64,000 bases of DNA, from the NCBI GenBank assembly GCA_963798845.1, contig CAWCUS010000004.1, positions 416,001-480,000 of the forward strand. Reading direction: 5' to 3'. Position numbers and translations under genes: made by a program. The stretch comes from an uncultured Gemmatimonadales bacterium (GTDB taxonomy: Bacteria; Gemmatimonadota; Gemmatimonadetes; Longimicrobiales; RSA9). Shown here in pieces: positions 1 through 64,000 of this stretch. The notes below the pieces were generated by a model. The model searched no databases and was not told where the DNA came from. It worked only from the letters and a program-made list of their open reading frames with translations. Each line of letters begins with the position of its first letter. Positions within the stretch are counted from its first letter, which is position 1.

Positions 1-387
1 CAGTACGTGACGAAGCCGTTCCGCCTCCTCGAGCTGCTCTCCCGGGTGGAGTCGCTCCTGGACCGGCGCCGGGGGCCGGAGCCGGACGCCGTGATCGAGT
101 TCGGCGACGTGGTGGTGGACACCGCGGCGCGCGCGGTGACCCGTGACGGGGAGCCGATCTCGCTCACGCCCAGGGCCTACGACCTCATGCTCGCACTTGT
201 CCGGCGCGAAGGCGCGGTCGCGTCCCGGGTGGAGCTGCTGAAGGAGGTCTGGGGGCACCGCGGCCGCGTCCTCACCCGGACCGTGGACTCCCACATGGCG
301 GAGCTACGGCGGAAGCTCGAGCCGGAACGCGCGGAGCCCCGCCATTTCCTGACCGTGTGGAAGGTGGGTTACCGCTTCCAGCGCTGA
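1..387 (+). CDS. OmpR/PhoB-family response regulator (5' truncated by window edge)
   Basis: Receiver end YVTKPF followed by a winged-helix domain (LTPRAYDLM...RTVDSHMAELRRKLE...TVWKVGYRF). Confidence 0.92.
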   Translation, partial: QYVTKPFRLLELLSRVESLLDRRRGPEPDAVIEFGDVVVDTAARAVTRDGEPISLTPRAYDLMLALVRREGAVASRVELLKEVWGHRGRVLTRTVDSHMAELRRKLEPERAEPRHFLTVWKVGYRFQR

Positions 388-497
388 GGCGAGCGACGCT
401 TCACACATCTCGCACAAGAGCGGAACGCATCGGTCACCCGCCGCGGTCCGCGACGTGGCATCGTTGATCATCGACCCCCAAACGCTGGAGGCTCTGC

Positions 498-1499
498 ATG
501 ATCTCCCCGAGTCGCCTCGGGTCCCTCGCCCCATGGGCCCGTCTCGCCTGTGTCACGGTCTCGCTCGGCATGCTGGCGGGCGCCGCGCCTCCGCCGCACG
601 CGGCCGCTTCGGCCGAGGCGGTCGCGCCGGATGCCCAGCGAGCGCTGCCCCTGCTGGTGGATGCCGACTGGCTCGCCTCCCACCTGCTGGACCCGGACCT
701 CGTGCTGCTGCACGTCGGGAAGCGGGAAGGGTACGACGGCGGGCACATCCCGGGCGCCCGCTTCATCGAGCTCGCCGACATCTCCACGCCTCACCAAATG
801 GACGACGGCTCGCTCATGCTCGAGCTGCCGCCGCCCGCGCAGCTCCGTGCGACGCTGGAGCGGCTCGGCGTATCGGATGACAGCCGGATCGTCGTCTACT
901 GGGGCGAGGACTGGGTCTCGCCCGCCACGCGCGTGCTCTTCACCCTCGACTACCTGGGCCTCGGCGGCCGGAGCGCGTTGCTGAACGGCGGGATGCCCGC
1001 GTGGCGCAGAGCCGGAAATGCGGTTACGGCCGAGGCGGCGCCCATCCGGACCGGGAAACTGCGCGCGCGCCCCGTGCGCGACGTGGTGGCCACGCTCGCG
1101 GACGTGCGGGCGCTCTCCGGGAACGGGCGTTCGGCCCCGTCATCGTCCAGCAACGGAGCCCGGCTCCTGGACGCCAGGGCGGCCGTGTTCTACGAGGGAG
1201 TGGAGGAGGGGAATGGCCGCCGAGGGCACATCCCCGGCGCCGCGAGCCTCCCGTTCACGGACGTGGTGGATGACCAGCTCATGTTCCGCCCCGAGGCGCT
1301 GGCGCGGAGGTTCCGTGCGGCGGGCGTGGTTCCAGGGGACACCGTGGTCGCCTACTGCCACATCGGGCAGCAGGCCACCGCGGTGGTGTTCGCGGCGCGC
1401 GTGCTGGGCATCGGAGCGAAGCTGTTCGATGGCTCCATGCAGGACTGGGCTCGCCACGCCGAGGATCCGGTGGAGGCGGGGGCGGGGAGGACGCCGTGA
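498..1499 (+). CDS. Exported tandem-domain sulfurtransferase (rhodanese/SseA-like)
   Basis: N-terminal signal-like segment, two GHIPGA motifs, LNGG and FDGS motifs, active-site loop YCHIGQQA. Confidence 0.88.
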   Translation: MISPSRLGSLAPWARLACVTVSLGMLAGAAPPPHAAASAEAVAPDAQRALPLLVDADWLASHLLDPDLVLLHVGKREGYDGGHIPGARFIELADISTPHQMDDGSLMLELPPPAQLRATLERLGVSDDSRIVVYWGEDWVSPATRVLFTLDYLGLGGRSALLNGGMPAWRRAGNAVTAEAAPIRTGKLRARPVRDVVATLADVRALSGNGRSAPSSSSNGARLLDARAAVFYEGVEEGNGRRGHIPGAASLPFTDVVDDQLMFRPEALARRFRAAGVVPGDTVVAYCHIGQQATAVVFAARVLGIGAKLFDGSMQDWARHAEDPVEAGAGRTP

Positions 1500-2014
1500 C
1501 GCGCGGCCGACCGTACCTGGACCCGTACGTCGCGGGGGTCGGCATCGGGCTGGTGCTGCTCGCGGCGTACGTGGTAGCCGGCCGAGGGCTCGGAGCGTCC
1601 GGCGCCTTCGCGAGCGTGGTGGCCTCGGGCGCGGCGGCGGTGGCCGGGAAGGGAGCCGCCGCCCACCCGGCGCTGGCGCCCTACCTCGACCGGGGGGTGG
1701 CGAGTCCGCTCCACGACTGGCTCGTGTTCGAGCTGGTGGGCGTGACTGTGGGCGGGTTCGCCTCGGCGCTCCTTGCCGGCCGCTTCCGGCTCGCGGTGGA
1801 GCGCGGCCCGCGCATCACGGCGCGAGCCCGCCTCGCGACGGCGCTGGCCGGCGGCGCGATCATGGGCTTCGGGGCCAAGCTGGCCCGCGGCTGCACCAGC
1901 GGGCAGGCGCTCACGGGCGGCGCTCTGCTCAGCGTCGGCGGCTGGATCTTCATTGCGGCCACCTTCGCCGCCGGCTACCTGACGGCGCCGCTGGCACGGC
2001 GGGTGTGGCGGTGA
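1496..2014 (+). CDS. YeeE/YedE-family sulfur compound transporter, first half
   Basis: Hydrophobic; GLGASG and LARGCTSG motifs; GTGA overlap with the upstream gene. Confidence 0.88.
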   Translation: MTRGRPYLDPYVAGVGIGLVLLAAYVVAGRGLGASGAFASVVASGAAAVAGKGAAAHPALAPYLDRGVASPLHDWLVFELVGVTVGGFASALLAGRFRLAVERGPRITARARLATALAGGAIMGFGAKLARGCTSGQALTGGALLSVGGWIFIAATFAAGYLTAPLARRVWR

Positions 2015-2598
2015 CTGCTCCGCTCCTTCCCGACGGAGGCAGCGGACTCGCTTCGGCGCTGGCTCTCGGGGTGGCGTTCGGGTTCTTCCTGGAGCGCGCC
2101 GGCCTCGGCAACGCCCGGAAGCTGGCGGCGCAGTTCCACTTCACGGACCTGACGGTGTTCAAGGTCCTGTTCACGGCCGTGGTCGCTGCCATGCTCGGGG
2201 CGTTCTGGCTCGGGCGCATCGGCGTGCTGGACCTGGGCGCCGTTTACGTCCCGGAGACGTGGCTCCTCCCGCAGCTCGCGGGCGGCGCCGTCTTCGGCGC
2301 CGGCTTCGCCATCGCCGGGCTGTGCCCGGGCACCTCCTGCATCGCGTCCGCGTCCGGACGCCTGGACGGCGTGGCCGCCATGGCCGGGATGTTCGTGGGG
2401 ATCGCCGTCTTCGACGCCGCCTTCCCGGCGATCCGCCCCTTCTATGACGCAACCCCGCGCGGGACGCTCACCATTCCCGGGCTCCTGGGGCTGGATACCG
2501 GTGTGGTCGCCCTCTTCGTCGTTGCCGTCGCCCTGGCCGCCTTCCTTGCAGCGGAGCGGATCGAGCGGAGCCACGGTGCCGGACCGGTGGAGCCGTGA
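2011..2598 (+). CDS. YeeE/YedE-family sulfur compound transporter, second half
   Basis: GTG at 2011 overlaps the previous stop; FGFFLERAG and GLCPGT motifs; this is the C-terminal part of track ORF 1018..2598. Confidence 0.88.
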   Translation: MTAPLLPDGGSGLASALALGVAFGFFLERAGLGNARKLAAQFHFTDLTVFKVLFTAVVAAMLGAFWLGRIGVLDLGAVYVPETWLLPQLAGGAVFGAGFAIAGLCPGTSCIASASGRLDGVAAMAGMFVGIAVFDAAFPAIRPFYDATPRGTLTIPGLLGLDTGVVALFVVAVALAAFLAAERIERSHGAGPVEP

Positions 2599-3281
2599 GC
2601 GCGTCGCGCACCATGCGCGCGCGGCGGGCCCTGGCGCTCACCGCGGTCGTGCTCGGGGCCGGGGCTGCCATGGTGCGGAACCCCCGCCCGCCCGCGCGCG
2701 TCGACGTCCTGGCGCTGGCCGAGACGATCGGCGCGGAGCGAGACCACGTCTCCGCTCCCACGCTCGCCCGGTGGATCCGGGACGGCCGTCACGGCCTCAT
2801 CGTTCTCGACCTCCGGCCTCCGGCCGATTACGAAGCGCTCCACATCCCGGGTGCGGAGTCGGTGACGCTCCGGGAGCTGGCGACCCGCAGGCTGCCGAAG
2901 GATGCACCCATCGTCCTGTACTCGGAGGGCGGCGCGCACGCGGGGCAGGGTTGGGTTCTGCTCAGGGCCCGGGGGTACCGGCGCGTCTGGTTCCTCCGCG
3001 AGGGCGTTTACGAATGGGTCTCGCGCGTCCTCGAGCCCCGCCTCGCCGTCAATGCCACCCCGGCGGAAGAGGCCGCGTTCGCGGCGATCGCCTCCGTCAG
3101 CCGGTACTTCGGCGGAGTCCCGCGCCGTGGGGTGCCCCGCGCGGAGGTCCCGACCGGCTACTGGTCCGAAGCCGGCAGCGCGGGCGAGGCCGATGTCGAT
3201 TCTCCGAAAACCGTCGACGCCACGGCGGGCCGCGCCGGCGTCCATCGTGAGTCACACCGGATCCGCCGTCGCGGCTGTTGA
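2595..3281 (+). CDS. Membrane-anchored/exported rhodanese-like protein with C-terminal RRRGC tail
   Basis: LDLR...HIPGA rhodanese motifs; catalytic-loop position reads YSEGG (no Cys); the only Cys is the last residue. Confidence 0.8.
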   Translation: MSASRTMRARRALALTAVVLGAGAAMVRNPRPPARVDVLALAETIGAERDHVSAPTLARWIRDGRHGLIVLDLRPPADYEALHIPGAESVTLRELATRRLPKDAPIVLYSEGGAHAGQGWVLLRARGYRRVWFLREGVYEWVSRVLEPRLAVNATPAEEAAFAAIASVSRYFGGVPRRGVPRAEVPTGYWSEAGSAGEADVDSPKTVDATAGRAGVHRESHRIRRRGC

Positions 3282-3453
3282 GGGGCGCCACGTGAGCGTC
3301 CGGCCCGGCGGGCGTCCGGCCCCGCGACGAGGGTCAGAGCGGGCACGAGGGTGCAGCCTGGAGCGTTGGAGACCCGCCGCGCCACTTGCCGAGCCGACCT
3401 CCGGCGCGCATGAGTAGATGGTCCGCCTGCCCACACTCTCCCGGAGACCGCTC

Positions 3454-4002
3454 ATGAACAGACTTCGCTTCTGCGGCATCGCCGCGCTGCTGATCCCCGG
3501 AATGCTCGTCGCCCAGCAGCCCGCTCCGTCCGGAGCCAATCCCACGACCGAGGCCGCGCAGCAGATGAGCGCCCGCTTCGGCGGCCTGCTCACGAGCGCC
3601 GCCGACGAAGTGCCGGCCGACAAGCTGTCGTACAAGCCCACCGACGCGCAGCGGACGTTCGGCCAGGTCTGGGCGCACCTCGCGGAGGCGAACCGCACCA
3701 TCTGCAGCGCCATCGGCGGAATGAGCGCCCCCGACACTCCGCACCGCGAGGGAACGGAGCCGAAGGACACGCTCGTCAGCGAGCTGAAAGCCTCCTTCAC
3801 CTTCTGTGACCGGGCGCTCGCCGCCACCGACGACAGCAAGCTCGCCGAGCAGGTCGACCTGGGCTTCATGAAGGCGACGCGGGCGATGGCCATGTTCATC
3901 TACGTCGATGACCTCGCGGACCACTACAGCCAGGTGGCGACCTACATGCGACTCAACGACATGCTCCCGCCAAGCGCGAGACGCACCGGCGGCCCGGAGT
4001 AG
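3454..4002 (+). CDS. Exported DinB-family protein
   Basis: Signal peptide; YKPT..RTFGQVWAHL and DHYSQVATYMRLNDMLPP DinB-type motifs; GGAG upstream of ATG 3454. Confidence 0.8.
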   Translation: MNRLRFCGIAALLIPGMLVAQQPAPSGANPTTEAAQQMSARFGGLLTSAADEVPADKLSYKPTDAQRTFGQVWAHLAEANRTICSAIGGMSAPDTPHREGTEPKDTLVSELKASFTFCDRALAATDDSKLAEQVDLGFMKATRAMAMFIYVDDLADHYSQVATYMRLNDMLPPSARRTGGPE

Positions 4003-4083
4003 GCGGGGGGCTTCCCCGCTCCGGCGCGGCAAGGGCTCAGCGCGCGCCCGACCGCTCGGCAGCTCGAGCGGGAGGGCGCGCGC

Positions 4084-4137
4084 TTGCCAGTTCGGCCCCC
4101 TATAGATATCATTTCATATCTATCGATTCCGATATCG
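4084..4137 (+). promoter_or_regulatory. Sigma70-like promoter with overlapping inverted-repeat operator (probable PadR site)
   Basis: TTGCCA (4084-4089), 17-bp spacer, TATCAT (4107-4112); inverted repeat ATAGATAT-N6-ATATCTAT (4102-4123) in an AT-rich island directly upstream of padR. Confidence 0.65.
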
Positions 4138-4151
4138 AGCCTGGAGCGCCC

Positions 4152-4469
4152 ATGGACATCAAGAGCTTCCACATCCTGGTCGTGCTGGCGGGGGGACCGC
4201 TGCACGGATACGGGATCCGCCGGGAGGTGGAGACGTGGACGGAGGGGGAAGTGCGGCTGTGGCCGGCGACGCTGTACGGGACGCTGTCGGAGCTGGAAAA
4301 GGAGGGTTGGATCGAGGAGACGGCGTCGCCGGGAGGGGCGGATGACGACGCGCGCCGGAAGTACTACAGGCTGACGGCGGCGGGCCGGAGCGCGCTGAGC
4401 GCGGAGGCGGCGCGGCTGGAGGGACTGGCGCGGCTTGCGCGGTCGCGTCTCGTGGCGGAGGCGGGGTGA
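4152..4469 (+). CDS. PadR-family transcriptional regulator
   Basis: GPLHGYGI...ATLYGTLSELEKEGWI...RRKYYRLT PadR signature. Confidence 0.93.
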   Translation: MDIKSFHILVVLAGGPLHGYGIRREVETWTEGEVRLWPATLYGTLSELEKEGWIEETASPGGADDDARRKYYRLTAAGRSALSAEAARLEGLARLARSRLVAEAG

Positions 4470-7174
4470 TGGGCGGGGCTGGCCGGACGGTGGAGGCGGC
4501 GACGCGTGTGTACCGGTGGGCATCCCGCATGCTGCCGCCGGACTTCCGGGAGGCGTACGGCGAGGAGCTTGAAGCGACGTTCCGGGACATCGCGGCGGAA
4601 GTGCGGCGGCGTCGGGGCCGGGTCGCCGTGGCGTCGGCGCTGACCCGGTCGCTGGCGGACCTGGTGCTGCACGCGCCGAAGGAGCACCTGGCGGCAGCGC
4701 GTGCCGGGGTGCTGGGGCCGGGGAGCGGATGGAGCGGAACGTGGCTGGATGTTCGCCAGGCGGCGCGTCGCCTGGCGAGGCGGCCGGGGTTCGCGGCATC
4801 GAGCGTGCTGACGCTGGCGCTGGGCATCGCGGCGGCGACGTCGGTGTTCAGCCTGGTTTACGGGGTGGTGCTGAGCCCGCTTCCGTATCCGGACTCGGAC
4901 CGTGTGGTGCGGGTGGACCACGGCGCCGAGAAGCTCGGGTATCCGTGGGGTCTGGGAGTGACGTACGGGTTCTACCGGTTCTATGCCGCGCGGGTCCATC
5001 AGGCGGAGTCAATGGCGATGTACCAGCGCATGGAGCTGACGTTGACGGGCGAGGGGGATCCCGTGCGGCTGGACGGCGTTCGGGCGACGCCGTCGCTGGC
5101 GACGGTGCTGCGGGTGCGCGCCGAGCAGGGCCGGTGGCTCACGGCCGAGGAGGGGGAGGTCGGGGCGGCACCGGTCGTGGTGCTGTCGAACCGCGTGTGG
5201 CGCGACGAACTGGGCGGCGACCCCGGGGTCGTGGGCCGGACCGTGGAGCTGAACGGGGAAGCGCGCGAAGTGGTGGGGGTGATGCCGGCGGACTTCGCCT
5301 TCCCCGAGGCGAAGACGGACTTCTGGGTTCCGCGGGTCGTGCCCGCGACGGGTGTGGGAGGATGGAACGAGCAGGCGGTGGCGCGGCTGGCGCCGGGAGC
5401 GACGCCCGCGTCGCTGGCGGAAGAGATGTCGTCGCTGTACCCGACGCTCCGGGAGACCACCGATGACCCCGGGCGCGTGAACGAATACCTGGACAACGCC
5501 GGGATCTTTCCGCGCGTGGTGACGCTGAAGGCCGACACCGTGGGCGACGTGCGATCGACGCTCTGGATCCTGCTCGGCGCGGTCGGCTTCGTGCTCCTGG
5601 TGGCGGTGGCGAACGTAGCCAACCTGTTCCTCGTGCGGGCGGAAGACGGTCAGCGGGACACCGCCTTGCGAGCGGCGCTCGGGGCAGGGCGAGCGCGCAT
5701 CTTCCGGGGCTATGTGGCCGAGACGCTCATGATTTCGGCCGCCGCCGGCGGGCTGGGGATCGCCGGGGCGGCGGGTGCCGTGCGGCTGCTGAAGCTGCAT
5801 GCGCCCGTGAACGTTCCTCGCCTGACGGAGGTGGGGCTGGATGGAACCGTGCTGGCCGTGGCGATCGGCGCCGTTCTGGCGGCCGCGCTGCTCCTCGGCC
5901 TGGCGCCCGCGATCCGCGGCCCTCGGGAGCTGGGCTCGTCGCTCAAGGAAGGAGGGCGGGGGAGCACGGGAGGCCGCCGACGGCTGCGGGGGCGGAACGT
6001 GCTGGTTGCCGCACAGGTGGCGCTGGCGCTGGTGCTGCTCATCGGCTCGGGGCTGCTGTTCCGGACGTTCCAGGAGCTGCGCGCGGTGGACCCGGGCTTC
6101 GCCACGCGCCGCGCCCTCACGTTCGAGCTGGGGCTGCCGTCGAACCGTTACCCGGACCAGGAACGGGAGCGTGCGTTCGCCGAGCGCCTGCTGCCGACGC
6201 TGCGCGCACTCCCGGGGGTGGAGTCGGTCGCCGCCATCGCCGGGTGCCTCCCCCTCTCGGGCAATCTCTGCTGGGGCGAGACGCTGGAAGCGGAGGGGTA
6301 CCCGAACGCCGCCGGCGAGGTGCCGCCCGTCACGGGCGCCCGGGTAGCGTCGACCGACTACTTCGAAACGCTGGGCATCCCCGTTCGTGGCCGCACATTC
6401 TTGCAGGCCGACGCGCGCGACTCCGCCTCCGTCGCGATCCTGAGCGAACGGGCTGCCGAGGCGTACTTCGCTGGCGATGACCCGATCGGCCGCCGCATCC
6501 GCTTCGGCGAGGATTCGCCGTGGCTCACCATCGTCGGGGTGGCCGGGAACGTGAAGGCGCGGGTCGCCAGCGACGACTTCCAGGGCTTGATCTACCTCCC
6601 GCTCACCCCGGCGTCGGCCGGCGGCCCGCCGCCCACCACCATGGACTACATCCTGAAGACGACGGTCCCCGCCAGCTCCCTCGCGGGCGCCGCCCGGCGC
6701 GCCGTCCACGAGATCGACCCGGCGCTCCCCCTCGGCCAGGTCCGTACCCTCCAGTCCGTCATCGGCGACGCGACCGCACCCACCGCGTTCGCCCTCGCCC
6801 TCGTCGGGCTCGCGGCCGTCATGGCGCTCCTCCTCGGCGCCGTGGGCGTCTACTCCGTCGTCGCGTACGCAGTCAGCCGTCGCACCGCCGAGATCGGCAT
6901 CCGCATCGCGCTCGGCGCCCGCCGCGGCGACGTCCAGCGCATGGTCGTCCGGCAGGGCGGGGCGGTGGTGCTCTCCGGGGTCGCGGTAGGGCTGCTTGCC
7001 GCCCTCCTGCTCACGCGCCTCATGGCCGGCCTCCTGTTCGGAGTGGCACCCACCGATCCCGTGGCCTACCTGGCGCTCACCGGAGTCATGATCGCCGTGG
7101 CCGGCGTCGCTCTCTGGTTCCCGGCCAGGCGCGCCTCGCGCGTCCAGCCGGCGGAAGCGCTCCGCGCCGAATAG
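4466..7174 (+). CDS. ADOP-type duplicated ABC transporter permease (MacB/FtsX-like)
   Basis: [50 protein letters not shown]; two MacB-PCD/FtsX halves. Confidence 0.92.
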
Positions 7175-7307
7175 CGGCGCGCCTCCCCCAGCATGCCCGG
7201 CCGGCGGTCCGCCGCCGAGCCGATGCCCGGCACTGGCCAGTGTGGACCACGCCTCTCCGGCGGCCCGCCCCGTCCACTCTCCGGGCGGGCCGGCTCCTAC
7301 CCCTTGC

Positions 7308-7346
7308 GTTCCGATGGGAACCGTGAACATGTTTTCCCATCGGAAC
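7308..7346. promoter_or_regulatory. Perfect 13-bp inverted repeat (probable PadR operator)
   Basis: GTTCCGATGGGAA (7308-7320), 13-bp spacer, TTCCCATCGGAAC (7334-7346), 15 bp upstream of the second padR start; TTGCGT -35-like box at 7304. Confidence 0.65.
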
Positions 7347-7361
7347 CCGAGGGAGAGAGCG

Positions 7362-7712
7362 ATGACGGCCGCGAATACGGACATCCTGAGAGGGACGCTG
7401 GACCTGTTGATCCTGAAGGCGCTGAGCTGGAATCCGAGCCACGGCTACGGGGTGGCGAAGTGGATCGAGAGTGCGACCGGGGACGTGCTGTCGGTGGGGG
7501 AGGGGTCGCTGTACCCGGCGCTGCACCGGCTGGAGGAGCGGGGGTGGATCCGTGCGCAGTGGGGGGTGAGCGAGAACAACCGGCGTGCGAAGTACTACGA
7601 GCTCACGTCGCAGGGCCGCAAACAGCTGGAGGCGGAGACCCTGAGCTGGCGGCGTTACGCCGAGGCGGTGTTCGCCGCGCTCGAGGCGCCGGCCCGTCCC
7701 GCGCTGGCGTGA
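7362..7712 (+). CDS. PadR-family transcriptional regulator (Acidobacterial type)
   Basis: [54 protein letters not shown] before ATG 7362. Confidence 0.93.
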
Positions 7713-7719
7713 GGTCGCG

Positions 7720-10401
7720 GTGAGTGCGGGTCATCGGAGGCTGGCGGAGCGGTGGCGTCATCTTCTGGGAGGCGACGCGGGACGGGACATCGAGGATGAG
7801 GTTGCGTTCCACCTCTCGATGCGGGCGCGTGAGCTCGAAGCGATCGGGGAGCATCCGGAGCGGGCGAGGGAGCTTGCCGCGGCGCGCTTCGGGGACGTGG
7901 CGGAGGTCCGGCGGGAGTGCGAGGGGATCGCTCGACGGAGGGAGCACAGGATGGCGAGGGTCGAGTACGCGGAGGAGCTGAGACAGGATGCACGCTTCGC
8001 GGCGCGGACGCTGGCGCGGAATCCGGCGTTCACGGCAGTGGCGGTGGCGACGCTGGTTCTCGGGATCGGTGCGAGCTCGGCGATCTTCAGCGTGGTGAAC
8101 GGCGTGCTTCTCCGTCCGCTTCCGTTCCCGCAGCCGGAGCGGGTGGTCCAGTGGGGTTGGAGCTGGGGGGCGGAGGCGGGTGTGAACGGGGCGGTGAGCG
8201 CGTACGAGCTGGAGTACTTCGGCGAGCGCGCGGAGTCGTTCGAAGCCGTGACGACGTACCGGGGATTCTCGGCCGGGCTCGTCCAGGGTGCGGAGGAGAC
8301 GGGTGTGCGCGGCCTCCGGGTCTCCGAAGGGTTCCTGGACGTGGTCGGACACCGCATGGCCGCGGGTCGGTGGTTCTCGCCCGGAGAGTCGGAGCCGGGC
8401 GGGCCGCCGGTGGTGGTTCTGGGGGCCGGGCTCTGGCGGAGCCGGTTCGGGGGGGACCCGGGCGTGGTCGGTCGCGCGCTGTCGCTGGGAGGCGAGGTCC
8501 GGACCGTGATCGGCGTGATGGCCGGAGGATTCCGCTTTCCTCAGGCGCCCGAGTACACGGACTTCTTCGTCCCGTTGCAGCTCGAGGCGGACCCGCGGGA
8601 CCAGGGGCACAACTACCCGGTGCTGGGCCGGCTCGCCGAGGGTGTGGACGAGGCGCGGGCCGGCGCCGAGCTGGCGGCGCTGAGCGACCGTTTCCGACAG
8701 GAGCACCCGGAGCTGGTGCAGAACGACCGGGAGGGAATGGGGATCACGAGCTTCCAGAAGATCTACGTCGGCTCGCTGAGCGCGGTCCTGTGGACGCTCC
8801 TGGCGGCAGTGGGGCTGGTGCTTCTGATCGCGTGCGCGAACGTGGCGAACCTGCTGCTGGCGCGGACGAGCGACCGGCAGCGGGAGCTGGCCATCCGGTC
8901 GGCCGTGGGAGCGAGCCGTGGTCGGCTGGTCCGGCAGATCCTGACGGAGAGCGTGACGCTGTCCACCGTGGCCGCCGCGCTCGGTCTCGGGCTTGCGGCG
9001 TGGGCCACGCCCGCGCTGCTGGCGGCGATGCCGGCGCAGCTGCCGCGGGCGGCGGAGGTCGGGGTGGATGTGCGCGTGATCGGTTTCACTGCGGGAGCGG
9101 CGCTCGTGACCGCCGTGGTGTTCGGGTTGCTGGCGGCGCTGCCGTCCTCGAAACGTGGGGCGATGGAAGCGTTGCGGGAGGGCGGGCGGGGCGCCCCCGG
9201 GGGAGGAGGTCTGCGGAACGGGCTGATCACTGCCGAGGCAGCGGTGGCGCTGGTGCTCCTCATGGGCGCGGTGCTGCTGGTGTCGACGGTGTCGGCGCTG
9301 CGGGCGGTCGACCCCGGCTTCCAGCCGCGCGGGCTGATCACGGCGACGATCCCGCGGTGGCCAGACCGCTATGACGATCCGGCGGTGATGGCGGCGTTCG
9401 AGGAGACGCTCCTCCAGCGGCTGGTGCCGGCGGAAGGGTCGCCGATCCTGGCGGCGGGGCTGTCGACGAGCATCCCGCTGGAGCGAGGCTGGAACCTGCC
9501 GATGGAGGTGGAGGGGCGGCCGGCCACGTCCACCGGGGACGTGGAGTGGCGCTCGGTGTCCCCCGGCTACTTCGACGCCGTGGGCACGCCGATCGTGCGC
9601 GGTCGTGGCTTCACCACGGCGGACGGAGCCGGAGCGCCGCCGGTGGTGATCGTCAACGAATCGTTCGTGCGGCAGTATTTTCCGGACGAGGACCCGATCG
9701 GGCAGCGAATCGCGATCGGCCGGTACCAGGGCGAGTGGATCCACCCCGGGTTCGAAAGGGAGGCGGCGGAGATCGTGGGTGTGGTGGCGGACATGAGGGA
9801 GCTGGCCCTGCGGACGCCGCCGAAGCGGACGATGCTGGTTCCCAGGGCGCAGGCGACGATGGCCAGTCCGCCCGTCATCCTGCTTCGATCGGATCGGCCG
9901 GCCGCCGCCATGGCTCGCCTGAGGGATGCGGTCGCGGCTGCCGGCCCGGCGCTGCCGCCACCGGCCATCCGCCCCATGACGGAGGTCATCGGGGAGTCGC
10001 TGGGCAGGGAGCGCTTCCAGGCGCTTCTCATGACGCTCTTTGCCGGGCTGGCGCTGGCGCTCACCGCGGTCGGCATCTTCGGCGTGGTGAGCTATGGGGT
10101 GCGCCGCCGCCGGGCCGAGATCGGTATCCGCATGGCCATGGGCGCCCGCGCGGCCGACGTGACCTGGCTGGTGACCCGCCAGGGGATGGTGCCCGTGCTC
10201 ATCGGCCTGGGCATCGGGCTGGCCGTGTCGCTGCTCCTGGTCCGGCTCATCCGGGGCATGATCTGGGGGGTGAGCGCCACGGACCCGCTCACGCTCGCCC
10301 TGGTCATCGGTGGGCTGGGGGCCGTGGCGCTCGTGGCGAGCTGGGTGCCGGCGCGCCAGGCCGCGGGCGCGGACCCCGCCATGGCGCTGCGGCAGGAGTG
10401 A
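7720..10401 (+). CDS. ADOP-type duplicated ABC transporter permease
   Basis: N-terminal DIEDEVAFHL..ARFGD prefix domain; LLIACANVANLLLAR; EIGIRMAMGA; C-terminal ALRQE. Confidence 0.92.
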   Translation: MSAGHRRLAERWRHLLGGDAGRDIEDEVAFHLSMRARELEAIGEHPERARELAAARFGDVAEVRRECEGIARRREHRMARVEYAEELRQDARFAARTLARNPAFTAVAVATLVLGIGASSAIFSVVNGVLLRPLPFPQPERVVQWGWSWGAEAGVNGAVSAYELEYFGERAESFEAVTTYRGFSAGLVQGAEETGVRGLRVSEGFLDVVGHRMAAGRWFSPGESEPGGPPVVVLGAGLWRSRFGGDPGVVGRALSLGGEVRTVIGVMAGGFRFPQAPEYTDFFVPLQLEADPRDQGHNYPVLGRLAEGVDEARAGAELAALSDRFRQEHPELVQNDREGMGITSFQKIYVGSLSAVLWTLLAAVGLVLLIACANVANLLLARTSDRQRELAIRSAVGASRGRLVRQILTESVTLSTVAAALGLGLAAWATPALLAAMPAQLPRAAEVGVDVRVIGFTAGAALVTAVVFGLLAALPSSKRGAMEALREGGRGAPGGGGLRNGLITAEAAVALVLLMGAVLLVSTVSALRAVDPGFQPRGLITATIPRWPDRYDDPAVMAAFEETLLQRLVPAEGSPILAAGLSTSIPLERGWNLPMEVEGRPATSTGDVEWRSVSPGYFDAVGTPIVRGRGFTTADGAGAPPVVIVNESFVRQYFPDEDPIGQRIAIGRYQGEWIHPGFEREAAEIVGVVADMRELALRTPPKRTMLVPRAQATMASPPVILLRSDRPAAAMARLRDAVAAAGPALPPPAIRPMTEVIGESLGRERFQALLMTLFAGLALALTAVGIFGVVSYGVRRRRAEIGIRMAMGARAADVTWLVTRQGMVPVLIGLGIGLAVSLLLVRLIRGMIWGVSATDPLTLALVIGGLGAVALVASWVPARQAAGADPAMALRQE

Positions 10402-10465
10402 CACCGCCCCGACGGCACCTGCCGGACCTCACAGCGGGGATCGGCAACGCGCGGCTGCGGGCGGC

Positions 10466-11083
10466 TCAGCCGACAGCGCGCAGGTCGGCGGAGTAGATGT
10501 GCCACCGTCGCTCAGCTTCACTGGCGCCTTCCACCACGGCCCGGCGCAGCGTAAAGCTGCCGCGGAACTGCTGCCGCTCGCCGGAGTCCGTCACCGCGCT
10601 GACGACCACCGGGATCTCGACGTACCACGAGCCCGCCGCGCCCTCGACCCGGCCGGGCGTGCCGATGTCGACGCGAACGCGATCGGTGTGCGCGAATCCG
10701 GCCGCGAACTCGTCGAACGTCTGGCGGCTGTCGCGCCCCTGGTCCCCCCAGAGCCCGTAGGCGACCCGGTACCTCCGCTCGGCGATCGCGCGGTAGTAGC
10801 GGCGGATGACGTCCGCAGCCGTGTCGGCGGTGGATGGCGCCGCCGCTCGGCCCCGGCTCGAGTCCCGGGCTGCCCGGATCGGCGCGTCCGCGGTGGCATG
10901 CGGAGATGCGCTCTGCGTTGCCGGTCCTGAATCGGTGGAAGCCGTCAGCGCTGCCCCGTCCGAGTCCGACGTGGCGGCTCCCCGACCGGATGCGGCGGGG
11001 CGGCCGCACGCGGGGACGGCCGCGGCCGTGATCGAGGCGAGCAGCAGTGTCGTGACACGGGCTGGGGGGCTCGGTGGTCTCAT
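10466..11083 (-). CDS. Putative lipoprotein, unknown function
   Basis: Lipobox-like VPAC, Ala/Ser-rich linker, globular C-terminal part (IRRYYRAI..AYGLW..EGAAGSWYVEIPV). Confidence 0.65.
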   Translation of the reverse strand: MRPPSPPARVTTLLLASITAAAVPACGRPAASGRGAATSDSDGAALTASTDSGPATQSASPHATADAPIRAARDSSRGRAAAPSTADTAADVIRRYYRAIAERRYRVAYGLWGDQGRDSRQTFDEFAAGFAHTDRVRVDIGTPGRVEGAAGSWYVEIPVVVSAVTDSGERQQFRGSFTLRRAVVEGASEAERRWHIYSADLRAVG

Positions 11084-11152
11084 GACGGGGCGAACGGGCA
11101 ACAACCCTGCCGCGGAGTCGAAAGCGACCCCGCCCGGTCGTGCCGCCGACGC

Positions 11153-12164
11153 TCAGTCCGGCCGTTCGAAGTCCATCGTCCAGATCGGCAGCCACGATCC
11201 GTCGGGCTGACGGACCGCCAGCTCCCAGCCCGCTGCGGCGCCGGCGTGTATGAAGCGGATCCTGCGCTCCGGCATGACGTCGGTGGCCGCGGCGATGAAC
11301 TCGCCCTTCTCCCCTTCGAACGCTCCTTCGAACGGCGCGCCGAAGTCGCCGCTGAGCGTGTCGATCCAGTAGATCCGCCATTGCCCGCTCGAGGGGTCCA
11401 GGACGCGCAGGCTCGCGCCGCGGATCTCCTCCGGCGCCGCCATCCCCGCCCACGGCAGCAACACGGTCCCCTGCCAGCGTTCGACGAGCGCGCAGCCGTC
11501 GAGCCGGGTGACGACGTTGCGGGCAGGGAACGCGCGCGGACCGCCACGGTCGGCGATGATGTGCTGGGCGATGATCCAGTGCCCGGCCCAGAAGTCGAAG
11601 TCGCCGCGGCCGGTCGCGGCGCCGGCGCCGCAATCCGGGAGCGAGAGGTCGAGCGCCACGCGCCACGCGTCGCGCTCGCGGATCCAGACGGTCAGGTAGC
11701 GGCCCCCCGGGGTCGCCGCATCCGCGCCAGCAGCGGAAGGCATCACTCTCCGGCTCGACCCACCAGCGCCCGACCGTGTAGCCGAGGCTGTCCGGCCAGA
11801 GCATGGCCCCGGCATCGGGCTCCCAGCGGAAGCGCGCCCCGAGCTGCTCGAGCAGCGGCGCCACCGACGCGGCGGCGGCGGCCGGGCCCACCGCCTGAGC
11901 GCCGTCGCCGTCCTCCTTGCGACCGTTCTCCGCCCACACTTCGGCCCAGGCGGGGGCCCCGCGCCGCCGCGACTCGGCCGCGAACGCGCGGTCCGCGGCC
12001 AGGAGGGGGGCTGCGAGCGGCTCTTCCGGTGCGGCGGCCGCGGGGCGAGCGGGATCACCGCTGGCGGCTGGTGTGGCGGAGGCACACGCCGCGGCGAGGG
12101 ACAGGACCGGGATGCAGGTGAGGTTGCGGACGGACCGGCGGATCCGCTGTCGTGAGGTGCTCAT
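11153..12164 (-). CDS. Putative lipoprotein with SnoaL/DUF4440-like domain plus C-terminal beta-rich domain; frameshifted at about 11700-11750
   Basis: The N-part (LAAAC lipobox, AADRAFAA, WEP..LGYTVGRW) is in one frame. The expected continuation GRYLTVW..WRVALD and DFDFWAGHW is in the adjacent frame. Confidence 0.6.
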
Positions 12165-12264
12165 GTGAAAAGAACGTGCGAGGGGCTGGAGGTCACACGG
12201 CGGGGTGAATTCCGGGAAAGCGGCGTTGTGCGCCCGGCCGGGACGCGCGAGCGCCCGGCGGCGG

Positions 12265-13773
12265 TCAGGGAGTCGAATCGGCGGAGGGCAGGGTGAGCGT
12301 GAACGTGGATCCCCGGCCGGGTCGACTGCGTCCGACGAGATCGCCGTCCATGCCGCGGGCGAGGTCGCGGGAGATGGCGAGGCCCAGGCCGATCCCCTGC
12401 TGCGACTGCTGGGTCAGGTGCCGGTCCACCTGGATGAACGGCTCGAAGATCGACTCCAGCTTCTCGGGCTCGATGCCACGCCCGGTGTCGGTCACGGCGA
12501 ACGCAACGCGGTCCTCGCCAGCGCGGCGGCAGTCGAGGGTGATCCGGCCGGCGGGCTCGGTGAACTTGAGGGCGTTGGACAGGAGGTTGAGGAGGATCTG
12601 TCTGACCTTCTCCGCGTCGGCGAGCACTGCGCGGCAGTCGGGGCGGGCCCGGATCTGGAACGCGATCCCGGCCGTGCTGGCCTGGGGGGAGATGATGGCG
12701 TCCACGTCTTCGAGCAGCCCGGCCACGGGCACGGTCTCGACCTGGTACTCGACGTGCCCGGCCTCGAGCCGGGCGAAGTTGAGGACGTCGTTGATGAGAG
12801 CGAGAAGGTGCTGGTTCGAGCGCTTGATCCGGACGAGGTCCGCGCGCTGCTGGTCGCTCAACGGTCCGCGAATTCCCAGCTCCATCAGGTCGACGTAGCC
12901 GGCGATCGCGTTCAGCGGAGTGCGCAGCTCGTGAGACATCGCGCGGAGGAACTCGGTCTTCGCCCGGTTCGCTTCCTCGGCTGCCTCGCGGGCCAGCAGC
13001 TCTTCCGTGATGTCCGTGTTGGAGCCGAACCAGCGCGTCACGTTTCCGGCATGGTCGCGGATCGGGTTGGCGCGCGAAAGGAACCACCGGTACTCACCGT
13101 CGCGGCGGCGCAGCGGGAACGTGTCCTCCCACGGCTCGCCCGACTCGATGGCGTCGCGGAATCGCTGCACGACGCTCTCCACGTGGTCCGGGTGGTGCAC
13201 CGACTGCCAGCCCCAACCCTCCATCTCCGCGAGCGTGCTCCCAGTGTATTCGAACCAGCGGCGGTTGTACCAGAAGATCCACCCCTCCGCGTCGGTCATC
13301 CAGGCCAGCTGCGGGAGGTTGTCAGCCATCGTCCGGAACTGCTCCTCCGACTCGTGCAGCGCCCGTTCGGCCCGGACGCGATCGGTCTCGTCCGAGATAT
13401 GGACCGCGAGCCCCCACGGGTGCCCCTCTCCGTCGCTGAGGGGGCGATAGACGAAGTCGACGTAGCGGGTCTCAAACGAGCCGTCGGGCGCGCGGCTTCG
13501 CAGCGGTGTGCCCGAGCGCCGGACCTCCTCGCCCGTCTCGAAGGCGCGGTGGATGAGATCGAGGAAGCCCTGGTCCGCGAGCTCCGGCACGGCATCCGCG
13601 ACCCGTTCCCCGAGAAGGTCGCGGCCCCCCATCAGCTCGCGGTAGGCGTCGCTCACCGCCACGTACACGTGCTCCGGTCCCTCCAGCACGGCCGTGGCGG
13701 CGGGCACACGCGCAATGATCCGCTGCAGGGCCTCGTGCAGACGGTGTGACATCCTGTCCGGTGGGGAGGTCAA
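12265..13773 (-). CDS. Cytoplasmic PAS-PAS sensor histidine kinase
   Basis: Two PAS domains, H-box MSHELRTPLNAI, N-box NLLSNALKFT, DTGRGI and GIGLGL boxes; start may be 13752. Confidence 0.93.
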   Translation of the reverse strand: MTSPPDRMSHRLHEALQRIIARVPAATAVLEGPEHVYVAVSDAYRELMGGRDLLGERVADAVPELADQGFLDLIHRAFETGEEVRRSGTPLRSRAPDGSFETRYVDFVYRPLSDGEGHPWGLAVHISDETDRVRAERALHESEEQFRTMADNLPQLAWMTDAEGWIFWYNRRWFEYTGSTLAEMEGWGWQSVHHPDHVESVVQRFRDAIESGEPWEDTFPLRRRDGEYRWFLSRANPIRDHAGNVTRWFGSNTDITEELLAREAAEEANRAKTEFLRAMSHELRTPLNAIAGYVDLMELGIRGPLSDQQRADLVRIKRSNQHLLALINDVLNFARLEAGHVEYQVETVPVAGLLEDVDAIISPQASTAGIAFQIRARPDCRAVLADAEKVRQILLNLLSNALKFTEPAGRITLDCRRAGEDRVAFAVTDTGRGIEPEKLESIFEPFIQVDRHLTQQSQQGIGLGLAISRDLARGMDGDLVGRSRPGRGSTFTLTLPSADSTP

Positions 13774-14105
13774 AATCGCGTAGGATCGGGTCGATGACGC
13801 CGGACGCCCGGCAGACGGCTATCGCGGGGCCCAGCGTGCTGCAGCGAAGTCCCGGCCCGCGCGCGGCAGCGGCGGTCGGCGGCCGCGCAAGCACCGTGCC
13901 CGCCGGCGCGTCCACACCGGGGCAGCGCGCGCCGCGCGCGGTGGGGGCCGACCGGGTTCTCGCGCGGTCCGCGAGCAATGTCCCGGATCTTGCATGCGCG
14001 CCCGGGCTCCACGAAATCGCGGACGGGATCGAAAGGCAGGATGGCGACGCGGGCAGGGCGGAAGATCGCGGGTCAGGTGGTGATCCGGCGCCTGTCGGAG
14101 GGCGG

Positions 14106-15737
14106 ATGAGGCCAGCCGCGCTGGACGGGGCGGGGGCCGGCGGGGGGTGGGTGGACCGAGCGCGGGAAGGCAGGGACGTAGCCGGCGCGCGGGCGATCAC
14201 CGTGCTGGTGGTGGCGATCGCGGCCGTGGCGCGGCTGATCCTGGCGAGGCTGGTCCCGCTCTTTCCGGACGAGGCCTACTACTGGGACTGGTCTCGCCAC
14301 ATCGCCGCGGGCTATTTCGACCACCCGCCCGGGATCGCGCTGGCGATCCGAGCGGGGACGGCGGTGCTCGGCCCGACCCCGCTCGGCGTCCGCGTCGGGC
14401 CCATATTGCTGGGGGCAGTGGGGGCGCTGGCCGTGGCGGGCGTCGCACGGCGGGTGGCGGGGGACCGGGCTGGCCTGGTGGCGGCGATCATCGCTTCGGT
14501 GACGCCGCTCGCCGCCGCGGGATTCACCCTGGCGACGCCGGACGCGCCGCTCCTCGCCTTCCAGGCTCTGGGCCTCCATGCGGTCGTGCGAGCGCTCGGC
14601 CACCGGTCGGGCTCGAAGCGCGCCACGGCATGGTGGCTGGCTGCCGGGGTCGCGCTGGGCGCCGCGCTGGTGTCCAAGTACACCGCCGTGCTCTTCCCGG
14701 CCGCGGTGCTGTTGGCGATGGTGGCGTGGCGGGACCTGCGCGTCCGGCTGCGGGAGCCGGGCCCCTGGCTCGCCGCGCTCGTGGCACTCGCCGTCTTCCT
14801 GCCCGTGGTGCTCTGGAACGCGCAGCACGGGTGGGTCTCCTTCCTGTTCCAGATCCGCCATGGCCTCGGCGAGGGAGCGGGGAACGTGGCCGACGTCGTC
14901 GGCCGTGAGCTCGAGCTCCTGGGCGGTCAGGCGGGGCTGTTCTCACCTGTCCTGCTGGTCCTGGGCGGCCTGGCCGTTGCGGCCGCGCTCACCTCGCGGT
15001 CCGCCCCGTCCGTCCGTGTCATGGCGGTCACCGCGCTGGTCCCGCTCGGGTTCTTCGCGTACTCGGCGCTGTCGAAGCGGGTGGAGGCGAACTGGCCGGC
15101 GGTCGCGTATCCATCGCTCATCCCGCTGATCGCGGTGACTCCCTGGCGGGAACGCGGGCGGCGGTGGCTGCGTGGCGGCATCGCACTGGCGGGCGCGCTC
15201 TCGCTGGTGGTGTACGCGCAGGCCGCGGCGCCCGTCCTGCCGCTGCGCGGCGCGCGCGACCCGATCGCCCGCGCCGTGGGCTGGGATGCCGTCGCCCGGT
15301 CCGTCGACTCCACCGCCGCGGAGCTGCGCCCGAGGTCCGGAGCGGGGCGGGTGTGGATCGCGGGCACGCGCTACCAGATGGCGGCTCAGCTCGCGTTCCT
15401 GGCGCGGGGCCGGCCGCGGACGTTCGCAATCGGCAGCTGGCGCCCGAGCGAGTACTCCCTCCAGCCGGGGCTTCCGGAGGTCGCCCGACATGATGACGCC
15501 CTGATCCTCGCCGCGCCCGACGAAGTCCCGGGGCCCGCGGTCATCGACAGTCTGCGGGGATGCTTCGGGTCCGTGCGGCCGGGGGCGCGGGTGACGGTGC
15601 GTCGCGGCGACGACGTGGTCCGGCAGGCGAGGCTCTGGGTTTTCGACGGGTGGAAGGGCGGCTGCACGGAGGCGGGCGCGCTCGCCACCGGAGGGGCTCG
15701 CGCACGCGGCGCAGACGCGCGTCTCCCCGGCTCCTGA
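14106..15737 (+). CDS. GT39/ArnT-like (PMT_2) membrane glycosyltransferase
   Basis: PDEAYYWDWS..GYFDHPP, TPDAP, SKYT, WNAQHGWVSF motifs; many TM segments; GGAGG RBS before ATG 14106. Confidence 0.88.
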   Translation: MRPAALDGAGAGGGWVDRAREGRDVAGARAITVLVVAIAAVARLILARLVPLFPDEAYYWDWSRHIAAGYFDHPPGIALAIRAGTAVLGPTPLGVRVGPILLGAVGALAVAGVARRVAGDRAGLVAAIIASVTPLAAAGFTLATPDAPLLAFQALGLHAVVRALGHRSGSKRATAWWLAAGVALGAALVSKYTAVLFPAAVLLAMVAWRDLRVRLREPGPWLAALVALAVFLPVVLWNAQHGWVSFLFQIRHGLGEGAGNVADVVGRELELLGGQAGLFSPVLLVLGGLAVAAALTSRSAPSVRVMAVTALVPLGFFAYSALSKRVEANWPAVAYPSLIPLIAVTPWRERGRRWLRGGIALAGALSLVVYAQAAAPVLPLRGARDPIARAVGWDAVARSVDSTAAELRPRSGAGRVWIAGTRYQMAAQLAFLARGRPRTFAIGSWRPSEYSLQPGLPEVARHDDALILAAPDEVPGPAVIDSLRGCFGSVRPGARVTVRRGDDVVRQARLWVFDGWKGGCTEAGALATGGARARGADARLPGS

Positions 15738-15857
15738 AGGCTGGTGTAGCCCCCGCGGCCCGTGCTCTCGGGGGGTCGCGGGATCGTCACTGTCCTTGCC
15801 GCGTCCTGGCGCGGGCGCGCATGTTGGAGCGTCGAGAAATCCCCGCCTCCCCGCTCC

Positions 15858-17732
15858 ATGGACAATCCAGCCCCGCCGCGATACAGCCTTCTCGCCGAGC
15901 TGAAGCGTCGCCACGTATTTCGCGTGGTGGCTGGCTATGCGGCGGTCGCGTTCGCCACGCTTCAGCTGGCGGACGTGGTCATCGATCCGCTGGGGCTTCC
16001 GCAGTGGGCCATGCGAGCGCTGGTGGTGGCGACCATCGGGGGATTCCCCGTGGCTGTGGCGCTTGCGTGGTTCTTCGACATCACCTCCGCGGGCGTTCGC
16101 CGCACTTCGGACGTCGGCGACGCGGCGGGCGCGAGAGGGCTCTCGCGGCGCGCCCTCCTGGCCGGGGCGGCCGCTTCCGTCGTGGTGGCGGCGGGGGCGT
16201 ACGCGGTGGCGCGTCCGGCAGCGCTCGGTCCGGGTGACCCGCTGGAGTCGGTGGCCGTCCTGCCGTTCGTCGACATGAGCTCCGCGGGTGACCAGGAATA
16301 CTTCAGCGATGGGATGACGGAAGAGCTGCTGAACGCGCTCGCGAAGGTGGAAGGTCTGCGCGTGGCCTCACGGACCTCGGCCGCCCGCTTCCGTGGGCAG
16401 GACGTCGACGTCCGGGACGTGGGTCGTTCGCTGAACGTACGAGCCGTGTTCGAAGGAAGCGTGCGGCGGGACGGTGAGCAGCTGCGCGTGACGGCGCAGC
16501 TCATCGACGCCGCCACGGGATACCATCTCTGGTCGGAGGCGTTCGACGCGAAGCTCGAGGATGTCTTCGCCGTGCAGGAGCGGGTCGCCGGGGAGATCGT
16601 GCGGCGGCTGGGGCTGGAGTCCCGCGCTGGCGACGCGCAGGTGAACGCTGCCACCCGGGACATGGCCGCATACGACCATTATCTCCGTGGCAACTACCAC
16701 CTGGCTCGCCGGACCCCCGTGGACGTGCGGCGGGCGCTGCAAGACTATTCCGAAGCGCTGCGGATCGATCCTGGCTTCCGCAAGGCGATGCTGAGACAGG
16801 CGTACGCCTACGCCATCTGGGTTGACTGGGGCTGGCCCGACCCGCCGGCGTCGACGGGCGAGCTGATCCAGCGGGGCGAGGCGCTGGCCCGGCGGGCGCT
16901 GGCGCGGGAGCCGGACGACGCGGAGGGCTGGCTCGTCCGCGCCTATCTGCGCGTCGTGGCGGATCCATACGACATGGCGGGGGCGCCGGAGCTGTTCGAG
17001 CGCGCGGTCGGCCTCGCACCGACGGACCCGGAGATCCTCCACCAGTACGGCCAGACTCTGACGGCGCTCGGTCGGTTCGCCGAGGCCCGTTCGGCCTACC
17101 ACCGTGCGCTCGAGGCGGACCCACTCCGATCAATGACGCTCGTCCCCATGGCCGCGATGGACTACTACTCGCGGCGCTTCGACAGGTCGATGCGCTGGGC
17201 GGACAGCGCCGTGGCCGTGGACCCGGCGAATCCGTATGCACGGGCGCACCGGGCGGCCGAGCGGGTGACCGGCGGAGACGTGGAAGGGGCGCTGGAGGAC
17301 GTCGGCGTGGCGCTCGATGCAACGCAGGGCCACGCCGTCCCGGTTCTCGGCATCGCCGCCGTGGTCCACGCGGCCGCGGGGGACACGGCGGGCGCGCTCG
17401 ACTTCGCCGCTCGCGCGGAAGAGAAGGCAGGGGAGCGCATCAGCCCCACGGAAGGTTTCTTCCTGGGCATGGCGTGGACGCATGCCGGGAGGAAGGACAG
17501 GGCCATGGCCGAGCTGCGGCGGGTCGAGCCGAGGGGGGCCTGGCTCTGGTTCTACATGCAAACGCCGGAGCTCGATCCGCTGCGGGAGGATCGCTCGTTC
17601 GTGGAAATCGTCCGGCAAGCCGACCCGCGGACGGCCGCGAGCCGGGCCAACGGGCCGTTCATCGCCGGGCCGCTGCGCCAGGGTGCGGAGGACGACAACA
17701 CCCCGCAGCCCGTTCAGGCCGGCTCACCCTAG
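15858..17732 (+). CDS. Membrane-anchored TolB-like/TPR protein
   Basis: ELKRRHVFRV TM anchor, SVAVLPFVDMS..QEYFSDGMTEELLNAL domain, followed by TPR repeats. Confidence 0.82.
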   Translation: MDNPAPPRYSLLAELKRRHVFRVVAGYAAVAFATLQLADVVIDPLGLPQWAMRALVVATIGGFPVAVALAWFFDITSAGVRRTSDVGDAAGARGLSRRALLAGAAASVVVAAGAYAVARPAALGPGDPLESVAVLPFVDMSSAGDQEYFSDGMTEELLNALAKVEGLRVASRTSAARFRGQDVDVRDVGRSLNVRAVFEGSVRRDGEQLRVTAQLIDAATGYHLWSEAFDAKLEDVFAVQERVAGEIVRRLGLESRAGDAQVNAATRDMAAYDHYLRGNYHLARRTPVDVRRALQDYSEALRIDPGFRKAMLRQAYAYAIWVDWGWPDPPASTGELIQRGEALARRALAREPDDAEGWLVRAYLRVVADPYDMAGAPELFERAVGLAPTDPEILHQYGQTLTALGRFAEARSAYHRALEADPLRSMTLVPMAAMDYYSRRFDRSMRWADSAVAVDPANPYARAHRAAERVTGGDVEGALEDVGVALDATQGHAVPVLGIAAVVHAAAGDTAGALDFAARAEEKAGERISPTEGFFLGMAWTHAGRKDRAMAELRRVEPRGAWLWFYMQTPELDPLREDRSFVEIVRQADPRTAASRANGPFIAGPLRQGAEDDNTPQPVQAGSP

Positions 17733-18916
17733 CAGCCTTCGCCCGGCTCCCCGGCGGCGGACTCGACGCTGGCCCCCGCGGCCGCCCGACAGACGTAGGC
17801 GGCCGCCTGGTGCCCCGTGGCCTCCCGGTAGAGGCGGTTGACCTCCCGGGCGAACCCCTCACCCTGCGGGCCCTCCACCAGTGCGATCGCGCAGCCGCCG
17901 AAGCCGGCGCCGGTCATGCGCGCTCCGAAGCAGCCCGGCTGTTCGCGCGCGATGGCGACCATCGTGTCCAGAGCGTCGGTGCTCACCTCGAAGTCGGCAC
18001 GCAGGCTGGCGTGGCTGGCGTCCATGAGCGCGCCGAGACGGGCGACGTCGCCGGCGCCGAGGGCCTCCGCGGCCTCGAGCGTCCGGGCGTTTTCGGTGAT
18101 CACGTGCCGGGCGCGCCGGTAGACGGTCGGATCCAGCCGGTCTCTCGCCGCTTCCAGCCGCGCCGCGTCGGCGTCGCGGAGCGCGGGGACGCCCAGGCGG
18201 GCGGCGGCCTCGACGCACTGCCGGCGGCGCTCGTTGTACGCGGAGCCCACCAGTCCCCTGCGTGTGCCCGTGTCCAGGACCACCAGCGCCAGCCGTGATG
18301 GGAGCGGAGTGGGCGCGATCTGGAGCGTGCGGCAGTCGATGAGGAGGGCGTGGTCCCGCTCGCCGGCGGCGACCGCGAGCTGGTCCATGATCCCGGAGCT
18401 CACGCCGACCCACTCGTTCTCGACCCGTCGCCCGAGCGTGGCGGCTTCCAGGGGCTTCCAGGGCAGGTCGGCGAGCGCCGAGAACACGCGCAGGGTGGCG
18501 ATCTCCAGGGAGGCGGACGACGACAGTCCGGCGCCCACGGGCACGTCGCTGGCCACGACGCCCTCCCACCCCCGCAGCCGGCGCCCTGGCTCGGCGAGCG
18601 CCCACGCCACCCCCTTCACGTACTCGAGCCAGCCATCGCCGCCGCGGTGGAGGTCGGCGAGGTCGATGGCGCCCTCGTCGCCGAACTCGACGGAGAGGGC
18701 GCGCACGGTCGCGTCCTGGCGCGGGCGGAGCCCGATCCACAGCTCGCGGTCGATCGCGGCCGGAAAGACGAAGCCGTCGTTGTAGTCCGTGTGCTCGCCG
18801 ATGAGGTTCACGCGTCCCGGCGCGCGCACCAGGAGGTCGGGGTCGGCGGCGAAGCGCTGCCGGAATGCCGCCCGGACACGGTCGCGGGCGGACGGGGGTG
18901 CGGGCGTGGCCGTCAC
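17729..18916 (-). CDS. galK: Galactokinase
   Basis: APGRVNLIGEHTDYNDG, PVGAGLSSSA, GIMDQ, GARMTGAGFGG. Confidence 0.96.
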   Translation of the reverse strand: MTATPAPPSARDRVRAAFRQRFAADPDLLVRAPGRVNLIGEHTDYNDGFVFPAAIDRELWIGLRPRQDATVRALSVEFGDEGAIDLADLHRGGDGWLEYVKGVAWALAEPGRRLRGWEGVVASDVPVGAGLSSSASLEIATLRVFSALADLPWKPLEAATLGRRVENEWVGVSSGIMDQLAVAAGERDHALLIDCRTLQIAPTPLPSRLALVVLDTGTRRGLVGSAYNERRRQCVEAAARLGVPALRDADAARLEAARDRLDPTVYRRARHVITENARTLEAAEALGAGDVARLGALMDASHASLRADFEVSTDALDTMVAIAREQPGCFGARMTGAGFGGCAIALVEGPQGEGFAREVNRLYREATGHQAAAYVCRAAAGASVESAAGEPGEGC

Positions 18917-19064
18917 TCGACTCCTCCGTGGTCGCGGAAGCGGTGGCCTGCGAGCGGAAAAGGTAATGCTGGTGGGAGGCGTTCGCTCGTGCTAGCATGG
19001 TCCGGTCCGCACGGCGCGGACGCAACCGCGGCGACCCGCACACCGTCTCCCCACGACCTCTGCC

Positions 19065-20756
19065 ATGGACATCAACGCCCACCTGACGTTCATCGACTAC
19101 GCCATCCTGCTGACCTATTTCGCGTTCGTGCTCGGGATCGGCTGGATGCTGAAGCGGTACATGAAGTCCTCCACGGACTTCTTCCTGTCCGGCCGCAGCA
19201 TCCCCGCGTGGGTAGCCGGTCTGGCGTTCCTGTCGGCCAACCTGGGGGCGCAGGAAGTGATCGGGATGGGCGCATCGGGCGCCAAGTACGGGATCGCCAC
19301 GAGCCACTTCTACTGGATCGGCGCCATCCCGGCCATGGTCTTCGTGGGCCTCTTCATGATGCCGTTCTACTACGGCTCCCGCGCCCGCAGCGTCCCGGAG
19401 TACCTGAAGCTGCGCTTCGACGAGAAGACCCGGGCCTTCAACGCCGGCTCCTTCGCCGTGATGACGCTCTTCTCGTCCGGGATCTCCATGCACGTGATGG
19501 CGGAGCTGCTCCGCCTGCTGCTGGGCTGGAACTACAACTTCAGCATCGCGATCTCCGCCCTCATCGTCCTCTTCTACATCTTCCTGGGCGGGCTGACGTC
19601 GGCGATCTACAACGAGGTGCTGCAGTTCTTCCTCATCGTGCTGGGCTTCATCCCGCTGGTCTACATCGGGCTGCGCGACGTGGGCGGCTGGTCCGGCATC
19701 GTCGCCCGGCTCCCGACCAACATGGTGCACTCGTGGAGCGAGATGGGGTCGGCGTCGGCGAATCCGATGGGCGTGGAATGGTTCGGTCTCATCTTCGGAC
19801 TCGGCTTCGTGCTGAGCTTCGGGTACTGGTGCACCGACTTCCTCGTGGTCCAGCGGGCCATGGCCGCGGACTCCATGAGCTCCGCACGACGCACCCCGCT
19901 GATCGCGGCGGTGCCCAAGATGCTGTTCCCGTTCCTGGTCATTGTCCCCGGCATCATCGCCATGGCGCTCACGCAGGGCGGCGGACTGTCCGGCTACACG
20001 CTGCCCATGAACGCCGCGGGGACGGGCTACGACTACAACATGGCCATCCCGTCCATGCTCCTGCACTACTTCCCGACCGGGCTGCTGGGCATCGGGCTGA
20101 CCGCGCTCATGGCCTCCTTCATGAGCGGGATGGCGGGGAACGTGACGGCGTTCAACACCGTGTGGACCTACGACCTCTACCAGTCCTACGTCCACAAGGG
20201 CGGAACGGACGAGCACTACCTGTGGATGGGCCGCGTGGCCACGGTCGCCGGGATCGCGCTCTCCGTGGTCACGGCGTACCTGGCGTCGGCGTTCAACAAC
20301 ATCATGGACATGCTCCAGCTGGTGTTCGCCTTCGTGAACGCGCCGCTCTTCGCCACCTTCCTGCTGGGCATGTTCTGGAAGCGGACGACGGGGCACGGCG
20401 CGTTCACCGGGCTGCTCTCCGGAACCCTGGCCGCCGCCCTGCACCACGGCCTCACGATCTCGGTCGGGAACACGGCCGGGGTAAAGGGGGCCTGGCTGGG
20501 CGGGGTGCTCCACACGTACCCGAGCGAGATGGCGCAGAGCTTCTGGACCGCGATCTGGGCGTGGTCGGTGTGCTTCGTGGTGACGATCCTCGTGACCCTC
20601 GTCACGCGACCGCGACCGGACAGCGAGATGGTGGGGCTGGTGTATTCGCTCACCGACCGGCCGGAGGCGGAGGAGATCCACTGGCACCAGAAGCCGGCGG
20701 TGCTGGCGGTGCTCGTGCTCGCGTTCGTGGTCGTGCTGAACATCATCTTCTTCTGA
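19065..20756 (+). CDS. Sodium:solute symporter (probable sugar/galactose transporter)
   Basis: DFFLSGRS, SANLGA, YWCTDFLVVQRAM; multi-TM; divergent from galK. Confidence 0.92.
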   Translation: MDINAHLTFIDYAILLTYFAFVLGIGWMLKRYMKSSTDFFLSGRSIPAWVAGLAFLSANLGAQEVIGMGASGAKYGIATSHFYWIGAIPAMVFVGLFMMPFYYGSRARSVPEYLKLRFDEKTRAFNAGSFAVMTLFSSGISMHVMAELLRLLLGWNYNFSIAISALIVLFYIFLGGLTSAIYNEVLQFFLIVLGFIPLVYIGLRDVGGWSGIVARLPTNMVHSWSEMGSASANPMGVEWFGLIFGLGFVLSFGYWCTDFLVVQRAMAADSMSSARRTPLIAAVPKMLFPFLVIVPGIIAMALTQGGGLSGYTLPMNAAGTGYDYNMAIPSMLLHYFPTGLLGIGLTALMASFMSGMAGNVTAFNTVWTYDLYQSYVHKGGTDEHYLWMGRVATVAGIALSVVTAYLASAFNNIMDMLQLVFAFVNAPLFATFLLGMFWKRTTGHGAFTGLLSGTLAAALHHGLTISVGNTAGVKGAWLGGVLHTYPSEMAQSFWTAIWAWSVCFVVTILVTLVTRPRPDSEMVGLVYSLTDRPEAEEIHWHQKPAVLAVLVLAFVVVLNIIFF

Positions 20757-20768
20757 CGGGACGGAAGC

Positions 20769-21044
20769 ATGGGACTCGACATCCGCACACCGATCGGCCT
20801 CATGTTCACCATCCTCGGGGTCATGGTGACGGGGTACGGCATCTTCTCCGACCGCGCCATCTACGAGCGCTCGCTGGGCATCAACGTGAACCTCTGGTGG
20901 GGCCTCGTCCTCCTCGTCTTCGGCCTCATCTTCCTCTACTTCGGGCGACGCGGGGGCAGCGCCATGCGCTCGGCCGCCACGACCCCCGAGGGCAGAGCGA
21001 CGGAGGCGAGGGAGCACGCGACAGGGGAGGAGCGGGAAGGGTGA
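20769..21044 (+). CDS. Small two-TM membrane protein co-transcribed with the SSS symporter
   Basis: MGLDIRTPIGLMF..GININ-like (GINVNLWWG) with two TM helices, 12 bp after the symporter. Confidence 0.78.
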   Translation: MGLDIRTPIGLMFTILGVMVTGYGIFSDRAIYERSLGINVNLWWGLVLLVFGLIFLYFGRRGGSAMRSAATTPEGRATEAREHATGEEREG

Positions 21045-21124
21045 GGGCGTGGAGCGGGGCGGACTTCCGCCGCCCCGCGCGGCCTTCGCGCTTCCGCGGG
21101 CTGGCCTGAAAGGACGCCCCCGGG

Positions 21125-24100
21125 TCAGGCACCGCCCCGAGGCCGCACCCGCACCGGGTCGGCCGGCTCGGGCTTCAGCACGGTCGGGTTCTCCCGCAGC
21201 ATCTTCATGGCCTCGGCCACGGCGCGCTCGAGCTGCGGGTCGTGCCCGGCGATGACATCCGCGGGCGTCTGCTCCACCTCAATGTCCGGGGGCACGCCCT
21301 CGTTCTCCACTGCCCACTTGCCGTCAGGGTCGTAGAAGCCCGTGCTGGGGGCCGACATGTGGCCGCCGTCCACGAAATCGGGCTCGCCGCCGTGGCCCAC
21401 CAGCCCGCCCCACGTGCGCGTGCCGATCATGGGGCCGATCTCCATCTGGTGGAACATGTACGGGAACATGTCGCCGCCGGACCCGCTCATCTCGTTGATG
21501 ATGAGCACCTTGGGGCCCCAAATGGCTGCGGCGGGGGCGGTCACGGCGCTGTAGCGGTCGCCCAGCCGCTGGTTGAAGTAGCCGTGCAGCTTGCGGCCCA
21601 TGATGTCCACCATGTAGTCCGCGATGCTCCCGCCGTGGTTGAAGCGCTCGTCGATCACGGCGCCCTGCTTGTCCTGCTGGGCGAAGTAGTAGCGGTTGAA
21701 GCTGGTGTAGCCGCCCTGTCCCGTGTTGGGCACGTAGACGTAGGCCAGCTTTCCGCCGGACAGCTCGTCCACCTTGCGACGGTTGGCTTCGATCCAGTCG
21801 CGGGTCCGCAGCCCCCCCTCGTTCGGGATGGGGACGACGGTGACCCAGCGGGCCCCTTCCTCCGTCGGCCTCTCGTTCACCAGCAGCCTCACCTGGCGTC
21901 CCGCGGTGCCGACGAACGGCGCGTAGAAGTTGGTCGGGGGGGTGATGGCCTGGCCGTCCACGGCCAGGATGTAGTCGCCCTCCTTCACGTCCACGCCCGG
22001 CGCGGAGAGGGGTGCCTGGAGGTCCGGGTTCCAGTTCTCGCCGGTGTAGATCTTCGCGATGCGGTAGCGGCCGTGGTCCACGGCGATATCCGCGCCGAGG
22101 AGGCCGGCGGGGGACGCGTCGGCGTCGGGCATGTCGCCGCCGCCCACGAAGCTGTGGCCGATGGCCAGCTCGCCCTGGAGCTGGTCCAGAAGCTGGTTGA
22201 GGTCGGCCCGGTGACGCACGTACGGCAGCAGCGCAGCGTACTGCTTCTGGATGGCCGGCCAGTCCGCGCCGTGGAGGTTCTTGACGTACAGGTAGTCGCG
22301 CTCGATGCGGCCGGCCTCGCGGAAGATCTGCCGCCACTCCGCCTGCGGGTCCACGTCCGCCTTGAGCGCCTGCGTGGAGAGCGCGCCCTTCCCGCCAGAT
22401 GGCGGAGCGCCCGTGGCGTCCACCACGAACCAGCGGTGGGTCGGCCGCCCCCTGTCGTTCGCCGCCTCGTACAGCAGCTTCTTCCCGTCCGCGGATAGCG
22501 CGTACTCCGCCGCGACGGAGCTCACGAAGTCCTCGGCCTTCCGCTCCGCGAGGTCGTAGCGGTGGAGGATGATTCCCTGGTTCGGGACCCGCTCGAGGTA
22601 GTAGAGCTTGCCGGCCACCCCCGCCTGGAGCCGCCGATAATCCCGGTTCGGCACGTCCAGCGCCAGGATCCGCTGCGAGAGCCCGTCGAAGTCGATGCGG
22701 ACGGGCGATGGAGCATCCCGGCGGGCGCCGGCGGCGCCTGCTCCGGCGCGACCGCCGCCGCTGCGCGCTGCGCCGGTGCCGTCCCCGGCGCGGCCGCCGT
22801 TCGCCGGCGAGGCGGTGTCGCCGGGCTCGTCGCCCGGCTCGGGGAGGATCGGCGAGGGCTCGTCCTTCGGGAGGACTGCCAGGTAATGCCGCGGCGGACG
22901 GGGCGGTCGTAGGAGCTCATGTCGAGCCAGCCGGTGTTGAGCGCCCAGTCGGTGGAGGAGAGGAAGAGCAGGTACTTCCCGCTCCGGTCCCACGCGGGGT
23001 GTATGGCGTCGGCCATCCCGTCGGTCACCTGGTGGCTGGTGCCGTCGTCCAGCGAGTGGACGAAAATGGCGTGGTACTGCGATCCCGGGAGCCGCTTCTG
23101 GTACGCGATCCAGCGGGAGTCGGGGGACCACGTCGGCGCCAGGTCCCGGTCCGGCCACGTGTAGTTGTCCTGGTCCACGTCGGTCACCTCGCCCGAGGCC
23201 AGGTCGATGTAGCGCAGCGTCACCGCAGCGTCGCTGAACAGGATCCGCTTCCCGTCCGGTGACCACGCGGGGGAGTAGAAGTAGCTGGGGCGCGGGATGT
23301 CGTACGCCTTCGGCGCGGTGGTGCCGTCCTGGTCGCCCACCATGAGCCGGTACTCGCCGCCCTCGTCGCTGAACCAGGCCACGCGCTTCCCGTCCGGAGC
23401 CCACACGGGGGAGCGGTCGGCCACGTCCGAGGAGCGCGTCAGGTTCCGCCACGTCCCCTTGTCCGCGGGCACCGTGAAGATGTCGCCGCGCGCTTCGAAC
23501 ACGGCGCGCACGCCGGTGGGGGAGAGCTGCGGCCCGGTCAGGGCATCGCCCACGTCCTCGGCGTGGGGCATGGCCCACGGGAAATCTCCCGTCGCGCGGA
23601 TGTCGAGCTTGGCGTCCGTGCCGCTGGCCGGGTCGTAGAGATGGATGTCGCCAGCCTGCTCGTACACCACGGCGCCGGCCCCCGCGTTCACGCTCTCCAC
23701 CTCGAAGTCGGGATAGCGCGTGATCTGCTTCAGCTGTTTCGTGTCGGTGTCGTAGGCCCAGACGTTGTTCGTCCAGTCCCGGTCGGAGATGAAGTAAACG
23801 GTCCTGCCGAGCCACACCGGCTGCTGGTCCCGGCTGTCGGTCCACGGGACCTTCGTCAGGGAGTGGCTCTCCAGGTCCAGCACCCGGATCGGCTGGTTCT
23901 GCCCGCCCCTGTAGTTCCGGAACTCGTTCTCCCAGGGACGCACCATCTGGTACGCGACGAGCCTTCCGTCCGGCGACACGTCCCCGGCCTGCGCCCGCGG
24001 CACCACCAGCGCTTCGGGCATGCCCCCGTCCACCGCCACCGTCCAGAGCTTCGGCTCCCCGTCCGGGACGCCGGTGCGGGTGGATACGAACACCACCTTC

Positions 24101-24462
24101 TTCCCGTCGGGGGTCCACCCGCGCACCGCGTCCGGCCCGGGGTGCCACGTCAGGCGACGCGGCTCGCCTCCGTCCACGGGCTCCACGTAGACGTCGGGGT
24201 TCCCGCCGTACTGGCCGGTGAACGCCAGCCACTTGCCATCCGGCGAGAAGTGGGGGTCGCTCTCGACGGTGGGCGACGAGGTGACGCGGCGGGCATCGCC
24301 GCCGGCGCGCGGCGCGATCCAGATGTCGCCCGCGTACGCGAACGCCACGTGGCGGTCGCTGACGTCGGGCTGGTGGAGGAGGCGGGTGGACTGGCCCGCG
24401 GCAAGCGCGGGAACGAAAGCAACGGCAGTCGCCAGGACGGCCGGAAGCGAGCGCCACGACAT
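21125..24462 (-). CDS. Tricorn-like S41 protease (signal peptide, propellers, PDZ); 1-nt deletion frameshift at about 22886
   Basis: N-part in track ORF 22522..24561 (RLLHQPD..FAYAGDIW); C-part in ORF 21125..24457 (DERFNHGG, GSGGD, GTRTWGGLVG, ENEGVPPD). At the junction GGC AT TAC should read GGC ATC TAC (G-I-Y). Confidence 0.88.
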
Positions 24463-24614
24463 GGGCAGTTCCTCGGGGTGCAGGTTACCGGGGGTGGATT
24501 CCGAAGGATAAGCCCCGGAACGTGGACGCGGCAAACCGGAACCGCCACGGGAACCGCTCACCGGGCGAGCGGGAACCGGACGGGGGCGGCTCGGAACGTG
24601 CGCCGGGGGTGGGC

Positions 24615-25325
24615 ATGGGATCCATTGCTTCGGGGGTGTCGGCGGCGTTCGGCTGGGTCGGCTCGGCCATCGCGACGCTGATCGCGGCCATCGGCTATGG
24701 CGGCGTGGTCCTGCTGATGGCAGTCGAGAGCGCGGGCGTGCCGATCCCCTCGGAGGTGATCATGCCGTTCGCGGGGTCGCTGGCGGCCCTGGGGCGGCTG
24801 GACGTGTGGCTGGCTTCGCTGGCGGGTGCCGCGGGCTGCGTGGTGGGGTCGGTGGGCGCCTACTTCATCGGCGCCTACGGCGGCCGCGCGTTCCTCGAGC
24901 GTCACGGCCAATGGCTGCTGATCACTCGCCGTGACCTGGACGTGGCGGATCGCTGGTTCTCCCGACACGGCGCCGCGTCGGTCTTCTGGGGCCGGCTCAT
25001 GCCGATCGTGCGCACGTACATCTCGTTCCCCGCAGGGATCTCGCGGATGCCGTTCGGCCGGTTCGTCCTCTACACGTTCCTCGGCTCGCTCCCGTGGACC
25101 GGAGGGCTCGCTTACGCCGGGTACGTCCTGGGCGAGAACTGGGATGCGGTGAAGCCGTACTTCCACGCAGCGGAGGTGGTGGTGACCGTGCTGCTCCTGG
25201 CCGCCGCCGCGTGGTGGGTGTGGCGTCACCTGAGGCTACGGAAGGCGGAGCGGGGAGAGCGCGTGCAGGGGCCCCCCGAGAGCGGAGCTACGGGGGCGCC
25301 CGTGTCCGGGGAAGGCGACGCGTGA
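24615..25325 (+). CDS. DedA-family membrane protein
   Basis: ESAGVPIPSEVIMPFAG, GRLMPIVRTYISFPAG. Confidence 0.92.
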   Translation: MGSIASGVSAAFGWVGSAIATLIAAIGYGGVVLLMAVESAGVPIPSEVIMPFAGSLAALGRLDVWLASLAGAAGCVVGSVGAYFIGAYGGRAFLERHGQWLLITRRDLDVADRWFSRHGAASVFWGRLMPIVRTYISFPAGISRMPFGRFVLYTFLGSLPWTGGLAYAGYVLGENWDAVKPYFHAAEVVVTVLLLAAAAWWVWRHLRLRKAERGERVQGPPESGATGAPVSGEGDA

Positions 25326-25442
25326 GCGCAGGCCGCGGGTCGCAACGTGGCTCGACGGGCTGGTCAAAGGATCGCGTTTGCCGACGGTCCCCGGCCGCCG
25401 CATGTTGGGGCGCGCACTGAGTGATCCTCGGAATGACACGTG

Positions 25443-26780
25443 ATGCAACGCGAACGATCGCGCCGCCGCGGCGCATTGACATACATCATCTTCCTGCTCC
25501 TGTCCTGCGCGTTGGCCGCATGGCCGGCGGTGGGCGAGGCGCAGGCAGGCTTGCCGGCGGGGCTGCGCGTGTATCTGGATTGCCAGAACCGGGTGCCCGG
25601 CTGCGATTTCGACTACCTGCGCACCCAGATGGACTGGGTCGAGTGGGTGAGGAATCGGCAGGACGCCCTCGTCCATGCGCTGATCACCACTGACCCGACG
25701 GGCGGCGGCGGACGCGCCTACTCGATGAGCCTGATCGGCCGTGGCGAGTTCGAGGGGCGCTCCGACACGCTCCGGTTCGCCTCGCCGCCGGCGACCACGG
25801 ACGACGAGGACCGCCAGCTGCTCGCCCGCTGGCTGCGCATCGGCCTGGTCCCTTTCGCCGCGAGGACCGGGCTCGCGCCCGGGCTGGACGTCTCCTACCG
25901 CGGGGATGGCGCCGCCGTGGCCCGGGTCGAGGCGCACGACCCGTGGAACGACTGGGTGTTCCGGCTGCGCGCGGGGACCAGCCTGGACGGCGAGTCGCTC
26001 CAGCGGAGCAGCGAGGTGGAGGGGAGCATCGACATCAACAGGGTCACGCGCGAATGGAAGGTGGAGCTCGGACTCGAGGGGAGCTACGACGACAGCCGCT
26101 ACACGCTGGATGACGGGTCCACCACCCGTGCCCTGCAGCGCGCCTACCGCCTGGACGGCATGAGCGTGCGCGCCCTGGGGGCGCAGTGGTCGGCGGGGCT
26201 CGTCGGCTCGGTGAGCTCGTCCACCTACTCCAACCTGCGGCTCGCGGCGCGGGTGGCGCCCGGGATCGAATACGACCTGTTCCCGTACGACGAGTCCACC
26301 AGCCGGCAGCTGACTTTCCTCTACACCCTCGGACCGGCCTTCCGCGAGTATGACGCGGTCACGCTCTACGGCAAGACCGGGGACCGGATCCTCGACCACA
26401 CGCTGAACGTGGCCCTGGCGCTCAGCCAGCCGTGGGGCAGCATCTACTCCTCGATCGAAGGGCGCCAGATCCTGCACTGGAGTCCGGACGCCCCGACCGC
26501 CGAGGCGGCCGCGCAGGCGAGCACCGCGAAGTACCGGGTGACGTGGCGAGGCGACGTGGAGGTCAATCTCCTGCGCGGCCTCGCCCTCGACCTGCGCGGC
26601 CGCTACAGCCGCGTCCACGACCAGATCACGCTTCCCGCGGAAGGCGCGACGAACGAGGAGATCCTGCTCCAGCTGAGCGAGCTCCAGACGGACTACACGT
26701 ACCACCTGTCCGTCGGGCTGAGCTACACGTTCGGGTCGATCCACAACGCAGTCGTGAACCCGCGCTTCGACGCCTACTGA
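25443..26780 (+). CDS. Putative outer-membrane beta-barrel protein, unknown function
   Basis: Signal peptide, N-terminal Cys-pair domain (DCQNRVPGCD), amphipathic beta strands, C-terminal VGLSYTFG. Confidence 0.65.
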   Translation: MQRERSRRRGALTYIIFLLLSCALAAWPAVGEAQAGLPAGLRVYLDCQNRVPGCDFDYLRTQMDWVEWVRNRQDALVHALITTDPTGGGGRAYSMSLIGRGEFEGRSDTLRFASPPATTDDEDRQLLARWLRIGLVPFAARTGLAPGLDVSYRGDGAAVARVEAHDPWNDWVFRLRAGTSLDGESLQRSSEVEGSIDINRVTREWKVELGLEGSYDDSRYTLDDGSTTRALQRAYRLDGMSVRALGAQWSAGLVGSVSSSTYSNLRLAARVAPGIEYDLFPYDESTSRQLTFLYTLGPAFREYDAVTLYGKTGDRILDHTLNVALALSQPWGSIYSSIEGRQILHWSPDAPTAEAAAQASTAKYRVTWRGDVEVNLLRGLALDLRGRYSRVHDQITLPAEGATNEEILLQLSELQTDYTYHLSVGLSYTFGSIHNAVVNPRFDAY

Positions 26781-26796
26781 ACGGCAGCCTTCACCC

Positions 26797-28116
26797 GTGC
26801 CCCAGCCCCAATCGACAGGCGGCCCCGCCCTCCTGCGGGCGCTCCGGCACCGCAACTATCGGCTGTTCTTCGCCGGCCAGGGCGTTTCGCTCATCGGGAC
26901 ATGGGTCACGCGCGTGGCCACGAGCTGGCTGGTCTGGCGACTCACAAACTCCGCCGGCATGCTGGGGATCGTCGGCTTCACGGGACAGATCCCCACCTTC
27001 CTCCTCGGGTCGTTCGCCGGCGTGTGGGTCGACCGACTCGACCGCTACCGCGTGCTGGTCACCACCCAGGTGCTCGCCATGGTCCAGTCCTTCGTCCTGG
27101 CCACACTGGCGCTCACCGGGGTCATCCAGATCTGGCACATCCTGGCGCTCCAGGCCTTCCAGGGCGTCATCAACTCCTTCGACACCCCCGCCCGCCAGTC
27201 CTTCCTCATCGACATGATCGAGGACAAGAGCGACCTCCCCAACGCCATCGCGCTCAACTCCTCCATCGTGAACGGCGCGCGGCTCATCGGGCCGTCCATC
27301 GCGGGGCTCGTGATCGCTTGGATCGGCGAGGGCTGGTGCTTCCTCGGCGACGGCGTCAGCTATGTCGCCGTGATCGCTTCGCTCCTCCTCATGCACGTGT
27401 CCCGGCGTCAGCGGCCGTCCACTCGGAAGAACGTGCTCCAGGACCTGCGCGACGGGTACCGCTACACGTTCGGCTTCGCGCCGATCCGCGCCGTGCTGCT
27501 CCTGCTGGCGCTCGTCAGCCTCGTGGGAATGCCGTACACCGTGCTGCTCCCCGTCATCGCCGCGCGCACCCTCCACGGCGGCGCCCACACCCTCGGCTTT
27601 CTCATGGGCGCCACCGGCGTCGGTGCCCTCGGCGGAGCCCTCTATCTCGCCTCCCGCCGCACGGTGGTTGGCCTCGGCCGCCTGATCCCGATCGCCGCGT
27701 CCCTTTTCGGCGCAGGGCTGATCGCCTTCGGGCTCTCCCGCGCCCTCTGGCTCTCCCTCCCACTCATGCTCGTCACCGGCGTCGGCTTCATGCTCCAAAT
27801 GGCGTCCAGCAACACGGTCATCCAGACGCTCGTCCGTGAGGACATGCGCGGCCGGGTCATGGCCTTTTACGCCATGGCCTTCATGGGGATGGCCCCCTTC
27901 GGCAGCCTGATGGCCGGTGCCGTCGCCAGCCGGATCGGCGCACCCGAGACCGTGACGATCGGCGGTATCATCTGCATCGTCGGCGCGCTCGGATTCTGGC
28001 GCCAGCTGCCTCGCCTGCGCGCCATCGTCCGACCCATCTACGTCGAGAAGGGCATCCTCCCCGAGGTGGCCACCGGGCTGGGCACCGCGACCGGGCTCCG
28101 CGAAGGGGTCAGCTGA
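26797..28116 (+). CDS. MFS transporter (MFS_3-like)
   Basis: ALRHRNYRLFFAGQGVSLIGTW, DTPARQSF, NAIALNS, MRGRVM; about 12 TMs. Confidence 0.92.
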   Translation: MPQPQSTGGPALLRALRHRNYRLFFAGQGVSLIGTWVTRVATSWLVWRLTNSAGMLGIVGFTGQIPTFLLGSFAGVWVDRLDRYRVLVTTQVLAMVQSFVLATLALTGVIQIWHILALQAFQGVINSFDTPARQSFLIDMIEDKSDLPNAIALNSSIVNGARLIGPSIAGLVIAWIGEGWCFLGDGVSYVAVIASLLLMHVSRRQRPSTRKNVLQDLRDGYRYTFGFAPIRAVLLLLALVSLVGMPYTVLLPVIAARTLHGGAHTLGFLMGATGVGALGGALYLASRRTVVGLGRLIPIAASLFGAGLIAFGLSRALWLSLPLMLVTGVGFMLQMASSNTVIQTLVREDMRGRVMAFYAMAFMGMAPFGSLMAGAVASRIGAPETVTIGGIICIVGALGFWRQLPRLRAIVRPIYVEKGILPEVATGLGTATGLREGVS

Positions 28117-28382
28117 CGGGCCTGGCGGCGCCGAGCCCGAGGGTCGGGCCGCCGCCCCCCGCGGCCGCACCGCGTTCGGCCGGCATGCGGGGAATGCCCC
28201 ACGAGGGGTGTGCGGAACATCCCCTCCGGAAATTCCGGGATCGCCTTCTTTCATCCGGTGAGCGCGCGCCGGTTATTGATTACATCCCGTGCGTCAGTGC
28301 GACGCCCTCCGTGCGACAGGGCCCGGGCCCTGCCGTTCGCGGGGCTCGCCGGCCGTTCGATCCTCGGATCCCCGAATGCCCC

Positions 28383-30071
28383 ATGAGCACCGTCGCAACG
28401 CCGAATGCGGGTCTGGACCGGGAAACGCTGGACCTGATCCTGTCTGCGATCCGGGACTTCTCGGCAGAGCACCTGCCGAAGGCGAGGCTGCTGGAGCTGG
28501 ACGCCAGCCACGAGTTCCCCGAGGAGACGATCCGGGCCATGTGCGGGGAGCTGGGCGTGCAGCTGCTCTTCATCCCGGAGGCGTATGGCGGGATGGCCGG
28601 CGGCGCGTTCGACGTGTACCGCGTGTGCGAGGTCCTATCGGGGATCGACCTCGCGGTGGCGACGGGGGTGCTGGCGACCTTCCTGGGCAGTGACCCGATC
28701 CTGTGGGGTGGCACGGAGGAGCAGAAGGCGCGCTGGCTGGGTCGCATTGCGGAGGAGGGGCTGCTGATGGCGTACGGCGCCACGGAGCCGGAGGCGGGCA
28801 GCGACCTGGCGGCGCTGCGGACTGTGGCGAAGCGGGTGGAAGAGGGCGGCGTCGTGGTCGGCTACCGGATCGACGGCGCGAAGATGTGGATCAGCAACGG
28901 TGGCTTCGCGGACCTGTACAGCATCCTGGCGCTCGCCCCCGGCGGCCCCACCTGGTTCGTGCTGGAGCGGGGAGTGGAGGGGCTCGGCTACGGGAAGCCG
29001 GAGGACAAGCACGGGATCCGGGCCAGCAACACGGCGGCGCTCTCGTTCGACGACGTGTACGTCCCGGTGTCGGACCTGGTGGGCGGAGTGGAGGGGCAGG
29101 GGCTGGTGCAGGCGCAGCTCGTGTTCGGGTATACGCGGCTCATGGTGGCGGCGTTCGGCCTGGGCGGCGGATGGGCGGCGCTGGACCGGGCGATCGAGTA
29201 CTCGAAGACGCGCATCCAGGCGGGCGGTCCGCTGTCGGAGAAACAGGGATACACGCACAAGCTGATCGTCCCGCACGCGTGCCGGCTGGAGGCGGGCCGC
29301 GCGTGCATCGAGGAAACGGCGATGCGGATCGACGGGGGAGAGGGCGCGCTGAACACGGAGGGCGCCATCGCCAAGTACATCGCCACGGAGGCGGGCAACG
29401 CGGCGGCGGACGCCGCGATTCAGGCGCTGGGTGGCTACGGTTACGTGCGCGAGTACGAGGTGGAGAAGATCCGCCGCGATGTTCGCATCACCACGATCTA
29501 CGAGGGCACGTCGGAGATCATGGAGATGACCATCGCCAGGGACCGCTGGCAGCAACACCTGAAGACGCGGGGCCAGCACTACCACGAGGAGGCGATGAAG
29601 CTGGAGGCGCTGGCAGCCACCACTCCGACGGTCGGCGCCGGGACGGTCGCCCTGGGGGCCCACGCACTCGCCGAGCTGCTGGAGTGCGCGCGGATCCAGC
29701 GCCTGACCCGCAGCCAGCACCTGCTGTTCCGCTTCGGGGACCTCATCGCGCGGCTGGAAGCGGCGGCCGCGCTGGCTCGCCGGGCGGCGCGGGCTGCGGC
29801 GGGCGGAATGGCGGACAAGGCCGTTCGTCGCCTGGGGCCTGGCGCTCTGGCGGCCGCGAGCCGGATCTATGCCCGGGAAGCGGCGCTCGCGGTGTCGTCG
29901 GAAGGGATGCGCTGGGCCGTGGGCGGAGACGGGGTGCCGCCGGCCGAGCTCGCCGGATTCCAGCAGTCGCTCCGTGTCGGGCTCATCCACGCGGCGCAGG
30001 CGGGGCTGGTGGCGGACATGGATGTCGTGGCGGATGCACTGTACGGTCGCAACACGAACGGAGTCGCATGA
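28383..30071 (+). CDS. Acyl-CoA dehydrogenase family protein with C-terminal extension
   Basis: YGATEPEAGSD, GAKMWISNG, KHGIRASNT, GGYGY..TIYEGTSEI; stop overlaps the PKS start (ATGATG). Confidence 0.92.
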   Translation: MSTVATPNAGLDRETLDLILSAIRDFSAEHLPKARLLELDASHEFPEETIRAMCGELGVQLLFIPEAYGGMAGGAFDVYRVCEVLSGIDLAVATGVLATFLGSDPILWGGTEEQKARWLGRIAEEGLLMAYGATEPEAGSDLAALRTVAKRVEEGGVVVGYRIDGAKMWISNGGFADLYSILALAPGGPTWFVLERGVEGLGYGKPEDKHGIRASNTAALSFDDVYVPVSDLVGGVEGQGLVQAQLVFGYTRLMVAAFGLGGGWAALDRAIEYSKTRIQAGGPLSEKQGYTHKLIVPHACRLEAGRACIEETAMRIDGGEGALNTEGAIAKYIATEAGNAAADAAIQALGGYGYVREYEVEKIRRDVRITTIYEGTSEIMEMTIARDRWQQHLKTRGQHYHEEAMKLEALAATTPTVGAGTVALGAHALAELLECARIQRLTRSQHLLFRFGDLIARLEAAAALARRAARAAAGGMADKAVRRLGPGALAAASRIYAREAALAVSSEGMRWAVGGDGVPPAELAGFQQSLRVGLIHAAQAGLVADMDVVADALYGRNTNGVA

Positions 30072-33000
30072 TGGACAGCAGCGCGCGCAGCAGGTCGGTG
30101 GCCATCGTCGGGGTGGGCGCGGTCCTTCCGGATGCGGCGGATGCGGCGGTCTTCTGGAGGAACCTGCTGGACGGTCGCTCCAGCATCCGGGAGGTCCCCC
30201 GCGATCGGTGGAACCCGGACCTCTACTACGACGCGGATCCGCGCGCGCCCGACCGCACGTATTCGAAGATCGGCGGCTGGGTCACCGACTACGAGTGGGA
30301 CCCGCTCGGCTGGCGCATGCCGATCCCGCCAAAGGTCGCGGCCGCGATGGACCCCACGCAGAAGTACGCCATCGCCGCGGCACGCCAGGCACTGCTGGAT
30401 TACGGCTATCCCGAGCGTCCGCTGGATGGGGAGCGCACGGCGGTGATCCTCGGCAACGCAATGGGCGGCGACCATCACCTCCTGACCAGCGCGCGCATCC
30501 TCTTCCCCGAAATGGCGGAGGAGCTGCTCGCTGCGCCCGCGTACCGCGCCCTCCCCGCGGACGTTCGCACTGCGCTCCTGGAGGAGCTGCGCGCCGGCGT
30601 CGGCCGCCGCATCCCGGACATCACCGAGGACACGATGCCCGGCGAGCTGTCCAACATCACGGCGGGGCGCATCGCCGCGCTCTACGACTTCCGGGGCCCC
30701 AACTTCGTGACGGACGCCGCGTGCGCCTCCGCCATGGCCGCGCTCTACGCCGCCATCGACGGCCTGGAGAACGGGGACTACGACGCCGTCCTGTCCGGCG
30801 GCGCGGACGCGAACATGAGCCCGTCCGCGTTCGTGAAGTTCTGCAAGATCGGCGCGCTCAGCGCCACCGGCTCGCGCCCGTACGCCGAGGGCGCGGACGG
30901 CTTCGTCATGGGTGAGGGCTCGGTGGTGTTCGTGCTGAAGCGGCTCGCGGATGCCGAGCGCGACGGCGATCGCGTGTACGCGGTCATCCGCGGCGTGGGC
31001 GGCTCCAGCGACGGCCGCGGCAAGGGGATCACCGCGCCCAACCCTGTCGGTCAGCAGCTGGCCGTGCAGCGCGCCTGGGCGAACGCCGGCCTCGCGCCCC
31101 GCGCGGGCGACCTGATCGAGGGGCACGGCACGTCCACACGCGTGGGCGATGTCGTGGAGGTCACGAGCATGAACGAGGTGTTCGCCGGCGCCGCGCTCGC
31201 TCCGGGCTCCCTCATGCTCGGCTCGGTCAAGTCGAACATCGGGCACCTGAAGGGTGCAGCCGGCGCAGTGGGCATGCTGAAGGCCGCGCTCTCGCTCCAC
31301 CACGGCGTCGTGCCGGCCAGCATCAACTTCGCCCGGCCGAACCCCGGGATCGACTTCGCCCGGGCCACCATGGCGGTATCGGCTGAGACCACCGATTGGC
31401 CGCGTCGCACGGACGGAACGGCCCGCCGCGCCGGCTTGAGCGCGTTCGGCTTCGGCGGCACGAACTTCCACGTGGTCATGGAGGAGTACGTGCCGGGCGC
31501 GGTGCCACGGACGCAGGTGCGGGGCGCTGGCGCGGGCGACACGGCCTCGGTCGGGACGGCCACCGCCGGCGGCGCGACCTCTCCCGCCGCAGGTCTCCAG
31601 CCCTCCGCCCGCCCCGAGGCCGCCTCGCCCGGGGCGCCGGCCCCGCCGCTCAAGGCCCCGCTCCGGGGGGCGCTCGTGATCGGCGGGAGGACCGAGGCTG
31701 AGATCGCGGGTCGCCTGAAGGGGGTGAAGGCGGAAGCCGAGCGCGGCATCGCCCCGCCGCCTGCGCCGCCCGCCCGGGCCGACCTCGACGCTCCCATCCG
31801 GCTCGCCGTGGACTACGGCGACGCCGCCGAGCTGGCGGATCTCGCGGGGCGGACGCTGGCGGCGCTGGAAGCGGGCGACGCCGGCCGCTGGCGCGCGCTG
31901 CGGAACAAGGGCGTCTTCCTGGGGCGGGGCACCCCGGGGAAGGTGGCGTTCCTGTTCACGGGGCAGGGCTCGCAGTACGTGAACATGCTGCGCGAGCTGC
32001 GCGACGTGGAGGCGATCGTCGCGGAGACCTTTGCCGAGGCCGACGAGGTCATGGGGCCTCTGATCGGCGGCACCCTCACCTCCCGCATCTTCATCGACGA
32101 CGCCGATGAGGCGGCCCTGGCGGCAGCGGAAGACGCGCTGAAGCAGACGGCGGTCACGCAGCCGGCGGTGCTGGCGGTGGACACGTCGCTCGCCCGGCTC
32201 ATGGAGGCGTACGGCATCGCGCCCGACCTGCTCATGGGGCACAGCCTGGGCGAGTACGGCGCGCTCGTGGCGGCGGGCGCCATGTCGTTCGGCGACGCGC
32301 TGAAGGCGGTCTCGGCCCGCGGCGACGCCATGACGCACCTGGCGATGGAGGACAACGGCCTCATGGCGGCCGTGTTCGGCGATGTCGAGCGGGTACGCGA
32401 AGTGATCGAGGGCGTGGACGGCTACGTCGTCATCGCAAACCTGAACAGCACGAAGGAGTGCGTGATCGGCGGCGCCACCGCCGCGGTGGAAGCGGCCATG
32501 GAAGCCCTGCGCGAGGCGGGAATGCGCGCGCAGCCGCTCCCGGTGAGCCACGCGTTCCACACGGAGATCGTGGCCCACGCCTCGGAGCCGCTGATCGAGG
32601 TGCTGAAATCGCTGTCGCTGCGCGCGCCATCGCGTCCCGTGGTGGCCAACGTCGACGGCGAGCTCTACCCGTCGGGCGACGATGCCGTCGTCCGGATGCA
32701 CGACATCCTCGGTCGGCAGGTGGGCTCTCCGGTGCAGTTCGTGAAGGGGCTCGGCACCCTCTACGACGCCGGCGCCCGCGTGTTCGTGGAGATGGGCCCC
32801 AAGCGCGTCCTCTACGGCTTCGCGGATGACGTCCTCGCCGACCGGGATGACGTGGTCGCGCTTTTCACCAATCAGCCGCGCAACGGCGACATCGTGTCGT
32901 TCAACCGCGCCCTCTGCGGCCTCTACGCCGCAGGGCTCGGCGCGGGCACCGAGGCGCTGCAGGCGACACTGCCTCCCACCCCGCCCGCTGCCGTGGAAGC

Positions 33001-36000
33001 GACCGCGCGCGAAGCCGCGCTCGCGCCTGCCCCTTCGGAGCCGGACCGCTACAGCGCGCTCGGGCGCATGTTCGCCGACTTCCTCGAGCGCAGCTTCGAG
33101 ACGTGGGCCGGAGGGCGCGGTCCGCGTCCCGTGCGCGTCGGGATCACGGGCGCGGCGCTGGGGCTTCCCGGCGGCGAGCGGGTCTTCGAGGAGCGGAACC
33201 TGGAGCGGATCCTGTCGGGCGAGGCGCTGATCCGGGCGGTCCCGCAGGCGCTGCGCGACGCCATGGCGGCCCGCCAGATCACGCGGCTGGTCAAGGGCAC
33301 GAACGGTGAGGCGAGCTTCGAGACCATCGACGACCCCGCGGACGTGATCAAGCTGGCGGGGCGGGGTGGCGAGCTGGACCTGGTGGAGGAGTACGGGTTC
33401 CCGGCCGACCGCCTGGAGTCCCTGGACCGGGTCACGCGCCTGGCCATCGCGGCCGGGCTGGACGCACTGCGCGACGCCGGCATCCCGCTGGTGATGCGCC
33501 ACAAGACCACCACCACGGGATCCAAGCTCCCGGACGGCTGGGCGTTGCCGGAGCCCATGCGGGACGACACGGGCGTCATCTTCGCATCCGCGTTCCCCGG
33601 CCTGGACTCCTTCGCCCGCATCATCGAGGGGTACCACGAGGACCGGGCGCGGCGCGAGCGGCTGGAGGAGCTGCACGCGCTGCGCGCGAAGCTGGCGGCG
33701 ACGGGGGCTGTGTCGGCCGTCCCGGAAGTGGACGCCCGCATCGCCACCGTCGAGGCGGAGCTGGAGGCGAACCCATTCAGGTTCGACCGCCGCTTCCTCT
33801 TCCAGGTCCTGAACATGGGGCACGCCCAGTTCGCCGAGCACATCGGCGCCCGAGGGCCCAACATCGGCACCAACGGCGCGTGCGCCAGCAGCACGCAGGC
33901 CACGGCGCTCGCCCGGGACTGGATCGCCGCCGGGCGGTGCCGTCGCGTGATCGTTCTCTCGGCCGACGACATCACCACCGACACGCTGCTCCCGTGGTTC
34001 GGTGCCGGCTTCCTGGCGTCGGGGGCTGCGGCCACGGACGAGCGCCTCGAGGACGCCGCTCTGCCGTTCGACCGGCGTCGCCACGGCCTGATCATGGGGA
34101 TGGGCGGCGCGGCGCTGGTGGTGGAGTCGCTGGACGCGGCCGCGGAGCGGGGCCTCGCGCCCGTCTGCGAAGTGCTGGGCACCGTGGTGGCCAACAGCGC
34201 GTTCCACGGCAGCCGCCTCGACGTCCAGCACATCGCCGCGGTGATGGAGCGGCTGGTCTCCGACGCCGAGCGGGAGTGGGGCATCGACCGGCGCCAGATC
34301 GCCGGCGAGACGGTGTTCGTGTCCCACGAGACGTACACGCCCGCCCGCGGCGGCAGCGCGTCCGCGGAGGTCGTGGCGCTTCGGAGGGTCTTCGGCGACG
34401 CCGTGGACCGGATCGTGGTCGCCAACACGAAGGGCCACACCGGCCACCCCATGGCCGTGGGGATCGAGGACGCTCTGGCCGTGCGCATGCTGGAGACCGG
34501 CGTGATCCCGCCGGTAGCGAACTTCCGGGAGGTGGACCCCGAGCTCGGGATGCTGAACCTCTCCCGGGGTGGAAGCCAGCCCGTCCGCTACGCGTTGCGG
34601 CTGGGTGCCGGCTTCGGGTCCCAGATCGCCATGAGCCTCCTGCGCTGGACACCGCCGCCCGATGGCGCCCGCCGTGCCCCGAACGACGTTGGCTTCCGGC
34701 ACCGGATCGTGGATCGCGGTGCGTGGGAACGGTGGCTGGCGGGCATCGCCGGCGCTCAGGTCGGGGAGCTGGAAGTCGTACGGCGAGTGCTGCGCGTTCG
34801 GAGCGGCTCGCCCGACAGGGGCGAGCGCGTGACGCCGCCGCTGGACGTGACTTCGACGGTGATCACGCCCGCGACCGCCGCGCAGGCACCGACTTCGAAT
34901 GCTGCTCCGCCACCACCGCTGCCCGAGCCGGTGCGCGAACGGGTGCTCGGGATCGTGGCCGAGCAGACCGGATACCCGCCGGACATGCTCGACCTGGACC
35001 TGGACCTGGAGGCGGACCTCGGCATCGACACGGTGAAGCAGGCGGAGATGTTCGTCGCGATCCGCGAGGAGTATGGCATCGAGCGAGACGAGAACCTGGC
35101 GCTGCGGGAGTACCCGACGCTGAAGCGGGCCATCGAGTTCGTGTACGAGAAGCGTCCCGACCTGGCTCCGGCCGTCAATGTCCTCGCGGCGCCGGTCCCG
35201 ACGACGAGCGGGGCCCCGACGACCGATGGGGTGCCGGCCAGCAGTGTGCCCCCGAGCACGCCGCCGCAGCAGGCGCCCGATCCGGTTCGAGCCTCGATCC
35301 TCCGGATCGTCACGGAGCAGACGGGCTATCCGGAGGACATGCTCGACCTGGACCTGGACCTGGAGGCGGACCTCGGCATCGACACGGTGAAGCAGGCGGA
35401 GATGTTCGCCGCGATCCGCGAGGAGTATGGCATCGAGCGGGACGAGAACCTGGCGCTGCGGGAGTACCCGACGTTGAAGCGGGCGATCGAGTTCGTGTAC
35501 GAGAAGCGCCCGGACCTGGCAGCGGCGCCCGCACCCGCTGCGACGGCCGCCCCGGCCCCCGAAGCGGAGGCTCCGCAGCCGCAGCCTTCGGAAGGCGGCG
35601 CCGCGATGGGCGCTCCGGCCGCGGCTCCGGGCGCATCCACGCCGGCGCTCGCGGCCGGCGACATGGCGGCCGCGCAGGCCATGCCGCGCCGAATCCCGGT
35701 GGCGCGTCTCCGACCCGCCACCTCCTTCTTCCGGGACACCGGTGTGGCCCTCGGGGAAGGGGACCGCGTCGTGGTGGTTGACGACGCGGCCGGCGTGGGG
35801 AGGTCCCTCGTCGCCAGGCTCCAGAAGCGCGGCGTGACCACGCTCGTGGTGGATGACGCCCCGTCCGCGGACGTGCTCGCCGCGCGGCTGACGGCGTGGC
35901 ATGCCGACGGTCCGGTCCGCGGCCTCTACTGGCTGCCCGCGCTGGACGTGGTGGACGACGCGACCCTGCGCGACCCGGTAGCGCGCAGGGAGGCGGTGCG

Positions 36001-38143
36001 CGCGCGCGTGAGGCTGCTGTACACGACGCTGAGGACCCTGTACGACGGTCTGGGCGCCGCGGGTACGTTCGTGCTCACGGCCACGCGGCTGGGAGGGCGC
36101 CACGGCTATGACGAAGAGGGTGCGGCCGACGTGCTCGGCGGGGCCGTGGCCGGGCTGACGAAGTCGTTCGCGCGCGAGCGGCCGGATGCGCTGGTGAAAG
36201 CCGTGGATTTCGCACCCGGGGCCAGGGCGGCGGAGCTGGCCGATGTCCTGATCGACGAGACGCTGCGGGACGGCGGCGCGGTGGAGGTCGGCCATGCCCT
36301 CGGCCGTCGGTGGACCGTCGGCCTCGAGGAACGCCCCGTCGAGCCGGGGAGTGCGCTGCCCGGCCGCAATGGGGTGTGGGTGGTCACCGGCGCCGCGGGG
36401 AGCATCACGTCCGCGATCCTCGGAGACGTGGCCGCCGGTGGCGGCGAGTTCTGGCTCCTGGACCTGACCCCGGAGCCGGACGCGTCGGACCCGGACCTGG
36501 CTCGTCTGAGCACGGACCGGGACGGGCTCAGGCGCGACGTGTTCGCCCGCCTGAACGCGGCCGGCGAGCGCGCGACTCCCGCGCTGGTCGAGAAGGAGCT
36601 GGCGAAGCTGGAACGCTCTGCCGCCGCCCTCGCCGCCATCCGTGCGGTGGAAGCGGCCGGTGGGACGGCGCACTGGCGCGCCGTGGACCTGCGGGATGCG
36701 GACGCGGTCGGCGCGGTGATGTCGGAAGTGGTGAGGTCGCGGGGCAGGGTGGACGTGCTGGTGCACGCCGCCGGTCTCGAGATCAGCCGGGCGCTGCCGG
36801 ACAAGTCGCCGCAGGAGTTCGACCTGGTGTTCGACGTGAAGACCGAGGGCTGGTTCAACGTCCTTGCCGGGCTCGGCGACGCGGAGCTGGGCGCCGCCGT
36901 CGTCTTCAGCTCGATCGCCGGCCGCTTCGGCAACGCGGGCCAGGCGGACTACAGCGCCGCCAACGACCTGCTGTGCAAGGCAGTCTCGTCGTTCCGGAAC
37001 CGGCGCCCGGACGCCCGGGGCGTCGCCGTGGACTGGACCGCGTGGGGTGGCATCGGAATGGCGAGCCGCGGCTCCATCCCCGCGATCATGAAGTCGGCCG
37101 GGATCGACATGCTGGAGCCGGCGGCCGGGATCCCCGTGGTACGCCGCGAGCTGTCGGCCGGCGTGCGCGGCGAGGTGGTGATCGCGGGCTCGCTCGGCGT
37201 CATGCTCGAGGAGAGGATCGCGGCAGGCGGGGTGGAGCATGCGGTCGCGGACGGCGCCGGCCCGATGACCGGCCGCATCGCCGGCTTCGGTGTCCACGAA
37301 GGCCTGGTGGTGGAGACGCTCCTGGACCCCGGGATCCAGCCCTTCCTGGACGACCACCGCATCGACGGCATTGCCGTGCTCCCCGGCGTCATGGGCATCG
37401 AGGCCATGGTCGAGGCCGCGTGCCTCCCGTTCCCCGGGCTCCGGGTGGCGGCGGTGGAGGACGTACGCTTCCTGGCGCCGTTCAAGTTCTACCGCGACGA
37501 GCCGCGCACCGTGACCGTCCGCGTCCACCACGACCTGGCCGGCGACGACGTCCTGGCCGATTGTGTCCTGCTCGGCACCCGCACGCTCCATGGCCGCCCC
37601 GAGCCCGAAGTCACCGCGCACTTCGTGGCCCGGGTCCGGCTCACCTCTTCGCCCGCCGACCCGCCGACCTCGCGGGCGCTGCCGCCGGCGGCCGAGACGA
37701 TCGGGGCCGACGCCATCTACGACGTCTATTTTCACGGACCTGCCTATCGCGTGCTCGGGGAGGCGTGGCGCGCGGGCAATGCGATGGTGGGGCGGCTCGC
37801 GAGCCGGCTCCCGCCGAACCACCAGCCGGCGACGCTCGCGACGCTGGCCTCGCCCCGCCTGATCGAGCTCGCCTTCCAGACTGCCGGACTCGTCGAGATC
37901 GCGGACGCGGCGCGAATGGGGCTACCCCACAGCGTGGACTCCGTGGTCCCGACCCGGCACGGGGACGGTGACCTGGAGGGCGCGGCGGCCCTGCTCCTCC
38001 CCGGTGACCCGGAGCGGGGTCACGACCTCGACGTGGTGGCGGCGAACGGAACCGTCCTGCTCTCGATCCGCGGCTACCGTACCGCGGCGCTCCAGTCGCC
38101 CGTGGCGGCCGGTGTATTCCCGGCGCTACGGGCGGGCGCATGA
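30068..38143 (+). CDS. Type I PKS/FAS-like megasynthase, KS-AT-KS-ACP-ACP-KR-DH (2691 aa)
   Basis: KS1 DAACAS/HGTST/KSNIGHL; AT GQGSQ/GHSLG/SHAFH; KS2 GACASS/HETYT/KGHTGH; two ACPs DLGIDTVKQ; KR TGAAGSI and YSAAND; DH HRIDGIAVLP. Confidence 0.92.
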   Translation: MMDSSARSRSVAIVGVGAVLPDAADAAVFWRNLLDGRSSIREVPRDRWNPDLYYDADPRAPDRTYSKIGGWVTDYEWDPLGWRMPIPPKVAAAMDPTQKYAIAAARQALLDYGYPERPLDGERTAVILGNAMGGDHHLLTSARILFPEMAEELLAAPAYRALPADVRTALLEELRAGVGRRIPDITEDTMPGELSNITAGRIAALYDFRGPNFVTDAACASAMAALYAAIDGLENGDYDAVLSGGADANMSPSAFVKFCKIGALSATGSRPYAEGADGFVMGEGSVVFVLKRLADAERDGDRVYAVIRGVGGSSDGRGKGITAPNPVGQQLAVQRAWANAGLAPRAGDLIEGHGTSTRVGDVVEVTSMNEVFAGAALAPGSLMLGSVKSNIGHLKGAAGAVGMLKAALSLHHGVVPASINFARPNPGIDFARATMAVSAETTDWPRRTDGTARRAGLSAFGFGGTNFHVVMEEYVPGAVPRTQVRGAGAGDTASVGTATAGGATSPAAGLQPSARPEAASPGAPAPPLKAPLRGALVIGGRTEAEIAGRLKGVKAEAERGIAPPPAPPARADLDAPIRLAVDYGDAAELADLAGRTLAALEAGDAGRWRALRNKGVFLGRGTPGKVAFLFTGQGSQYVNMLRELRDVEAIVAETFAEADEVMGPLIGGTLTSRIFIDDADEAALAAAEDALKQTAVTQPAVLAVDTSLARLMEAYGIAPDLLMGHSLGEYGALVAAGAMSFGDALKAVSARGDAMTHLAMEDNGLMAAVFGDVERVREVIEGVDGYVVIANLNSTKECVIGGATAAVEAAMEALREAGMRAQPLPVSHAFHTEIVAHASEPLIEVLKSLSLRAPSRPVVANVDGELYPSGDDAVVRMHDILGRQVGSPVQFVKGLGTLYDAGARVFVEMGPKRVLYGFADDVLADRDDVVALFTNQPRNGDIVSFNRALCGLYAAGLGAGTEALQATLPPTPPAAVEATAREAALAPAPSEPDRYSALGRMFADFLERSFETWAGGRGPRPVRVGITGAALGLPGGERVFEERNLERILSGEALIRAVPQALRDAMAARQITRLVKGTNGEASFETIDDPADVIKLAGRGGELDLVEEYGFPADRLESLDRVTRLAIAAGLDALRDAGIPLVMRHKTTTTGSKLPDGWALPEPMRDDTGVIFASAFPGLDSFARIIEGYHEDRARRERLEELHALRAKLAATGAVSAVPEVDARIATVEAELEANPFRFDRRFLFQVLNMGHAQFAEHIGARGPNIGTNGACASSTQATALARDWIAAGRCRRVIVLSADDITTDTLLPWFGAGFLASGAAATDERLEDAALPFDRRRHGLIMGMGGAALVVESLDAAAERGLAPVCEVLGTVVANSAFHGSRLDVQHIAAVMERLVSDAEREWGIDRRQIAGETVFVSHETYTPARGGSASAEVVALRRVFGDAVDRIVVANTKGHTGHPMAVGIEDALAVRMLETGVIPPVANFREVDPELGMLNLSRGGSQPVRYALRLGAGFGSQIAMSLLRWTPPPDGARRAPNDVGFRHRIVDRGAWERWLAGIAGAQVGELEVVRRVLRVRSGSPDRGERVTPPLDVTSTVITPATAAQAPTSNAAPPPPLPEPVRERVLGIVAEQTGYPPDMLDLDLDLEADLGIDTVKQAEMFVAIREEYGIERDENLALREYPTLKRAIEFVYEKRPDLAPAVNVLAAPVPTTSGAPTTDGVPASSVPPSTPPQQAPDPVRASILRIVTEQTGYPEDMLDLDLDLEADLGIDTVKQAEMFAAIREEYGIERDENLALREYPTLKRAIEFVYEKRPDLAAAPAPAATAAPAPEAEAPQPQPSEGGAAMGAPAAAPGASTPALAAGDMAAAQAMPRRIPVARLRPATSFFRDTGVALGEGDRVVVVDDAAGVGRSLVARLQKRGVTTLVVDDAPSADVLAARLTAWHADGPVRGLYWLPALDVVDDATLRDPVARREAVRARVRLLYTTLRTLYDGLGAAGTFVLTATRLGGRHGYDEEGAADVLGGAVAGLTKSFARERPDALVKAVDFAPGARAAELADVLIDETLRDGGAVEVGHALGRRWTVGLEERPVEPGSALPGRNGVWVVTGAAGSITSAILGDVAAGGGEFWLLDLTPEPDASDPDLARLSTDRDGLRRDVFARLNAAGERATPALVEKELAKLERSAAALAAIRAVEAAGGTAHWRAVDLRDADAVGAVMSEVVRSRGRVDVLVHAAGLEISRALPDKSPQEFDLVFDVKTEGWFNVLAGLGDAELGAAVVFSSIAGRFGNAGQADYSAANDLLCKAVSSFRNRRPDARGVAVDWTAWGGIGMASRGSIPAIMKSAGIDMLEPAAGIPVVRRELSAGVRGEVVIAGSLGVMLEERIAAGGVEHAVADGAGPMTGRIAGFGVHEGLVVETLLDPGIQPFLDDHRIDGIAVLPGVMGIEAMVEAACLPFPGLRVAAVEDVRFLAPFKFYRDEPRTVTVRVHHDLAGDDVLADCVLLGTRTLHGRPEPEVTAHFVARVRLTSSPADPPTSRALPPAAETIGADAIYDVYFHGPAYRVLGEAWRAGNAMVGRLASRLPPNHQPATLATLASPRLIELAFQTAGLVEIADAARMGLPHSVDSVVPTRHGDGDLEGAAALLLPGDPERGHDLDVVAANGTVLLSIRGYRTAALQSPVAAGVFPALRAGA
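34960..35522 (+). repeat. Near-identical duplicated ACP-coding segments (about 205 bp, 354-bp period)
   Basis: About 34960-35168 and 35314-35522 encode EQTGYPxDMLDLDLDLEADLGIDTVKQAEMFxAIREEYGIERDENLALREYPTLKRAIEFVYEKRPDLA with few nucleotide differences. Confidence 0.9.
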
Positions 38144-39000
38144 TGGCCGGCGCATCGTACGCGGGCGCCCGGGCCGGACCCACGTCGGGTGGCGGGGCGC
38201 CCCGCCTCCACGAGGTCGTCGCCCGCGAGGCCGACGTCCCCGCGGACGCCGGCTGGCTGACGGACACGGAGCTCCAGCTGCTGGTGGCGTTCCGGATACC
38301 GAAGCGACGGGACGACTGGCGGCTCGGCCGGTGGGCCGCGAAGCGGGCGGTGGCCGCCGCCCTGGGCCGCCCGACGGGGGCGGCGAGGCGGGGGATCTCC
38401 GCGGCCACCCTCGGCCGCATCGAGATCCTGAGGGCCGAGGATGGGGCGCCGGAGGCTCGGGTCGAAGACGTGGAGGCGCCCGGCCGCGCGCTGGCCCTGT
38501 CCATCAGCCACAGCCATGGCACCGCGTTCGCCGCGGCCGCCGTGGGCAGTGGCGCGCTGGGCGTGGACATCGAGGCCGTCGAGCCACGAAGCGACCGCTT
38601 CGTAGCCGATTACTTCACGGCCGACGAGGCGGCGCGCGTCCGCGCCGCGTCGGCCGCCGATCGCCCGCTCCTCGCGAACCTCACGTGGGCGGCCAAGGAA
38701 GCGGCCCTGAAGGCGCTGCGCACCGGACTGCGCCTGGACACCCGCGCCGTGGTGGTGGAGCGGATCGGGGCGGCCGAGTTCACCGTCAGGATGCCCGGCG
38801 GCGCGTGCTGGGACGGGTCCTGGTGCGAGGCGGACGGGCTGGTCCGGACCATCCTCTGGGCTCCGGTGTCCGCCTCCAGGGCCGCCGACGCGGGCGAGGC
38901 GCAGGACAAGGCCTGGCCCTCGCGGTCGGCCCCGGATGGCCGCTGGTCGATCGTGGACGACAGGTCGCACAGGAGTCCCACTGCTCCCGAGCTGGCGTAG
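38140..39000 (+). CDS. Sfp-type 4'-phosphopantetheinyl transferase
   Basis: WRLGRWAAK, LSISHS, GVDIE, WAAKEAALKA; ATGA overlap with the PKS stop. Confidence 0.9.
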   Translation: MMAGASYAGARAGPTSGGGAPRLHEVVAREADVPADAGWLTDTELQLLVAFRIPKRRDDWRLGRWAAKRAVAAALGRPTGAARRGISAATLGRIEILRAEDGAPEARVEDVEAPGRALALSISHSHGTAFAAAAVGSGALGVDIEAVEPRSDRFVADYFTADEAARVRAASAADRPLLANLTWAAKEAALKALRTGLRLDTRAVVVERIGAAEFTVRMPGGACWDGSWCEADGLVRTILWAPVSASRAADAGEAQDKAWPSRSAPDGRWSIVDDRSHRSPTAPELA

Positions 39001-39143
39001 ACACCCCGGGCTCGGGGCATCCCCGCAGGGCCGATCGGGCTCGCCCGTCCGTTCCGCCAGCCGCTGGACCGGTGGCGCGGACCAGCCCACATTGATCGCA
39101 GGACGGCCGCAGGGCCGGACGCACGGATCCCACAGGAGAACCG

Positions 39144-42100
39144 ATGATGAGGTCGAACCGGATCGGAGTCGCCGCCCCAGGGGCCGCCGCGACTCCGCTT
39201 CTCGTTGCGGCGCTGCTGGTCCTGGGCGGCGCGAGCTCGCTGGCTGCGCAGACCAGGCTGCTGCGCTTCCCCGACATCCACGGCGACCAGGTGGTCTTCA
39301 CCTACGCGGGGGACCTCTGGACCGCCGGCTCCGACGGCGGCACGGCCGTGCGCCTGACCGCCCACCCGGGGCAGGAGCTGTTCGCCAAGTACTCGCCCGA
39401 TGGCAGGTGGATCGCGTTCACCGGGCAGTACGACGGCGATGAGCAGGTCTACGTCGTGCCCGCCGGGGGCGGCGTCCCGAAGCAGCTCACCTACTACCCG
39501 GCACAGGGTCCGCTCCCGCCGCGCTGGGGCTACGACAACCAGGTCTACGGGTGGACCCCGGACGGGAAGGGGATCCTCTTCCGCTCGATGCGAGACAGCT
39601 GGGACCTGGCGAACCAGCACCTCTACGTGATCTCGATGGACGGGGGGCTGCCGCAGCAGCTGCCGATGCCGCGCGCGGGTGCGGGGACGCTGTCGCCGGA
39701 CGGGAAGACCGTCTTCTACTCGCCGCTCTTCCGCGATTTCCGCGCGTGGAAGCGTTACCAGGGCGGCTGGGCCGAGGACCTGTGGACGTTCGATCTGGCG
39801 AGTCACGAGGCGAAGAACCTGACGGACGACGTGCGCACCGACCGCGACCCCATGTGGATCGGCGGCCGCCTCTATTTCGCCTCGGACCGCACGGGCACGC
39901 TCAACCTCTACTCGATGGCCGCGGATGGCGGCGACCTGAAGCAGCTCACCAGGAGCACGAGCTGGGACGTGCGCTGGCCCAGCGCTTCCGAGGACGGGCA
40001 GATCGTCTACGAGATGGGCGGCGAGCTGCACGTGTTCGACTCCGCTTCCGCCGCGGACCGCAAGCTGGACATCCGGGTCCCCGATGACGGCGTGGCCTGG
40101 CGTCCCGTGCACAAGAGTGTCTCCCGGTGGGTCGAGGACTTCGGCCTCGCCCCCAAGGGGCAGCGCGCGGTCTTCATCGCCCGGGGCGACCTCTTCACCG
40201 CTCCCATCGAGCACGGCGCCACGCGCAACCTTACCCACAGCTCCACCTCGCACGAGAAGGGCGCGGCCTGGTCCCCGGACGGCCGCAGGATCGCATTCAT
40301 CTCCGACCGCTCGGGCGAAGAGGAGCTCTACCTGGTCGACCAGGACGGATCCGGAGAGCCGGAACAGCTCACGTCCGACGGCGACGTCATGCGCTACGGC
40401 CCGCAGTGGGCGCCCGACGGCAAGAAGCTGTCGTTCTCCGACGCCCGCGGACGGCTGTGGGTCCTGGACCTCGCCAGCCGGAAGAGCACGCTCGTCGCCC
40501 GTGACTCCAGCGGTCGGCTGTTCGACCAGAGCTGGTCGAACGACGGGCGCTGGCTGGCCTTCTCCCTCAATGACGCCGCCGGGTTCCGATCGCTCTACAT
40601 CTGGGGCGTGGGCGAGGACGCGCCGCACCGTGTCACGAGCGACCTCACCAACGACTACGAGCCCGTCTTCGGCGCCGACGGCGACTACCTCTACTTCCTC
40701 AGCGACCGCGAGTACGCGCCGCAGATCAGCAACGCGGAGTGGAGCTTCGCCACGACGAAGAGCACGGGCATCTTCGCGCTGGCACTGCGCAAGGACGTCC
40801 CCGCGCCCTTCCCGCCGCAGAGCGACGAGGTCGAGGTGGCCGGTGCCGATGAGGCACCCGCGAAGGCCGGCAGCGCGCCGGAGAAGAAGGCGGCAGCCTC
40901 GCCGGTGAGCATTGAATTCGACGGCCTGGCAGACCGCTTGGCGCCGGTCCCCGTCGACCCCGACAACTATGGCGGACTCAACGCCGTGGAAGGGAAGCTC
41001 GTGTACGTGCGCGCGCCCGCGTTCTTCTACGGGCGCGACTCGGGCGACGAGCCGGCGCTGATCACGTTCGACCTGAAGGACCGCAAACCCTCCACGCTCG
41101 CCGAGGGCGTGCGCGGATACGCGCTGTCGCCCGACGGAACCAAGCTGCTCGCACGCCAGGGGCGGGGGTTCACGCTCTACGACGTCGCCAAGGGGGAAGG
41201 CTCCAAGAAGACCGTGTCCACAGACGGCCTCGAGGCCGACGTCGTACCGAAGCAGGAGTGGAACGAGATCTACGACGAGGTCTGGCGCCGGTTCCGGGAC
41301 TTCTTCTACGTCCCGAACATGAACGGCTACGACTGGAAGGCGCTGCGAGAGCAGTACCGTCCGCTCCTCCAGTACGTGGGCGATCGCTCCGACCTCGACT
41401 ACGTCCTCAACGAGATGATCGCGGAGCTGAGCAACTCCCACACGTACATCTCCGGGGGCGACCACGACCTGCCCGAACGGGCCGACGTGGCTTTGCCCGG
41501 GGCCCGATTCGAGCTGGACCCGGAGGTTGGACGCTATCGCATCGCCGAGATCTTCCCGGGCGACAACGCCGAGGCGGAATACCGCTCGCCGCTGACCCAG
41601 GTGGGCGTGGATGCCCGCGTCGGCGACTACGTTCTGGCGATCGACGGCCAGGAGCTGAAGGCGCCCGACAACCCGTACCGGCTGCTCCGGAACCGGGCCG
41701 ACCACCCCGTCACGCTGACGCTGAACGGCAAGCCCGGCCCGGAGGGCGCGCGCCCGGTGTCGTTCCAGCCGCGCACGGCCGAGGACAAGCTCATCTACTA
41801 CGACTGGGTGAAGCAGAACCGCGAGCGCGTCGCGAAGATGACGGACGGCAAGGTCGGCTACATGCACCTGCCGGACATGGGCGCCGAAGGCATCCGCGAG
41901 TTCGTGAAGTGGTACTATCCGCAGATCCGCAAGGAAGGGCTGATCGTGGACGACCGCGGCAACGGCGGCGGCAACATCTCCTCCATGGTGATCGCGCGGC
42001 TCAGCCAGCAGCTCCTGGCCAGCGGGTACTCGCGCAACGACGAGTATCCGTCCACCTACCCCCGTGGGCCCATCTTCTACGGCTCGCTCGTGGCCCTGCT

Positions 42101-42461
42101 CGATGAGACGTCCGCCTCCGATGGTGACATCTTCCCCGCCATGTTCAAGCAGGCCGGTCTCGGCCCGCTCGTCGGCAAGCGGTCCTGGGGCGGCGTGACC
42201 GGCATCACGAACCACGGCCCGCTCATCAATGGCGGCACCGTCAACGTCCCCGAGTTCGGCTTCATCGGCGTGGACGGCTCCTGGATCATCGAGGGTCACG
42301 GCGTCGACCCGGACATCGTCGTGGACAACGACCCCAAGTCCGTGCTGGACGGGCGCGATCCCCAGCTGGAGCGCGCCGTCCAGGAAGTGCTGAAGGAGAT
42401 GAAGGAGAATCCCAAGCACCTGCCGGCCCGGCCGACACCGCCGGTTCGAACGGGGCAGTAG
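39144..42461 (+). CDS. Tricorn-like S41 protease (intact paralog)
   Basis: Signal peptide, RLLRFPDIHGD, RYQGG, DDRGNGGG, ASDGD, GKRSWGGVTG, EGHGVDPD; AGGAG RBS. Confidence 0.94.
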   Translation: MMRSNRIGVAAPGAAATPLLVAALLVLGGASSLAAQTRLLRFPDIHGDQVVFTYAGDLWTAGSDGGTAVRLTAHPGQELFAKYSPDGRWIAFTGQYDGDEQVYVVPAGGGVPKQLTYYPAQGPLPPRWGYDNQVYGWTPDGKGILFRSMRDSWDLANQHLYVISMDGGLPQQLPMPRAGAGTLSPDGKTVFYSPLFRDFRAWKRYQGGWAEDLWTFDLASHEAKNLTDDVRTDRDPMWIGGRLYFASDRTGTLNLYSMAADGGDLKQLTRSTSWDVRWPSASEDGQIVYEMGGELHVFDSASAADRKLDIRVPDDGVAWRPVHKSVSRWVEDFGLAPKGQRAVFIARGDLFTAPIEHGATRNLTHSSTSHEKGAAWSPDGRRIAFISDRSGEEELYLVDQDGSGEPEQLTSDGDVMRYGPQWAPDGKKLSFSDARGRLWVLDLASRKSTLVARDSSGRLFDQSWSNDGRWLAFSLNDAAGFRSLYIWGVGEDAPHRVTSDLTNDYEPVFGADGDYLYFLSDREYAPQISNAEWSFATTKSTGIFALALRKDVPAPFPPQSDEVEVAGADEAPAKAGSAPEKKAAASPVSIEFDGLADRLAPVPVDPDNYGGLNAVEGKLVYVRAPAFFYGRDSGDEPALITFDLKDRKPSTLAEGVRGYALSPDGTKLLARQGRGFTLYDVAKGEGSKKTVSTDGLEADVVPKQEWNEIYDEVWRRFRDFFYVPNMNGYDWKALREQYRPLLQYVGDRSDLDYVLNEMIAELSNSHTYISGGDHDLPERADVALPGARFELDPEVGRYRIAEIFPGDNAEAEYRSPLTQVGVDARVGDYVLAIDGQELKAPDNPYRLLRNRADHPVTLTLNGKPGPEGARPVSFQPRTAEDKLIYYDWVKQNRERVAKMTDGKVGYMHLPDMGAEGIREFVKWYYPQIRKEGLIVDDRGNGGGNISSMVIARLSQQLLASGYSRNDEYPSTYPRGPIFYGSLVALLDETSASDGDIFPAMFKQAGLGPLVGKRSWGGVTGITNHGPLINGGTVNVPEFGFIGVDGSWIIEGHGVDPDIVVDNDPKSVLDGRDPQLERAVQEVLKEMKENPKHLPARPTPPVRTGQ

Positions 42462-42512
42462 CCGTTGCGCCCTGGGGCGGCGAGGCCGCCCCGGGCCACG
42501 CGACGCAGCAGC

Positions 42513-42589
42513 CCCGGGGAGCCGGCCCGGGGAGCCGGCCCGGGGAGCAGGCCCGTGAGCCGGCCCGGGGAGCCGGCCCGGGGAGCGGG
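42513..42589. repeat. Tandem repeat, 6 copies of about 13 bp (CCCGGGGAGCCGG)
   Basis: Units start at 42513, 42526, 42539, 42552, 42564 and 42577; three perfect, three variant. Confidence 0.85.
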
Positions 42590-42636
42590 CGGGGGGCAGG
42601 CCCGCCCCTCCGGGCGGCCGGTCGCCATCGTCCGAA

Positions 42637-42746
42637 ATCTCTCCATCCGGAGAGATCGTGGCGGCGGCCAATCTATCGTAAAGCCAAGATATACAATAAG
42701 TTGTAGCGCTTCACTTGATGTAATGGATCTCTCCATGTGGAGCGAT
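42637..42746. promoter_or_regulatory. Two related 20-bp palindromes flanking an AT-rich core
   Basis: ATCTCTCC-ATCC-GGAGAGAT (42637-42656) and ATCTCTCC-ATGT-GGAGCGAT (42727-42746), 90 bp apart, with an AT-rich tract at about 42670-42726. Confidence 0.55.
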
Positions 42747-42751
42747 TCTCG

Positions 42752-42868
42752 ACGGCGAAGAACGACGCCGGCCACGGCGAAGAACGACGCCGGCCACGGC
42801 GAAGAACGACGCCGGCCACGGCGAAGAACGACGCCGGCCACGGCGAAGAACGACGCCGGCCACGGCGA
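42752..42868. repeat. Perfect tandem repeat, 5.3 copies of 22 bp (ACGGCGAAGAACGACGCCGGCC)
   Basis: Identical units at 42752, 42774, 42796, 42818 and 42840, plus a 7-bp partial unit; no spacers. Confidence 0.95.
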
Positions 42869-42907
42869 CGTTGTGACCGCGACGCGTACCTGGTTACCTT
42901 GCGCGCC

Positions 42908-43396
42908 ATGGCGATCAGACTCTTCGTGACCGGCGGCACGTTCGACAAGGAATACGACGAGATCCGGGGTCGGCTCTTCTTCCACGACACGCACCTCCCG
43001 GAGATGCTGCAGATGGGGCGGTGCAGGGTGGAGGTGGAGATCCGGACGCTCATGATGGTGGACTCGCTCGACATGTCCGAGAGCGACCGAGAGCTCATCG
43101 CCCGGCAGTGCCGCGACAGCCCTGAGGACCGGATCGTCGTCACCCACGGGACGGACACCATGGTGGACACTGCCGCCGTCCTGGCGCGCGCGGTGCCGGG
43201 CAAGACCATCGTCCTGACCGGCGCAATGATCCCGATCGCGTTCGGCAGCTCGGACGGCCTCTTCAACCTGGGCGGTGCGCTCACAGCCGTGCAGATCCTG
43301 CCGCCCGGCGTGTACGTGGTCATGAATGGGCGCGTGTTCGACTGGGACCGGGTGGGCAAGAACCGCCAGACCGGGATCTTCGAACGCGTCGACTGA
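42908..43396 (+). CDS. Stand-alone asparaginase N-terminal domain protein
   Basis: TGGT, DSLDM, THGTDTM and LTGAM motifs; only 162 aa. Confidence 0.88.
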   Translation: MAIRLFVTGGTFDKEYDEIRGRLFFHDTHLPEMLQMGRCRVEVEIRTLMMVDSLDMSESDRELIARQCRDSPEDRIVVTHGTDTMVDTAAVLARAVPGKTIVLTGAMIPIAFGSSDGLFNLGGALTAVQILPPGVYVVMNGRVFDWDRVGKNRQTGIFERVD

Positions 43397-43443
43397 TCGC
43401 CCGTCTTTCCCACACCGGCGACAGACGACATCGCTTCGCCGGC

Positions 43444-44463
43444 TCAACCCTGGTTTTCGTGGAGCCGCGGGGCGAGGACGCGCCACGCCACGAGCGCGGG
43501 GATGCTGAGCGCAATCTCCCGGAGGCGCTTCACGAGGGATACGGCAACGCCGGTCGCGGCGGCCAGCCCGACGAGCCGTGCGCCGAGGAGGTAGCCGCCC
43601 TCTTCCGCCCCCATGCCGCCGGGGATCATGAAGCCGGCGTTCGCGGCCGCCTGCCCGACGCTCTCCATGGCCACGAGGGCGGCGGGGGCCAGCACGTGGC
43701 CCGTAACGTAGAGGATGAGTCCGATCTCCACCGCCCCGAACGCCCAGGCGAGAAAGCTCCAGAAGGCGCTGAACGCCAGCGGCGTCCGCTTCTGGTAGAT
43801 CTCGGAGAAGCAGGCGTCCACGCGGGCGAGGTTGCCTGACAGCCGGAGGAGCGCGTCTCGCTCCGTCGCCTCCTCCACCTTCCGCGCCAGCCGTATCAGG
43901 AGCCCGCTGCGCTGCACGACGTAGAAGACGCCGAACGCCGCGGCCAGGCCCGCGCCGGCGGCTTCGAGGCCCGCGGCCGGCGCGCCCTCCTCCAGCACGA
44001 GCAGCGCCACGCCGATCGCGATGAAGCCCACGAGCGTGAACAGCCGGATCGTCATCTCCACGACGATGACGGCGCTGGCCACCGCGCCGTCGATCCCCTG
44101 CGCGGCCTGCAGGTCCGCGCGCACGAACGCGCCGCCGATTCCGGCCACCGGGAGCAGCGAATCGACCGAGTCGCTGAGCCAGCGCAGCGCGAACAGCTCG
44201 CGGAAGGGACGTCGCACACCCTGCGCTCGCAGGAGGGTGCCCCAGGAAGCGGTCTTGAGCGCGTACTCCAGCGGATGCAGCGCCGCGATCGGGATCAGCC
44301 ACAGCCCGGCCCCGAGAACGAGCCTGAGCACGGCGGTCGTGTTCGCCAGCAGTACGAGGGCGACGAGAGCGAACGCCCCCGTCAGGAACAGGACGGCCGT
44401 CGAGATCCTCAGCTTCAGCGCGACCCGGGGTACCTCCGATTCCGGCCCTGTGACTGCCTCCAT
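43444..44463 (-). CDS. Lysylphosphatidylglycerol-synthase-like TM (flippase-like, HpnL-like) protein
   Basis: Multi-TM; RWLSDSVDSLLPVAGIGG, IPGGMGAEEGG, KRLRE; divergent from shc. Confidence 0.75.
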   Translation of the reverse strand: MEAVTGPESEVPRVALKLRISTAVLFLTGAFALVALVLLANTTAVLRLVLGAGLWLIPIAALHPLEYALKTASWGTLLRAQGVRRPFRELFALRWLSDSVDSLLPVAGIGGAFVRADLQAAQGIDGAVASAVIVVEMTIRLFTLVGFIAIGVALLVLEEGAPAAGLEAAGAGLAAAFGVFYVVQRSGLLIRLARKVEEATERDALLRLSGNLARVDACFSEIYQKRTPLAFSAFWSFLAWAFGAVEIGLILYVTGHVLAPAALVAMESVGQAAANAGFMIPGGMGAEEGGYLLGARLVGLAAATGVAVSLVKRLREIALSIPALVAWRVLAPRLHENQG

Positions 44464-44852
44464 GAACTGGTTCAGGAGGCAACAGCCGTTCCACGATCGC
44501 AGCAGCGGGCTTCCGCCTTTCGCGTGCGGCTCGAATCGGCGGCGAGGCGTGTAGCTGTGGCCGGGACCGTGTGGTGAGGGTCTGGCGTATGGTTTGCATT
44601 GACTCCGGCCGCACAAGGAGAGTAGCCGCTGCAGCATACGGGTGAGTCCCTGCTGCTGCTGCTGCTGCGAAAGCACCCGCCGAGCGGCGGCGCGCGCAAC
44701 GGCCCGAATGGGGCCGTGAAGCGACGTCCGGAGCCGGTGCCTGGCGTCCGGGACACGTTGCCCGGACGCTTCGTATTTCGGGGGCTGCTGCACGATCGGG
44801 CTCGCGGCTCCCGAGACAGGCGAGCCGGGATCTGGACGAGGAAGGAGGATCG

Positions 44853-46910
44853 ATGGCATCACGCCATGTGCACAGGTCGCGACCCGGCACGCCGCCGGGA
44901 ATCCGGTGGAATCGCCCGTCGGTCGCTCCGCCGGCGGGACCCGGCGCCGTGTTTCCGTCAGTGCAGCGGTCGGTGCTTCGAGCGCGCGACAACGTCTTGC
45001 GCCAGCAGCGGTCCGACGGCCACTGGTGCGGGATCCTGGAGGGCGACAGCATCCTCGAGTCCGAGTACGTCCTGCTTCAGCACTTCCTGGGGCGGGGAGA
45101 CGGGATGAAGGCGCGCAAGGCCACGCGCCGGCTGCGCTCGCTCCAGACCGCCGATGGCGGTTGGTCAATGTACCCGGGCGGGCCACCGGACGTGAGCGCG
45201 TCCATCAAGGCGTACTTCGTCCTCAAGCTCCAGGGCGACGACCCCGAAGCGGCGCACATGCGCCGGGCCCGACAGGTCATCCGGGCGCTCGGCGGGCTGC
45301 CGGCCGCCAACACCTACACGCGCGTCTATCTCGCCCTGTTCGGGCAGTGGGAGTGGGAGCGCTGCCCCGCCATCCCGCCCGAGATGCTGCTCCTCCCCCG
45401 CTGGTTCCCATTCCACGTCGACCGGATGTCGTCGTGGAGCCGCGCGATATTCGTCCCGCTCTCCGTCCTCTGGGCGCTCCGGCCGCGGGTCGACATCGCG
45501 CCGGCCGCGGGGCTCGGCGAGCTGCGGCCGGCCGAAGAGCGCGCGATGCTCGAGCGGCTCGCCGCGCACCCGGACGACCCCGATGGCGATGACGCGGACG
45601 TGGACATCGACGCCGAGCTCGGCCTGGGCGCCCTCGCATGGGGCGCCTTCTTTCGCACTGCCGATGCCGGGCTGCGGCACATCGAGCGGGTGCGCGTGAC
45701 CCCGCTGCGACGCCGCGCTCTCGAGGCGGCGGAAGCCTGGATCCTCGAGCGCATCGACAGCACCGACGGCCTGGGTGCCGTCTTCCCGTCCATCGCCAAC
45801 GCGATCATGGCGCTGCGCTGTCTCGGCTACGAGCAGGACCACCCAGCGCTCGCGTCCCAGCAGCGCGCGATGGAGAAGCTGGAGGTGGACCATGGGGACA
45901 CCCTCCAGATCCAGCCGTCGCTGTCACCGGTCTGGGATACCGCGCAGGCCATGGCCGCCCTCGCGGCTGCCGGCGTCCCGCCCGAACACCCCGCCCTCCT
46001 CCTGGCCAGCGAATGGCTCCTGGACCGCGAGGTCACCGCCGCGGGCGACTGGCGGTGCGGCAATCCGGACGGACCCGTCGGCGGCTGGTATTTCGAATAC
46101 GCCAACGAGTTCTACCCGGACTGCGACGACACCGCCGAGGTCCTCGAGGCCCTCCGCCCCCTCGCCGAGTCCGGCGCCGGCGACACCGCGCGGATCGAGG
46201 CCGCGCGTGACCGCGGACTGGAATGGCTGCTGTCCATGCAGAACGAGGACGGCGGCTGGAGCGCGTTCGATCGGGGCTGCGATTTCCGTCCCCTGATCCA
46301 TGTCCCCTTCGCCGACCACAACGCCATGCTGGATCCCAGCTCCGTGGACATCACGGGCCGGATCGTCGACATGCTGGTATCCGATGGGATGGACCCGACG
46401 CATCCCGTCATCAGGCGGGCGGTCGGCTTCATCCGCGCGCGCCAGGACGAGGACGGCACGTGGTACGGGCGCTGGGGATGCAACCGCATCTACGGCAGCT
46501 GGCTTGCCCTCACCGGCCTCGCGGCCGCCGGTGAGGACACGGAAGGAGAACCGGTGGCGCGCTGCGTGCGCTGGCTGCGGGATCACCAGAACGAGGATGG
46601 CGGGTGGGGCGAGACACCTACCTCCTATTGGGATCGGAGCAGCCGGGGCGTGGGCCCCAGCACGGCCGCCCAGACCGCGTGGGCGCTGCTCGCGCTCCAC
46701 GCCGCCGGAGACCCCGGCTCTCCGGCCGTGCGCGCCGGGATCGCCTACCTGCTGCGCACGCAGCGGGCGGACGGGTCCTGGCACGACGAGTCGTGGACGG
46801 CAACCGGGTTCCCGAAGGTCTTCTTCCTCCAGTATCACATGTACGACGACTACTTCCCCCTGCTGGCGCTCGCCCGGTGGGCATCTGCTGAACGCGAGGA
46901 GTACCGATGA
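44853..46910 (+). CDS. shc: Squalene-hopene cyclase
   Basis: Catalytic DCDD (YPDCDDTAEV), SPVWDT, QW repeats (QRSDGHW, QNEDGGW, QDEDGTW), WYGRWG, GFPKVF; AGGAGG RBS. Confidence 0.96.
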   Translation: MASRHVHRSRPGTPPGIRWNRPSVAPPAGPGAVFPSVQRSVLRARDNVLRQQRSDGHWCGILEGDSILESEYVLLQHFLGRGDGMKARKATRRLRSLQTADGGWSMYPGGPPDVSASIKAYFVLKLQGDDPEAAHMRRARQVIRALGGLPAANTYTRVYLALFGQWEWERCPAIPPEMLLLPRWFPFHVDRMSSWSRAIFVPLSVLWALRPRVDIAPAAGLGELRPAEERAMLERLAAHPDDPDGDDADVDIDAELGLGALAWGAFFRTADAGLRHIERVRVTPLRRRALEAAEAWILERIDSTDGLGAVFPSIANAIMALRCLGYEQDHPALASQQRAMEKLEVDHGDTLQIQPSLSPVWDTAQAMAALAAAGVPPEHPALLLASEWLLDREVTAAGDWRCGNPDGPVGGWYFEYANEFYPDCDDTAEVLEALRPLAESGAGDTARIEAARDRGLEWLLSMQNEDGGWSAFDRGCDFRPLIHVPFADHNAMLDPSSVDITGRIVDMLVSDGMDPTHPVIRRAVGFIRARQDEDGTWYGRWGCNRIYGSWLALTGLAAAGEDTEGEPVARCVRWLRDHQNEDGGWGETPTSYWDRSSRGVGPSTAAQTAWALLALHAAGDPGSPAVRAGIAYLLRTQRADGSWHDESWTATGFPKVFFLQYHMYDDYFPLLALARWASAEREEYR

Positions 46911-47911
46911 TGCGATTTCCGCCCCATATCGTCACCGACAACATCCGGCACCAGGTGTCGAACGCCATGAAGGGGAACAGGCGCTATCCGTCTGTCCTGA
47001 TGCTGGAGCCGCTGTACACGTGCAACCTGGCGTGCGTCGGCTGCGCGCTGGAGCGGCACACGGGTAAGCTCTCGGATCGTGTGTCGGTGGAGCGCGCCCT
47101 CGGAGCCGTCGAGGACTCCGGCGCCCCTGCTGTGTCCATCTGCGGTGGCGAGCCCACGATCTACCCGGAGCTGCCGGAGCTGGTGCAGGGCATCATCGAT
47201 CGCAAGCGGCACATCTACCTGTGCACGAACGCCCTCATGCTGGACCGCCGCGTGTTCGACGTCATCCCGCCGCACAAGCGTCTGAGCATCAACATCCACC
47301 TCGATGGGATGCGAGACACGCACGATTTCGTGACGGACCGTGCCGGGGTGTTCGACAAGGCAGTCGAGATGATCAGGGAGTCCAAGGCGCGCGGCTATCA
47401 CACCCTCACGAACACCACGATCTACAAGCAGACGGACGTGGAGGAGGTGGAGGAGCTCTGTCAGCTGTGTGCCGGCCTCGGCGTCGACGGGATGATGATC
47501 GCGCCAGGCTACCACTACGAGTCCGTGGAGCGGGACGTGTTCATGGTGCGCCAGGAGATCGAGGACAAGTTCAAGCGCGTGCGCGAGTTCGCGGACCGCT
47601 ACCCGATCACGTCCACGCCCATGTTCCTCGAGTTCGCCGCGGGGCTGCGCGAGCTCGACTGCTCCCCCTGGAGCACCGTGACGTACACGCCGCGCGGGTG
47701 GAAGGGCCCCTGCTATCTCATCGGCGAGCGCTACTACGACGACTGGGAAGAGTTCTGGAACACCACCGACTGGCAGTACTGGGAATCCCGCCAGGATCAT
47801 CGCTGCCAGAACTGCAAGATGCACTCGGGGTTCGAGGCATCCGCCGTGCGTGAGGTGGCGAAGAGCCCGCGACACATGGCGAAGATGGCGCTCTGGCAGA
47901 TCTCGGCGTGA
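46907..47911 (+). CDS. hpnH: Adenosyl-hopene transferase (radical SAM)
   Basis: VLMLEPLYTCNLACVGC, GGEP, YLCTNA, RCQNCKMHSGFE; coupled to shc. Confidence 0.9.
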   Translation: MMRFPPHIVTDNIRHQVSNAMKGNRRYPSVLMLEPLYTCNLACVGCALERHTGKLSDRVSVERALGAVEDSGAPAVSICGGEPTIYPELPELVQGIIDRKRHIYLCTNALMLDRRVFDVIPPHKRLSINIHLDGMRDTHDFVTDRAGVFDKAVEMIRESKARGYHTLTNTTIYKQTDVEEVEELCQLCAGLGVDGMMIAPGYHYESVERDVFMVRQEIEDKFKRVREFADRYPITSTPMFLEFAAGLRELDCSPWSTVTYTPRGWKGPCYLIGERYYDDWEEFWNTTDWQYWESRQDHRCQNCKMHSGFEASAVREVAKSPRHMAKMALWQISA

Positions 47912-47917
47912 CTTCCC

Positions 47918-48913
47918 GTGCCCCCCTCCGTCCTGGTCACCGGCGCGACGGGATTCATCGGGTCCCACGTGGTCCGGGCGCTGATCCGGCGGGGCGACGT
48001 CGTCCGCTGCCTCGTCCGGCCGGACAGCAGCCGCGTCGCCCTGGATGGACTGTCGGTGGACCTCGTCGAGGGGGACCTGACGCGCCCGGCCACGCTGCGG
48101 CCGGCCGTGCGCGGCGTCCGGACGGTCTTCCACTGCGCCGCCGATTATCGCTTCGGCGCCCATCTCGCCGACACGATCTTCCGCACCAACGTGGAAGGGA
48201 CGCGGGCGATTCTGGAGGCGGCTGCGGAGGCCGGAGTGGGGCGCGTGGTCCACACGAGCTCCGTGGGCGCGCTCGCCGGCGGGCGGACGCGGTCCACGCC
48301 CGCAGACGAGATGTCGCTCCCGGACGTGGACGAGCTCGTGGGCGCCTACAAGCGAAGCAAGTACGAGGCGGAGCGCGTGGCCGAGGAATGGCACCGGCGC
48401 GGCCTGCCGGTCGTGATCGTGTCCCCGTCCACGCCCATCGGCGAGTGGGATGCCAAGCCGACGCCCACCGGCCAGATGATCGTGGACGTCCTGAACGGCA
48501 GGATCCCGGCGTACGTGGAGGGCGGGCTCAACATCGTGGACGTGCGCGACGTGGCCGAGGGACACCTTCTCGCCGAGTCCCGCGGTCAGCCCGGCGAGCG
48601 CTACATCCTCGGAGGTCGCAACGTCACCTTCCGGGAGTTGTTCGAGATGATCGCCCGCGCGGCGGGGCTCGCGCCCCCACGACTGCGTGTCCCGCGCTGG
48701 CTCCCGCTCGTTGCCGCGCACGCCGAGAGCGCGCTGGCGCGCGTCCGCGGCCGAGCCCCGCGGCTCACGCCGGAAGCCGTGCGCATGTCGGCACTGCCCA
48801 TGTACTTCGACCCCGGACGCGCGATCCGGGAGCTGGGCCTTCCACAGCGCCCGGTGGAGGACGCCATCGCCCGCGCGGTGCGCTGGTTCCGGGACCGGGG
48901 GTACGCGCCTTGA
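47918..48913 (+). CDS. hpnA: Hopanoid-associated NAD-dependent epimerase/dehydratase
   Basis: TGATGFIG, HCAADYR, YKRSK, PSTPIG..DAKPTPTG. Confidence 0.88.
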   Translation: MPPSVLVTGATGFIGSHVVRALIRRGDVVRCLVRPDSSRVALDGLSVDLVEGDLTRPATLRPAVRGVRTVFHCAADYRFGAHLADTIFRTNVEGTRAILEAAAEAGVGRVVHTSSVGALAGGRTRSTPADEMSLPDVDELVGAYKRSKYEAERVAEEWHRRGLPVVIVSPSTPIGEWDAKPTPTGQMIVDVLNGRIPAYVEGGLNIVDVRDVAEGHLLAESRGQPGERYILGGRNVTFRELFEMIARAAGLAPPRLRVPRWLPLVAAHAESALARVRGRAPRLTPEAVRMSALPMYFDPGRAIRELGLPQRPVEDAIARAVRWFRDRGYAP

Positions 48914-49644
48914 CCAGCGCTGCCGTCCTCGTCGTGACCGCGCTGCCGGAAGAGACGCGGCCGGTGCGCCGGGCCCTTCGAGGCCGACGCGACGTCGTCG
49001 TCGCCACCACCGGCGATGGCGCCGAGCGCGCCCGCGCGGCCACGCGCGACCTCCTCGCCGAGCACCGCCCCCGGCTGCTGGTCGTGGCCGGGCTCGCCGG
49101 CTCCCTCACCTCTGGCGCCGCCCCGGGGGACGTGCGCCTGGCACGAGAGGTCCGCGACGAAGTCGGGCGCGTGCGTCACCCGGATGCGCTCCTGCTGGAG
49201 CGCGCTCGCGAGGCCGGCGTGGCGGAGGACGTGCTGGTCAGCGCCAGGAGCCTTGCGCGCACGCCCGAAGAGAGGGACCGTACGCGGCGACTCGCGCGCG
49301 TCCTCGTGCCCGGAACGGGCCTGGTCGACCTGGAGACGGCGGCGTGTGTGGACACGGCGGTGGAGGCCGGTGTAGCATGGCTCGCCGTGCGCGCCGTGAG
49401 CGACGGCCCGGACGACCTCCTCCCCGCTTGGCTGGAGGAAGCCCGTGATGCGCGGGGGTCGATCTCCCGCGGCGCCATCATCGGCGGCGCCGTGTTGCGC
49501 CCGGGGCGGATCCCCGCGCTCATCGCCCTCGGCCGCCGCGCCCGGCGCGCGGGCCGTGCGCTCGGGGACGCCGTGGCTTCCATCGTGATGGCGGCCGTCC
49601 CCGCCGTGGAGTCTGGGCAACGAAGGATCGGAAACAGAGCATGA
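48910..49644 (+). CDS. hpnG: Hopanoid-associated nucleoside phosphorylase (HpnG-like)
   Basis: TTG start overlaps the hpnA stop; VVTALPEE, GLAG, VDLETAA, VRAVSD PNP/UDP-fold motifs. Confidence 0.75.
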   Translation: MTSAAVLVVTALPEETRPVRRALRGRRDVVVATTGDGAERARAATRDLLAEHRPRLLVVAGLAGSLTSGAAPGDVRLAREVRDEVGRVRHPDALLLERAREAGVAEDVLVSARSLARTPEERDRTRRLARVLVPGTGLVDLETAACVDTAVEAGVAWLAVRAVSDGPDDLLPAWLEEARDARGSISRGAIIGGAVLRPGRIPALIALGRRARRAGRALGDAVASIVMAAVPAVESGQRRIGNRA

Positions 49645-50678
49645 GCACCGTGGAGAACGAATTCCAGGCCGCGACCTCGCAGCGGAAGGCGGAGCATATC
49701 CGGCTTGCCATGGACGCGCGCAACCAGCTCGAGGCCCACTATTTCGACCAGTGGCGCCTGGAGCACGATGCGTTGCCGGAGCTGGCGCTGGAGGAGATCG
49801 ACACCCGCGTCTCGTTCCTGGGCCGGTCGATGAAGGCGCCGCTCGTGATCTCGTGCATGACGGGCGGCACCGCGGAGGCCGGGACCATCAACCGGAACCT
49901 GGCGGCGGCGGCCCGGGCGAGCGGGGTTGCGCTCGGCGTGGGGTCGCAGCGCGCGGCGGTGGAGGACCCGTCGCTCGCCTGGACGTTCCAGGTGCGCGAC
50001 GTGGCGCCCGACGTTCCGCTTCTGGCGAACCTGGGCGCCGTTCAGCTCAACCACGGCTTCGGTCTGGACGAGTGCCGCGCGGCGGTGGACATGATCGGCG
50101 CGGATGCCCTCGTGCTCCACCTCAACGTGCTCCAGGAAGCGATCCAGCCGGAGGGAGACACGGACTTCCGGGGCCTGATCGAGCGGATCGGCGCCGTGGC
50201 CGATGGCCTGGACGTCCCGGTCATCGTGAAGGAGATCGGCTGTGGCATCTCCGGCGCCGTGGCCACTCGCCTCCAGCGCGTCGGCGTCCGCATGGTCGAC
50301 GTGGCAGGCGTCGGGGGGACCAGCTGGGCGCGCATCGAGAGCCGTCGCGCCCCGGACGCCGAGCTTGGCGAGCGCTTCGCCGGGTGGGGGATTCCCACGC
50401 CGGAAGCGATCCTCCAGGTCGCAGCGATCGAGGGTTTGACGGTCATCGGCAGCGGCGGGATCCGGACCGGGATCGACGTGGCCAAGGCCGTGGCGCTCGG
50501 CGCGACGCTGGCCGGGCTGGCCCAGCCGTTCCTCGCCCCGGCGAGGGAGTCGGCGGCAGCCGTGGAGGATCGCGTCGGCCGCATAGTACGGGAGTTGCGC
50601 GTGGCCATGCTTTGCAGCGGCGCTGGAGATCTGGGCGCGCTGAGCCGAATCGCCATCCGGAAGGAAGTGCAGCCATGA
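49641..50678 (+). CDS. fni: Type 2 isopentenyl-diphosphate isomerase
   Basis: RKAEHI, MTGG, GSQRAA, HLNVLQEAIQPEGD, VKEIGCG, GGTSW, SGGIR. Confidence 0.95.
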   Translation: MSTVENEFQAATSQRKAEHIRLAMDARNQLEAHYFDQWRLEHDALPELALEEIDTRVSFLGRSMKAPLVISCMTGGTAEAGTINRNLAAAARASGVALGVGSQRAAVEDPSLAWTFQVRDVAPDVPLLANLGAVQLNHGFGLDECRAAVDMIGADALVLHLNVLQEAIQPEGDTDFRGLIERIGAVADGLDVPVIVKEIGCGISGAVATRLQRVGVRMVDVAGVGGTSWARIESRRAPDAELGERFAGWGIPTPEAILQVAAIEGLTVIGSGGIRTGIDVAKAVALGATLAGLAQPFLAPARESAAAVEDRVGRIVRELRVAMLCSGAGDLGALSRIAIRKEVQP

Positions 50679-52036
50679 AGAGAAGCACCGTGACCACCAC
50701 CTCGCCCCAGGTGCACCTGCGGAACGGCAACGGGAACGGCCACCATAACGGCAACGGCCATCATCCCGCCGGCCAGCAGATCGCGGACGACGCGCTCGTG
50801 CACGACATGGCCACGGGGAAGCGGGCCCTGCACCGGATTCCGGACAGCATCGACGCCGGTCGGGCCGCGGAGCTTCGGCGCCGCGCCCTGGCGCGGATCA
50901 CCGGTGTGGAGCTGGCACACACCGGCCACTACAGCCTCGATGCCGAGCGTGCGGCGCGCTACAACTGCGAGAACTTCGTGGGTGTTGCGCAGGTCCCCGT
51001 GGGCGTGGTCGGGCCGCTTCCCGTGCGAGGCCGCAGCGAGCCGCTGTTCGTCCCGCTCGCCACCACCGAGGGCGCGCTCCTCGCCAGCACCAACCGCGGG
51101 TGCGCCGCCATCAGCGCCGCTGGCGGCGCCACCGTGGACGTGGAGGACGTCGGAATGACCCGCGCACCGGTGTTCCGGACCACGGGCATCGAGCACACCC
51201 GCAGGGTGGAGGCGTGGGTGGCGTCTCACCTGGAGGAAATGCGGGCCGTGGCCGCGCGAGACAGCCGCTTCATCCAGCTGCTGGACGTCCGCTCCCAGGC
51301 CGTCGGCACCTCGCTCTACCTGCGCTTCCGGTTCTCCACTGCGGACGCCATGGGCATGAACATGGCCACGATCGCCACCGACCGGATCGTAACCGAGCTC
51401 ATCGAGCCGGCCACCGGCGCCGACTGCGTTTCCCTGTCCGGCAACTACGGCGTGGACAAGAAGCCGTCCGCCATCAACGCGCGGGAGGGGAGGGGAAAGC
51501 GGATCTTCGCCGAGGTCGTGCTCAGCGGAGAGATCCTCGAGCGCTACCTGAAGACCAGTGCCGCCCCGCTGGTCGAGGTCCAGTACAGGAAGAACCTCCT
51601 CGGCTCGGCCGTGGCGGGGTCGCTCGGCTTCAATGCCCACTACGCCAATCTCGCGGCCGCGCTCTTCATCGCCACCGGGCAGGACCCGGCGCAGGTCGCC
51701 GAGGCGGCGCTGGGCACCACGTGCATCGAGCGCCGCGGCGAGGACGGCGTCTACTTCTCCATCTGCATGCCCAATGCGCCCGTGGGCGTCGTGGGGGGCG
51801 GCACCGGCCTGGCCACGCAGCGGGAGGCGCTCGCCCTCATGGGCGCGCTCCCGGACCCCGACAACCCGGGACAGGGAGCGATCCGCCTGGCAGAGGCGCT
51901 GGGCGCCACCGTCCTCGCGGGCGAGCTCTCCCTTCTGGCCGCCCTCACCTCTCGCGACCTGGCACGCGCCCACGAGAGGCTGGGCCGGGCCGGCACCGCC
52001 GCCGAGGTCGCCGAGGTCGTCGAGGCGAGGGAATGA
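50675..52036 (+). CDS. hmgA: HMG-CoA reductase, class I (NADPH)
   Basis: CENFVG, PLATTEGALLAS, DAMGMNM, SLSGNYGVDKK, GQDPAQ, LAGELSL; ATG overlaps the fni stop. Confidence 0.93.
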   Translation: MKRSTVTTTSPQVHLRNGNGNGHHNGNGHHPAGQQIADDALVHDMATGKRALHRIPDSIDAGRAAELRRRALARITGVELAHTGHYSLDAERAARYNCENFVGVAQVPVGVVGPLPVRGRSEPLFVPLATTEGALLASTNRGCAAISAAGGATVDVEDVGMTRAPVFRTTGIEHTRRVEAWVASHLEEMRAVAARDSRFIQLLDVRSQAVGTSLYLRFRFSTADAMGMNMATIATDRIVTELIEPATGADCVSLSGNYGVDKKPSAINAREGRGKRIFAEVVLSGEILERYLKTSAAPLVEVQYRKNLLGSAVAGSLGFNAHYANLAAALFIATGQDPAQVAEAALGTTCIERRGEDGVYFSICMPNAPVGVVGGGTGLATQREALALMGALPDPDNPGQGAIRLAEALGATVLAGELSLLAALTSRDLARAHERLGRAGTAAEVAEVVEARE

Positions 52037-53173
52037 ACCGTCCGGCCACCGTCCCGGCCACCGGCCGCGCTCCCGCCGCACCTCCCCCTGACGGGGTGGC
52101 GCGTCCGGAGCGGGCCTCTGCCCCGGGGAAGCTCATCCTCATGGGCGAGCATTCGGTGGTCTACGGCCAACCCGCCGTGGCCGCGGCCGTGCAGCGGCGA
52201 TATGCGCGTGACAGTGTCGCCGCGAACGCCGTCGGCAGAGCCCGGCGTCGCCCTGAAGCTGGGCCGCCATGCTCCCGTGTTCGTGCCGTGGAGCGAGGCC
52301 GTACGGGAGGTCGAGGCGGCCGTTGCGGCGGCAGGACGTGGCCGGGGCGACGGCGCGGCTCTCGCCGTGACGGCGCTGGGGGAGGCCGCGCGCCGCATCG
52401 GAGGCCAGCCGCCTTCCTTCGACGTCACGGTGGACAGCGACATCCCCGCCGGCCACGGCATGGGCAGCTCTGCCGCGCTCGCCCTGGCGATCCTCGACGC
52501 GGTCTGCCGTGCGGCTGGCCGTGGGCTCGATCGCGAAGCGCTCGAGGCAGCGGCTCACGTCGTCGAGCGCCGGCAGCACGGCGCCCCTTCCGGCGTCGAC
52601 GTCGCCACGGTCCTGAGAGGCGGCGTCATATGCGCGTCCGCGCACGAACCGACCGGCCAAGCCGGGCGCGCGGACGCCCCCCGCCTCCGGTTCCACGCCC
52701 TCGATGCCAGCTCCGCATCGCTGTCGCGCCTGCGCGTGTTCGACTCGGGGTGTCCGGCGAACGGGACGGGCGAGGTCGTGAGGGCGGTGCGGCGTCGCCT
52801 GGACGCGGATCCCGGCCTCGAAAGCGAGCTGGAGCGGATGGGCCGGCTGGCGGCCGGCTTCGCGGATCTCCTCGTCGCCGGTGACGACCCGGCGGCCGAG
52901 GCGAAGGCGATCCGGGAGTTCCAGGCGGCCCTGGAATCGCTCGGCGTGGTCCCGCCGTCCGCGGCGCGCCTGATCCGCCGCATCGAAGCGGAAGGCGGGG
53001 CGGCCAAGGTCTCCGGCGCGGGCGGCCTGTGCGATGGCGAGGATGGGAGGCCGGGCGCGGGCATGATCCTGGTCCACCACGAGGACCCGGAGCGCGTGCT
53101 CCGCTGGCCGTTCCTCGGCGGGCTCGAGCCCGTCGACGCCCTCGTCGGCGGCCCCGGGCTGGAGGCGTGGTGA
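52033..53173 (+). CDS. mvk: Mevalonate kinase; +1 frameshift at about 52200
   Basis: SAPGKLILMGEHSVVYG in the 52033 frame; IPAGHGMGSSAA, HGAPSGVD and KVSGAGG in the 52202 frame; junction CGG CGA T ATG. Confidence 0.85.
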
Positions 53174-54192
53174 GCGTCGTGCGCGCGGGCTCCGCCCTGG
53201 AGGTGTCGACGTGGATGGCTCCCGCCAACATTGCGCTCGTCAAGTACTGGGGCTCGCGTGATCCCAATGCAGGGCTGCCGGTGAACGCCTCCGTCTCCAT
53301 GACTCTGGATCGGTGCGTCGCCACGTGCACGGTGCGTCCGCGCCGGGGCGGCGGGGTCCGCGTCATGCGCGACGATGGACACCGGCTGGCGCCCGCGCCC
53401 CCGCCGCTCCGCGACCCGGTGGCCGCGCACGTCCAGCGCGTCGCGCGGCGGGCCCAGTGGGATGGCGGGGCCAATGTGGCCGTGCACGTGAACTTCCCGG
53501 TGGCGGCGGGGCTGGCCTCCTCGGCGGCGATCTTCGCGGCCGTCACCTGCGCGGCGGCCTCGGCCTTCGGCCTGGAGCTTTCCGCGGGCGACCTGGCGAA
53601 CCTCGCCCGCGCCGGCGGCTCCGGCTCCGCGGCACGGTCGGTCACCGGCGGTTACGTCGAGTGGCGGCCGGGCGCCGACGGAAGCGGCACCGAGCTGCAG
53701 ATCGTCGCGCCGGCCTCGCACTGGAGCCTGGCCGACGTCATCGCCATCGCCGATCCGACGCCGAAGCGCGTGTCATCGCGCGAAGGCCACCGCCGCGCAT
53801 TCACCAGCCCCTATTTCGAGCGGCGCCTCGCGCTTCTGGACGCCCGCGTCGCGCGGGTTCGGGAGGCGATCGCGGCGCGCGACCTCGCCGCCCTGGGCGA
53901 GGTCGTGGAGGAGGAGGCCACGGACCTGCACCTGATCGCCATGTCGTCCAGGCCGCCGATCCGCTACTGGCGCCCGGCCACGGTGGCGATCCTGGAGACG
54001 GTGGAGGCTCTCCGACAGGACGGGCGGGCCGCGTGGAGCACCCTCGATGCCGGTCCGAACGTCCACGTGATATGCGATCCGGACGTGGAGGAGGACGTGG
54101 CGGCGCGTCTCGCTGCCGTCCCCGGCGTTCAGCGCGTGATCCGGGACCGCACCGGCCGTGGTCCGGCCGTGTCGCCGGAGCACCTGTTGTGA
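53170..54192 (+). CDS. mvaD: Mevalonate-(di)phosphate decarboxylase, probably phosphomevalonate decarboxylase
   Basis: APANIALVKYWG, FPVAAGLASSAA, GSGSAARS, VSSREGH, TLDAGPNVHV. Confidence 0.9.
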   Translation: MSVVRAGSALEVSTWMAPANIALVKYWGSRDPNAGLPVNASVSMTLDRCVATCTVRPRRGGGVRVMRDDGHRLAPAPPPLRDPVAAHVQRVARRAQWDGGANVAVHVNFPVAAGLASSAAIFAAVTCAAASAFGLELSAGDLANLARAGGSGSAARSVTGGYVEWRPGADGSGTELQIVAPASHWSLADVIAIADPTPKRVSSREGHRRAFTSPYFERRLALLDARVARVREAIAARDLAALGEVVEEEATDLHLIAMSSRPPIRYWRPATVAILETVEALRQDGRAAWSTLDAGPNVHVICDPDVEEDVAARLAAVPGVQRVIRDRTGRGPAVSPEHLL

Positions 54193-54203
54193 CGGAGGCG
54201 GGA

Positions 54204-55148
54204 ATGCCTGGAACGGTCACGCTCGTCAAGCTCGGTGGCAGCCTGATCACCGACAAGAACGCGCCGGGGACGGCGCGCCCGGAACTGATCCGCCAGCTGG
54301 CGGAGCAGCTGGCGAGGGCGCACCGGTGCGGGCATCGCCTGGTGGTCGGGCACGGCAGCGGCTCCTTCGGTCACCCTGAAGCCAGGCGGGCAGGGCTGAC
54401 GGGCTCCGGCGCTGACGCACCACGAGTGGCCGTCCCGGCGGGTACGGGCGCCGCAGCGCCCGTCGACGCCGCTCCTCGAGCCGGCCGGGACGCCGGAAGG
54501 CTCCGCACCGCGCAGGCGGTACCGGTCCGCGCGGCCGGTGCCCGGGGAGAGCAGGGTGATGAGGCGCCATTCCCGCCGGCCGTCGCCCGGGTCCAGGCCA
54601 GGGCTGCCGAGCTGCACCGGCTGGTCCTCGACGCGCTCCTCGCCGCCGGCGCCGCTCCCTTCTCCGTCCCCCCGTCCGCCGTGGCGGTGGCGCGGGACGG
54701 CCGGATCGAGCATTTCCACGCCGAGACGGTCCGCCTGGCGCTGGGCCGGGACTTCATCCCGGTGCTCTACGGCGACGTGGTCCTGGACCGTGTCCGGGGC
54801 GCCTCCATCTGTTCGACCGAGAGCGCGCTCGGCGCCGTGGCGGACTCGCTCCGCGCAGTCGGCTGGCGCATCGATCGCTGCCTCTGGCTTGGCGCCACAC
54901 CCGGGGTGATCGGCCCGGACGGCCGCCCATTGGAGCGGATTTCCGTCGATCAGGGACAGGTGCTCCGTTCGGCCGCCGGTGGAGCAGAAGCCCCCGACGT
55001 CACCGGCGGCATGCGCCACCGCGTGGACGCCGCCCTCGCCTTCGCCCGGGCCGGCATCCCCTCGTGGATCGGTGATGGCAGCTCGCCCGACGTCCTCGAG
55101 CGGCTCCTCGCCGACGCCGAAGTCCCCGGTACCCTCGTCGCGCCATGA
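54204..55148 (+). CDS. ipk: Isopentenyl phosphate kinase (amino-acid kinase fold)
   Basis: VKLGGSLITDK, GHGSGSFGH, PVLYGDVV, DVTGGM; GGAGG RBS. Confidence 0.88.
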   Translation: MPGTVTLVKLGGSLITDKNAPGTARPELIRQLAEQLARAHRCGHRLVVGHGSGSFGHPEARRAGLTGSGADAPRVAVPAGTGAAAPVDAAPRAGRDAGRLRTAQAVPVRAAGARGEQGDEAPFPPAVARVQARAAELHRLVLDALLAAGAAPFSVPPSAVAVARDGRIEHFHAETVRLALGRDFIPVLYGDVVLDRVRGASICSTESALGAVADSLRAVGWRIDRCLWLGATPGVIGPDGRPLERISVDQGQVLRSAAGGAEAPDVTGGMRHRVDAALAFARAGIPSWIGDGSSPDVLERLLADAEVPGTLVAP

Positions 55149-55176
55149 CCCGATCCCGCGCTCCCGGAGAGCCACG

Positions 55177-56133
55177 ATGATCGCCACCGAACGCAGGAAG
55201 CAGCTGCACTCGCTCCTGGAGGAGACCAGCCGCACGTTCGCCCTGGCCATACCACTCCTTCCGGATCCGCTCTGTACCGAGGTCACGGAGGCCTACCTGC
55301 TGTTCCGCATCGCCGACACCTTCGAGGACTCCACCCGCTGGCCGGTTCCGCGACGGACAGCCGCTCTCGACGAGATGGCCAGGGTGTTGCAGCAACGGCC
55401 CGGCTCACGCGGCGTCCGTGCCGCCCTGGCCCGCCGCTGGCGCGAAGCCCGCCCGGTGGAGCACGCGGGCTACCTCCACCTCCTGGAGAAAGCGCCCCTC
55501 GTCTTTCAGGGGCTCCAGGAGATGCGCCCCGAGGCCGCCGACATCATCGCCGGCCATACCGTCCGGACCTGTCAGGGGATGGCTTCCTTCCTCCGCCGCG
55601 CCGACGCCGATGGCGTGCTCCGGCTGCGCGACCTGGACGAGCTCCGCGCCTACTGCTACGCGGTGGCGGGGATCGTGGGCGAGATGCTCACCGAGCTCTT
55701 CCTCCTCGATTGCGACGACGCGGCCCAGCTCGGCCCCCGCCTCCGCCGCCGCGCCCGCGAGTTCGGCGAGGCGCTCCAGCTTGTGAACGTGCTGCGGGAC
55801 TCCTCGGCCGACGTGAAGGAAGGAAGATCGCTCGTGCCTGGGTCCGTGTCGCGCCAGACGCTTTTCGATCTCGCGCGCGCCGACCTGCGCCGCGCGGCCG
55901 AATACACGCTCGCTCTCCAGTCCGCCGGCGCTGATGGCGGGATCGTCGCGTTCAACGCGCTCCCCGTTCTCCTCGCCATGGCGACCCTCGACCGGGTCCA
56001 GGAGGCGGGGCCCGGGAGCAAGATCTCACGCCCGCGGGTGTGGTCCCTCATGGCGCGCCTGAAGGCCGACATCCGCCTGGGCCGTCCCGTCATCCGCCTC
56101 GAGCGCGACGAGGCCGCCAGCCGCCCCGCGTGA
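55177..56133 (+). CDS. Squalene synthase (single-enzyme farnesyl-diphosphate farnesyltransferase type)
   Basis: TSRTFALAI, YLLFRIADTFED, YCYAVAGIVG, FGEALQLVNVLRD. Confidence 0.85.
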   Translation: MIATERRKQLHSLLEETSRTFALAIPLLPDPLCTEVTEAYLLFRIADTFEDSTRWPVPRRTAALDEMARVLQQRPGSRGVRAALARRWREARPVEHAGYLHLLEKAPLVFQGLQEMRPEAADIIAGHTVRTCQGMASFLRRADADGVLRLRDLDELRAYCYAVAGIVGEMLTELFLLDCDDAAQLGPRLRRRAREFGEALQLVNVLRDSSADVKEGRSLVPGSVSRQTLFDLARADLRRAAEYTLALQSAGADGGIVAFNALPVLLAMATLDRVQEAGPGSKISRPRVWSLMARLKADIRLGRPVIRLERDEAASRPA

Positions 56134-57425
56134 CAGCCGCCCCGCCCCGGACCGTCTCCGTCGGGGTGCTGGTCACCCTGCACCGCGGCCCCGGGGAAGG
56201 GGGGCACGTCCGCTGCTGGGAGCGGTTCGCGGAGGCCGCCGTGGATACGCCCGAGCTCGACCTCACCGTCTATTTCCTCGGCGACAATGGGTCCGAGCAC
56301 CGCCTGGGGCCCCGGACCCGCTACGTCACGCTGCGACCCCGGCTGGGGACCGACCGCTTCGCTTTCCTTCGCCAGGGCGCCGGGGACACCGACCTCGCTC
56401 CCGTCCACGGCCGCCTGGCCGCGCTGCTCCCGCGCCACGACGTTCTCCACGCCACCGACACGTTCGCCTTCGGGCGCACGGCCAGGCGGGTGGCCCGGCG
56501 CTCCGGCAGGCCGCTGGTCTTCTCGTTCCACACGCACCTGCCGCGCTTCACTCGCGTGTACGCCCGCCGCATCTTCCGCCGCACCTTCGGGATGGGGGTT
56601 CCGGGATGGCTGGGTCTCGACCACGTGCTGGTGGACGCGCTCCGGGTCCACGTCTGGGCCGCCCGCCTCACACGCCGCTCCGTGGAAGGGTTCATGCGGG
56701 ACAGCCGGACCGTCTTCGTGTCCAACGAGCAGGATCGGGCCTGGGCCACCGACACCGTCCCGCCGGCGCGCGTCCGGATGCTCCGGCGCGGAATCGACCC
56801 GGAGCGCTTCCGACCCCGCGCCAATGCGGCCGTGGAGGTCCGGCGCAGGTACGCGCTCCCGGACCGGCCGCTGGTGCTTTTCGCCGGGCGAGTCGACGAC
56901 AGCAAGAACGTCCTCCTCGTGGCTCGCGCGCTCCGCCGCCTGCTGGACTCGGACGCCACCGCCCACCTGGTGGTGGTCGGGGAAGGGGAGCGCACGACCG
57001 ACCTCGCCCACATCCTGGGCCCCGCCGTCTCCTGCCTCGGGGCACTGCCCCAGGAAGCGCTCGCCGATGTCTACGCGGCGGCCGACGTCTTCGCCTTCCC
57101 ATCGCGAACCGAGACGGTCGGCAACGTGGTCATCGAGGCGCTTTCCTCCGGCCTCCCTGCCGTCGTCGCGGCCGGGACGTCGTGCGCCGAGCGCGTGGCA
57201 GGGGCCGGTCGCGTCGGGCCGGTGGATGCGGGCACCGTCGTCGCCGAAGACAGCCCGGAGGCCTGGGCCGAGGCGCTCCGCCCCTTCCTGTCTGGGAACG
57301 GCCGGAAGGCGGCGGCGAGTGCCGCGGCGCGGCGCAGGATCGAGCGCGGGTGGCCGTCCTGGAGCGACGTGCTGCGGGAGGACCTGCTCCCGGTCTGGAC
57401 CGAGCTCCGGCAGCCGCGCCCGTGA
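56130..57425 (+). CDS. GT4 (GT-B) glycosyltransferase
   Basis: HTHLP, RRGID, FAGRV..SKN, FPSRTETVGNVVIEALSSGLP; GTGA overlap with the squalene synthase. Confidence 0.88.
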   Translation: MTAAPPRTVSVGVLVTLHRGPGEGGHVRCWERFAEAAVDTPELDLTVYFLGDNGSEHRLGPRTRYVTLRPRLGTDRFAFLRQGAGDTDLAPVHGRLAALLPRHDVLHATDTFAFGRTARRVARRSGRPLVFSFHTHLPRFTRVYARRIFRRTFGMGVPGWLGLDHVLVDALRVHVWAARLTRRSVEGFMRDSRTVFVSNEQDRAWATDTVPPARVRMLRRGIDPERFRPRANAAVEVRRRYALPDRPLVLFAGRVDDSKNVLLVARALRRLLDSDATAHLVVVGEGERTTDLAHILGPAVSCLGALPQEALADVYAAADVFAFPSRTETVGNVVIEALSSGLPAVVAAGTSCAERVAGAGRVGPVDAGTVVAEDSPEAWAEALRPFLSGNGRKAAASAAARRRIERGWPSWSDVLREDLLPVWTELRQPRP

Positions 57426-57479
57426 CCGTAGGCGGCACGGGATGCCTGGCGGGCCCGGTTCGCGCATATTGATCGTCGC

Positions 57480-60059
57480 ATGACGCGATCCTGGACCCCG
57501 GACGCCGTGAAGGCGTCGTGGCGGCGGCTCGAGCCGCTGCTGGCGCTTCCGTTCCTGCTCGTGGCGGTGGTGATGATCCACCACGAGATGCGGGAGTTCC
57601 GCTGGGCCGACGTGCGCGTTGCGGTGGCCGACCTCCCCGCCGGGCACGTGGCCGTGGCCGTCCTGCTCACCGCGTTGAGCTTCCTCGTGCTGACCACGTT
57701 CGACGTCCTGGGCCTCCGCTACGCCGGCCAGCCGCTCCGCTATCGCCGCACCGCCTTCGCTTCCTTCCTCGGCTACGCGTTCAGCAACGCGCTCGGCTTC
57801 CCGCTCCTCACCGGAGCCCCGGTCCGCTACCGCCTCTACACGGCGTGGGAGGTGGAGCCGGCGCGCATCCGCGACATCGTCGCATTCTACACGGCCTCGT
57901 TCTGGATCGGCTTCCTCGCCCTCGGCGGTGTGGTCCTGTTCCTCGAGCCGATCCACATCCCGGGGCTCCTTCGACTCCCCTTCCACAATGCGCGACCCCT
58001 GGGTGCCGCCTTCGCCCTCGCCGCCGTGGCGTATGCGTCGTGGGGTGTCGCGGGCGGCCGCGGCTTGCGGTTCGGCCGCTGGCAGATCTCGCCGCCCGGA
58101 CCGGCGCTGACCTTCGCCCAGCTCGGGGTAGCCATGGCCGACTGGGCGGTGGCCGCCGCGGTGCTCTACGTCCTGCTCCCGCCCGGAAGCGGCCTGGGCT
58201 ACCCGGCCTTCATCGGCATCTTCCTGCTCGCGCAGATCGCGGGCCTGGTCAGCCATGTGCCCGGCGGGCTGGGCGTGTTCGAGGCCGTCACCCTGGCTTT
58301 TCTCCCCGATGAGATCGGACAGGGCGCCCTGCTCGCCTCCCTCCTCGTCTACCGCGCCGTCTACTACCTCCTCCCGCTCCTCGTCGCCGTCGCCGCGCTC
58401 GGCGTCTTCGAGGCGCGCCGCCGGCGCGAAGGGTTGGAGCGCGCGGCCGGCCTCATTGGCCGGGGCCTCACCCTGGTGGTCCCGCAGGCCATGGCGATCG
58501 CCACTTTCGTGGCCGGACTCGTCCTCCTTTTCTCCGGCGCTACTCCCGCAATGGGAGGACGCCTGCGCTGGCTCGATGATGTCCTCCCCCTCGGCCTCAT
58601 CGAAGCATCCCATTTCCTCGCCAGCCTGGCTGGCGGCGGCCTCCTCGTCCTCGCCTGGGGTATACAGCGACGCCTCGACGCCGCCTACCACCTCACCGTC
58701 GCCCTCCTCCTCACGGGGATCGTCTTCACGCTGCTCAAGGGGCTCGACTACGAGGAGGCCGTCGTCCTCGCCATCACGACCGGTGCCCTCGTGGCCAGCC
58801 GCGGAGAGTTCTACCGCCGCGCTTCCCTCCTCGCCGAGCCGTTCACCGCCGGGTGGGCCGCGGCCGTGCTCGGCGCGCTCATCGCCACGATCGGCCTCGG
58901 GCTCCTGGCCTACAAGAACGTGGTCTACACCGACGCTCTCTGGTGGCGCTTCGCCCGCGACGCCGACGCGCCCCGGTTCCTCCGGGCGACGGTCGGCACC
59001 CTCACGGCCGTCGGCACGTTCGCGCTCGCCCGCCTCCTCGCGCCCGCTCGCCCCTCAGCGCCGCTCCCGCCCGCCGATGACGTCGCCACCGCCGCCGACA
59101 TCGCCCGGCGCTCTCCCCGCGCGTACCCCCAGCTGGCGCTGCTCGGGGACAAGCATTTCCTCTTCGACGAGGAGCGGAGCGCGTTCCTGATGTACGGCGT
59201 CGAAGGTCGCAGCTGGGTGGCGATGGGCGATCCGGTCGGACCCGATCCGCCCGCGCGAGAGCTCGCGTGGCAGTTCCTCGAGCGCGCACACCGCCACGGT
59301 GACTGGCCCGTGTTCTACCAGGTCACGCCCGCCCGGCTGCCCCTGTACGTCGACCTCGGCCTCTCCCTGACCAAGATCGGCGAGGAGGCTCGCGTCCCGC
59401 TCCCGGAGTTCTCCCTCGAGGGCGGCCGCCGCAAGGGGATGCGCTACACGCTCCGCAAGGCCGACGACAAGGGCGCTTCGTTCCGGGTGCTCGAGCCCGA
59501 CGAGCTCGCGCAGGCCCTGCCCCGGCTGCGCGCCGTCTCCGACGACTGGATCGCCCGCAAGAACACGCGCGAGAAGGGCTTCTCCCTCGGGTTCTTCGAC
59601 GAGGCGTACCTTCGCGCGACCAGCGTGGCCGTCGTCGAGCTGCAAGGAGAGATCGTCGCTTTCGCCAACGTGCTCCGCGGCGCCGACCGCCACGAGCTCT
59701 CCGTCGACCTCATGCGCTACGCCGCCGCCGCGCCCCCGAGCACCATGGAGTACCTCTTCGTTCGGCTCCTCCTCTGGGGGCGGGACACGGGGTACGACTG
59801 GTTCAGCCTGGGCATGGCCCCGCTCGCCGGGCTCCAGGCCCGCCCCCTCGCCCCCTTCTGGGTCCGGGCTGGCGCCGCCCTGTTCCACCACGGCGAACAG
59901 TTCTACAACTTCGAGGGGCTGCGCGAGTACAAGGAGAAATTCGATCCGGTCTGGGAGCCCCGCTACATCGCTTCCCCCGGCGGACTGGCCCTCCCGCGCG
60001 TCCTGGCCAACGTGGCGACGCTCGTCAGCGGAGGCTTCCGCGGCGTCGTCGGGCGCTGA
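57480..60059 (+). CDS. mprF: Bifunctional aminoacyl-phosphatidylglycerol flippase/synthase
   Basis: N-terminal multi-TM region (VPGGLGVFE), LGDK, MGDPVG, EKGFSLG, DLMRY, LGMAPL, FYNFEGLREYKEKFDPVWEPRY. Confidence 0.94.
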   Translation: MTRSWTPDAVKASWRRLEPLLALPFLLVAVVMIHHEMREFRWADVRVAVADLPAGHVAVAVLLTALSFLVLTTFDVLGLRYAGQPLRYRRTAFASFLGYAFSNALGFPLLTGAPVRYRLYTAWEVEPARIRDIVAFYTASFWIGFLALGGVVLFLEPIHIPGLLRLPFHNARPLGAAFALAAVAYASWGVAGGRGLRFGRWQISPPGPALTFAQLGVAMADWAVAAAVLYVLLPPGSGLGYPAFIGIFLLAQIAGLVSHVPGGLGVFEAVTLAFLPDEIGQGALLASLLVYRAVYYLLPLLVAVAALGVFEARRRREGLERAAGLIGRGLTLVVPQAMAIATFVAGLVLLFSGATPAMGGRLRWLDDVLPLGLIEASHFLASLAGGGLLVLAWGIQRRLDAAYHLTVALLLTGIVFTLLKGLDYEEAVVLAITTGALVASRGEFYRRASLLAEPFTAGWAAAVLGALIATIGLGLLAYKNVVYTDALWWRFARDADAPRFLRATVGTLTAVGTFALARLLAPARPSAPLPPADDVATAADIARRSPRAYPQLALLGDKHFLFDEERSAFLMYGVEGRSWVAMGDPVGPDPPARELAWQFLERAHRHGDWPVFYQVTPARLPLYVDLGLSLTKIGEEARVPLPEFSLEGGRRKGMRYTLRKADDKGASFRVLEPDELAQALPRLRAVSDDWIARKNTREKGFSLGFFDEAYLRATSVAVVELQGEIVAFANVLRGADRHELSVDLMRYAAAAPPSTMEYLFVRLLLWGRDTGYDWFSLGMAPLAGLQARPLAPFWVRAGAALFHHGEQFYNFEGLREYKEKFDPVWEPRYIASPGGLALPRVLANVATLVSGGFRGVVGR

Positions 60060-60146
60060 CCCCTCTCCGCCCGGCATCGCCGTTGCCTTTTCCGGATGTA
60101 TGCGTGAACTTGACTCAAACGCGATCTGCAACTCCGGAATTCAGCC

Positions 60147-61556
60147 GTGCCCGATCCGGGTCGAAACGCTCCGGCCCCGAGTGCCCACGTCACCGTCACC
60201 GGACGCGTTCGGCTGGCCATTGCCGCCCTTGCCGTAGCCCTCGCCGTCCTGGCCGTCACCCCCGTCACCGTTTCCGTGCGGACCCGGGCGCTCCGGTCGG
60301 AGATCACGGAGGTCGCCGAGCCCACCAGCGCCACACTGGCGGAGATCGAGCGCACGGTGGCCCTTCAGCTCGCCGCGCTCCGGGGTTATGCGCTCTTCGG
60401 GGACAGCAGCTATCTCGCCGAGTACCGGCGCCTCGATGCCGCCGAAACCCGTGCTGCGGGGCGCCTGGACGGGCTCCCGGCGGGCCTCGACCCGGAGGTG
60501 CACCACCAGGCTACGCTGCTCTTGCGGCGGGAGCGGGAGTGGGACGTTGCGGCCCACCGCGTCCTGGCGCCGGGGGTGACGCCGGTGACGGTGGCCGCGC
60601 TCCTCAGGGACGAGGATGTGCCGCAGACGGTGCTGCGGGAGGCCGCCAGCCTGCGCGGCTCCATCCAGCTCCTGGAGCGGATCCGCCGCAGCGACATCGC
60701 GGGGGTGGAGGCCGTGGAGATCTGGGTGAACCGGTTCATGATCCTGCTGGCCGCGCTCTCCGCCATCGCGCTGGCTGTCCTGGGCCGTCAGCTCCGGCAG
60801 CTGGTCGAGGAGGCCGAGAGCAGCCGCGCCGAGCTCCAGCACGAGCTGGGGCGCCGCGCCCGGCTGATCCGGGGGATCAGCCATGATCTGAAGAACCCGC
60901 TCGGCGCCGCGGATGCGCACGCGGAGCTGCTCGAGACCGGGATCAAGGGTCCGCTCGCGGAGGAACAGAGGGCGTCGCTGCGGGCCATCCGGCGGTCGGT
61001 CCGGAGCACGGTACGGCTCATCGATGACCTGCTCCACCTCGCCCGCGCGGAGCGGGGGGAGGTCCCGGTCGAGCCGGAGGAGGTGGACTTCGCGTCGCTG
61101 GTGGCGGAGATCGCCGAGGACACCCGCTCGGAGGCCGAAGCCCACGGCCTGCGCCTCGAGCTCCGTCTCCCGGAGCAGCCGGTCCACGGGCGAACGGACC
61201 CGCGCCGAGCCCGGGAAGTACTCGGAAACCTCCTCACGAACGCCATTCGCTACACACCGGCCGGAGGCACCGTGCAGCTCAGCTTGCAGCCGCTGCCGCC
61301 GCTCGGGCGCCGCAGGGGCGCGGGGGCGCGCATCTCGGTGTCGGACACGGGGCCCGGCATCGCGCGGGACGACCGGGAGCGGATCTTCGACGAGTTCGAG
61401 CGGATCGGGCGGGACGGGCCGGGGAGCGGCCTCGGCCTTGCCATCAGCCGCGAGATGGCGCGCCTGCTCGGCGGCGACATCGAGCTGGAGTCGGAGGTGG
61501 GCCGCGGCTCCACCTTCTCACTCGTCCTCCCCGCAGGCGATGGGGGCGCGGGCTAG
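60147..61556 (+). CDS. Membrane sensor histidine kinase
   Basis: Two TMs with a periplasmic domain, ISHDLKNPL, NLLTNAIRYT, DTGPGI, GSGLGL. Confidence 0.9.
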   Translation: MPDPGRNAPAPSAHVTVTGRVRLAIAALAVALAVLAVTPVTVSVRTRALRSEITEVAEPTSATLAEIERTVALQLAALRGYALFGDSSYLAEYRRLDAAETRAAGRLDGLPAGLDPEVHHQATLLLRREREWDVAAHRVLAPGVTPVTVAALLRDEDVPQTVLREAASLRGSIQLLERIRRSDIAGVEAVEIWVNRFMILLAALSAIALAVLGRQLRQLVEEAESSRAELQHELGRRARLIRGISHDLKNPLGAADAHAELLETGIKGPLAEEQRASLRAIRRSVRSTVRLIDDLLHLARAERGEVPVEPEEVDFASLVAEIAEDTRSEAEAHGLRLELRLPEQPVHGRTDPRRAREVLGNLLTNAIRYTPAGGTVQLSLQPLPPLGRRRGAGARISVSDTGPGIARDDRERIFDEFERIGRDGPGSGLGLAISREMARLLGGDIELESEVGRGSTFSLVLPAGDGGAG

Positions 61557-62569
61557 AATACGTCCACTTTCACTTCCGGCCTCACCTTGGAGGGATCCGC
61601 GCGGATCTCCTCGACCAGCGCCTGCAGGTCCACCACCATCTTGAGGAGCTGGTCGTAGAGCGCGGGATCATCGAGGAACCGCGCCACCGTCCCGTCGCTG
61701 CTGCCCAGCTTCCCGACGAAGCCCTGAACACCCGCCAGCGTGGAGTCCGCCCGCCCCAGCATCCCCACGGCGCCCCGGTACAGAGAGTCGTCCTGGATCA
61801 GGTGGCCGAGCGTCCCCGTGCCGGAGGCCACCGTGGCCAGGAGGGTGTCGAAGCGGGCGAGCGACGCGTCCAGTCGCTCGTAGAGGGTCGGGTCGCGGAT
61901 GAGCCGGCTGAGCGTGCCGTCGGAGCGGTTCACCGTCGCCAGCAGGGCGCTCAGCTGCGTGGTGGCCGTCACCATCCGCTCGTACAGGCGATCGTCCGTC
62001 ATCAGGGCGCCCAGCGTGCCCTCGCCTGACGTGATCTTGGCCGTGAGCGTGTCCACGTTGGACACGATGCTCTGGAGCTGGTCCAGTGTCGCGGCGGCGG
62101 TCTGGAGGACCTCTTCGTAATCCACTGCCGCTTCCGTCGGCAGGGTGTCACCCGCCTGAAGCACCGGGCTTTCCGGCGACCCGGGGGCGATGTCCACGTA
62201 CCGATCCCCGAGCAGCCCCTGCGTTCGCAGCGTGGCGCGGCTGTCGCCCCGGATCTGGTCCCGTACCCGCTCGTTCACGCTGATGCGCACGCCCACGTTG
62301 GCCGACCCGTGCCGCTTCTCCACCGGGATGAAGCGGATCTCGTCCACCTGCCCGATCCGCTGCCCGGCCAGCGTCACCGGCGCCCCCGTCATCAGCCCGC
62401 CCGAGTTCTCCACCATGGCGTACAGCAGGTAGCGGTCCGCGAACACGTCGAACAGGCGGCCGACCTGGTAGATGCCGTAGCCGAGGATCAGGAGAGCGAC
62501 CACGACGACGATGCCGACGCGCACCCGCCGGGCCGTCTGTCTCCCTCGGTTCAGCTTTCCCCTCGGCAT
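61553..62569 (-). CDS. mlaD: MCE/MlaD-family protein
   Basis: N-terminal TM, GLMTGAPVTLAGQRIGQV, GLLGDRYVDI, long helical tail. Confidence 0.88.
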   Translation of the reverse strand: MPRGKLNRGRQTARRVRVGIVVVVALLILGYGIYQVGRLFDVFADRYLLYAMVENSGGLMTGAPVTLAGQRIGQVDEIRFIPVEKRHGSANVGVRISVNERVRDQIRGDSRATLRTQGLLGDRYVDIAPGSPESPVLQAGDTLPTEAAVDYEEVLQTAAATLDQLQSIVSNVDTLTAKITSGEGTLGALMTDDRLYERMVTATTQLSALLATVNRSDGTLSRLIRDPTLYERLDASLARFDTLLATVASGTGTLGHLIQDDSLYRGAVGMLGRADSTLAGVQGFVGKLGSSDGTVARFLDDPALYDQLLKMVVDLQALVEEIRADPSKVRPEVKVDVF

Positions 62570-62582
62570 CCCGTCCTCCCCC

Positions 62583-63458
62583 TCAGCTGAGCGCCAGGAA
62601 GCGCTGGATGTAGCGGTCGTCCGCCGCGATCATCTCCTCCGGCGTGCCGTCGAACGTCACCCGCCCTTCGCGCATCAGGTTCACCCGCGAGGCCACTCGG
62701 AATCCGGCCCGGATGTCGTGCGTCACCACGATGCTCGTGACCCCCCGCTCCCGCTGCAGCTTCCGGATCAGGTCACCGATCGTGCCCACCGTGAGCGGGT
62801 CCAGCCCCGCCGTCGGCTCATCGTAGAGCACCACGTCCGGATCCGTGGCGATCGCCCGCGCGAGCCCCACCCGCTTCTTCATCCCGCCCGACAGCTCGCC
62901 CGGGAGCTTCGGCGACACCTGGTCGGGGTCCAGGTCCACGAACCTGAGCCGCTCCCGCACCACCTCCTCGATCTCGCCTTCCGACATCCGCGTGTTCTCC
63001 CGCAGCGGATAGGCCACATTGTCGAACACGCTCACCGAGTCGAACAGCGCCGCGTTCTGGAACACCATACCTATGCCCCGCCGCAGCGTCAGCGCGTCCT
63101 CGAAGCTGAGCTCGGTGATCTCCTGTCCGAACACGCGGATCGACCCGGCGTCCGGAACCAGAAGGCGGAGGATCAGCTTCAGGAGCGTCGACTTCCCGAT
63201 CCCCGACTCGCCCAGCACCAGCAGCGTCTCGCCCTTCCTGGCCGTCAGCGAGAGCCCGTCCAGCACGTGCAGCGTCCCGAAGGAGAGCTGGATCTCCTCC
63301 AGCTCGATCACCTTGGCGCGGCCCTCGGTACGAGCCCGCGGACGACTCGCGTCCGCCGTGGCCATCTCCTCACGGATCGAGCGCCGGAGGATGCGCTGCT
63401 CGATCGACTCCTCTTCCTCCCCCGACTCGCGGAGAGGATCCGCCGCGCCCGAACCCAT
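62583..63458 (-). CDS. mlaF: ABC ATP-binding protein, MlaF-like
   Basis: GESGIGKS, FQNAALFDS, LSGGMKKR, LYDEPTAGLDP, VTHD. Confidence 0.9.
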   Translation of the reverse strand: MGSGAADPLRESGEEEESIEQRILRRSIREEMATADASRPRARTEGRAKVIELEEIQLSFGTLHVLDGLSLTARKGETLLVLGESGIGKSTLLKLILRLLVPDAGSIRVFGQEITELSFEDALTLRRGIGMVFQNAALFDSVSVFDNVAYPLRENTRMSEGEIEEVVRERLRFVDLDPDQVSPKLPGELSGGMKKRVGLARAIATDPDVVLYDEPTAGLDPLTVGTIGDLIRKLQRERGVTSIVVTHDIRAGFRVASRVNLMREGRVTFDGTPEEMIAADDRYIQRFLALS

Positions 63459-64000
63459 CAGCCGCGCAGCGGTACGAGAATGAAGAGCAGCTGCGTCAGG
63501 AAGTAATCCACCGCCAGCACCAGGATCGACGCCGTGACCACCGCGCGAGTCGTGGCCGTGCCCACCCCTTCCGTTCCGCCTTCCGCCGAAAGGCCGTAGT
63601 AGCATCCCGTCAGCGCGATGATCCCCCCGAACACCAGCGGCTTCACCAGTCCGCTCACGAAGTCCCGCGGGAACACCCCGGCGACGAAGCCCGACTGCGC
63701 CAGCGTGACCCACACCCCACGCAGGTACGCGTCGGCGGGCACCTGGATCCGGAAGACGGAGACCAGCAGACCCCCGAAGATCCCCACCGCGTCCGTCACC
63801 ACCGTGAGCAGTGGCACCATGATCACCCCCGCCAGGATCCGCGGCGTCACCAGCTTCTTGATCGGGTCCGTGCCGAAGCTCTGGAGCGCGTCGATCTGCT
63901 CCGTCACCCGCATCGCCCCCAGCTCCGCCGCGATCCCCGACCCCACACGGCCCGCGAAGATCAGCGCCGCCAGCACCGGACCCAGCTCCCGCACCATCGA
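63458..64000 (-). CDS. mlaE: MlaE-family permease (5' truncated by window edge)
   Basis: RELGPVL, GRVGSGIAAELGAMRVTEQIDAL, GVGTATTRAVV. Confidence 0.92.
   Translation of the reverse strand, partial: SMVRELGPVLAALIFAGRVGSGIAAELGAMRVTEQIDALQSFGTDPIKKLVTPRILAGVIMVPLLTVVTDAVGIFGGLLVSVFRIQVPADAYLRGVWVTLAQSGFVAGVFPRDFVSGLVKPLVFGGIIALTGCYYGLSAEGGTEGVGTATTRAVVTASILVLAVDYFLTQLLFILVPLRG

What the first reader, a model, noticed from the sequence alone, without database searches (positions are those of the whole stretch)
28383..39000. Three-gene ACAD + double-KS type I synthase + PPTase operon: candidate uncharacterised lipid pathway
Seen: the three genes overlap at start/stop codons. Domain order is KS1-AT-KS2-ACP-ACP-KR-DH. 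Both KS domains keep Cys-His-His (C219, C1272), but KS2 has a divergent HETYT motif, and each KS carries a helical-looking insertion. The AT has HAFH (malonyl-type). No enoyl reductase or thioesterase is visible. Established: PfaA is KS-MAT-ACPn-KR-DH and needs PfaB/C/D, none of which is here. Inference: an iterative FAS-like enzyme in which KS2 may prime or condense two chains, giving an unusual membrane lipid.
Basis: partly seen in the sequence, partly recalled or inferred. Interest (0 to 1): 0.78.

Follow-up and report, generated by a model that had tools for sequence, protein, structure and literature searches.

The report
Type R lipid synthase with partner dehydrogenase
This is a real three-gene unit of a widespread bacterial lipid-synthase family that was catalogued in 2011 but never characterised; it always travels with one special flavin dehydrogenase, and its carrier domains carry threonine where all known carriers have the cofactor-bearing serine.

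Summary
An acyl-CoA dehydrogenase (ACAD, 28383-30071), a 2691-residue synthase (30068-38143; KS1-AT-KS2-ACP-ACP-KR-DH) and an Sfp-type PPTase (38140-39000) overlap by ATGA.

The layout is not new. It is the "Type R secondary lipid synthase" of Shulse & Allen 2011 (KS-MAT-"CLF"-ACPn-KR plus PPTase), whose product is still unknown. This scan met it before on other DNA. Relatives at 54-66% identity occur in Gemmatimonadota, Acidobacteriota, Calditrichota, Actinomycetota and other phyla.

What I add:
- The ACAD ortholog sits directly upstream in 72 of 72 loci that have upstream sequence. It co-occurs exactly with the synthase in 41 related genomes, and its model has the VLCAD-like long form.
- Many Acidobacteriota loci add EtfBA, a membrane Fe-S oxidoreductase, a single-chain acetyl-CoA carboxylase and sometimes WS/DGAT.
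- KS2 is a divergent, catalytically intact FabF-like domain, not a PfaC-type CLF.
- Every ACP has Thr at the phosphopantetheine serine site (274 of 274 in 75 loci). True PfaA proteins and the host AcpP have Ser.

The genome keeps FAS II and has no PfaC or PfaD.

Best reading (inferred): an iterative fatty-chain synthase whose missing enoyl reduction is supplied by the ACAD through ETF.

The parts
28383..30071 (+). Long-form acyl-CoA dehydrogenase, 562 aa. Core residues 15-390, catalytic Glu374 in YEGT, and a C-terminal helical domain at about 399-554.
   Evidence: Pfam Acyl-CoA_dh_N, _M and _1. E374 is invariant in 30 orthologs. AlphaFold model pLDDT 89. Best Foldseek matches are long-form ACADs and VLCAD over about 560-600 columns. 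An ortholog lies directly upstream of the synthase in 72 of 72 loci with upstream sequence.
30068..38143 (+). Type R synthase, 2691 aa: KS1-AT-KS2-ACP-ACP-KR-DH.
   Evidence: Pfam and NCBIfam. Colinear with the PfaA model except for the KS2 insert. 57-80% identical to 14 full-length homologs.
30092..31519 (+). KS1, PfaA-type ketosynthase (C219, H353, H393).
   Evidence: TIGR02813 N-terminal part, 399.7 bits. 39% identical to KS of bona fide PfaA, E 1e-115.
31940..32830 (+). Malonyl-type acyltransferase (GHSLGE at 724, HAFH at 828).
   Evidence: Pfam Acyl_transf_1 628-920. FabD model 206 bits. Motif positions.
33131..34792 (+). KS2, a divergent FabF-like ketosynthase with an intact C1272/H1420/K1455/H1460 set and about 90 extra residues before the Cys.
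   Evidence: Best NCBIfam match is FabF, 135.8 bits, over the C-terminal two thirds only. Best PDB matches are FabF. 32% identical to the genome's own FabF; no BLASTP hit to PfaC KS or CLF. In the quick tree it is sister to FabF, support 99.
34916..35170 (+). ACP1, with Thr1655 at the phosphopantetheine site (LGIDTVKQAE).
   Evidence: PP-binding. PDB alignments place T on the DS serine of PigH and mitochondrial ACPs. T is invariant in 27 orthologs.
35270..35524 (+). ACP2, with Thr1773 at the phosphopantetheine site.
   Evidence: Second PP-binding stretch. Family ACP profile hit, 149.6 bits, with T at the site.
36365..37048 (+). Ketoreductase (TGAAGSI at 2107, Y2295).
   Evidence: Pfam KR 2183-2327. 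Colinear with PfaA model positions 1883-2373.
37298..38098 (+). PKS-type double-hotdog dehydratase (H2430 in HxxxGxxxxP).
   Evidence: Pfam PKS_DH_N 2411-2489 and PS-DH 2530-2677. H2429 is invariant in alignment A1 numbering.
38140..39000 (+). Sfp-type 4'-phosphopantetheinyl transferase, 286 aa (GVDIE at 141, WAAKE at 183).
   Evidence: Pfam ACPS 140-217. A PPTase ortholog was found in 60 of 78 related loci; 16 of the 18 without it end at a contig edge.

Best explanation
The three genes are one translationally coupled unit of the Type R secondary lipid synthase family.

Shown:
- The synthase is a PfaA-like scaffold (KS1, malonyl AT, tandem ACPs, KR, PKS-type DH) into which a FabF-derived, catalytically intact second ketosynthase is inserted.
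- It has no enoyl reductase and no thioesterase.
- A specific VLCAD-shaped acyl-CoA dehydrogenase is its invariable upstream partner.
- The ACPs carry Thr at the cofactor site.

Inferred:
- The PPTase loads phosphopantetheine onto the ACP threonines.
- The AT loads malonyl units.
- KS1 and KS2 share the elongation cycles, probably by chain length, much as I recall KS-A and KS-C doing in PUFA synthases.
- KR and DH give a trans-2-enoyl thioester in each cycle.
- The ACAD, run in reverse with electrons from ETF, reduces that enoyl thioester. Here the ETF would be the housekeeping EtfBA. In Acidobacteriota it would be a dedicated EtfBA plus a membrane Fe-S oxidoreductase tied to the quinone pool.
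- The product would then be a saturated, probably long, fatty acyl chain that enters membrane or storage lipids. It is made beside, not instead of, FAS II.
For: Family and architecture:
- Domain calls.
- The Type R description KS-MAT-CLF-ACP(3-6)-KR plus a downstream PPTase (PMC3098273, passages).
- 785 of 788 candidate stretches in GTDB genomes encode relatives. The best 78 loci are 51-66% identical over the full length and include Korobacteraceae and Bryobacteraceae MAGs.

Link between ACAD and synthase:
- An ortholog (54-78% identity, C-terminal domain included in 65 loci) lies directly upstream in 72 of 72 loci with at least 600 bases upstream.
- In 41 related genomes the ACAD ortholog (E <= 1e-60) is present in exactly the 6 that have the synthase, next to it, and in none of the other 35.
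- The catalytic Glu374 is invariant.

Electron chain:
- 46 of 78 loci carry a five-helix membrane Fe-S/CCG protein plus EtfB and EtfA just upstream of the ACAD.
- 47 loci carry an approximately 1880-aa single-chain acetyl-CoA carboxylase, and 16 carry WS/DGAT.
- G000 has EtfBA and an ETF-QO-like gene elsewhere.

No alternative reductase of the Pfa type: PfaD gives 0 matches in G000.

Long-chain hint: the ACAD model (pLDDT 89) matches VLCAD, ACAD9, 2z1q and 3owa over about 560-600 columns, TM 0.74-0.81.

Occasional lipid-handling neighbours in other phyla: an AMP-ligase/PlsC fusion, a KAS III and a CDP-alcohol phosphatidyltransferase.
Against: - No experiment or expression data exist.
- ACADs normally oxidise, and an ETF plus a quinone-linked oxidoreductase is also the standard oxidative route. 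Gene content therefore does not fix the direction.
- Whether the ACAD takes ACP-bound or CoA-bound substrate is untested.
- The Gemmatimonadota loci, this window included, carry no ETF, Fe-S protein, ACC or WS/DGAT beside the unit. The electron-supply argument rests on other phyla.
- A stand-alone FAS II enoyl reductase could serve in trans. I did not search for FabI, FabK, FabL or FabV.
- No release enzyme is identified here.
- If Thr cannot be phosphopantetheinylated, the ACPs would be inactive and the whole scheme fails.
Confidence: 0.42

Rival explanations
1. The ACAD works in its usual oxidative direction. It would desaturate a fatty acyl-CoA starter or an ACP-bound intermediate, as I recall for acyl-ACP dehydrogenases such as TcsD, FkbI or PigA, and pass electrons through ETF to the quinone pool. 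Any enoyl reduction during elongation would be done in trans by the host's FAS II reductase. The product would be an unsaturated or otherwise modified long-chain lipid.
For: - The ACAD core is an ordinary MCAD/SCAD/Bcd-like dehydrogenase with the catalytic Glu.
- ETF plus a membrane Fe-S oxidoreductase is the classical route from ACADs to quinone (the role is recalled).
- FAS II is present in G000 and in 5 of 5 other Type R genomes tested for FabF.
- Prolyl-ACP dehydrogenase is among the PDB relatives (4irn).
Against: - A tailoring enzyme would not be expected to be the single most conserved partner (72 of 72 loci), better conserved than the PPTase position.
- Trans use of a FAS II reductase by a type I Pfa-like synthase is not what PUFA synthases do; they carry PfaD (PMC3098273, passages).
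- The family lacks any ER in every member examined (Pfam lists).
Confidence: 0.25
2. There is no enoyl reduction at all. KS, KR and DH cycles would give a conjugated polyene or hydroxy-enoyl chain, as I recall for the enediyne PKSE (KS-AT-ACP-KR-DH-PPTase). The ACAD would have a peripheral role.
For: - The domain set KS-AT-ACP-KR-DH with a PPTase and no ER or TE.
- KS1, KR and DH are Pfa/PKS-type.
Against: - Co-clustering with a dedicated acetyl-CoA carboxylase (47 of 78 loci) and with WS/DGAT (16 of 78) points to bulk fatty-chain output and neutral-lipid esterification.
- No enediyne-type accessory genes appear in the flanks examined.
- The strict linkage to the ACAD is left unexplained.
Confidence: 0.15
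3. One reading: KS2 primes the synthase or condenses two complete chains head-to-head, as I recall for Pks13 or OleA, giving an unusual branched or very long membrane lipid.
For: - A second intact KS is conserved family-wide, on a very long branch and with a unique approximately 90-residue insert.
- Its role is unknown.
Against: - KS2 keeps the Cys-His-His-Lys set of decarboxylating elongating KS enzymes, and its nearest relative is FabF.
- The best NCBIfam matches for KS2 alone are FabF-type models; Pks13 is not among the 13 families listed.
- No second loading AT, acyl-AMP ligase or extra ACP of the kind Pks13 uses is present in the window.
Confidence: 0.08

Closest known systems
Type R secondary lipid synthase gene cluster (Shulse & Allen 2011, PLoS One 6:e20146, PMC3098273; Ca. 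Koribacter versatilis, Ca. Solibacter usitatus, Elusimicrobium minutum, Roseiflexus spp.)
   Same: - One pfaA homolog with KS-MAT-second KS-like domain-tandem ACP-KR, followed by a PPTase gene.
- No pfaB, pfaC or pfaD.
- Scattered over several phyla.
- Product unknown.
- In Koribacter an acetyl-CoA carboxylase gene lies between the synthase and the PPTase, as in 42 of my loci.
   Different: - This member has 2 ACPs, not 3-6.
- In the passages I read, the paper calls the middle domain a CLF and mentions neither the DH, nor the upstream ACAD/ETF genes, nor the Thr in the ACPs.
- Here the middle domain is a Cys-His-His FabF-like KS with no detectable similarity to PfaC CLF.
Bacterial PUFA synthase PfaA-D (bona fide examples found here: G389 and G207; PfaA 2626 and 2521 bits on TIGR02813)
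   Same: - KS1, AT, tandem ACPs, KR and PKS-type DH are colinear with PfaA.
- KS1 is 39% identical to PfaA KS.
   Different: - The synthase scores 855.5 bits, below the PfaA cut-off of 1010.1.
- There is an extra FabF-like KS between AT and ACPs.
- No PfaC (KS-CLF-FabA DH), no PfaB and no PfaD are present.
- The ACPs read LGIDTVKQAE instead of LGIDSIKRVE.
Very-long-chain acyl-CoA dehydrogenase and bacterial long-form ACADs (PDB 7s7g, 2uxw, 3b96, 8phe, 2z1q, 3owa)
   Same: The same two-part fold: an ACAD core plus a C-terminal helical domain of about 160 residues. TM 0.74-0.81 over about 560-600 columns. The catalytic Glu is in YEG.
   Different: - Sequence identity is only 22-28%.
- The core is closer in sequence to MCAD, Bcd and MmgC (33-38%).
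- It is genetically tied to a synthase, not to beta-oxidation genes.
ACAD/ETF enzymes that run as enoyl-thioester reductases (Bcd-EtfAB, 5ol2; caffeyl-CoA reductase CarC-Etf, 6fah; acryloyl-CoA reductase AcrABC; CaiA with FixABCX). Their roles are recalled; the PDB and NCBIfam names come.
   Same: An ACAD-fold enzyme next to EtfBA in 46 of 78 family loci. The best NCBIfam hit of the ACAD is the AcrC acryloyl-CoA reductase model (234.8 bits, below its cut-off of 640).
   Different: - No ETF lies beside the unit in this window.
- The partner is a type I synthase.
- The electron donor (quinol or NADH) is unknown.

Membership tests
Type R secondary lipid synthase cluster (Shulse & Allen 2011) | A single pfaA homolog with the order KS-MAT-second KS-like ('CLF') domain-tandem ACPs-KR. 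| tested here: met
   Pfam and NCBIfam domain order. The paper's wording was read. There are 2 ACPs here against the 3-6 quoted; homologs have 1-6.
Type R secondary lipid synthase cluster (Shulse & Allen 2011) | A PPTase gene downstream of the synthase. | tested here: met
   38140..39000, Pfam ACPS, overlapping the synthase stop codon.
Type R secondary lipid synthase cluster (Shulse & Allen 2011) | The KS groups with the named Type R members (Koribacter, Solibacter, Elusimicrobium, Roseiflexus). | tested here: inconclusive
   The named strains' sequences were not compared. Full-length relatives at 57-58% identity lie in Korobacteraceae and Bryobacteraceae MAGs (L086, L047, L087). All 12 KS1 rows form one clade, support 94.
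Type R secondary lipid synthase cluster (Shulse & Allen 2011) | No pfaB, pfaC or pfaD partners. | tested here: met
   PfaD model gives 0 matches in G000. There is no other Pfa-type KS in the genome. The genome is 96% complete.
PUFA synthase PfaA (NCBIfam TIGR02813) | Whole-protein score over the curated cut-off of 1010.1 bits. | tested here: not met
   855.5 bits. True PfaA proteins found score 2626 and 2521 bits.
PUFA synthase PfaA (NCBIfam TIGR02813) | Works with PfaC (KS-CLF-FabA-type DH x2) and the PfaD enoyl reductase. | tested here: not met
   Neither is found in G000.
PfaC-type chain length factor (as label for the middle domain) | Homology to PfaC CLF and loss of the active-site Cys. 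| tested here: not met
   C1272 is present and invariant. There is no BLASTP hit to two PfaC CLF or KS domains at E <= 1e-3, while the genome's own FabF hits at 5e-28. The quick tree places it with FabF.
Long-form (VLCAD-type) acyl-CoA dehydrogenase | ACAD core with a catalytic Glu, plus a C-terminal helical domain. | tested here: met
   Pfam. E374 invariant. Model and Foldseek matches.
Long-form (VLCAD-type) acyl-CoA dehydrogenase | Dimeric, membrane-associated, long-chain substrate. | not testable with these tools
   Inference from the fold only.
Phosphopantetheine-dependent carrier domain (Pfam PF00550) | A conserved Ser at the start of helix II that receives the cofactor. | tested here: not met
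   Thr at that position in both ACPs. There is no Ser anywhere in the ACP1 core as read. Thr occupies the site in 274 of 274 ACPs in 75 loci.

The most novel reading that the evidence does not exclude
Type R synthases would be a fatty-chain assembly line with two departures from the textbook.

1. Their carrier domains hold phosphopantetheine on a threonine. A dedicated in-cluster PPTase would install it, insulating the system from the cell's other PPTases and ACP hydrolases.

2. Their enoyl-reduction step is done not by an NAD(P)H-dependent ER but by a VLCAD-like flavoprotein fed by ETF from the respiratory quinone pool.
Probability: 0.3. Interest if true: 0.8.

Novelty: new member of a known kind. 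Interest (0 to 1): 0.55.

Why it matters
The family is very common in soil and sediment bacteria. The KS2 profile finds 874 clusters (50% identity) at E <= 1e-30, yet nobody knows what the enzyme makes.

Three features make it directly testable and would interest enzymologists if confirmed:
- The obligatory ACAD partner could be a new kind of trans-acting enoyl reductase that links lipid synthesis to the respiratory chain.
- The FabF-derived second KS shows that the "CLF" label in the 2011 catalogue is misleading.
- A threonine at the cofactor site of every carrier domain would be, as far as my searches reach, an undescribed form of phosphopantetheinylation. It would also explain why a PPTase gene always travels with the synthase.

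For this particular window the result is more modest. It is an ordinary, minimal Gemmatimonadota member of that family.

Tried and rejected
The fold of the KS2 insert, and its likeness to solved KS-CLF structures, therefore remain untested.
- Complex prediction (ACAD + FAD + ACP) was not available. Nothing was folded.
I replaced it with targeted tblastn and Pfam calls.
- The careful tree search did not finish. The quick IQ-TREE tree is what I report.

Searches that gave nothing useful:
- The look-up of sequencing runs listed no RNA holder, and only one DNA run with a 0.10 share of the words. I did not lay reads.
- The promoter/terminator scan gave 0 promoter-like sites and 2 terminator-like sites, against 1.9 expected by chance.
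- Window neighbours (MFS_3 transporter, the 446-aa ORF, the Tricorn-like protease) are not conserved beside the unit. They hit 0, 1 and 1 of 78 loci.
- The flanks of five Gemmatimonadota loci are unrelated to each other.

The idea that the unit replaces FAS II is rejected for this genome. FAS II is present here, and FabF is present in 5 of 5 other Type R genomes tested, 3 of them over the family cut-off.

Literature:
- Searches found no characterisation of Type R.
- Searches found no threonine-linked phosphopantetheine.
- PMC13291983 and PMC11316326 (passages) held nothing on the family.
- The ETF:menaquinone oxidoreductase paper that I recalled was not held.

A pocket-residue comparison with MCAD and VLCAD was dropped, because I could not verify the recalled residue numbers.
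Full report
**What is there**

Three + strand genes are joined by ATGA start/stop overlaps:
- an acyl-CoA dehydrogenase (ACAD), 28383..30071, 562 aa;
- a synthase, 30068..38143, 2691 aa;
- a PPTase, 38140..39000, 286 aa.

Pfam gives the synthase order KS(9-421)-AT(628-920)-second KS-PP-binding x2-KR(2183-2327)-PKS-type DH(2411-2677). It finds no ER or TE.

**What family it is**

The best NCBIfam model is PfaA. It scores 855.5 bits, below its cut-off of 1010.1. The model aligns to KS1, AT, the ACPs and KR-DH but skips the second KS.

Shulse & Allen 2011 (PMC3098273; I read passages) describe a "Type R" cluster. It has one pfaA homolog, KS-MAT-CLF-ACP(3-6)-KR, followed by a PPTase gene. It occurs in Koribacter, Solibacter, Elusimicrobium and Roseiflexus, and its product is uncharacterised. 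That is this layout.

The family is large:
- The KS2 region finds 3508 proteins at E <= 0.001 among 8000 scored candidates. The best 120 all have E <= 1e-280.
- A KS2 profile finds 874 clusters (50% identity) at E <= 1e-30.
- In one genome per GTDB species, 785 of 788 candidate stretches encode relatives. The best 78 loci come from Gemmatimonadota, Acidobacteriota (including Korobacteraceae and Bryobacteraceae), Calditrichota, Binatia, Verrucomicrobiia, Actinomycetota and Bacteroidota.
- Fifteen full-length members are 57-80% identical.

Among 40 relatives of the window's genome, only 5 carry the synthase (G001, G007, G010, G014, G019). All 5 are in the same family; none of the 16 genomes of the two other families do. 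Four of the negative genomes in that tally (G016, G017, G020, G026) are flagged as unpublished.

Six literature searches found no characterisation of the family.

This scan has met the family before on other DNA, with the same Type R assignment.

**The partner dehydrogenase**

- The ACAD ortholog (54-78% identity) lies directly upstream of the synthase in all 72 loci that have at least 600 bases upstream. The other 6 loci start inside the synthase.
- In the 41 related genomes, an ACAD match at E <= 1e-60 occurs in exactly the 6 that have the synthase, beside it, and in none of the other 35.
- The catalytic Glu374 (YEGT) is invariant in 30 orthologs, and the C-terminal 160 residues are conserved.
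- An AlphaFold model (pLDDT 89, pTM 0.89) matches the long-form ACADs 2z1q and 3owa, human VLCAD and ACAD9 over about 560-600 columns (TM 0.74-0.81). MCAD-type enzymes cover only about 385 columns.

It is therefore a VLCAD-shaped enzyme. By analogy this suggests long-chain substrates and perhaps membrane association; that step is inference.

**Extended clusters elsewhere**

The counts below are out of 78 loci:
- 46 loci, mostly Acidobacteriota, carry EtfB, EtfA and a protein with five predicted membrane helices, two 4Fe-4S motifs and a CCG domain, all just upstream of the ACAD.
- 47 loci carry a single-chain acetyl-CoA carboxylase of about 1880 aa between the synthase and the PPTase.
- 16 loci start with a WS/DGAT acyltransferase.

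The PPTase is found in 60 of 78 loci: 17 adjacent to the synthase, 42 after the carboxylase and 1 farther away. Of the 18 loci without it, 16 end at a contig edge.

The Gemmatimonadota loci, like this window, hold only the three-gene core in unrelated surroundings.

The window's genome has:
- EtfBA and an ETF-QO-like gene elsewhere;
- no ortholog of the Fe-S protein (the best hit is 22% identical);
- no multidomain carboxylase;
- one distant WS/DGAT.

**FAS II and Pfa partners**

The genome has plsX-fabH-fabD-fabG-acpP-fabF. It has no PfaD (0 matches) and no other Pfa-type KS. Five other Type R genomes all have FabF-like genes, 3 of them over the family cut-off. The unit is therefore an addition to FAS II, not a replacement.

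**KS2**

- On its own, KS2's best NCBIfam match is FabF (135.8 bits, over the C-terminal two thirds only). Its best PDB relatives are FabF enzymes.
- I retrieved two bona fide PfaA proteins (2626 and 2521 bits) and their downstream KS-CLF-AT-FabA x2 proteins from unnamed Gammaproteobacteria-class genomes.
- By BLASTP, KS2 hits the genome's own FabF (32% over 305 residues, E 5e-28). It barely hits PfaA KS (E about 1e-5). It does not hit PfaC KS or CLF at E <= 1e-3.
- KS1 is 39% identical to PfaA KS (E 1e-115).
- A quick IQ-TREE tree of 39 KS domains puts the 12 KS2 rows in one clade (support 100) on a very long stem. That clade is sister to FabF (99) and apart from all type I KS and CLF domains (99). 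Long-branch attraction cannot be excluded, and the careful search did not finish.

The "CLF" label is therefore not supported. KS2 is a FabF-derived, apparently active ketosynthase.

**Threonine carriers**

- Both ACPs read LGIDTVKQAE.
- HMMER alignments to PigH and mitochondrial ACPs place the Thr exactly on the phosphopantetheine serine. The ACP1 core contains no serine at all (read).
- The Thr is invariant in 27 orthologous ACP1 domains.
- It is present in 274 of 274 ACP domains in 75 loci.
- It is present in 325 of 339 ACP sites in 121 ACP-bearing representatives at 50% identity. Of the rest, 11 are Ser (for example one protein with five Ser sites), and Pro, Asp and Gly occur once each.

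As controls, the host AcpP reads DSLD, and 16 of 16 ACPs in five PfaA or PfaA-like proteins read LGIDSIKRVE.

The occasional Ser in family members suggests that the position is still the cofactor site. Four literature searches found no description of threonine-linked phosphopantetheine. One preprint uses E. coli ACP S36T as a variant of the cofactor site that loses the ACP-IscS interaction (10.1101/2025.06.16.659903, passages).

I infer that the co-travelling PPTase is specialised for a Thr acceptor. A caveat: in G000 only two PPTase-family matches were found, this one and one fused to an NRPS. No AcpS was seen, so I cannot claim that this PPTase is exclusive to the synthase.

**Mechanism**

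The synthase can condense, ketoreduce and dehydrate, but it cannot reduce the enoyl intermediate or release the chain.

The reading that best fits the strict ACAD linkage, the in-cluster ETF chain in other phyla, and the dedicated carboxylase and WS/DGAT neighbours is this: the ACAD acts as a trans enoyl-thioester reductase fed by ETF, giving saturated, probably long chains for cellular lipids.

- Direction of the ACAD, ACP versus CoA substrate, chain length and release are all inferred.
- The main rival keeps the ACAD oxidative (a desaturated starter or product), with a FAS II reductase acting in trans.
- A polyene product, or a chain-joining role for KS2, is less likely.

**Verdict**

This is a genuine, intact, minimal member of a known but uncharacterised family. 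It is not a new architecture. It does carry family-wide features (an obligatory VLCAD-like ACAD, a FabF-derived KS2, and Thr carriers) that make the family worth an experiment.

Noticed in passing
window 44853-53173: A hopanoid/isoprenoid gene group lies 6 kb downstream. It comprises squalene-hopene cyclase (44853-46910), an HpnH-like radical SAM protein with DUF3463 (46892-47911), an NAD-dependent epimerase/reductase (47912-48913), an FMN-dependent dehydrogenase-fold protein (49449-50678) and a GHMP kinase (52037-53173). It is not conserved beside the synthase in other loci.
   Followed up: no
window 22522-24561 (-) and 39144-42461 (+): Two large PD40/beta-propeller proteins flank the unit. 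The downstream one has the Tricorn C1, PDZ and S41 peptidase domains. A Tricorn-like hit recurs in only 1 of 78 related loci (L014).
   Followed up: partly
L091 (G000:C2:448000-462000), 2314-10434 (-): Elsewhere in the genome there is a 2707-aa NRPS, C-A-T-C-A-T-TE, with a fused C-terminal Sfp-type PPTase domain. Next to it lie a PEP-mutase-family protein and a stand-alone A-T protein. This might be a phosphonate-containing peptide cluster.
   Followed up: no
whole genome G000: PF01648 finds only two PPTase-family matches: the window's PPTase and the one fused to the NRPS. No AcpS-type gene was seen at E <= 0.001, although a canonical AcpP is present. The genome is 96% complete, so the gene may simply be missing from the assembly.
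   Followed up: no
window 25440-26780: A 446-aa ORF with one predicted N-terminal membrane helix and no Pfam family. A 38%-identical relative lies upstream of the Type R unit in one other Gemmatimonadaceae locus (L013).
   Followed up: partly
L022:4715-5773, L016:17836-20721, L064:4279-4893: In other phyla the unit sometimes sits beside lipid genes: a KAS III directly upstream of the ACAD, an AMP-ligase/PlsC-acyltransferase fusion, and a CDP-alcohol phosphatidyltransferase.
   Followed up: no
KS1 and KS2 subtrees: The KS1 and KS2 subtrees agree with each other but mix phyla. The Binatia, Verrucomicrobiia and Acidobacteriaceae rows group together, and the Bacteroidota row lies nearest an Acidobacteriota row. 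This suggests the whole unit moves horizontally. Its patchy presence (5 of 24 genomes of the same family) fits that.
   Followed up: partly

Follow-up and report, generated by a model that had tools for sequence, protein, structure and literature searches.

Which route supplies hopanoid precursors when hopanoid genes run straight into mevalonate genes? Such a run lies in the 64,000-nucleotide stretch analysed here, which we call the window. The host is a soil-type Gemmatimonadota bacterium, whose genome is labelled G000. We regard the locus as probably a hopanoid supercluster with mevalonate genes of the type that uses isopentenyl phosphate kinase (IPK), an extra supply beside the MEP pathway.

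Gene content and order

Pfam and NCBIfam profiles place the genes shc-hpnH-hpnA-hpnG-fni-hmgr-mvk-mvaD-ipk-sqs-GT4 in this order on the + strand of the window, at 44853-57425. Together with their flanks they are (bits, followed where available by the family cut-off):

43444..44403 (start provisional), - strand: HpnL-like membrane protein, divergent from shc; Pfam LPG_synthase_TM 91.5 bits
44853..46910, + strand: shc, squalene-hopene cyclase; TIGR01507 642.6 vs 431.1
46907..47911, + strand: hpnH, radical-SAM adenosylhopane synthase; TIGR03470 351.3 vs 225
47918..48913, + strand: hpnA, hopanoid-associated sugar epimerase/SDR; TIGR03466 423.8 vs 367.65
48910..49644, + strand: divergent HpnG-like nucleosidase/phosphorylase; TIGR03468 only 74.7 vs 187.1, Pfam PNP_UDP_1 49.1
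49641..50678, + strand: fni, type-2 IPP isomerase; TIGR02151 386.9 vs 281.3
50675..52036, + strand: hmgr, class-I NADPH HMG-CoA reductase; Pfam HMG-CoA_red 376 bits
52033..52200, + strand: mvk, N-terminal piece, 56 codons with PGKLILMGEH; TIGR00549 43.3 bits, profile positions 1-26
52202..53173, + strand: mvk, C-terminal piece in the next reading frame, 323 codons; TIGR00549 100.7 bits, profile positions 80-269
53170..54192, + strand: mvaD, GHMP decarboxylase read as phosphomevalonate decarboxylase (PMD); best PDB match 6n0x
54204..55148, + strand: ipk, isopentenyl phosphate kinase; NF040647 120.3 vs 120
55177..56133, + strand: sqs, single-enzyme eukaryote-type squalene synthase; Pfam SQS_PSY 117.7 vs 26
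56130..57425, + strand: GT4 glycosyltransferase, putative; Pfam Glyco_trans_1_4 and Glycos_transf_1
57480..60059, + strand: MprF, lysyl-phosphatidylglycerol synthase/flippase; NF033480 920.9 vs 600

Content and order are those of the original prediction, save that it listed mvk as one gene and missed its split over two reading frames. The 4-nt overlaps that it had seen at most junctions are there too: start and stop overlap as ATGA, GTGA or TTGA at eight of them, including hpnH with shc, fni with the HpnG-like gene and mvk with hmgr (ATGA in all three). Some starts were chosen among candidates (an assumed TTG for hpnG, GTG for mvaD and GT4). Judged from its sequence, the co-oriented run of hopanoid and mevalonate genes is apparently coupled in translation. 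The gene identities follow from the profiles; we infer co-transcription of the cluster and metabolic flux through it. A promoter and terminator scan gave no signal exceeding chance. As predicted, the 64-kb window holds neither HMGS nor any polyprenyl synthase (hence no FPP synthase), and phosphomevalonate kinase (PMK) was not found in it.

A DCDDTA motif is visible in the shc translation; the family profile sets in only from residue 35, so that translation may really start further downstream. HpnH combines Radical_SAM and DUF3463 domains (Pfam) with a CNLACVGC motif, and the HpnL-like protein reaches 191.3 bits with NCBIfam TIGR03476 (HpnL), slightly below the cut-off of 195.65. The position of the HpnG-like gene is unchanged in the genomes G001 (same genus) and G011 and at loci L028, L035, L036 and L039. 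HpnN has no match anywhere in the genome, and none of hpnI/J/K/O/P/R was seen within the window. At the 3' end, GT4 has no NCBIfam family above its cut-off; it is kept 3' of sqs only in G001 (69% identity), there also followed by MprF, and was not found at other loci. We treat MprF as an adjacent gene and claim no membership for it.

NCBIfam cut-offs are missed by HMGR, MVK, SQS and HpnG. For HMGR the shortfall is slight (TIGR00533 419.1, cut-off 441.8). Its best PDB chain is 6hr7 (366 bits), then come 8ecg, 7uli, 1dq8 and others, with no chains outside that set at E<=1e-10; we take these to be plant and human class-I reductases, all of one class, in keeping with the predicted class I. SQS scores only 79.6 with TIGR01559 (cut-off 286.75) and just 46 and 39 with HpnD and HpnC; it carries DTFED and DSSAD motifs. 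Just one other SQS_PSY gene exists in the genome, beside a polyprenyl synthase on contig C6.

Decarboxylase, kinase and proposed route

The prediction of a modified mevalonate pathway lay in a decarboxylase followed by IPK, with no PMK. MvaD is far nearer to a proven PMD than to classical enzymes: it scores 233 bits with 6n0x, described as the PMD of Anaerolinea thermophila in complex with mevalonate 5-phosphate (PMC9254496), and at most 145 bits with classical diphosphomevalonate decarboxylases (MDDs). At two discriminating places it reads KYWGS and SREGH. The first corresponds to Lys21, which Dellas et al. 2013 (PMC3857490) assign to diphosphate binding in MDDs; of 42 readable IPK-linked MvaD homologues, 41, including that of the window, have A, S, I, T or N there instead of Lys. 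His occupies the second position in 41 of 43, and L089, the only archaeal row, reads Lys and Met. The text we draw on for Chloroflexota enzymes gives them the His of PMD without the conserved Lys of DMD, and mentions dual specificity (PMC11052028). In a tree rooted on L089, the rows from Acidobacteriota, Gemmatimonadota and other phyla, 37 in all, group as a single clade (SH-aLRT 100), with a Chloroflexota clade (96) as its neighbour.

The seven best PDB matches of the kinase are all IPKs or IPK-related kinases, and a GHGSGSFGH motif is present. An alternative GTG start of ipk at 54189 overlaps the mvaD stop. A PMK elsewhere in the genome had been named as evidence against the prediction, and the search found none: TIGR01220 has no match at E<=0.01, GHMP_kinases_N matches only mvk, mvaD, galK, ispE and one galactokinase-like protein (five in all), and no GHMP-type PMK appears in this 96.3% complete genome. 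Since MvaD is PMD-like, IPK stands next to it and no PMK was found, an IPK-dependent route is the best reading, with MvaD best read as a phosphomevalonate decarboxylase.

On this route, HMGR would reduce HMG-CoA to mevalonate, MVK would yield mevalonate-5-P, MvaD acting as PMD would give isopentenyl-P and IPK would convert it to IPP, which IDI2 would turn into DMAPP. With FPP from a synthase encoded outside the cluster, SQS would make squalene, SHC hopene, and HpnH and HpnG the C35 hopanoids. Two gene sets meet here: one for squalene and extended hopanoids (SQS, SHC, HpnH, HpnG-like, HpnA and the divergent upstream HpnL-like protein), the other for the mevalonate steps between HMG-CoA and the IPP/DMAPP pair (class-I HMGR, MVK, the putative PMD, IPK and type-2 IDI).

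Supply elsewhere in the genome

The proposed genome search for HMGS, prenyl synthase and MEP genes found all three kinds. An archaeal-type HMGS (TIGR00748 506 vs 353) lies on contig C2 beside a thiolase and a protein of the DUF35 family; there are three polyprenyl synthases, one adjoining dxs; and seven of seven MEP genes are present, each above its cut-off. The HMGS/thiolase/DUF35 operon also occurs in the genome G005, where MvaD and IPK were not found, so it may serve another purpose. Given a complete MEP pathway, the organism is not dependent on the mevalonate module. G001 likewise has the full MEP pathway with the whole cluster intact; dxr and ispG have no match in the MVA-bearing Gemmatimonadota G011, G414 and G121. 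Because module and complete MEP pathway coexist in the genus, we read the module as a probable extra supply tied to squalene and hopanoids, not as the sole isoprenoid source.

Conservation and distribution

Gene order is the same in G001 and G011, and in both, as in the window, the hopanoid genes join fni without an intergenic gap. Among 80 IPK loci, mvaD stands directly 5' of ipk in 35, sqs 3' in 26, and hpnH and/or shc in front in four (L028, L035, L036, L039); each of the six loci examined has a polyprenyl synthase in front of fni. The core, (polyprenyl synthase)-fni-hmgr-mvk-mvaD-ipk-sqs, is found in many Thermoanaerobaculia/Holophagae and in a few MAGs of Gemmatimonadota, Rhodothermota and Planctomycetota, with hopanoid genes upstream in at least four of those MAG loci; from fni to sqs it is conserved as an operon in dozens of Acidobacteriota MAGs. 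The hopanoid/mevalonate block recurs in many Acidobacteriota: it is real, and not unique.

Within Gemmatimonadota the module is rare. MvaD of the module type (identity at least 49%) occurs in 7 of 401 genomes including G000, and any MvaD at E<=1e-20 in 9 of 401, G000 counted; a search of 40 relatives gave IPK in 3, one match being weak. As the core is common to many Acidobacteriota and patchy in Gemmatimonadota, it has most likely travelled en bloc. Of the suggested horizontal assembly, then, horizontal spread fits this patchiness; a one-off assembly does not fit a core conserved in dozens of Acidobacteriota MAGs.

Frame changes and alternative readings

As assembled, the pathway is incomplete, because mvk is frameshifted and the thiolase beside HMGS has two frame changes. 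The frame of mvk (span 52033-53173) changes at about 52195-52205, some 55 codons in; its C-terminal piece still matches GHMP_kinases_N (Pfam, 65.4). Either the break is recent in this genome, or the site carries an assembly error. The near self-contained module of the original prediction stands as a gene set; with mvk frameshifted, it is at most a putative working pathway in this assembly.

That MvaD is an ordinary MDD, with an unrecognised kinase as the source of mevalonate-5-diphosphate and an IPK homologue that only salvages isopentenyl phosphate, we consider very unlikely, even though it passes the diphosphomevalonate decarboxylase model TIGR01240 (186.4 vs 171.35), for which reason its substrate is a call that we infer, and fails the haloarchaeal PMD model NF040704 badly (122.8 vs 475). 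At the six phosphate-binding positions in Table 4 of Dellas et al., MvaD is clearly off the MDD pattern only at the Lys; by our own reading of the PDB alignments it retains Ser-Gly-Ser and Ser-Ser-Arg like classical MDDs and shows Gly at the position of an Arg in A. thermophila. L089, moreover, is a Lys/Met-type decarboxylase near IPK. Yet no GHMP-type PMK was found, the solved PMD is much closer, the exchange of Lys and the presence of His run throughout the clade, and mvaD adjoins ipk at many loci. Rather less remote, though doubtful, is a cluster without hopanoid meaning: a general isoprenoid operon of a MEP-less donor, inherited or transferred whole, whose adjacency is historical and which feeds isoprenoid synthesis as a whole or no product in particular. 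Most Acidobacteriota cores have no hopanoid gene in the ~5 kb upstream; in G011, G414 and G121, lacking dxr/ispG matches, the module must serve all isoprenoids; and the SD22 MAG is likewise reported with MVA genes and without MEP (PMC5462960, passages on this MAG). However, sqs belongs to the conserved core, so that the operon's own end product would be squalene and no general precursor, the hopanoid genes run gapless into fni, which shares 4 nt with hpnG, and G000 and G001 also keep the full MEP pathway.

The module might also be decaying or dead here, MEP having relaxed selection, the frame changes being real mutations and hopanoids coming from MEP-derived precursors; we think this rather unlikely. 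It would account for mvk lying in two frames here and in a single one in G001 and G011, and for a thiolase with its catalytic-Cys stretch out of frame, intact in G001 and G005. Of 194 clear G001-to-G000 orthologues, a two-frame split affects only 1, and 2 of 8 vs 1 of 194 gives p=0.004 in a Fisher test that was framed post hoc. Identity between G000 and G001 is 61% for mvk, 61% for ipk and 71% for mvaD, in the lowest 12-17% of orthologues (median 82.6%), the stem of the genus is long in the trees (0.94-1.0), and the window's IPK bears a low-complexity insert of 45 residues (68-112), absent in G001 and G011. But the cluster of G001 is intact beside its MEP genes, so both pathways have coexisted stably over that time span, and hmgr and fni are conserved above the median. 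Apart from its frameshift, known from the assembly alone, mvk is well kept: its pieces score 43.3 and 100.7 bits, the unbroken protein of G001 148.6. At one thiolase site six G follow one another, a typical place for assembly errors, and two compensating frame changes, +1 and -1 at a distance of 190 nt, would be odd in genuine decay. We keep to a probable extra, hopanoid-linked supply.

Comparison with known systems

Classical bacterial mevalonate clusters have the order mvk-mvaD-pmk-fni-hmgr-hmgs. They were surveyed by Hoshino and Gaucher 2018 (PMC6107057, in the part used here). Like them, the present cluster is a mevalonate operon in a mostly-MEP phylum, spreading as a syntenic set; unlike them, it has IPK in place of PMK, HMGS outside, and sqs and hopanoid genes within.

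Among the closest known systems is the 'MPD route' of haloarchaea and Chloroflexi, built on PMD and IPK (Dellas et al. 2013, PMC3857490, in the sections on this route; VanNice et al. 2014 cited therein). Shared features are an MDD-like decarboxylase that lacks the diphosphate-binding Lys and is followed by IPK, no PMK found, class-I HMGR, archaeal-type HMGS, type-2 IDI and the Anaerolinea PMD as nearest solved structure. The host, however, belongs to Gemmatimonadota, with relatives in Acidobacteriota instead of Chloroflexota or Archaea, and the decarboxylase falls in a clade sister to the Chloroflexota enzymes, with more MDD-like residues kept. Here the genes form one tight operon including sqs, whereas Chloroflexi MVA genes are given as unclustered (PMC6107057, same part); a full MEP pathway runs alongside, and mvk is broken in the assembly. 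Reviews of 2018 and 2024 limit the IPK-dependent route in bacteria to Chloroflexota in their relevant passages.

Hopanoid clusters of Proteobacteria and Acidobacteria include hpnCDE-shc-hpnH and hpnA-hpnG (PMC5462960, as excerpted). The window resembles them in its adjacent, co-oriented shc, hpnH, hpnA and hpnG-like genes with an HpnL-like gene beside. It differs in its squalene step, which falls to one eukaryote-type SQS and not to HpnC, HpnD and HpnE, with no second or third SQS_PSY gene in those roles, in having mevalonate genes as its in-cluster precursor genes and in a genome without HpnN. Close in gene content is the acidobacterial SD22 MAG 'Mor1' of Sinninghe Damste et al. 2017 (PMC5462960), likened here by content and not by gene order, whose description, in the passages on it, mentions neither IPK nor phosphomevalonate decarboxylase. 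It is described as having most MVA genes together with shc, hpnH and a homologue of annotated squalene synthases, a eukaryote-type SQS, and as lacking hpnCDE, like the cluster here; the co-occurrence of shc, hpnH and SQS with MVA genes in a single acidobacterial MAG had already been noted in 2017. The two part at the MEP genes, given as absent there and all seven present here.

Organization of the hopanoid and mevalonate genes

The window is G000:C4:416001-480000, within a source genome (G000) of 4.26 Mb in 6 contigs, with about 70% G+C and 96.3% completeness. Genes of the run were called from Pfam and NCBIfam scans, followed by inspection of start codons. The co-oriented hopanoid and mevalonate cluster of the original prediction is real, as attested by these scans and by 4-nt overlaps (ATGA, GTGA or TTGA) at eight gene junctions of the run.

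Genes of the cluster and its flanks (window positions, strand, assignment; scores in bits)
43444-44403, -, HpnL-like membrane protein, divergent and upstream of the run (TIGR03476, 191.3 against a cut-off of 195.65)
44853-46910, +, shc (TIGR01507, 642.6 against 431.1; DxDD motif found)
46907-47911, +, hpnH (351.3 against 225)
47918-48913, +, hpnA (curated NCBIfam cut-off passed)
48910-49644, +, hpnG-like (74.7 against 187.1; clear Pfam domain, position kept across relatives)
49641-50678, +, fni, type-2 IDI (curated cut-off passed)
50675-52036, +, hmgr (419 against 442; clear Pfam domain)
52033-53173, +, mvk, in two frames
53170-54192, +, mvaD
54204-55148, +, ipk, directly behind mvaD (NF040647, 120.3 against 120)
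55177-56133, +, sqs (TIGR01559, 80 against 287; clear Pfam domain)
56130-57425, +, GT4
57480-60059, +, mprF

A scan of positions 43300-61000 gave one promoter-like and three terminator-like sites, no excess over shuffled sequence. Elsewhere in the window, at 28694-38143 (+), lies a megasynthase of PUFA-synthase or polyketide-synthase type, 3149 residues long, which carries KS, AT, ACP, KR and DH domains.

The best solved relative of HMGR in a PDB search is 6hr7 (366 bits), and no chain of a kind other than 6hr7-type, plant or human HMGRs matched at E<=1e-10. We take 6hr7 and the next matches, which are plant and human enzymes, to belong to class I. Residues 1-45 of HMGR (window 50675-50810) form an Asn/Gly/His-rich low-complexity stretch, NGNGNGHHNGNGHH, N-terminal to the catalytic domain.

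Decarboxylase type and predicted mevalonate route

The original prediction had pointed to a missing phosphomevalonate kinase (PMK) and to an isopentenyl phosphate kinase (IPK) placed behind the decarboxylase. Both observations hold: the IPK passes NF040647 and its solved relatives are IPKs, while searches with GHMP_kinases_N and TIGR01220 found no PMK of the GHMP type in the 96.3%-complete genome. The five GHMP_kinases_N matches genome-wide are mvk, mvaD, IspE, a galactokinase (window 17729-18991, -) and a galactokinase-like protein. Residues 68-112 of the IPK (window 54405-54539) form a 45-residue Ala/Pro/Arg/Gly-rich insert, missing in the orthologues of a genome of the same genus (G001) and of one from another genus of the family (G011).

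The specificity of MvaD would decide between a phosphomevalonate decarboxylase (PMD) and a classical diphosphomevalonate decarboxylase (MDD). Among solved structures, MvaD is closest to 6n0x (233 bits, against 145 for the top classical MDD). That structure is described as the Anaerolinea thermophila PMD with bound mevalonate 5-phosphate (PMC9254496). Over the aligned stretch, chain 6n0z differs from 6n0x by two residues, with Lys for the Asn of KYWGN and Met for the His of QGH, and we read it as a probable engineered specificity swap. At these two discriminating places, the window MvaD has KYWGS and SREGH, that is, Ser for the Lys of MDDs and His for Met. Its homologues found near IPK behave alike: Lys is missing from the first place in 41 of 42 readable rows (n=43), and His stands at the second in 41 of 43. 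In the single archaeal row, L089, the two places are Lys and Met, a built-in contrast to the other IPK-linked proteins. At that locus, the Lys/Met (diphosphate-type) decarboxylase sits at about 12256, some 1.5 kb behind IPK, with fni beyond. Chloroflexota decarboxylases are likewise described as retaining the His seen in the phosphate enzyme but not the conserved Lys seen in the diphosphate enzyme (PMC11052028), and Lys21 is given as one of the diphosphate contacts in MDDs (Dellas et al. 2013).

Three results point against a PMD. MvaD passes TIGR01240, the MDD model (186.4 against a cut-off of 171.35), it fails NF040704, the model of haloarchaeal PMD (122.8 against 475), and in the PDB-hit alignments its phosphate-binding positions other than Lys are MDD-like. 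On sequence grounds the IPK-dependent reading is well supported; we infer that the route would run from mevalonate-5-P through isopentenyl-P to IPP.

Frame changes in mvk and in a thiolase

Mevalonate kinase had been listed as a plain member of the cluster. The gene is indeed present, but it is split over two frames, a break that the original prediction overlooked. Its ATG at 52033 overlaps the hmgr stop, and the first piece encodes the PGKLILMGEH motif; the frame switches after codon 56, at about 52195-52205, and the other 323 codons form an ORF at 52202-53173. The orthologues of G001 and G011 are each in one frame. With the mevalonate kinase model, the intact G001 protein reaches 148.6 bits and the two pieces of the window gene reach 43.3 and 100.7, so the gene is well preserved aside from the single frame change.

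A second case concerns the thiolase beside the archaeal-type HMGS on contig C2 (locus L024, about 7306-8454, +), intact in G001 and in a further genome of the family, G005. Its two frame changes compensate for each other: one base is added after WDSSLRQ, near L024 7377, and a G run about 190 nt further on, near L024 7560-7567, is one base short. As a result, the catalytic-Cys stretch is out of frame.

As a background, 266 ORFs were called in 400 kb of G001, and 194 had clear orthologues in G000. These were covered over at least 85% in a single frame in 183 cases and split over two frames in one, against two of eight mevalonate-related genes (Fisher p=0.004, in a post hoc test devised once the data were known). 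Frame splits among mevalonate-related genes thus exceed, in this post hoc comparison, what the background predicts. The sole split background gene, relative to G001, is G000:C4:95326-96136 (-).

For the mvk frameshift there are two readings, a mistake in the assembly or incipient loss. In the thiolase, the G run is a classic assembly-error site. For mvk, one public read set shared a small part (0.19) of the words, and three runs of its study yielded short pieces, mostly from other organisms, with none of high likeness across 52051-52296. DNA alignment with G001 and G011 did not assign the extra base, the sequence 3' of the motif being too variable.

Isoprenoid and hopanoid genes in the rest of the genome

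The MEP pathway is complete in G000, with seven of seven genes above their cut-offs: dxs (789 bits), dxr (438.6), ispG (388.6), ispD (245.7), ispH (233), ispF (196.7) and ispE (154.6). HMGS and FPP synthase, rightly noted as missing from the window, have candidates elsewhere in the genome. Three polyprenyl synthases occur, one of them adjoining dxs, and an intact archaeal-type HMGS lies on C2 (TIGR00748, 506.4 against a cut-off of 353.35), grouped with the thiolase and a DUF35/ChsH2-type protein. HMGS was picked up by TIGR01835 and TIGR00748; PF08540, the HMGS C-terminal domain, has no match in G000 because the enzyme is of the archaeal type. The same HMGS/thiolase/DUF35 operon occurs in G005 (locus L144; HMGS 84% identical), where no MvaD or IPK was found, and it may therefore serve a role other than mevalonate supply.

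Two SQS_PSY genes are present in total. The one outside the cluster adjoins a polyprenyl synthase on C6, which leaves the cluster SQS as the sole candidate for squalene synthesis in G000. The latter scores 46.5 bits with HpnD (cut-off 278.6) and 39 with HpnC (cut-off 250.45). HpnN was not found in the genome: TIGR03480 has a cut-off of 751.85 bits, and its best match reaches 31.3.

Distribution and divergence of the module

Gene order from shc to ipk is alike in G001 and G011, and in G001 the run continues with sqs, GT4 and mprF. More widely, an IPK alignment scan of species-representative genomes gave 80 loci, with which the window proteins were compared. In 35 of them mvaD directly precedes ipk. 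Thermoanaerobaculia, other Acidobacteriota and Holophagales account for most of the 35, alongside two Gemmatimonadota and one record each of Salinivenus, Isosphaeraceae and Schekmanbacteria. The other 45, mostly Anaerolineae, have ipk without the block. Squalene synthase follows in 26 of the 80, and hpnH and/or shc stand in front in at least four (L028, L035, L036 and L039), a lower bound since several loci end short of the upstream region. A polyprenyl synthase precedes fni in all six annotated loci, and HpnN lies between ipk and sqs in both annotated Gemmatimonadota loci (873 bits in L039, to which the locus of G285, a genome in the same class as G000, is identical). In the family of the window, the cluster has neither polyprenyl synthase nor HpnN.

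The mevalonate module is rare within the phylum: IPK turned up in 3 of 40 relatives, with one weak match among them, and MvaD at E<=1e-20 in 9 of 401 sampled genomes, G000 included. Seven of these nine have at least 49% identity: G000, G011 and five members of another family, f7. In one f7 genome, G414, locus L117 (G414:C1:1846001-1866000) contains hmgr-mvk-mvaD-ipk-...-sqs, with no fni, hpnG, hpnH or shc within 12 kb upstream, so the link between module and hopanoid genes varies within f7. The enzymes dxr and ispG had no match in G011, G414 (a single contig) or G121; G285 has both only as fragments on one small contig, and G001 has both. From this pattern, most module-bearing Gemmatimonadota seem to have mevalonate instead of MEP, and the genus of the window both, which suggests that mevalonate has taken the place of MEP in some parts of the phylum.

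With L089 as root, the MvaD tree unites the 37 module-type rows in one clade (SH-aLRT 100) beside the Chloroflexota clade (96). This sister clade, always beside IPK and usually beside squalene synthase, covers Acidobacteriota, Gemmatimonadota and a few other phyla; the backbone within its 37 rows is unsupported and says nothing of the module's origin. A concatenated HMGR, MvaD and IPK tree of 29 rows, from which G011 was dropped because its IPK match is split, nests the f7 Gemmatimonadota among Acidobacteriota (96) and places the genus of the window elsewhere, on a long stem (0.94). A single Gemmatimonadota clade is not rejected (AU test, p=0.48), and we therefore make no claim on one versus two acquisitions.

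Orthologues of G000 and G001 share a median identity of 82.6%. In the cluster, identity is 87% for hmgr, 85% for fni, 71% for mvaD, 69% for gt4, 63% for hpnG, and 61% for both mvk and ipk; mvaD, gt4, hpnG, mvk and ipk fall within the lowest 12-17% of orthologue identities.

Significance and comparison with known systems

A horizontally assembled module had been proposed. Its patchy distribution and the wide spread of the operon core agree with this, but the idea of a unique assembly does not stand: the core is most frequent in Acidobacteriota and uncommon in Gemmatimonadota. The core of the cluster is a widespread, squalene-ending mevalonate operon. G000 adds two features, the module beside a full MEP pathway (as in G001) and the mvk frameshift. 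The novelty lies in architecture and taxonomic range, each enzyme being from a known family; as the cluster is also not unique to G000, the surprise is limited.

Tentatively, and with slightly less than even confidence, we propose a joint reading of these sequences: among bacteria, the PMD and IPK route would extend beyond Chloroflexota as a compact, mobile [FPP synthase]-IDI2-HMGR-MVK-PMD-IPK-SQS operon ending in squalene. It would provide the main isoprenoid supply in many Thermoanaerobaculia and Holophagae, as well as in some Gemmatimonadota then without MEP, and in the genus of the window it would have been added atop MEP and fused to the hopanoid genes. If so, this genus would lend itself naturally to testing the partition of two isoprenoid pathways, and G000 may show the start of decay in a redundant one. 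Provided that the enzymes behave as predicted, the known range of the route widens, an HMG-CoA-to-squalene operon of use for engineering becomes available, and two-pathway Gemmatimonadota such as G000 and G001 permit a direct test of whether each pathway is dedicated to a lipid class. The C5 pathway used also affects the isotope and labelling signatures of the organisms that make hopanoids, which rank as major biomarkers in geology.

The route of PMD and IPK is reported as confirmed only in halobacteria and Chloroflexi, the latter being its only known non-archaeal holders (Hoshino and Gaucher 2018, PMC6107057); the words Acidobacteria, Gemmatimonad-, hopanoid and squalene are absent from that paper. 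The accessible part of a 2024 review names Chloroflexota alone among bacteria (PMC11052028). Our search of article texts found no report of a shc/IPK/PMD cluster, nor of a PMD/IPK route in either Acidobacteriota or Gemmatimonadota. The closest precedent is one SD22 acidobacterial MAG, described as lacking MEP genes and as having most mevalonate genes together with shc, hpnH and a homologue of squalene synthase; mevalonate genes are coloured in the cluster maps of Figure 7 (Sinninghe Damste et al. 2017, PMC5462960). The available portion of its text mentions neither IPK nor PMD, whereas the window cluster has ipk and a PMD-like mvaD.

Hopanoid clusters with HpnC, HpnD and HpnE use these for squalene, whereas G000 has one SQS-type enzyme instead. 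The classical mevalonate pathway pairs PMK with a Lys-bearing decarboxylase (DMD); in G000 the searches with GHMP_kinases_N and TIGR01220 found no PMK, and MvaD has Ser in place of Lys. Finally, in haloarchaea and Chloroflexi mevalonate through PMD and IPK is the sole isoprenoid route, with no MEP, whereas in G000 the MEP pathway is present as well.
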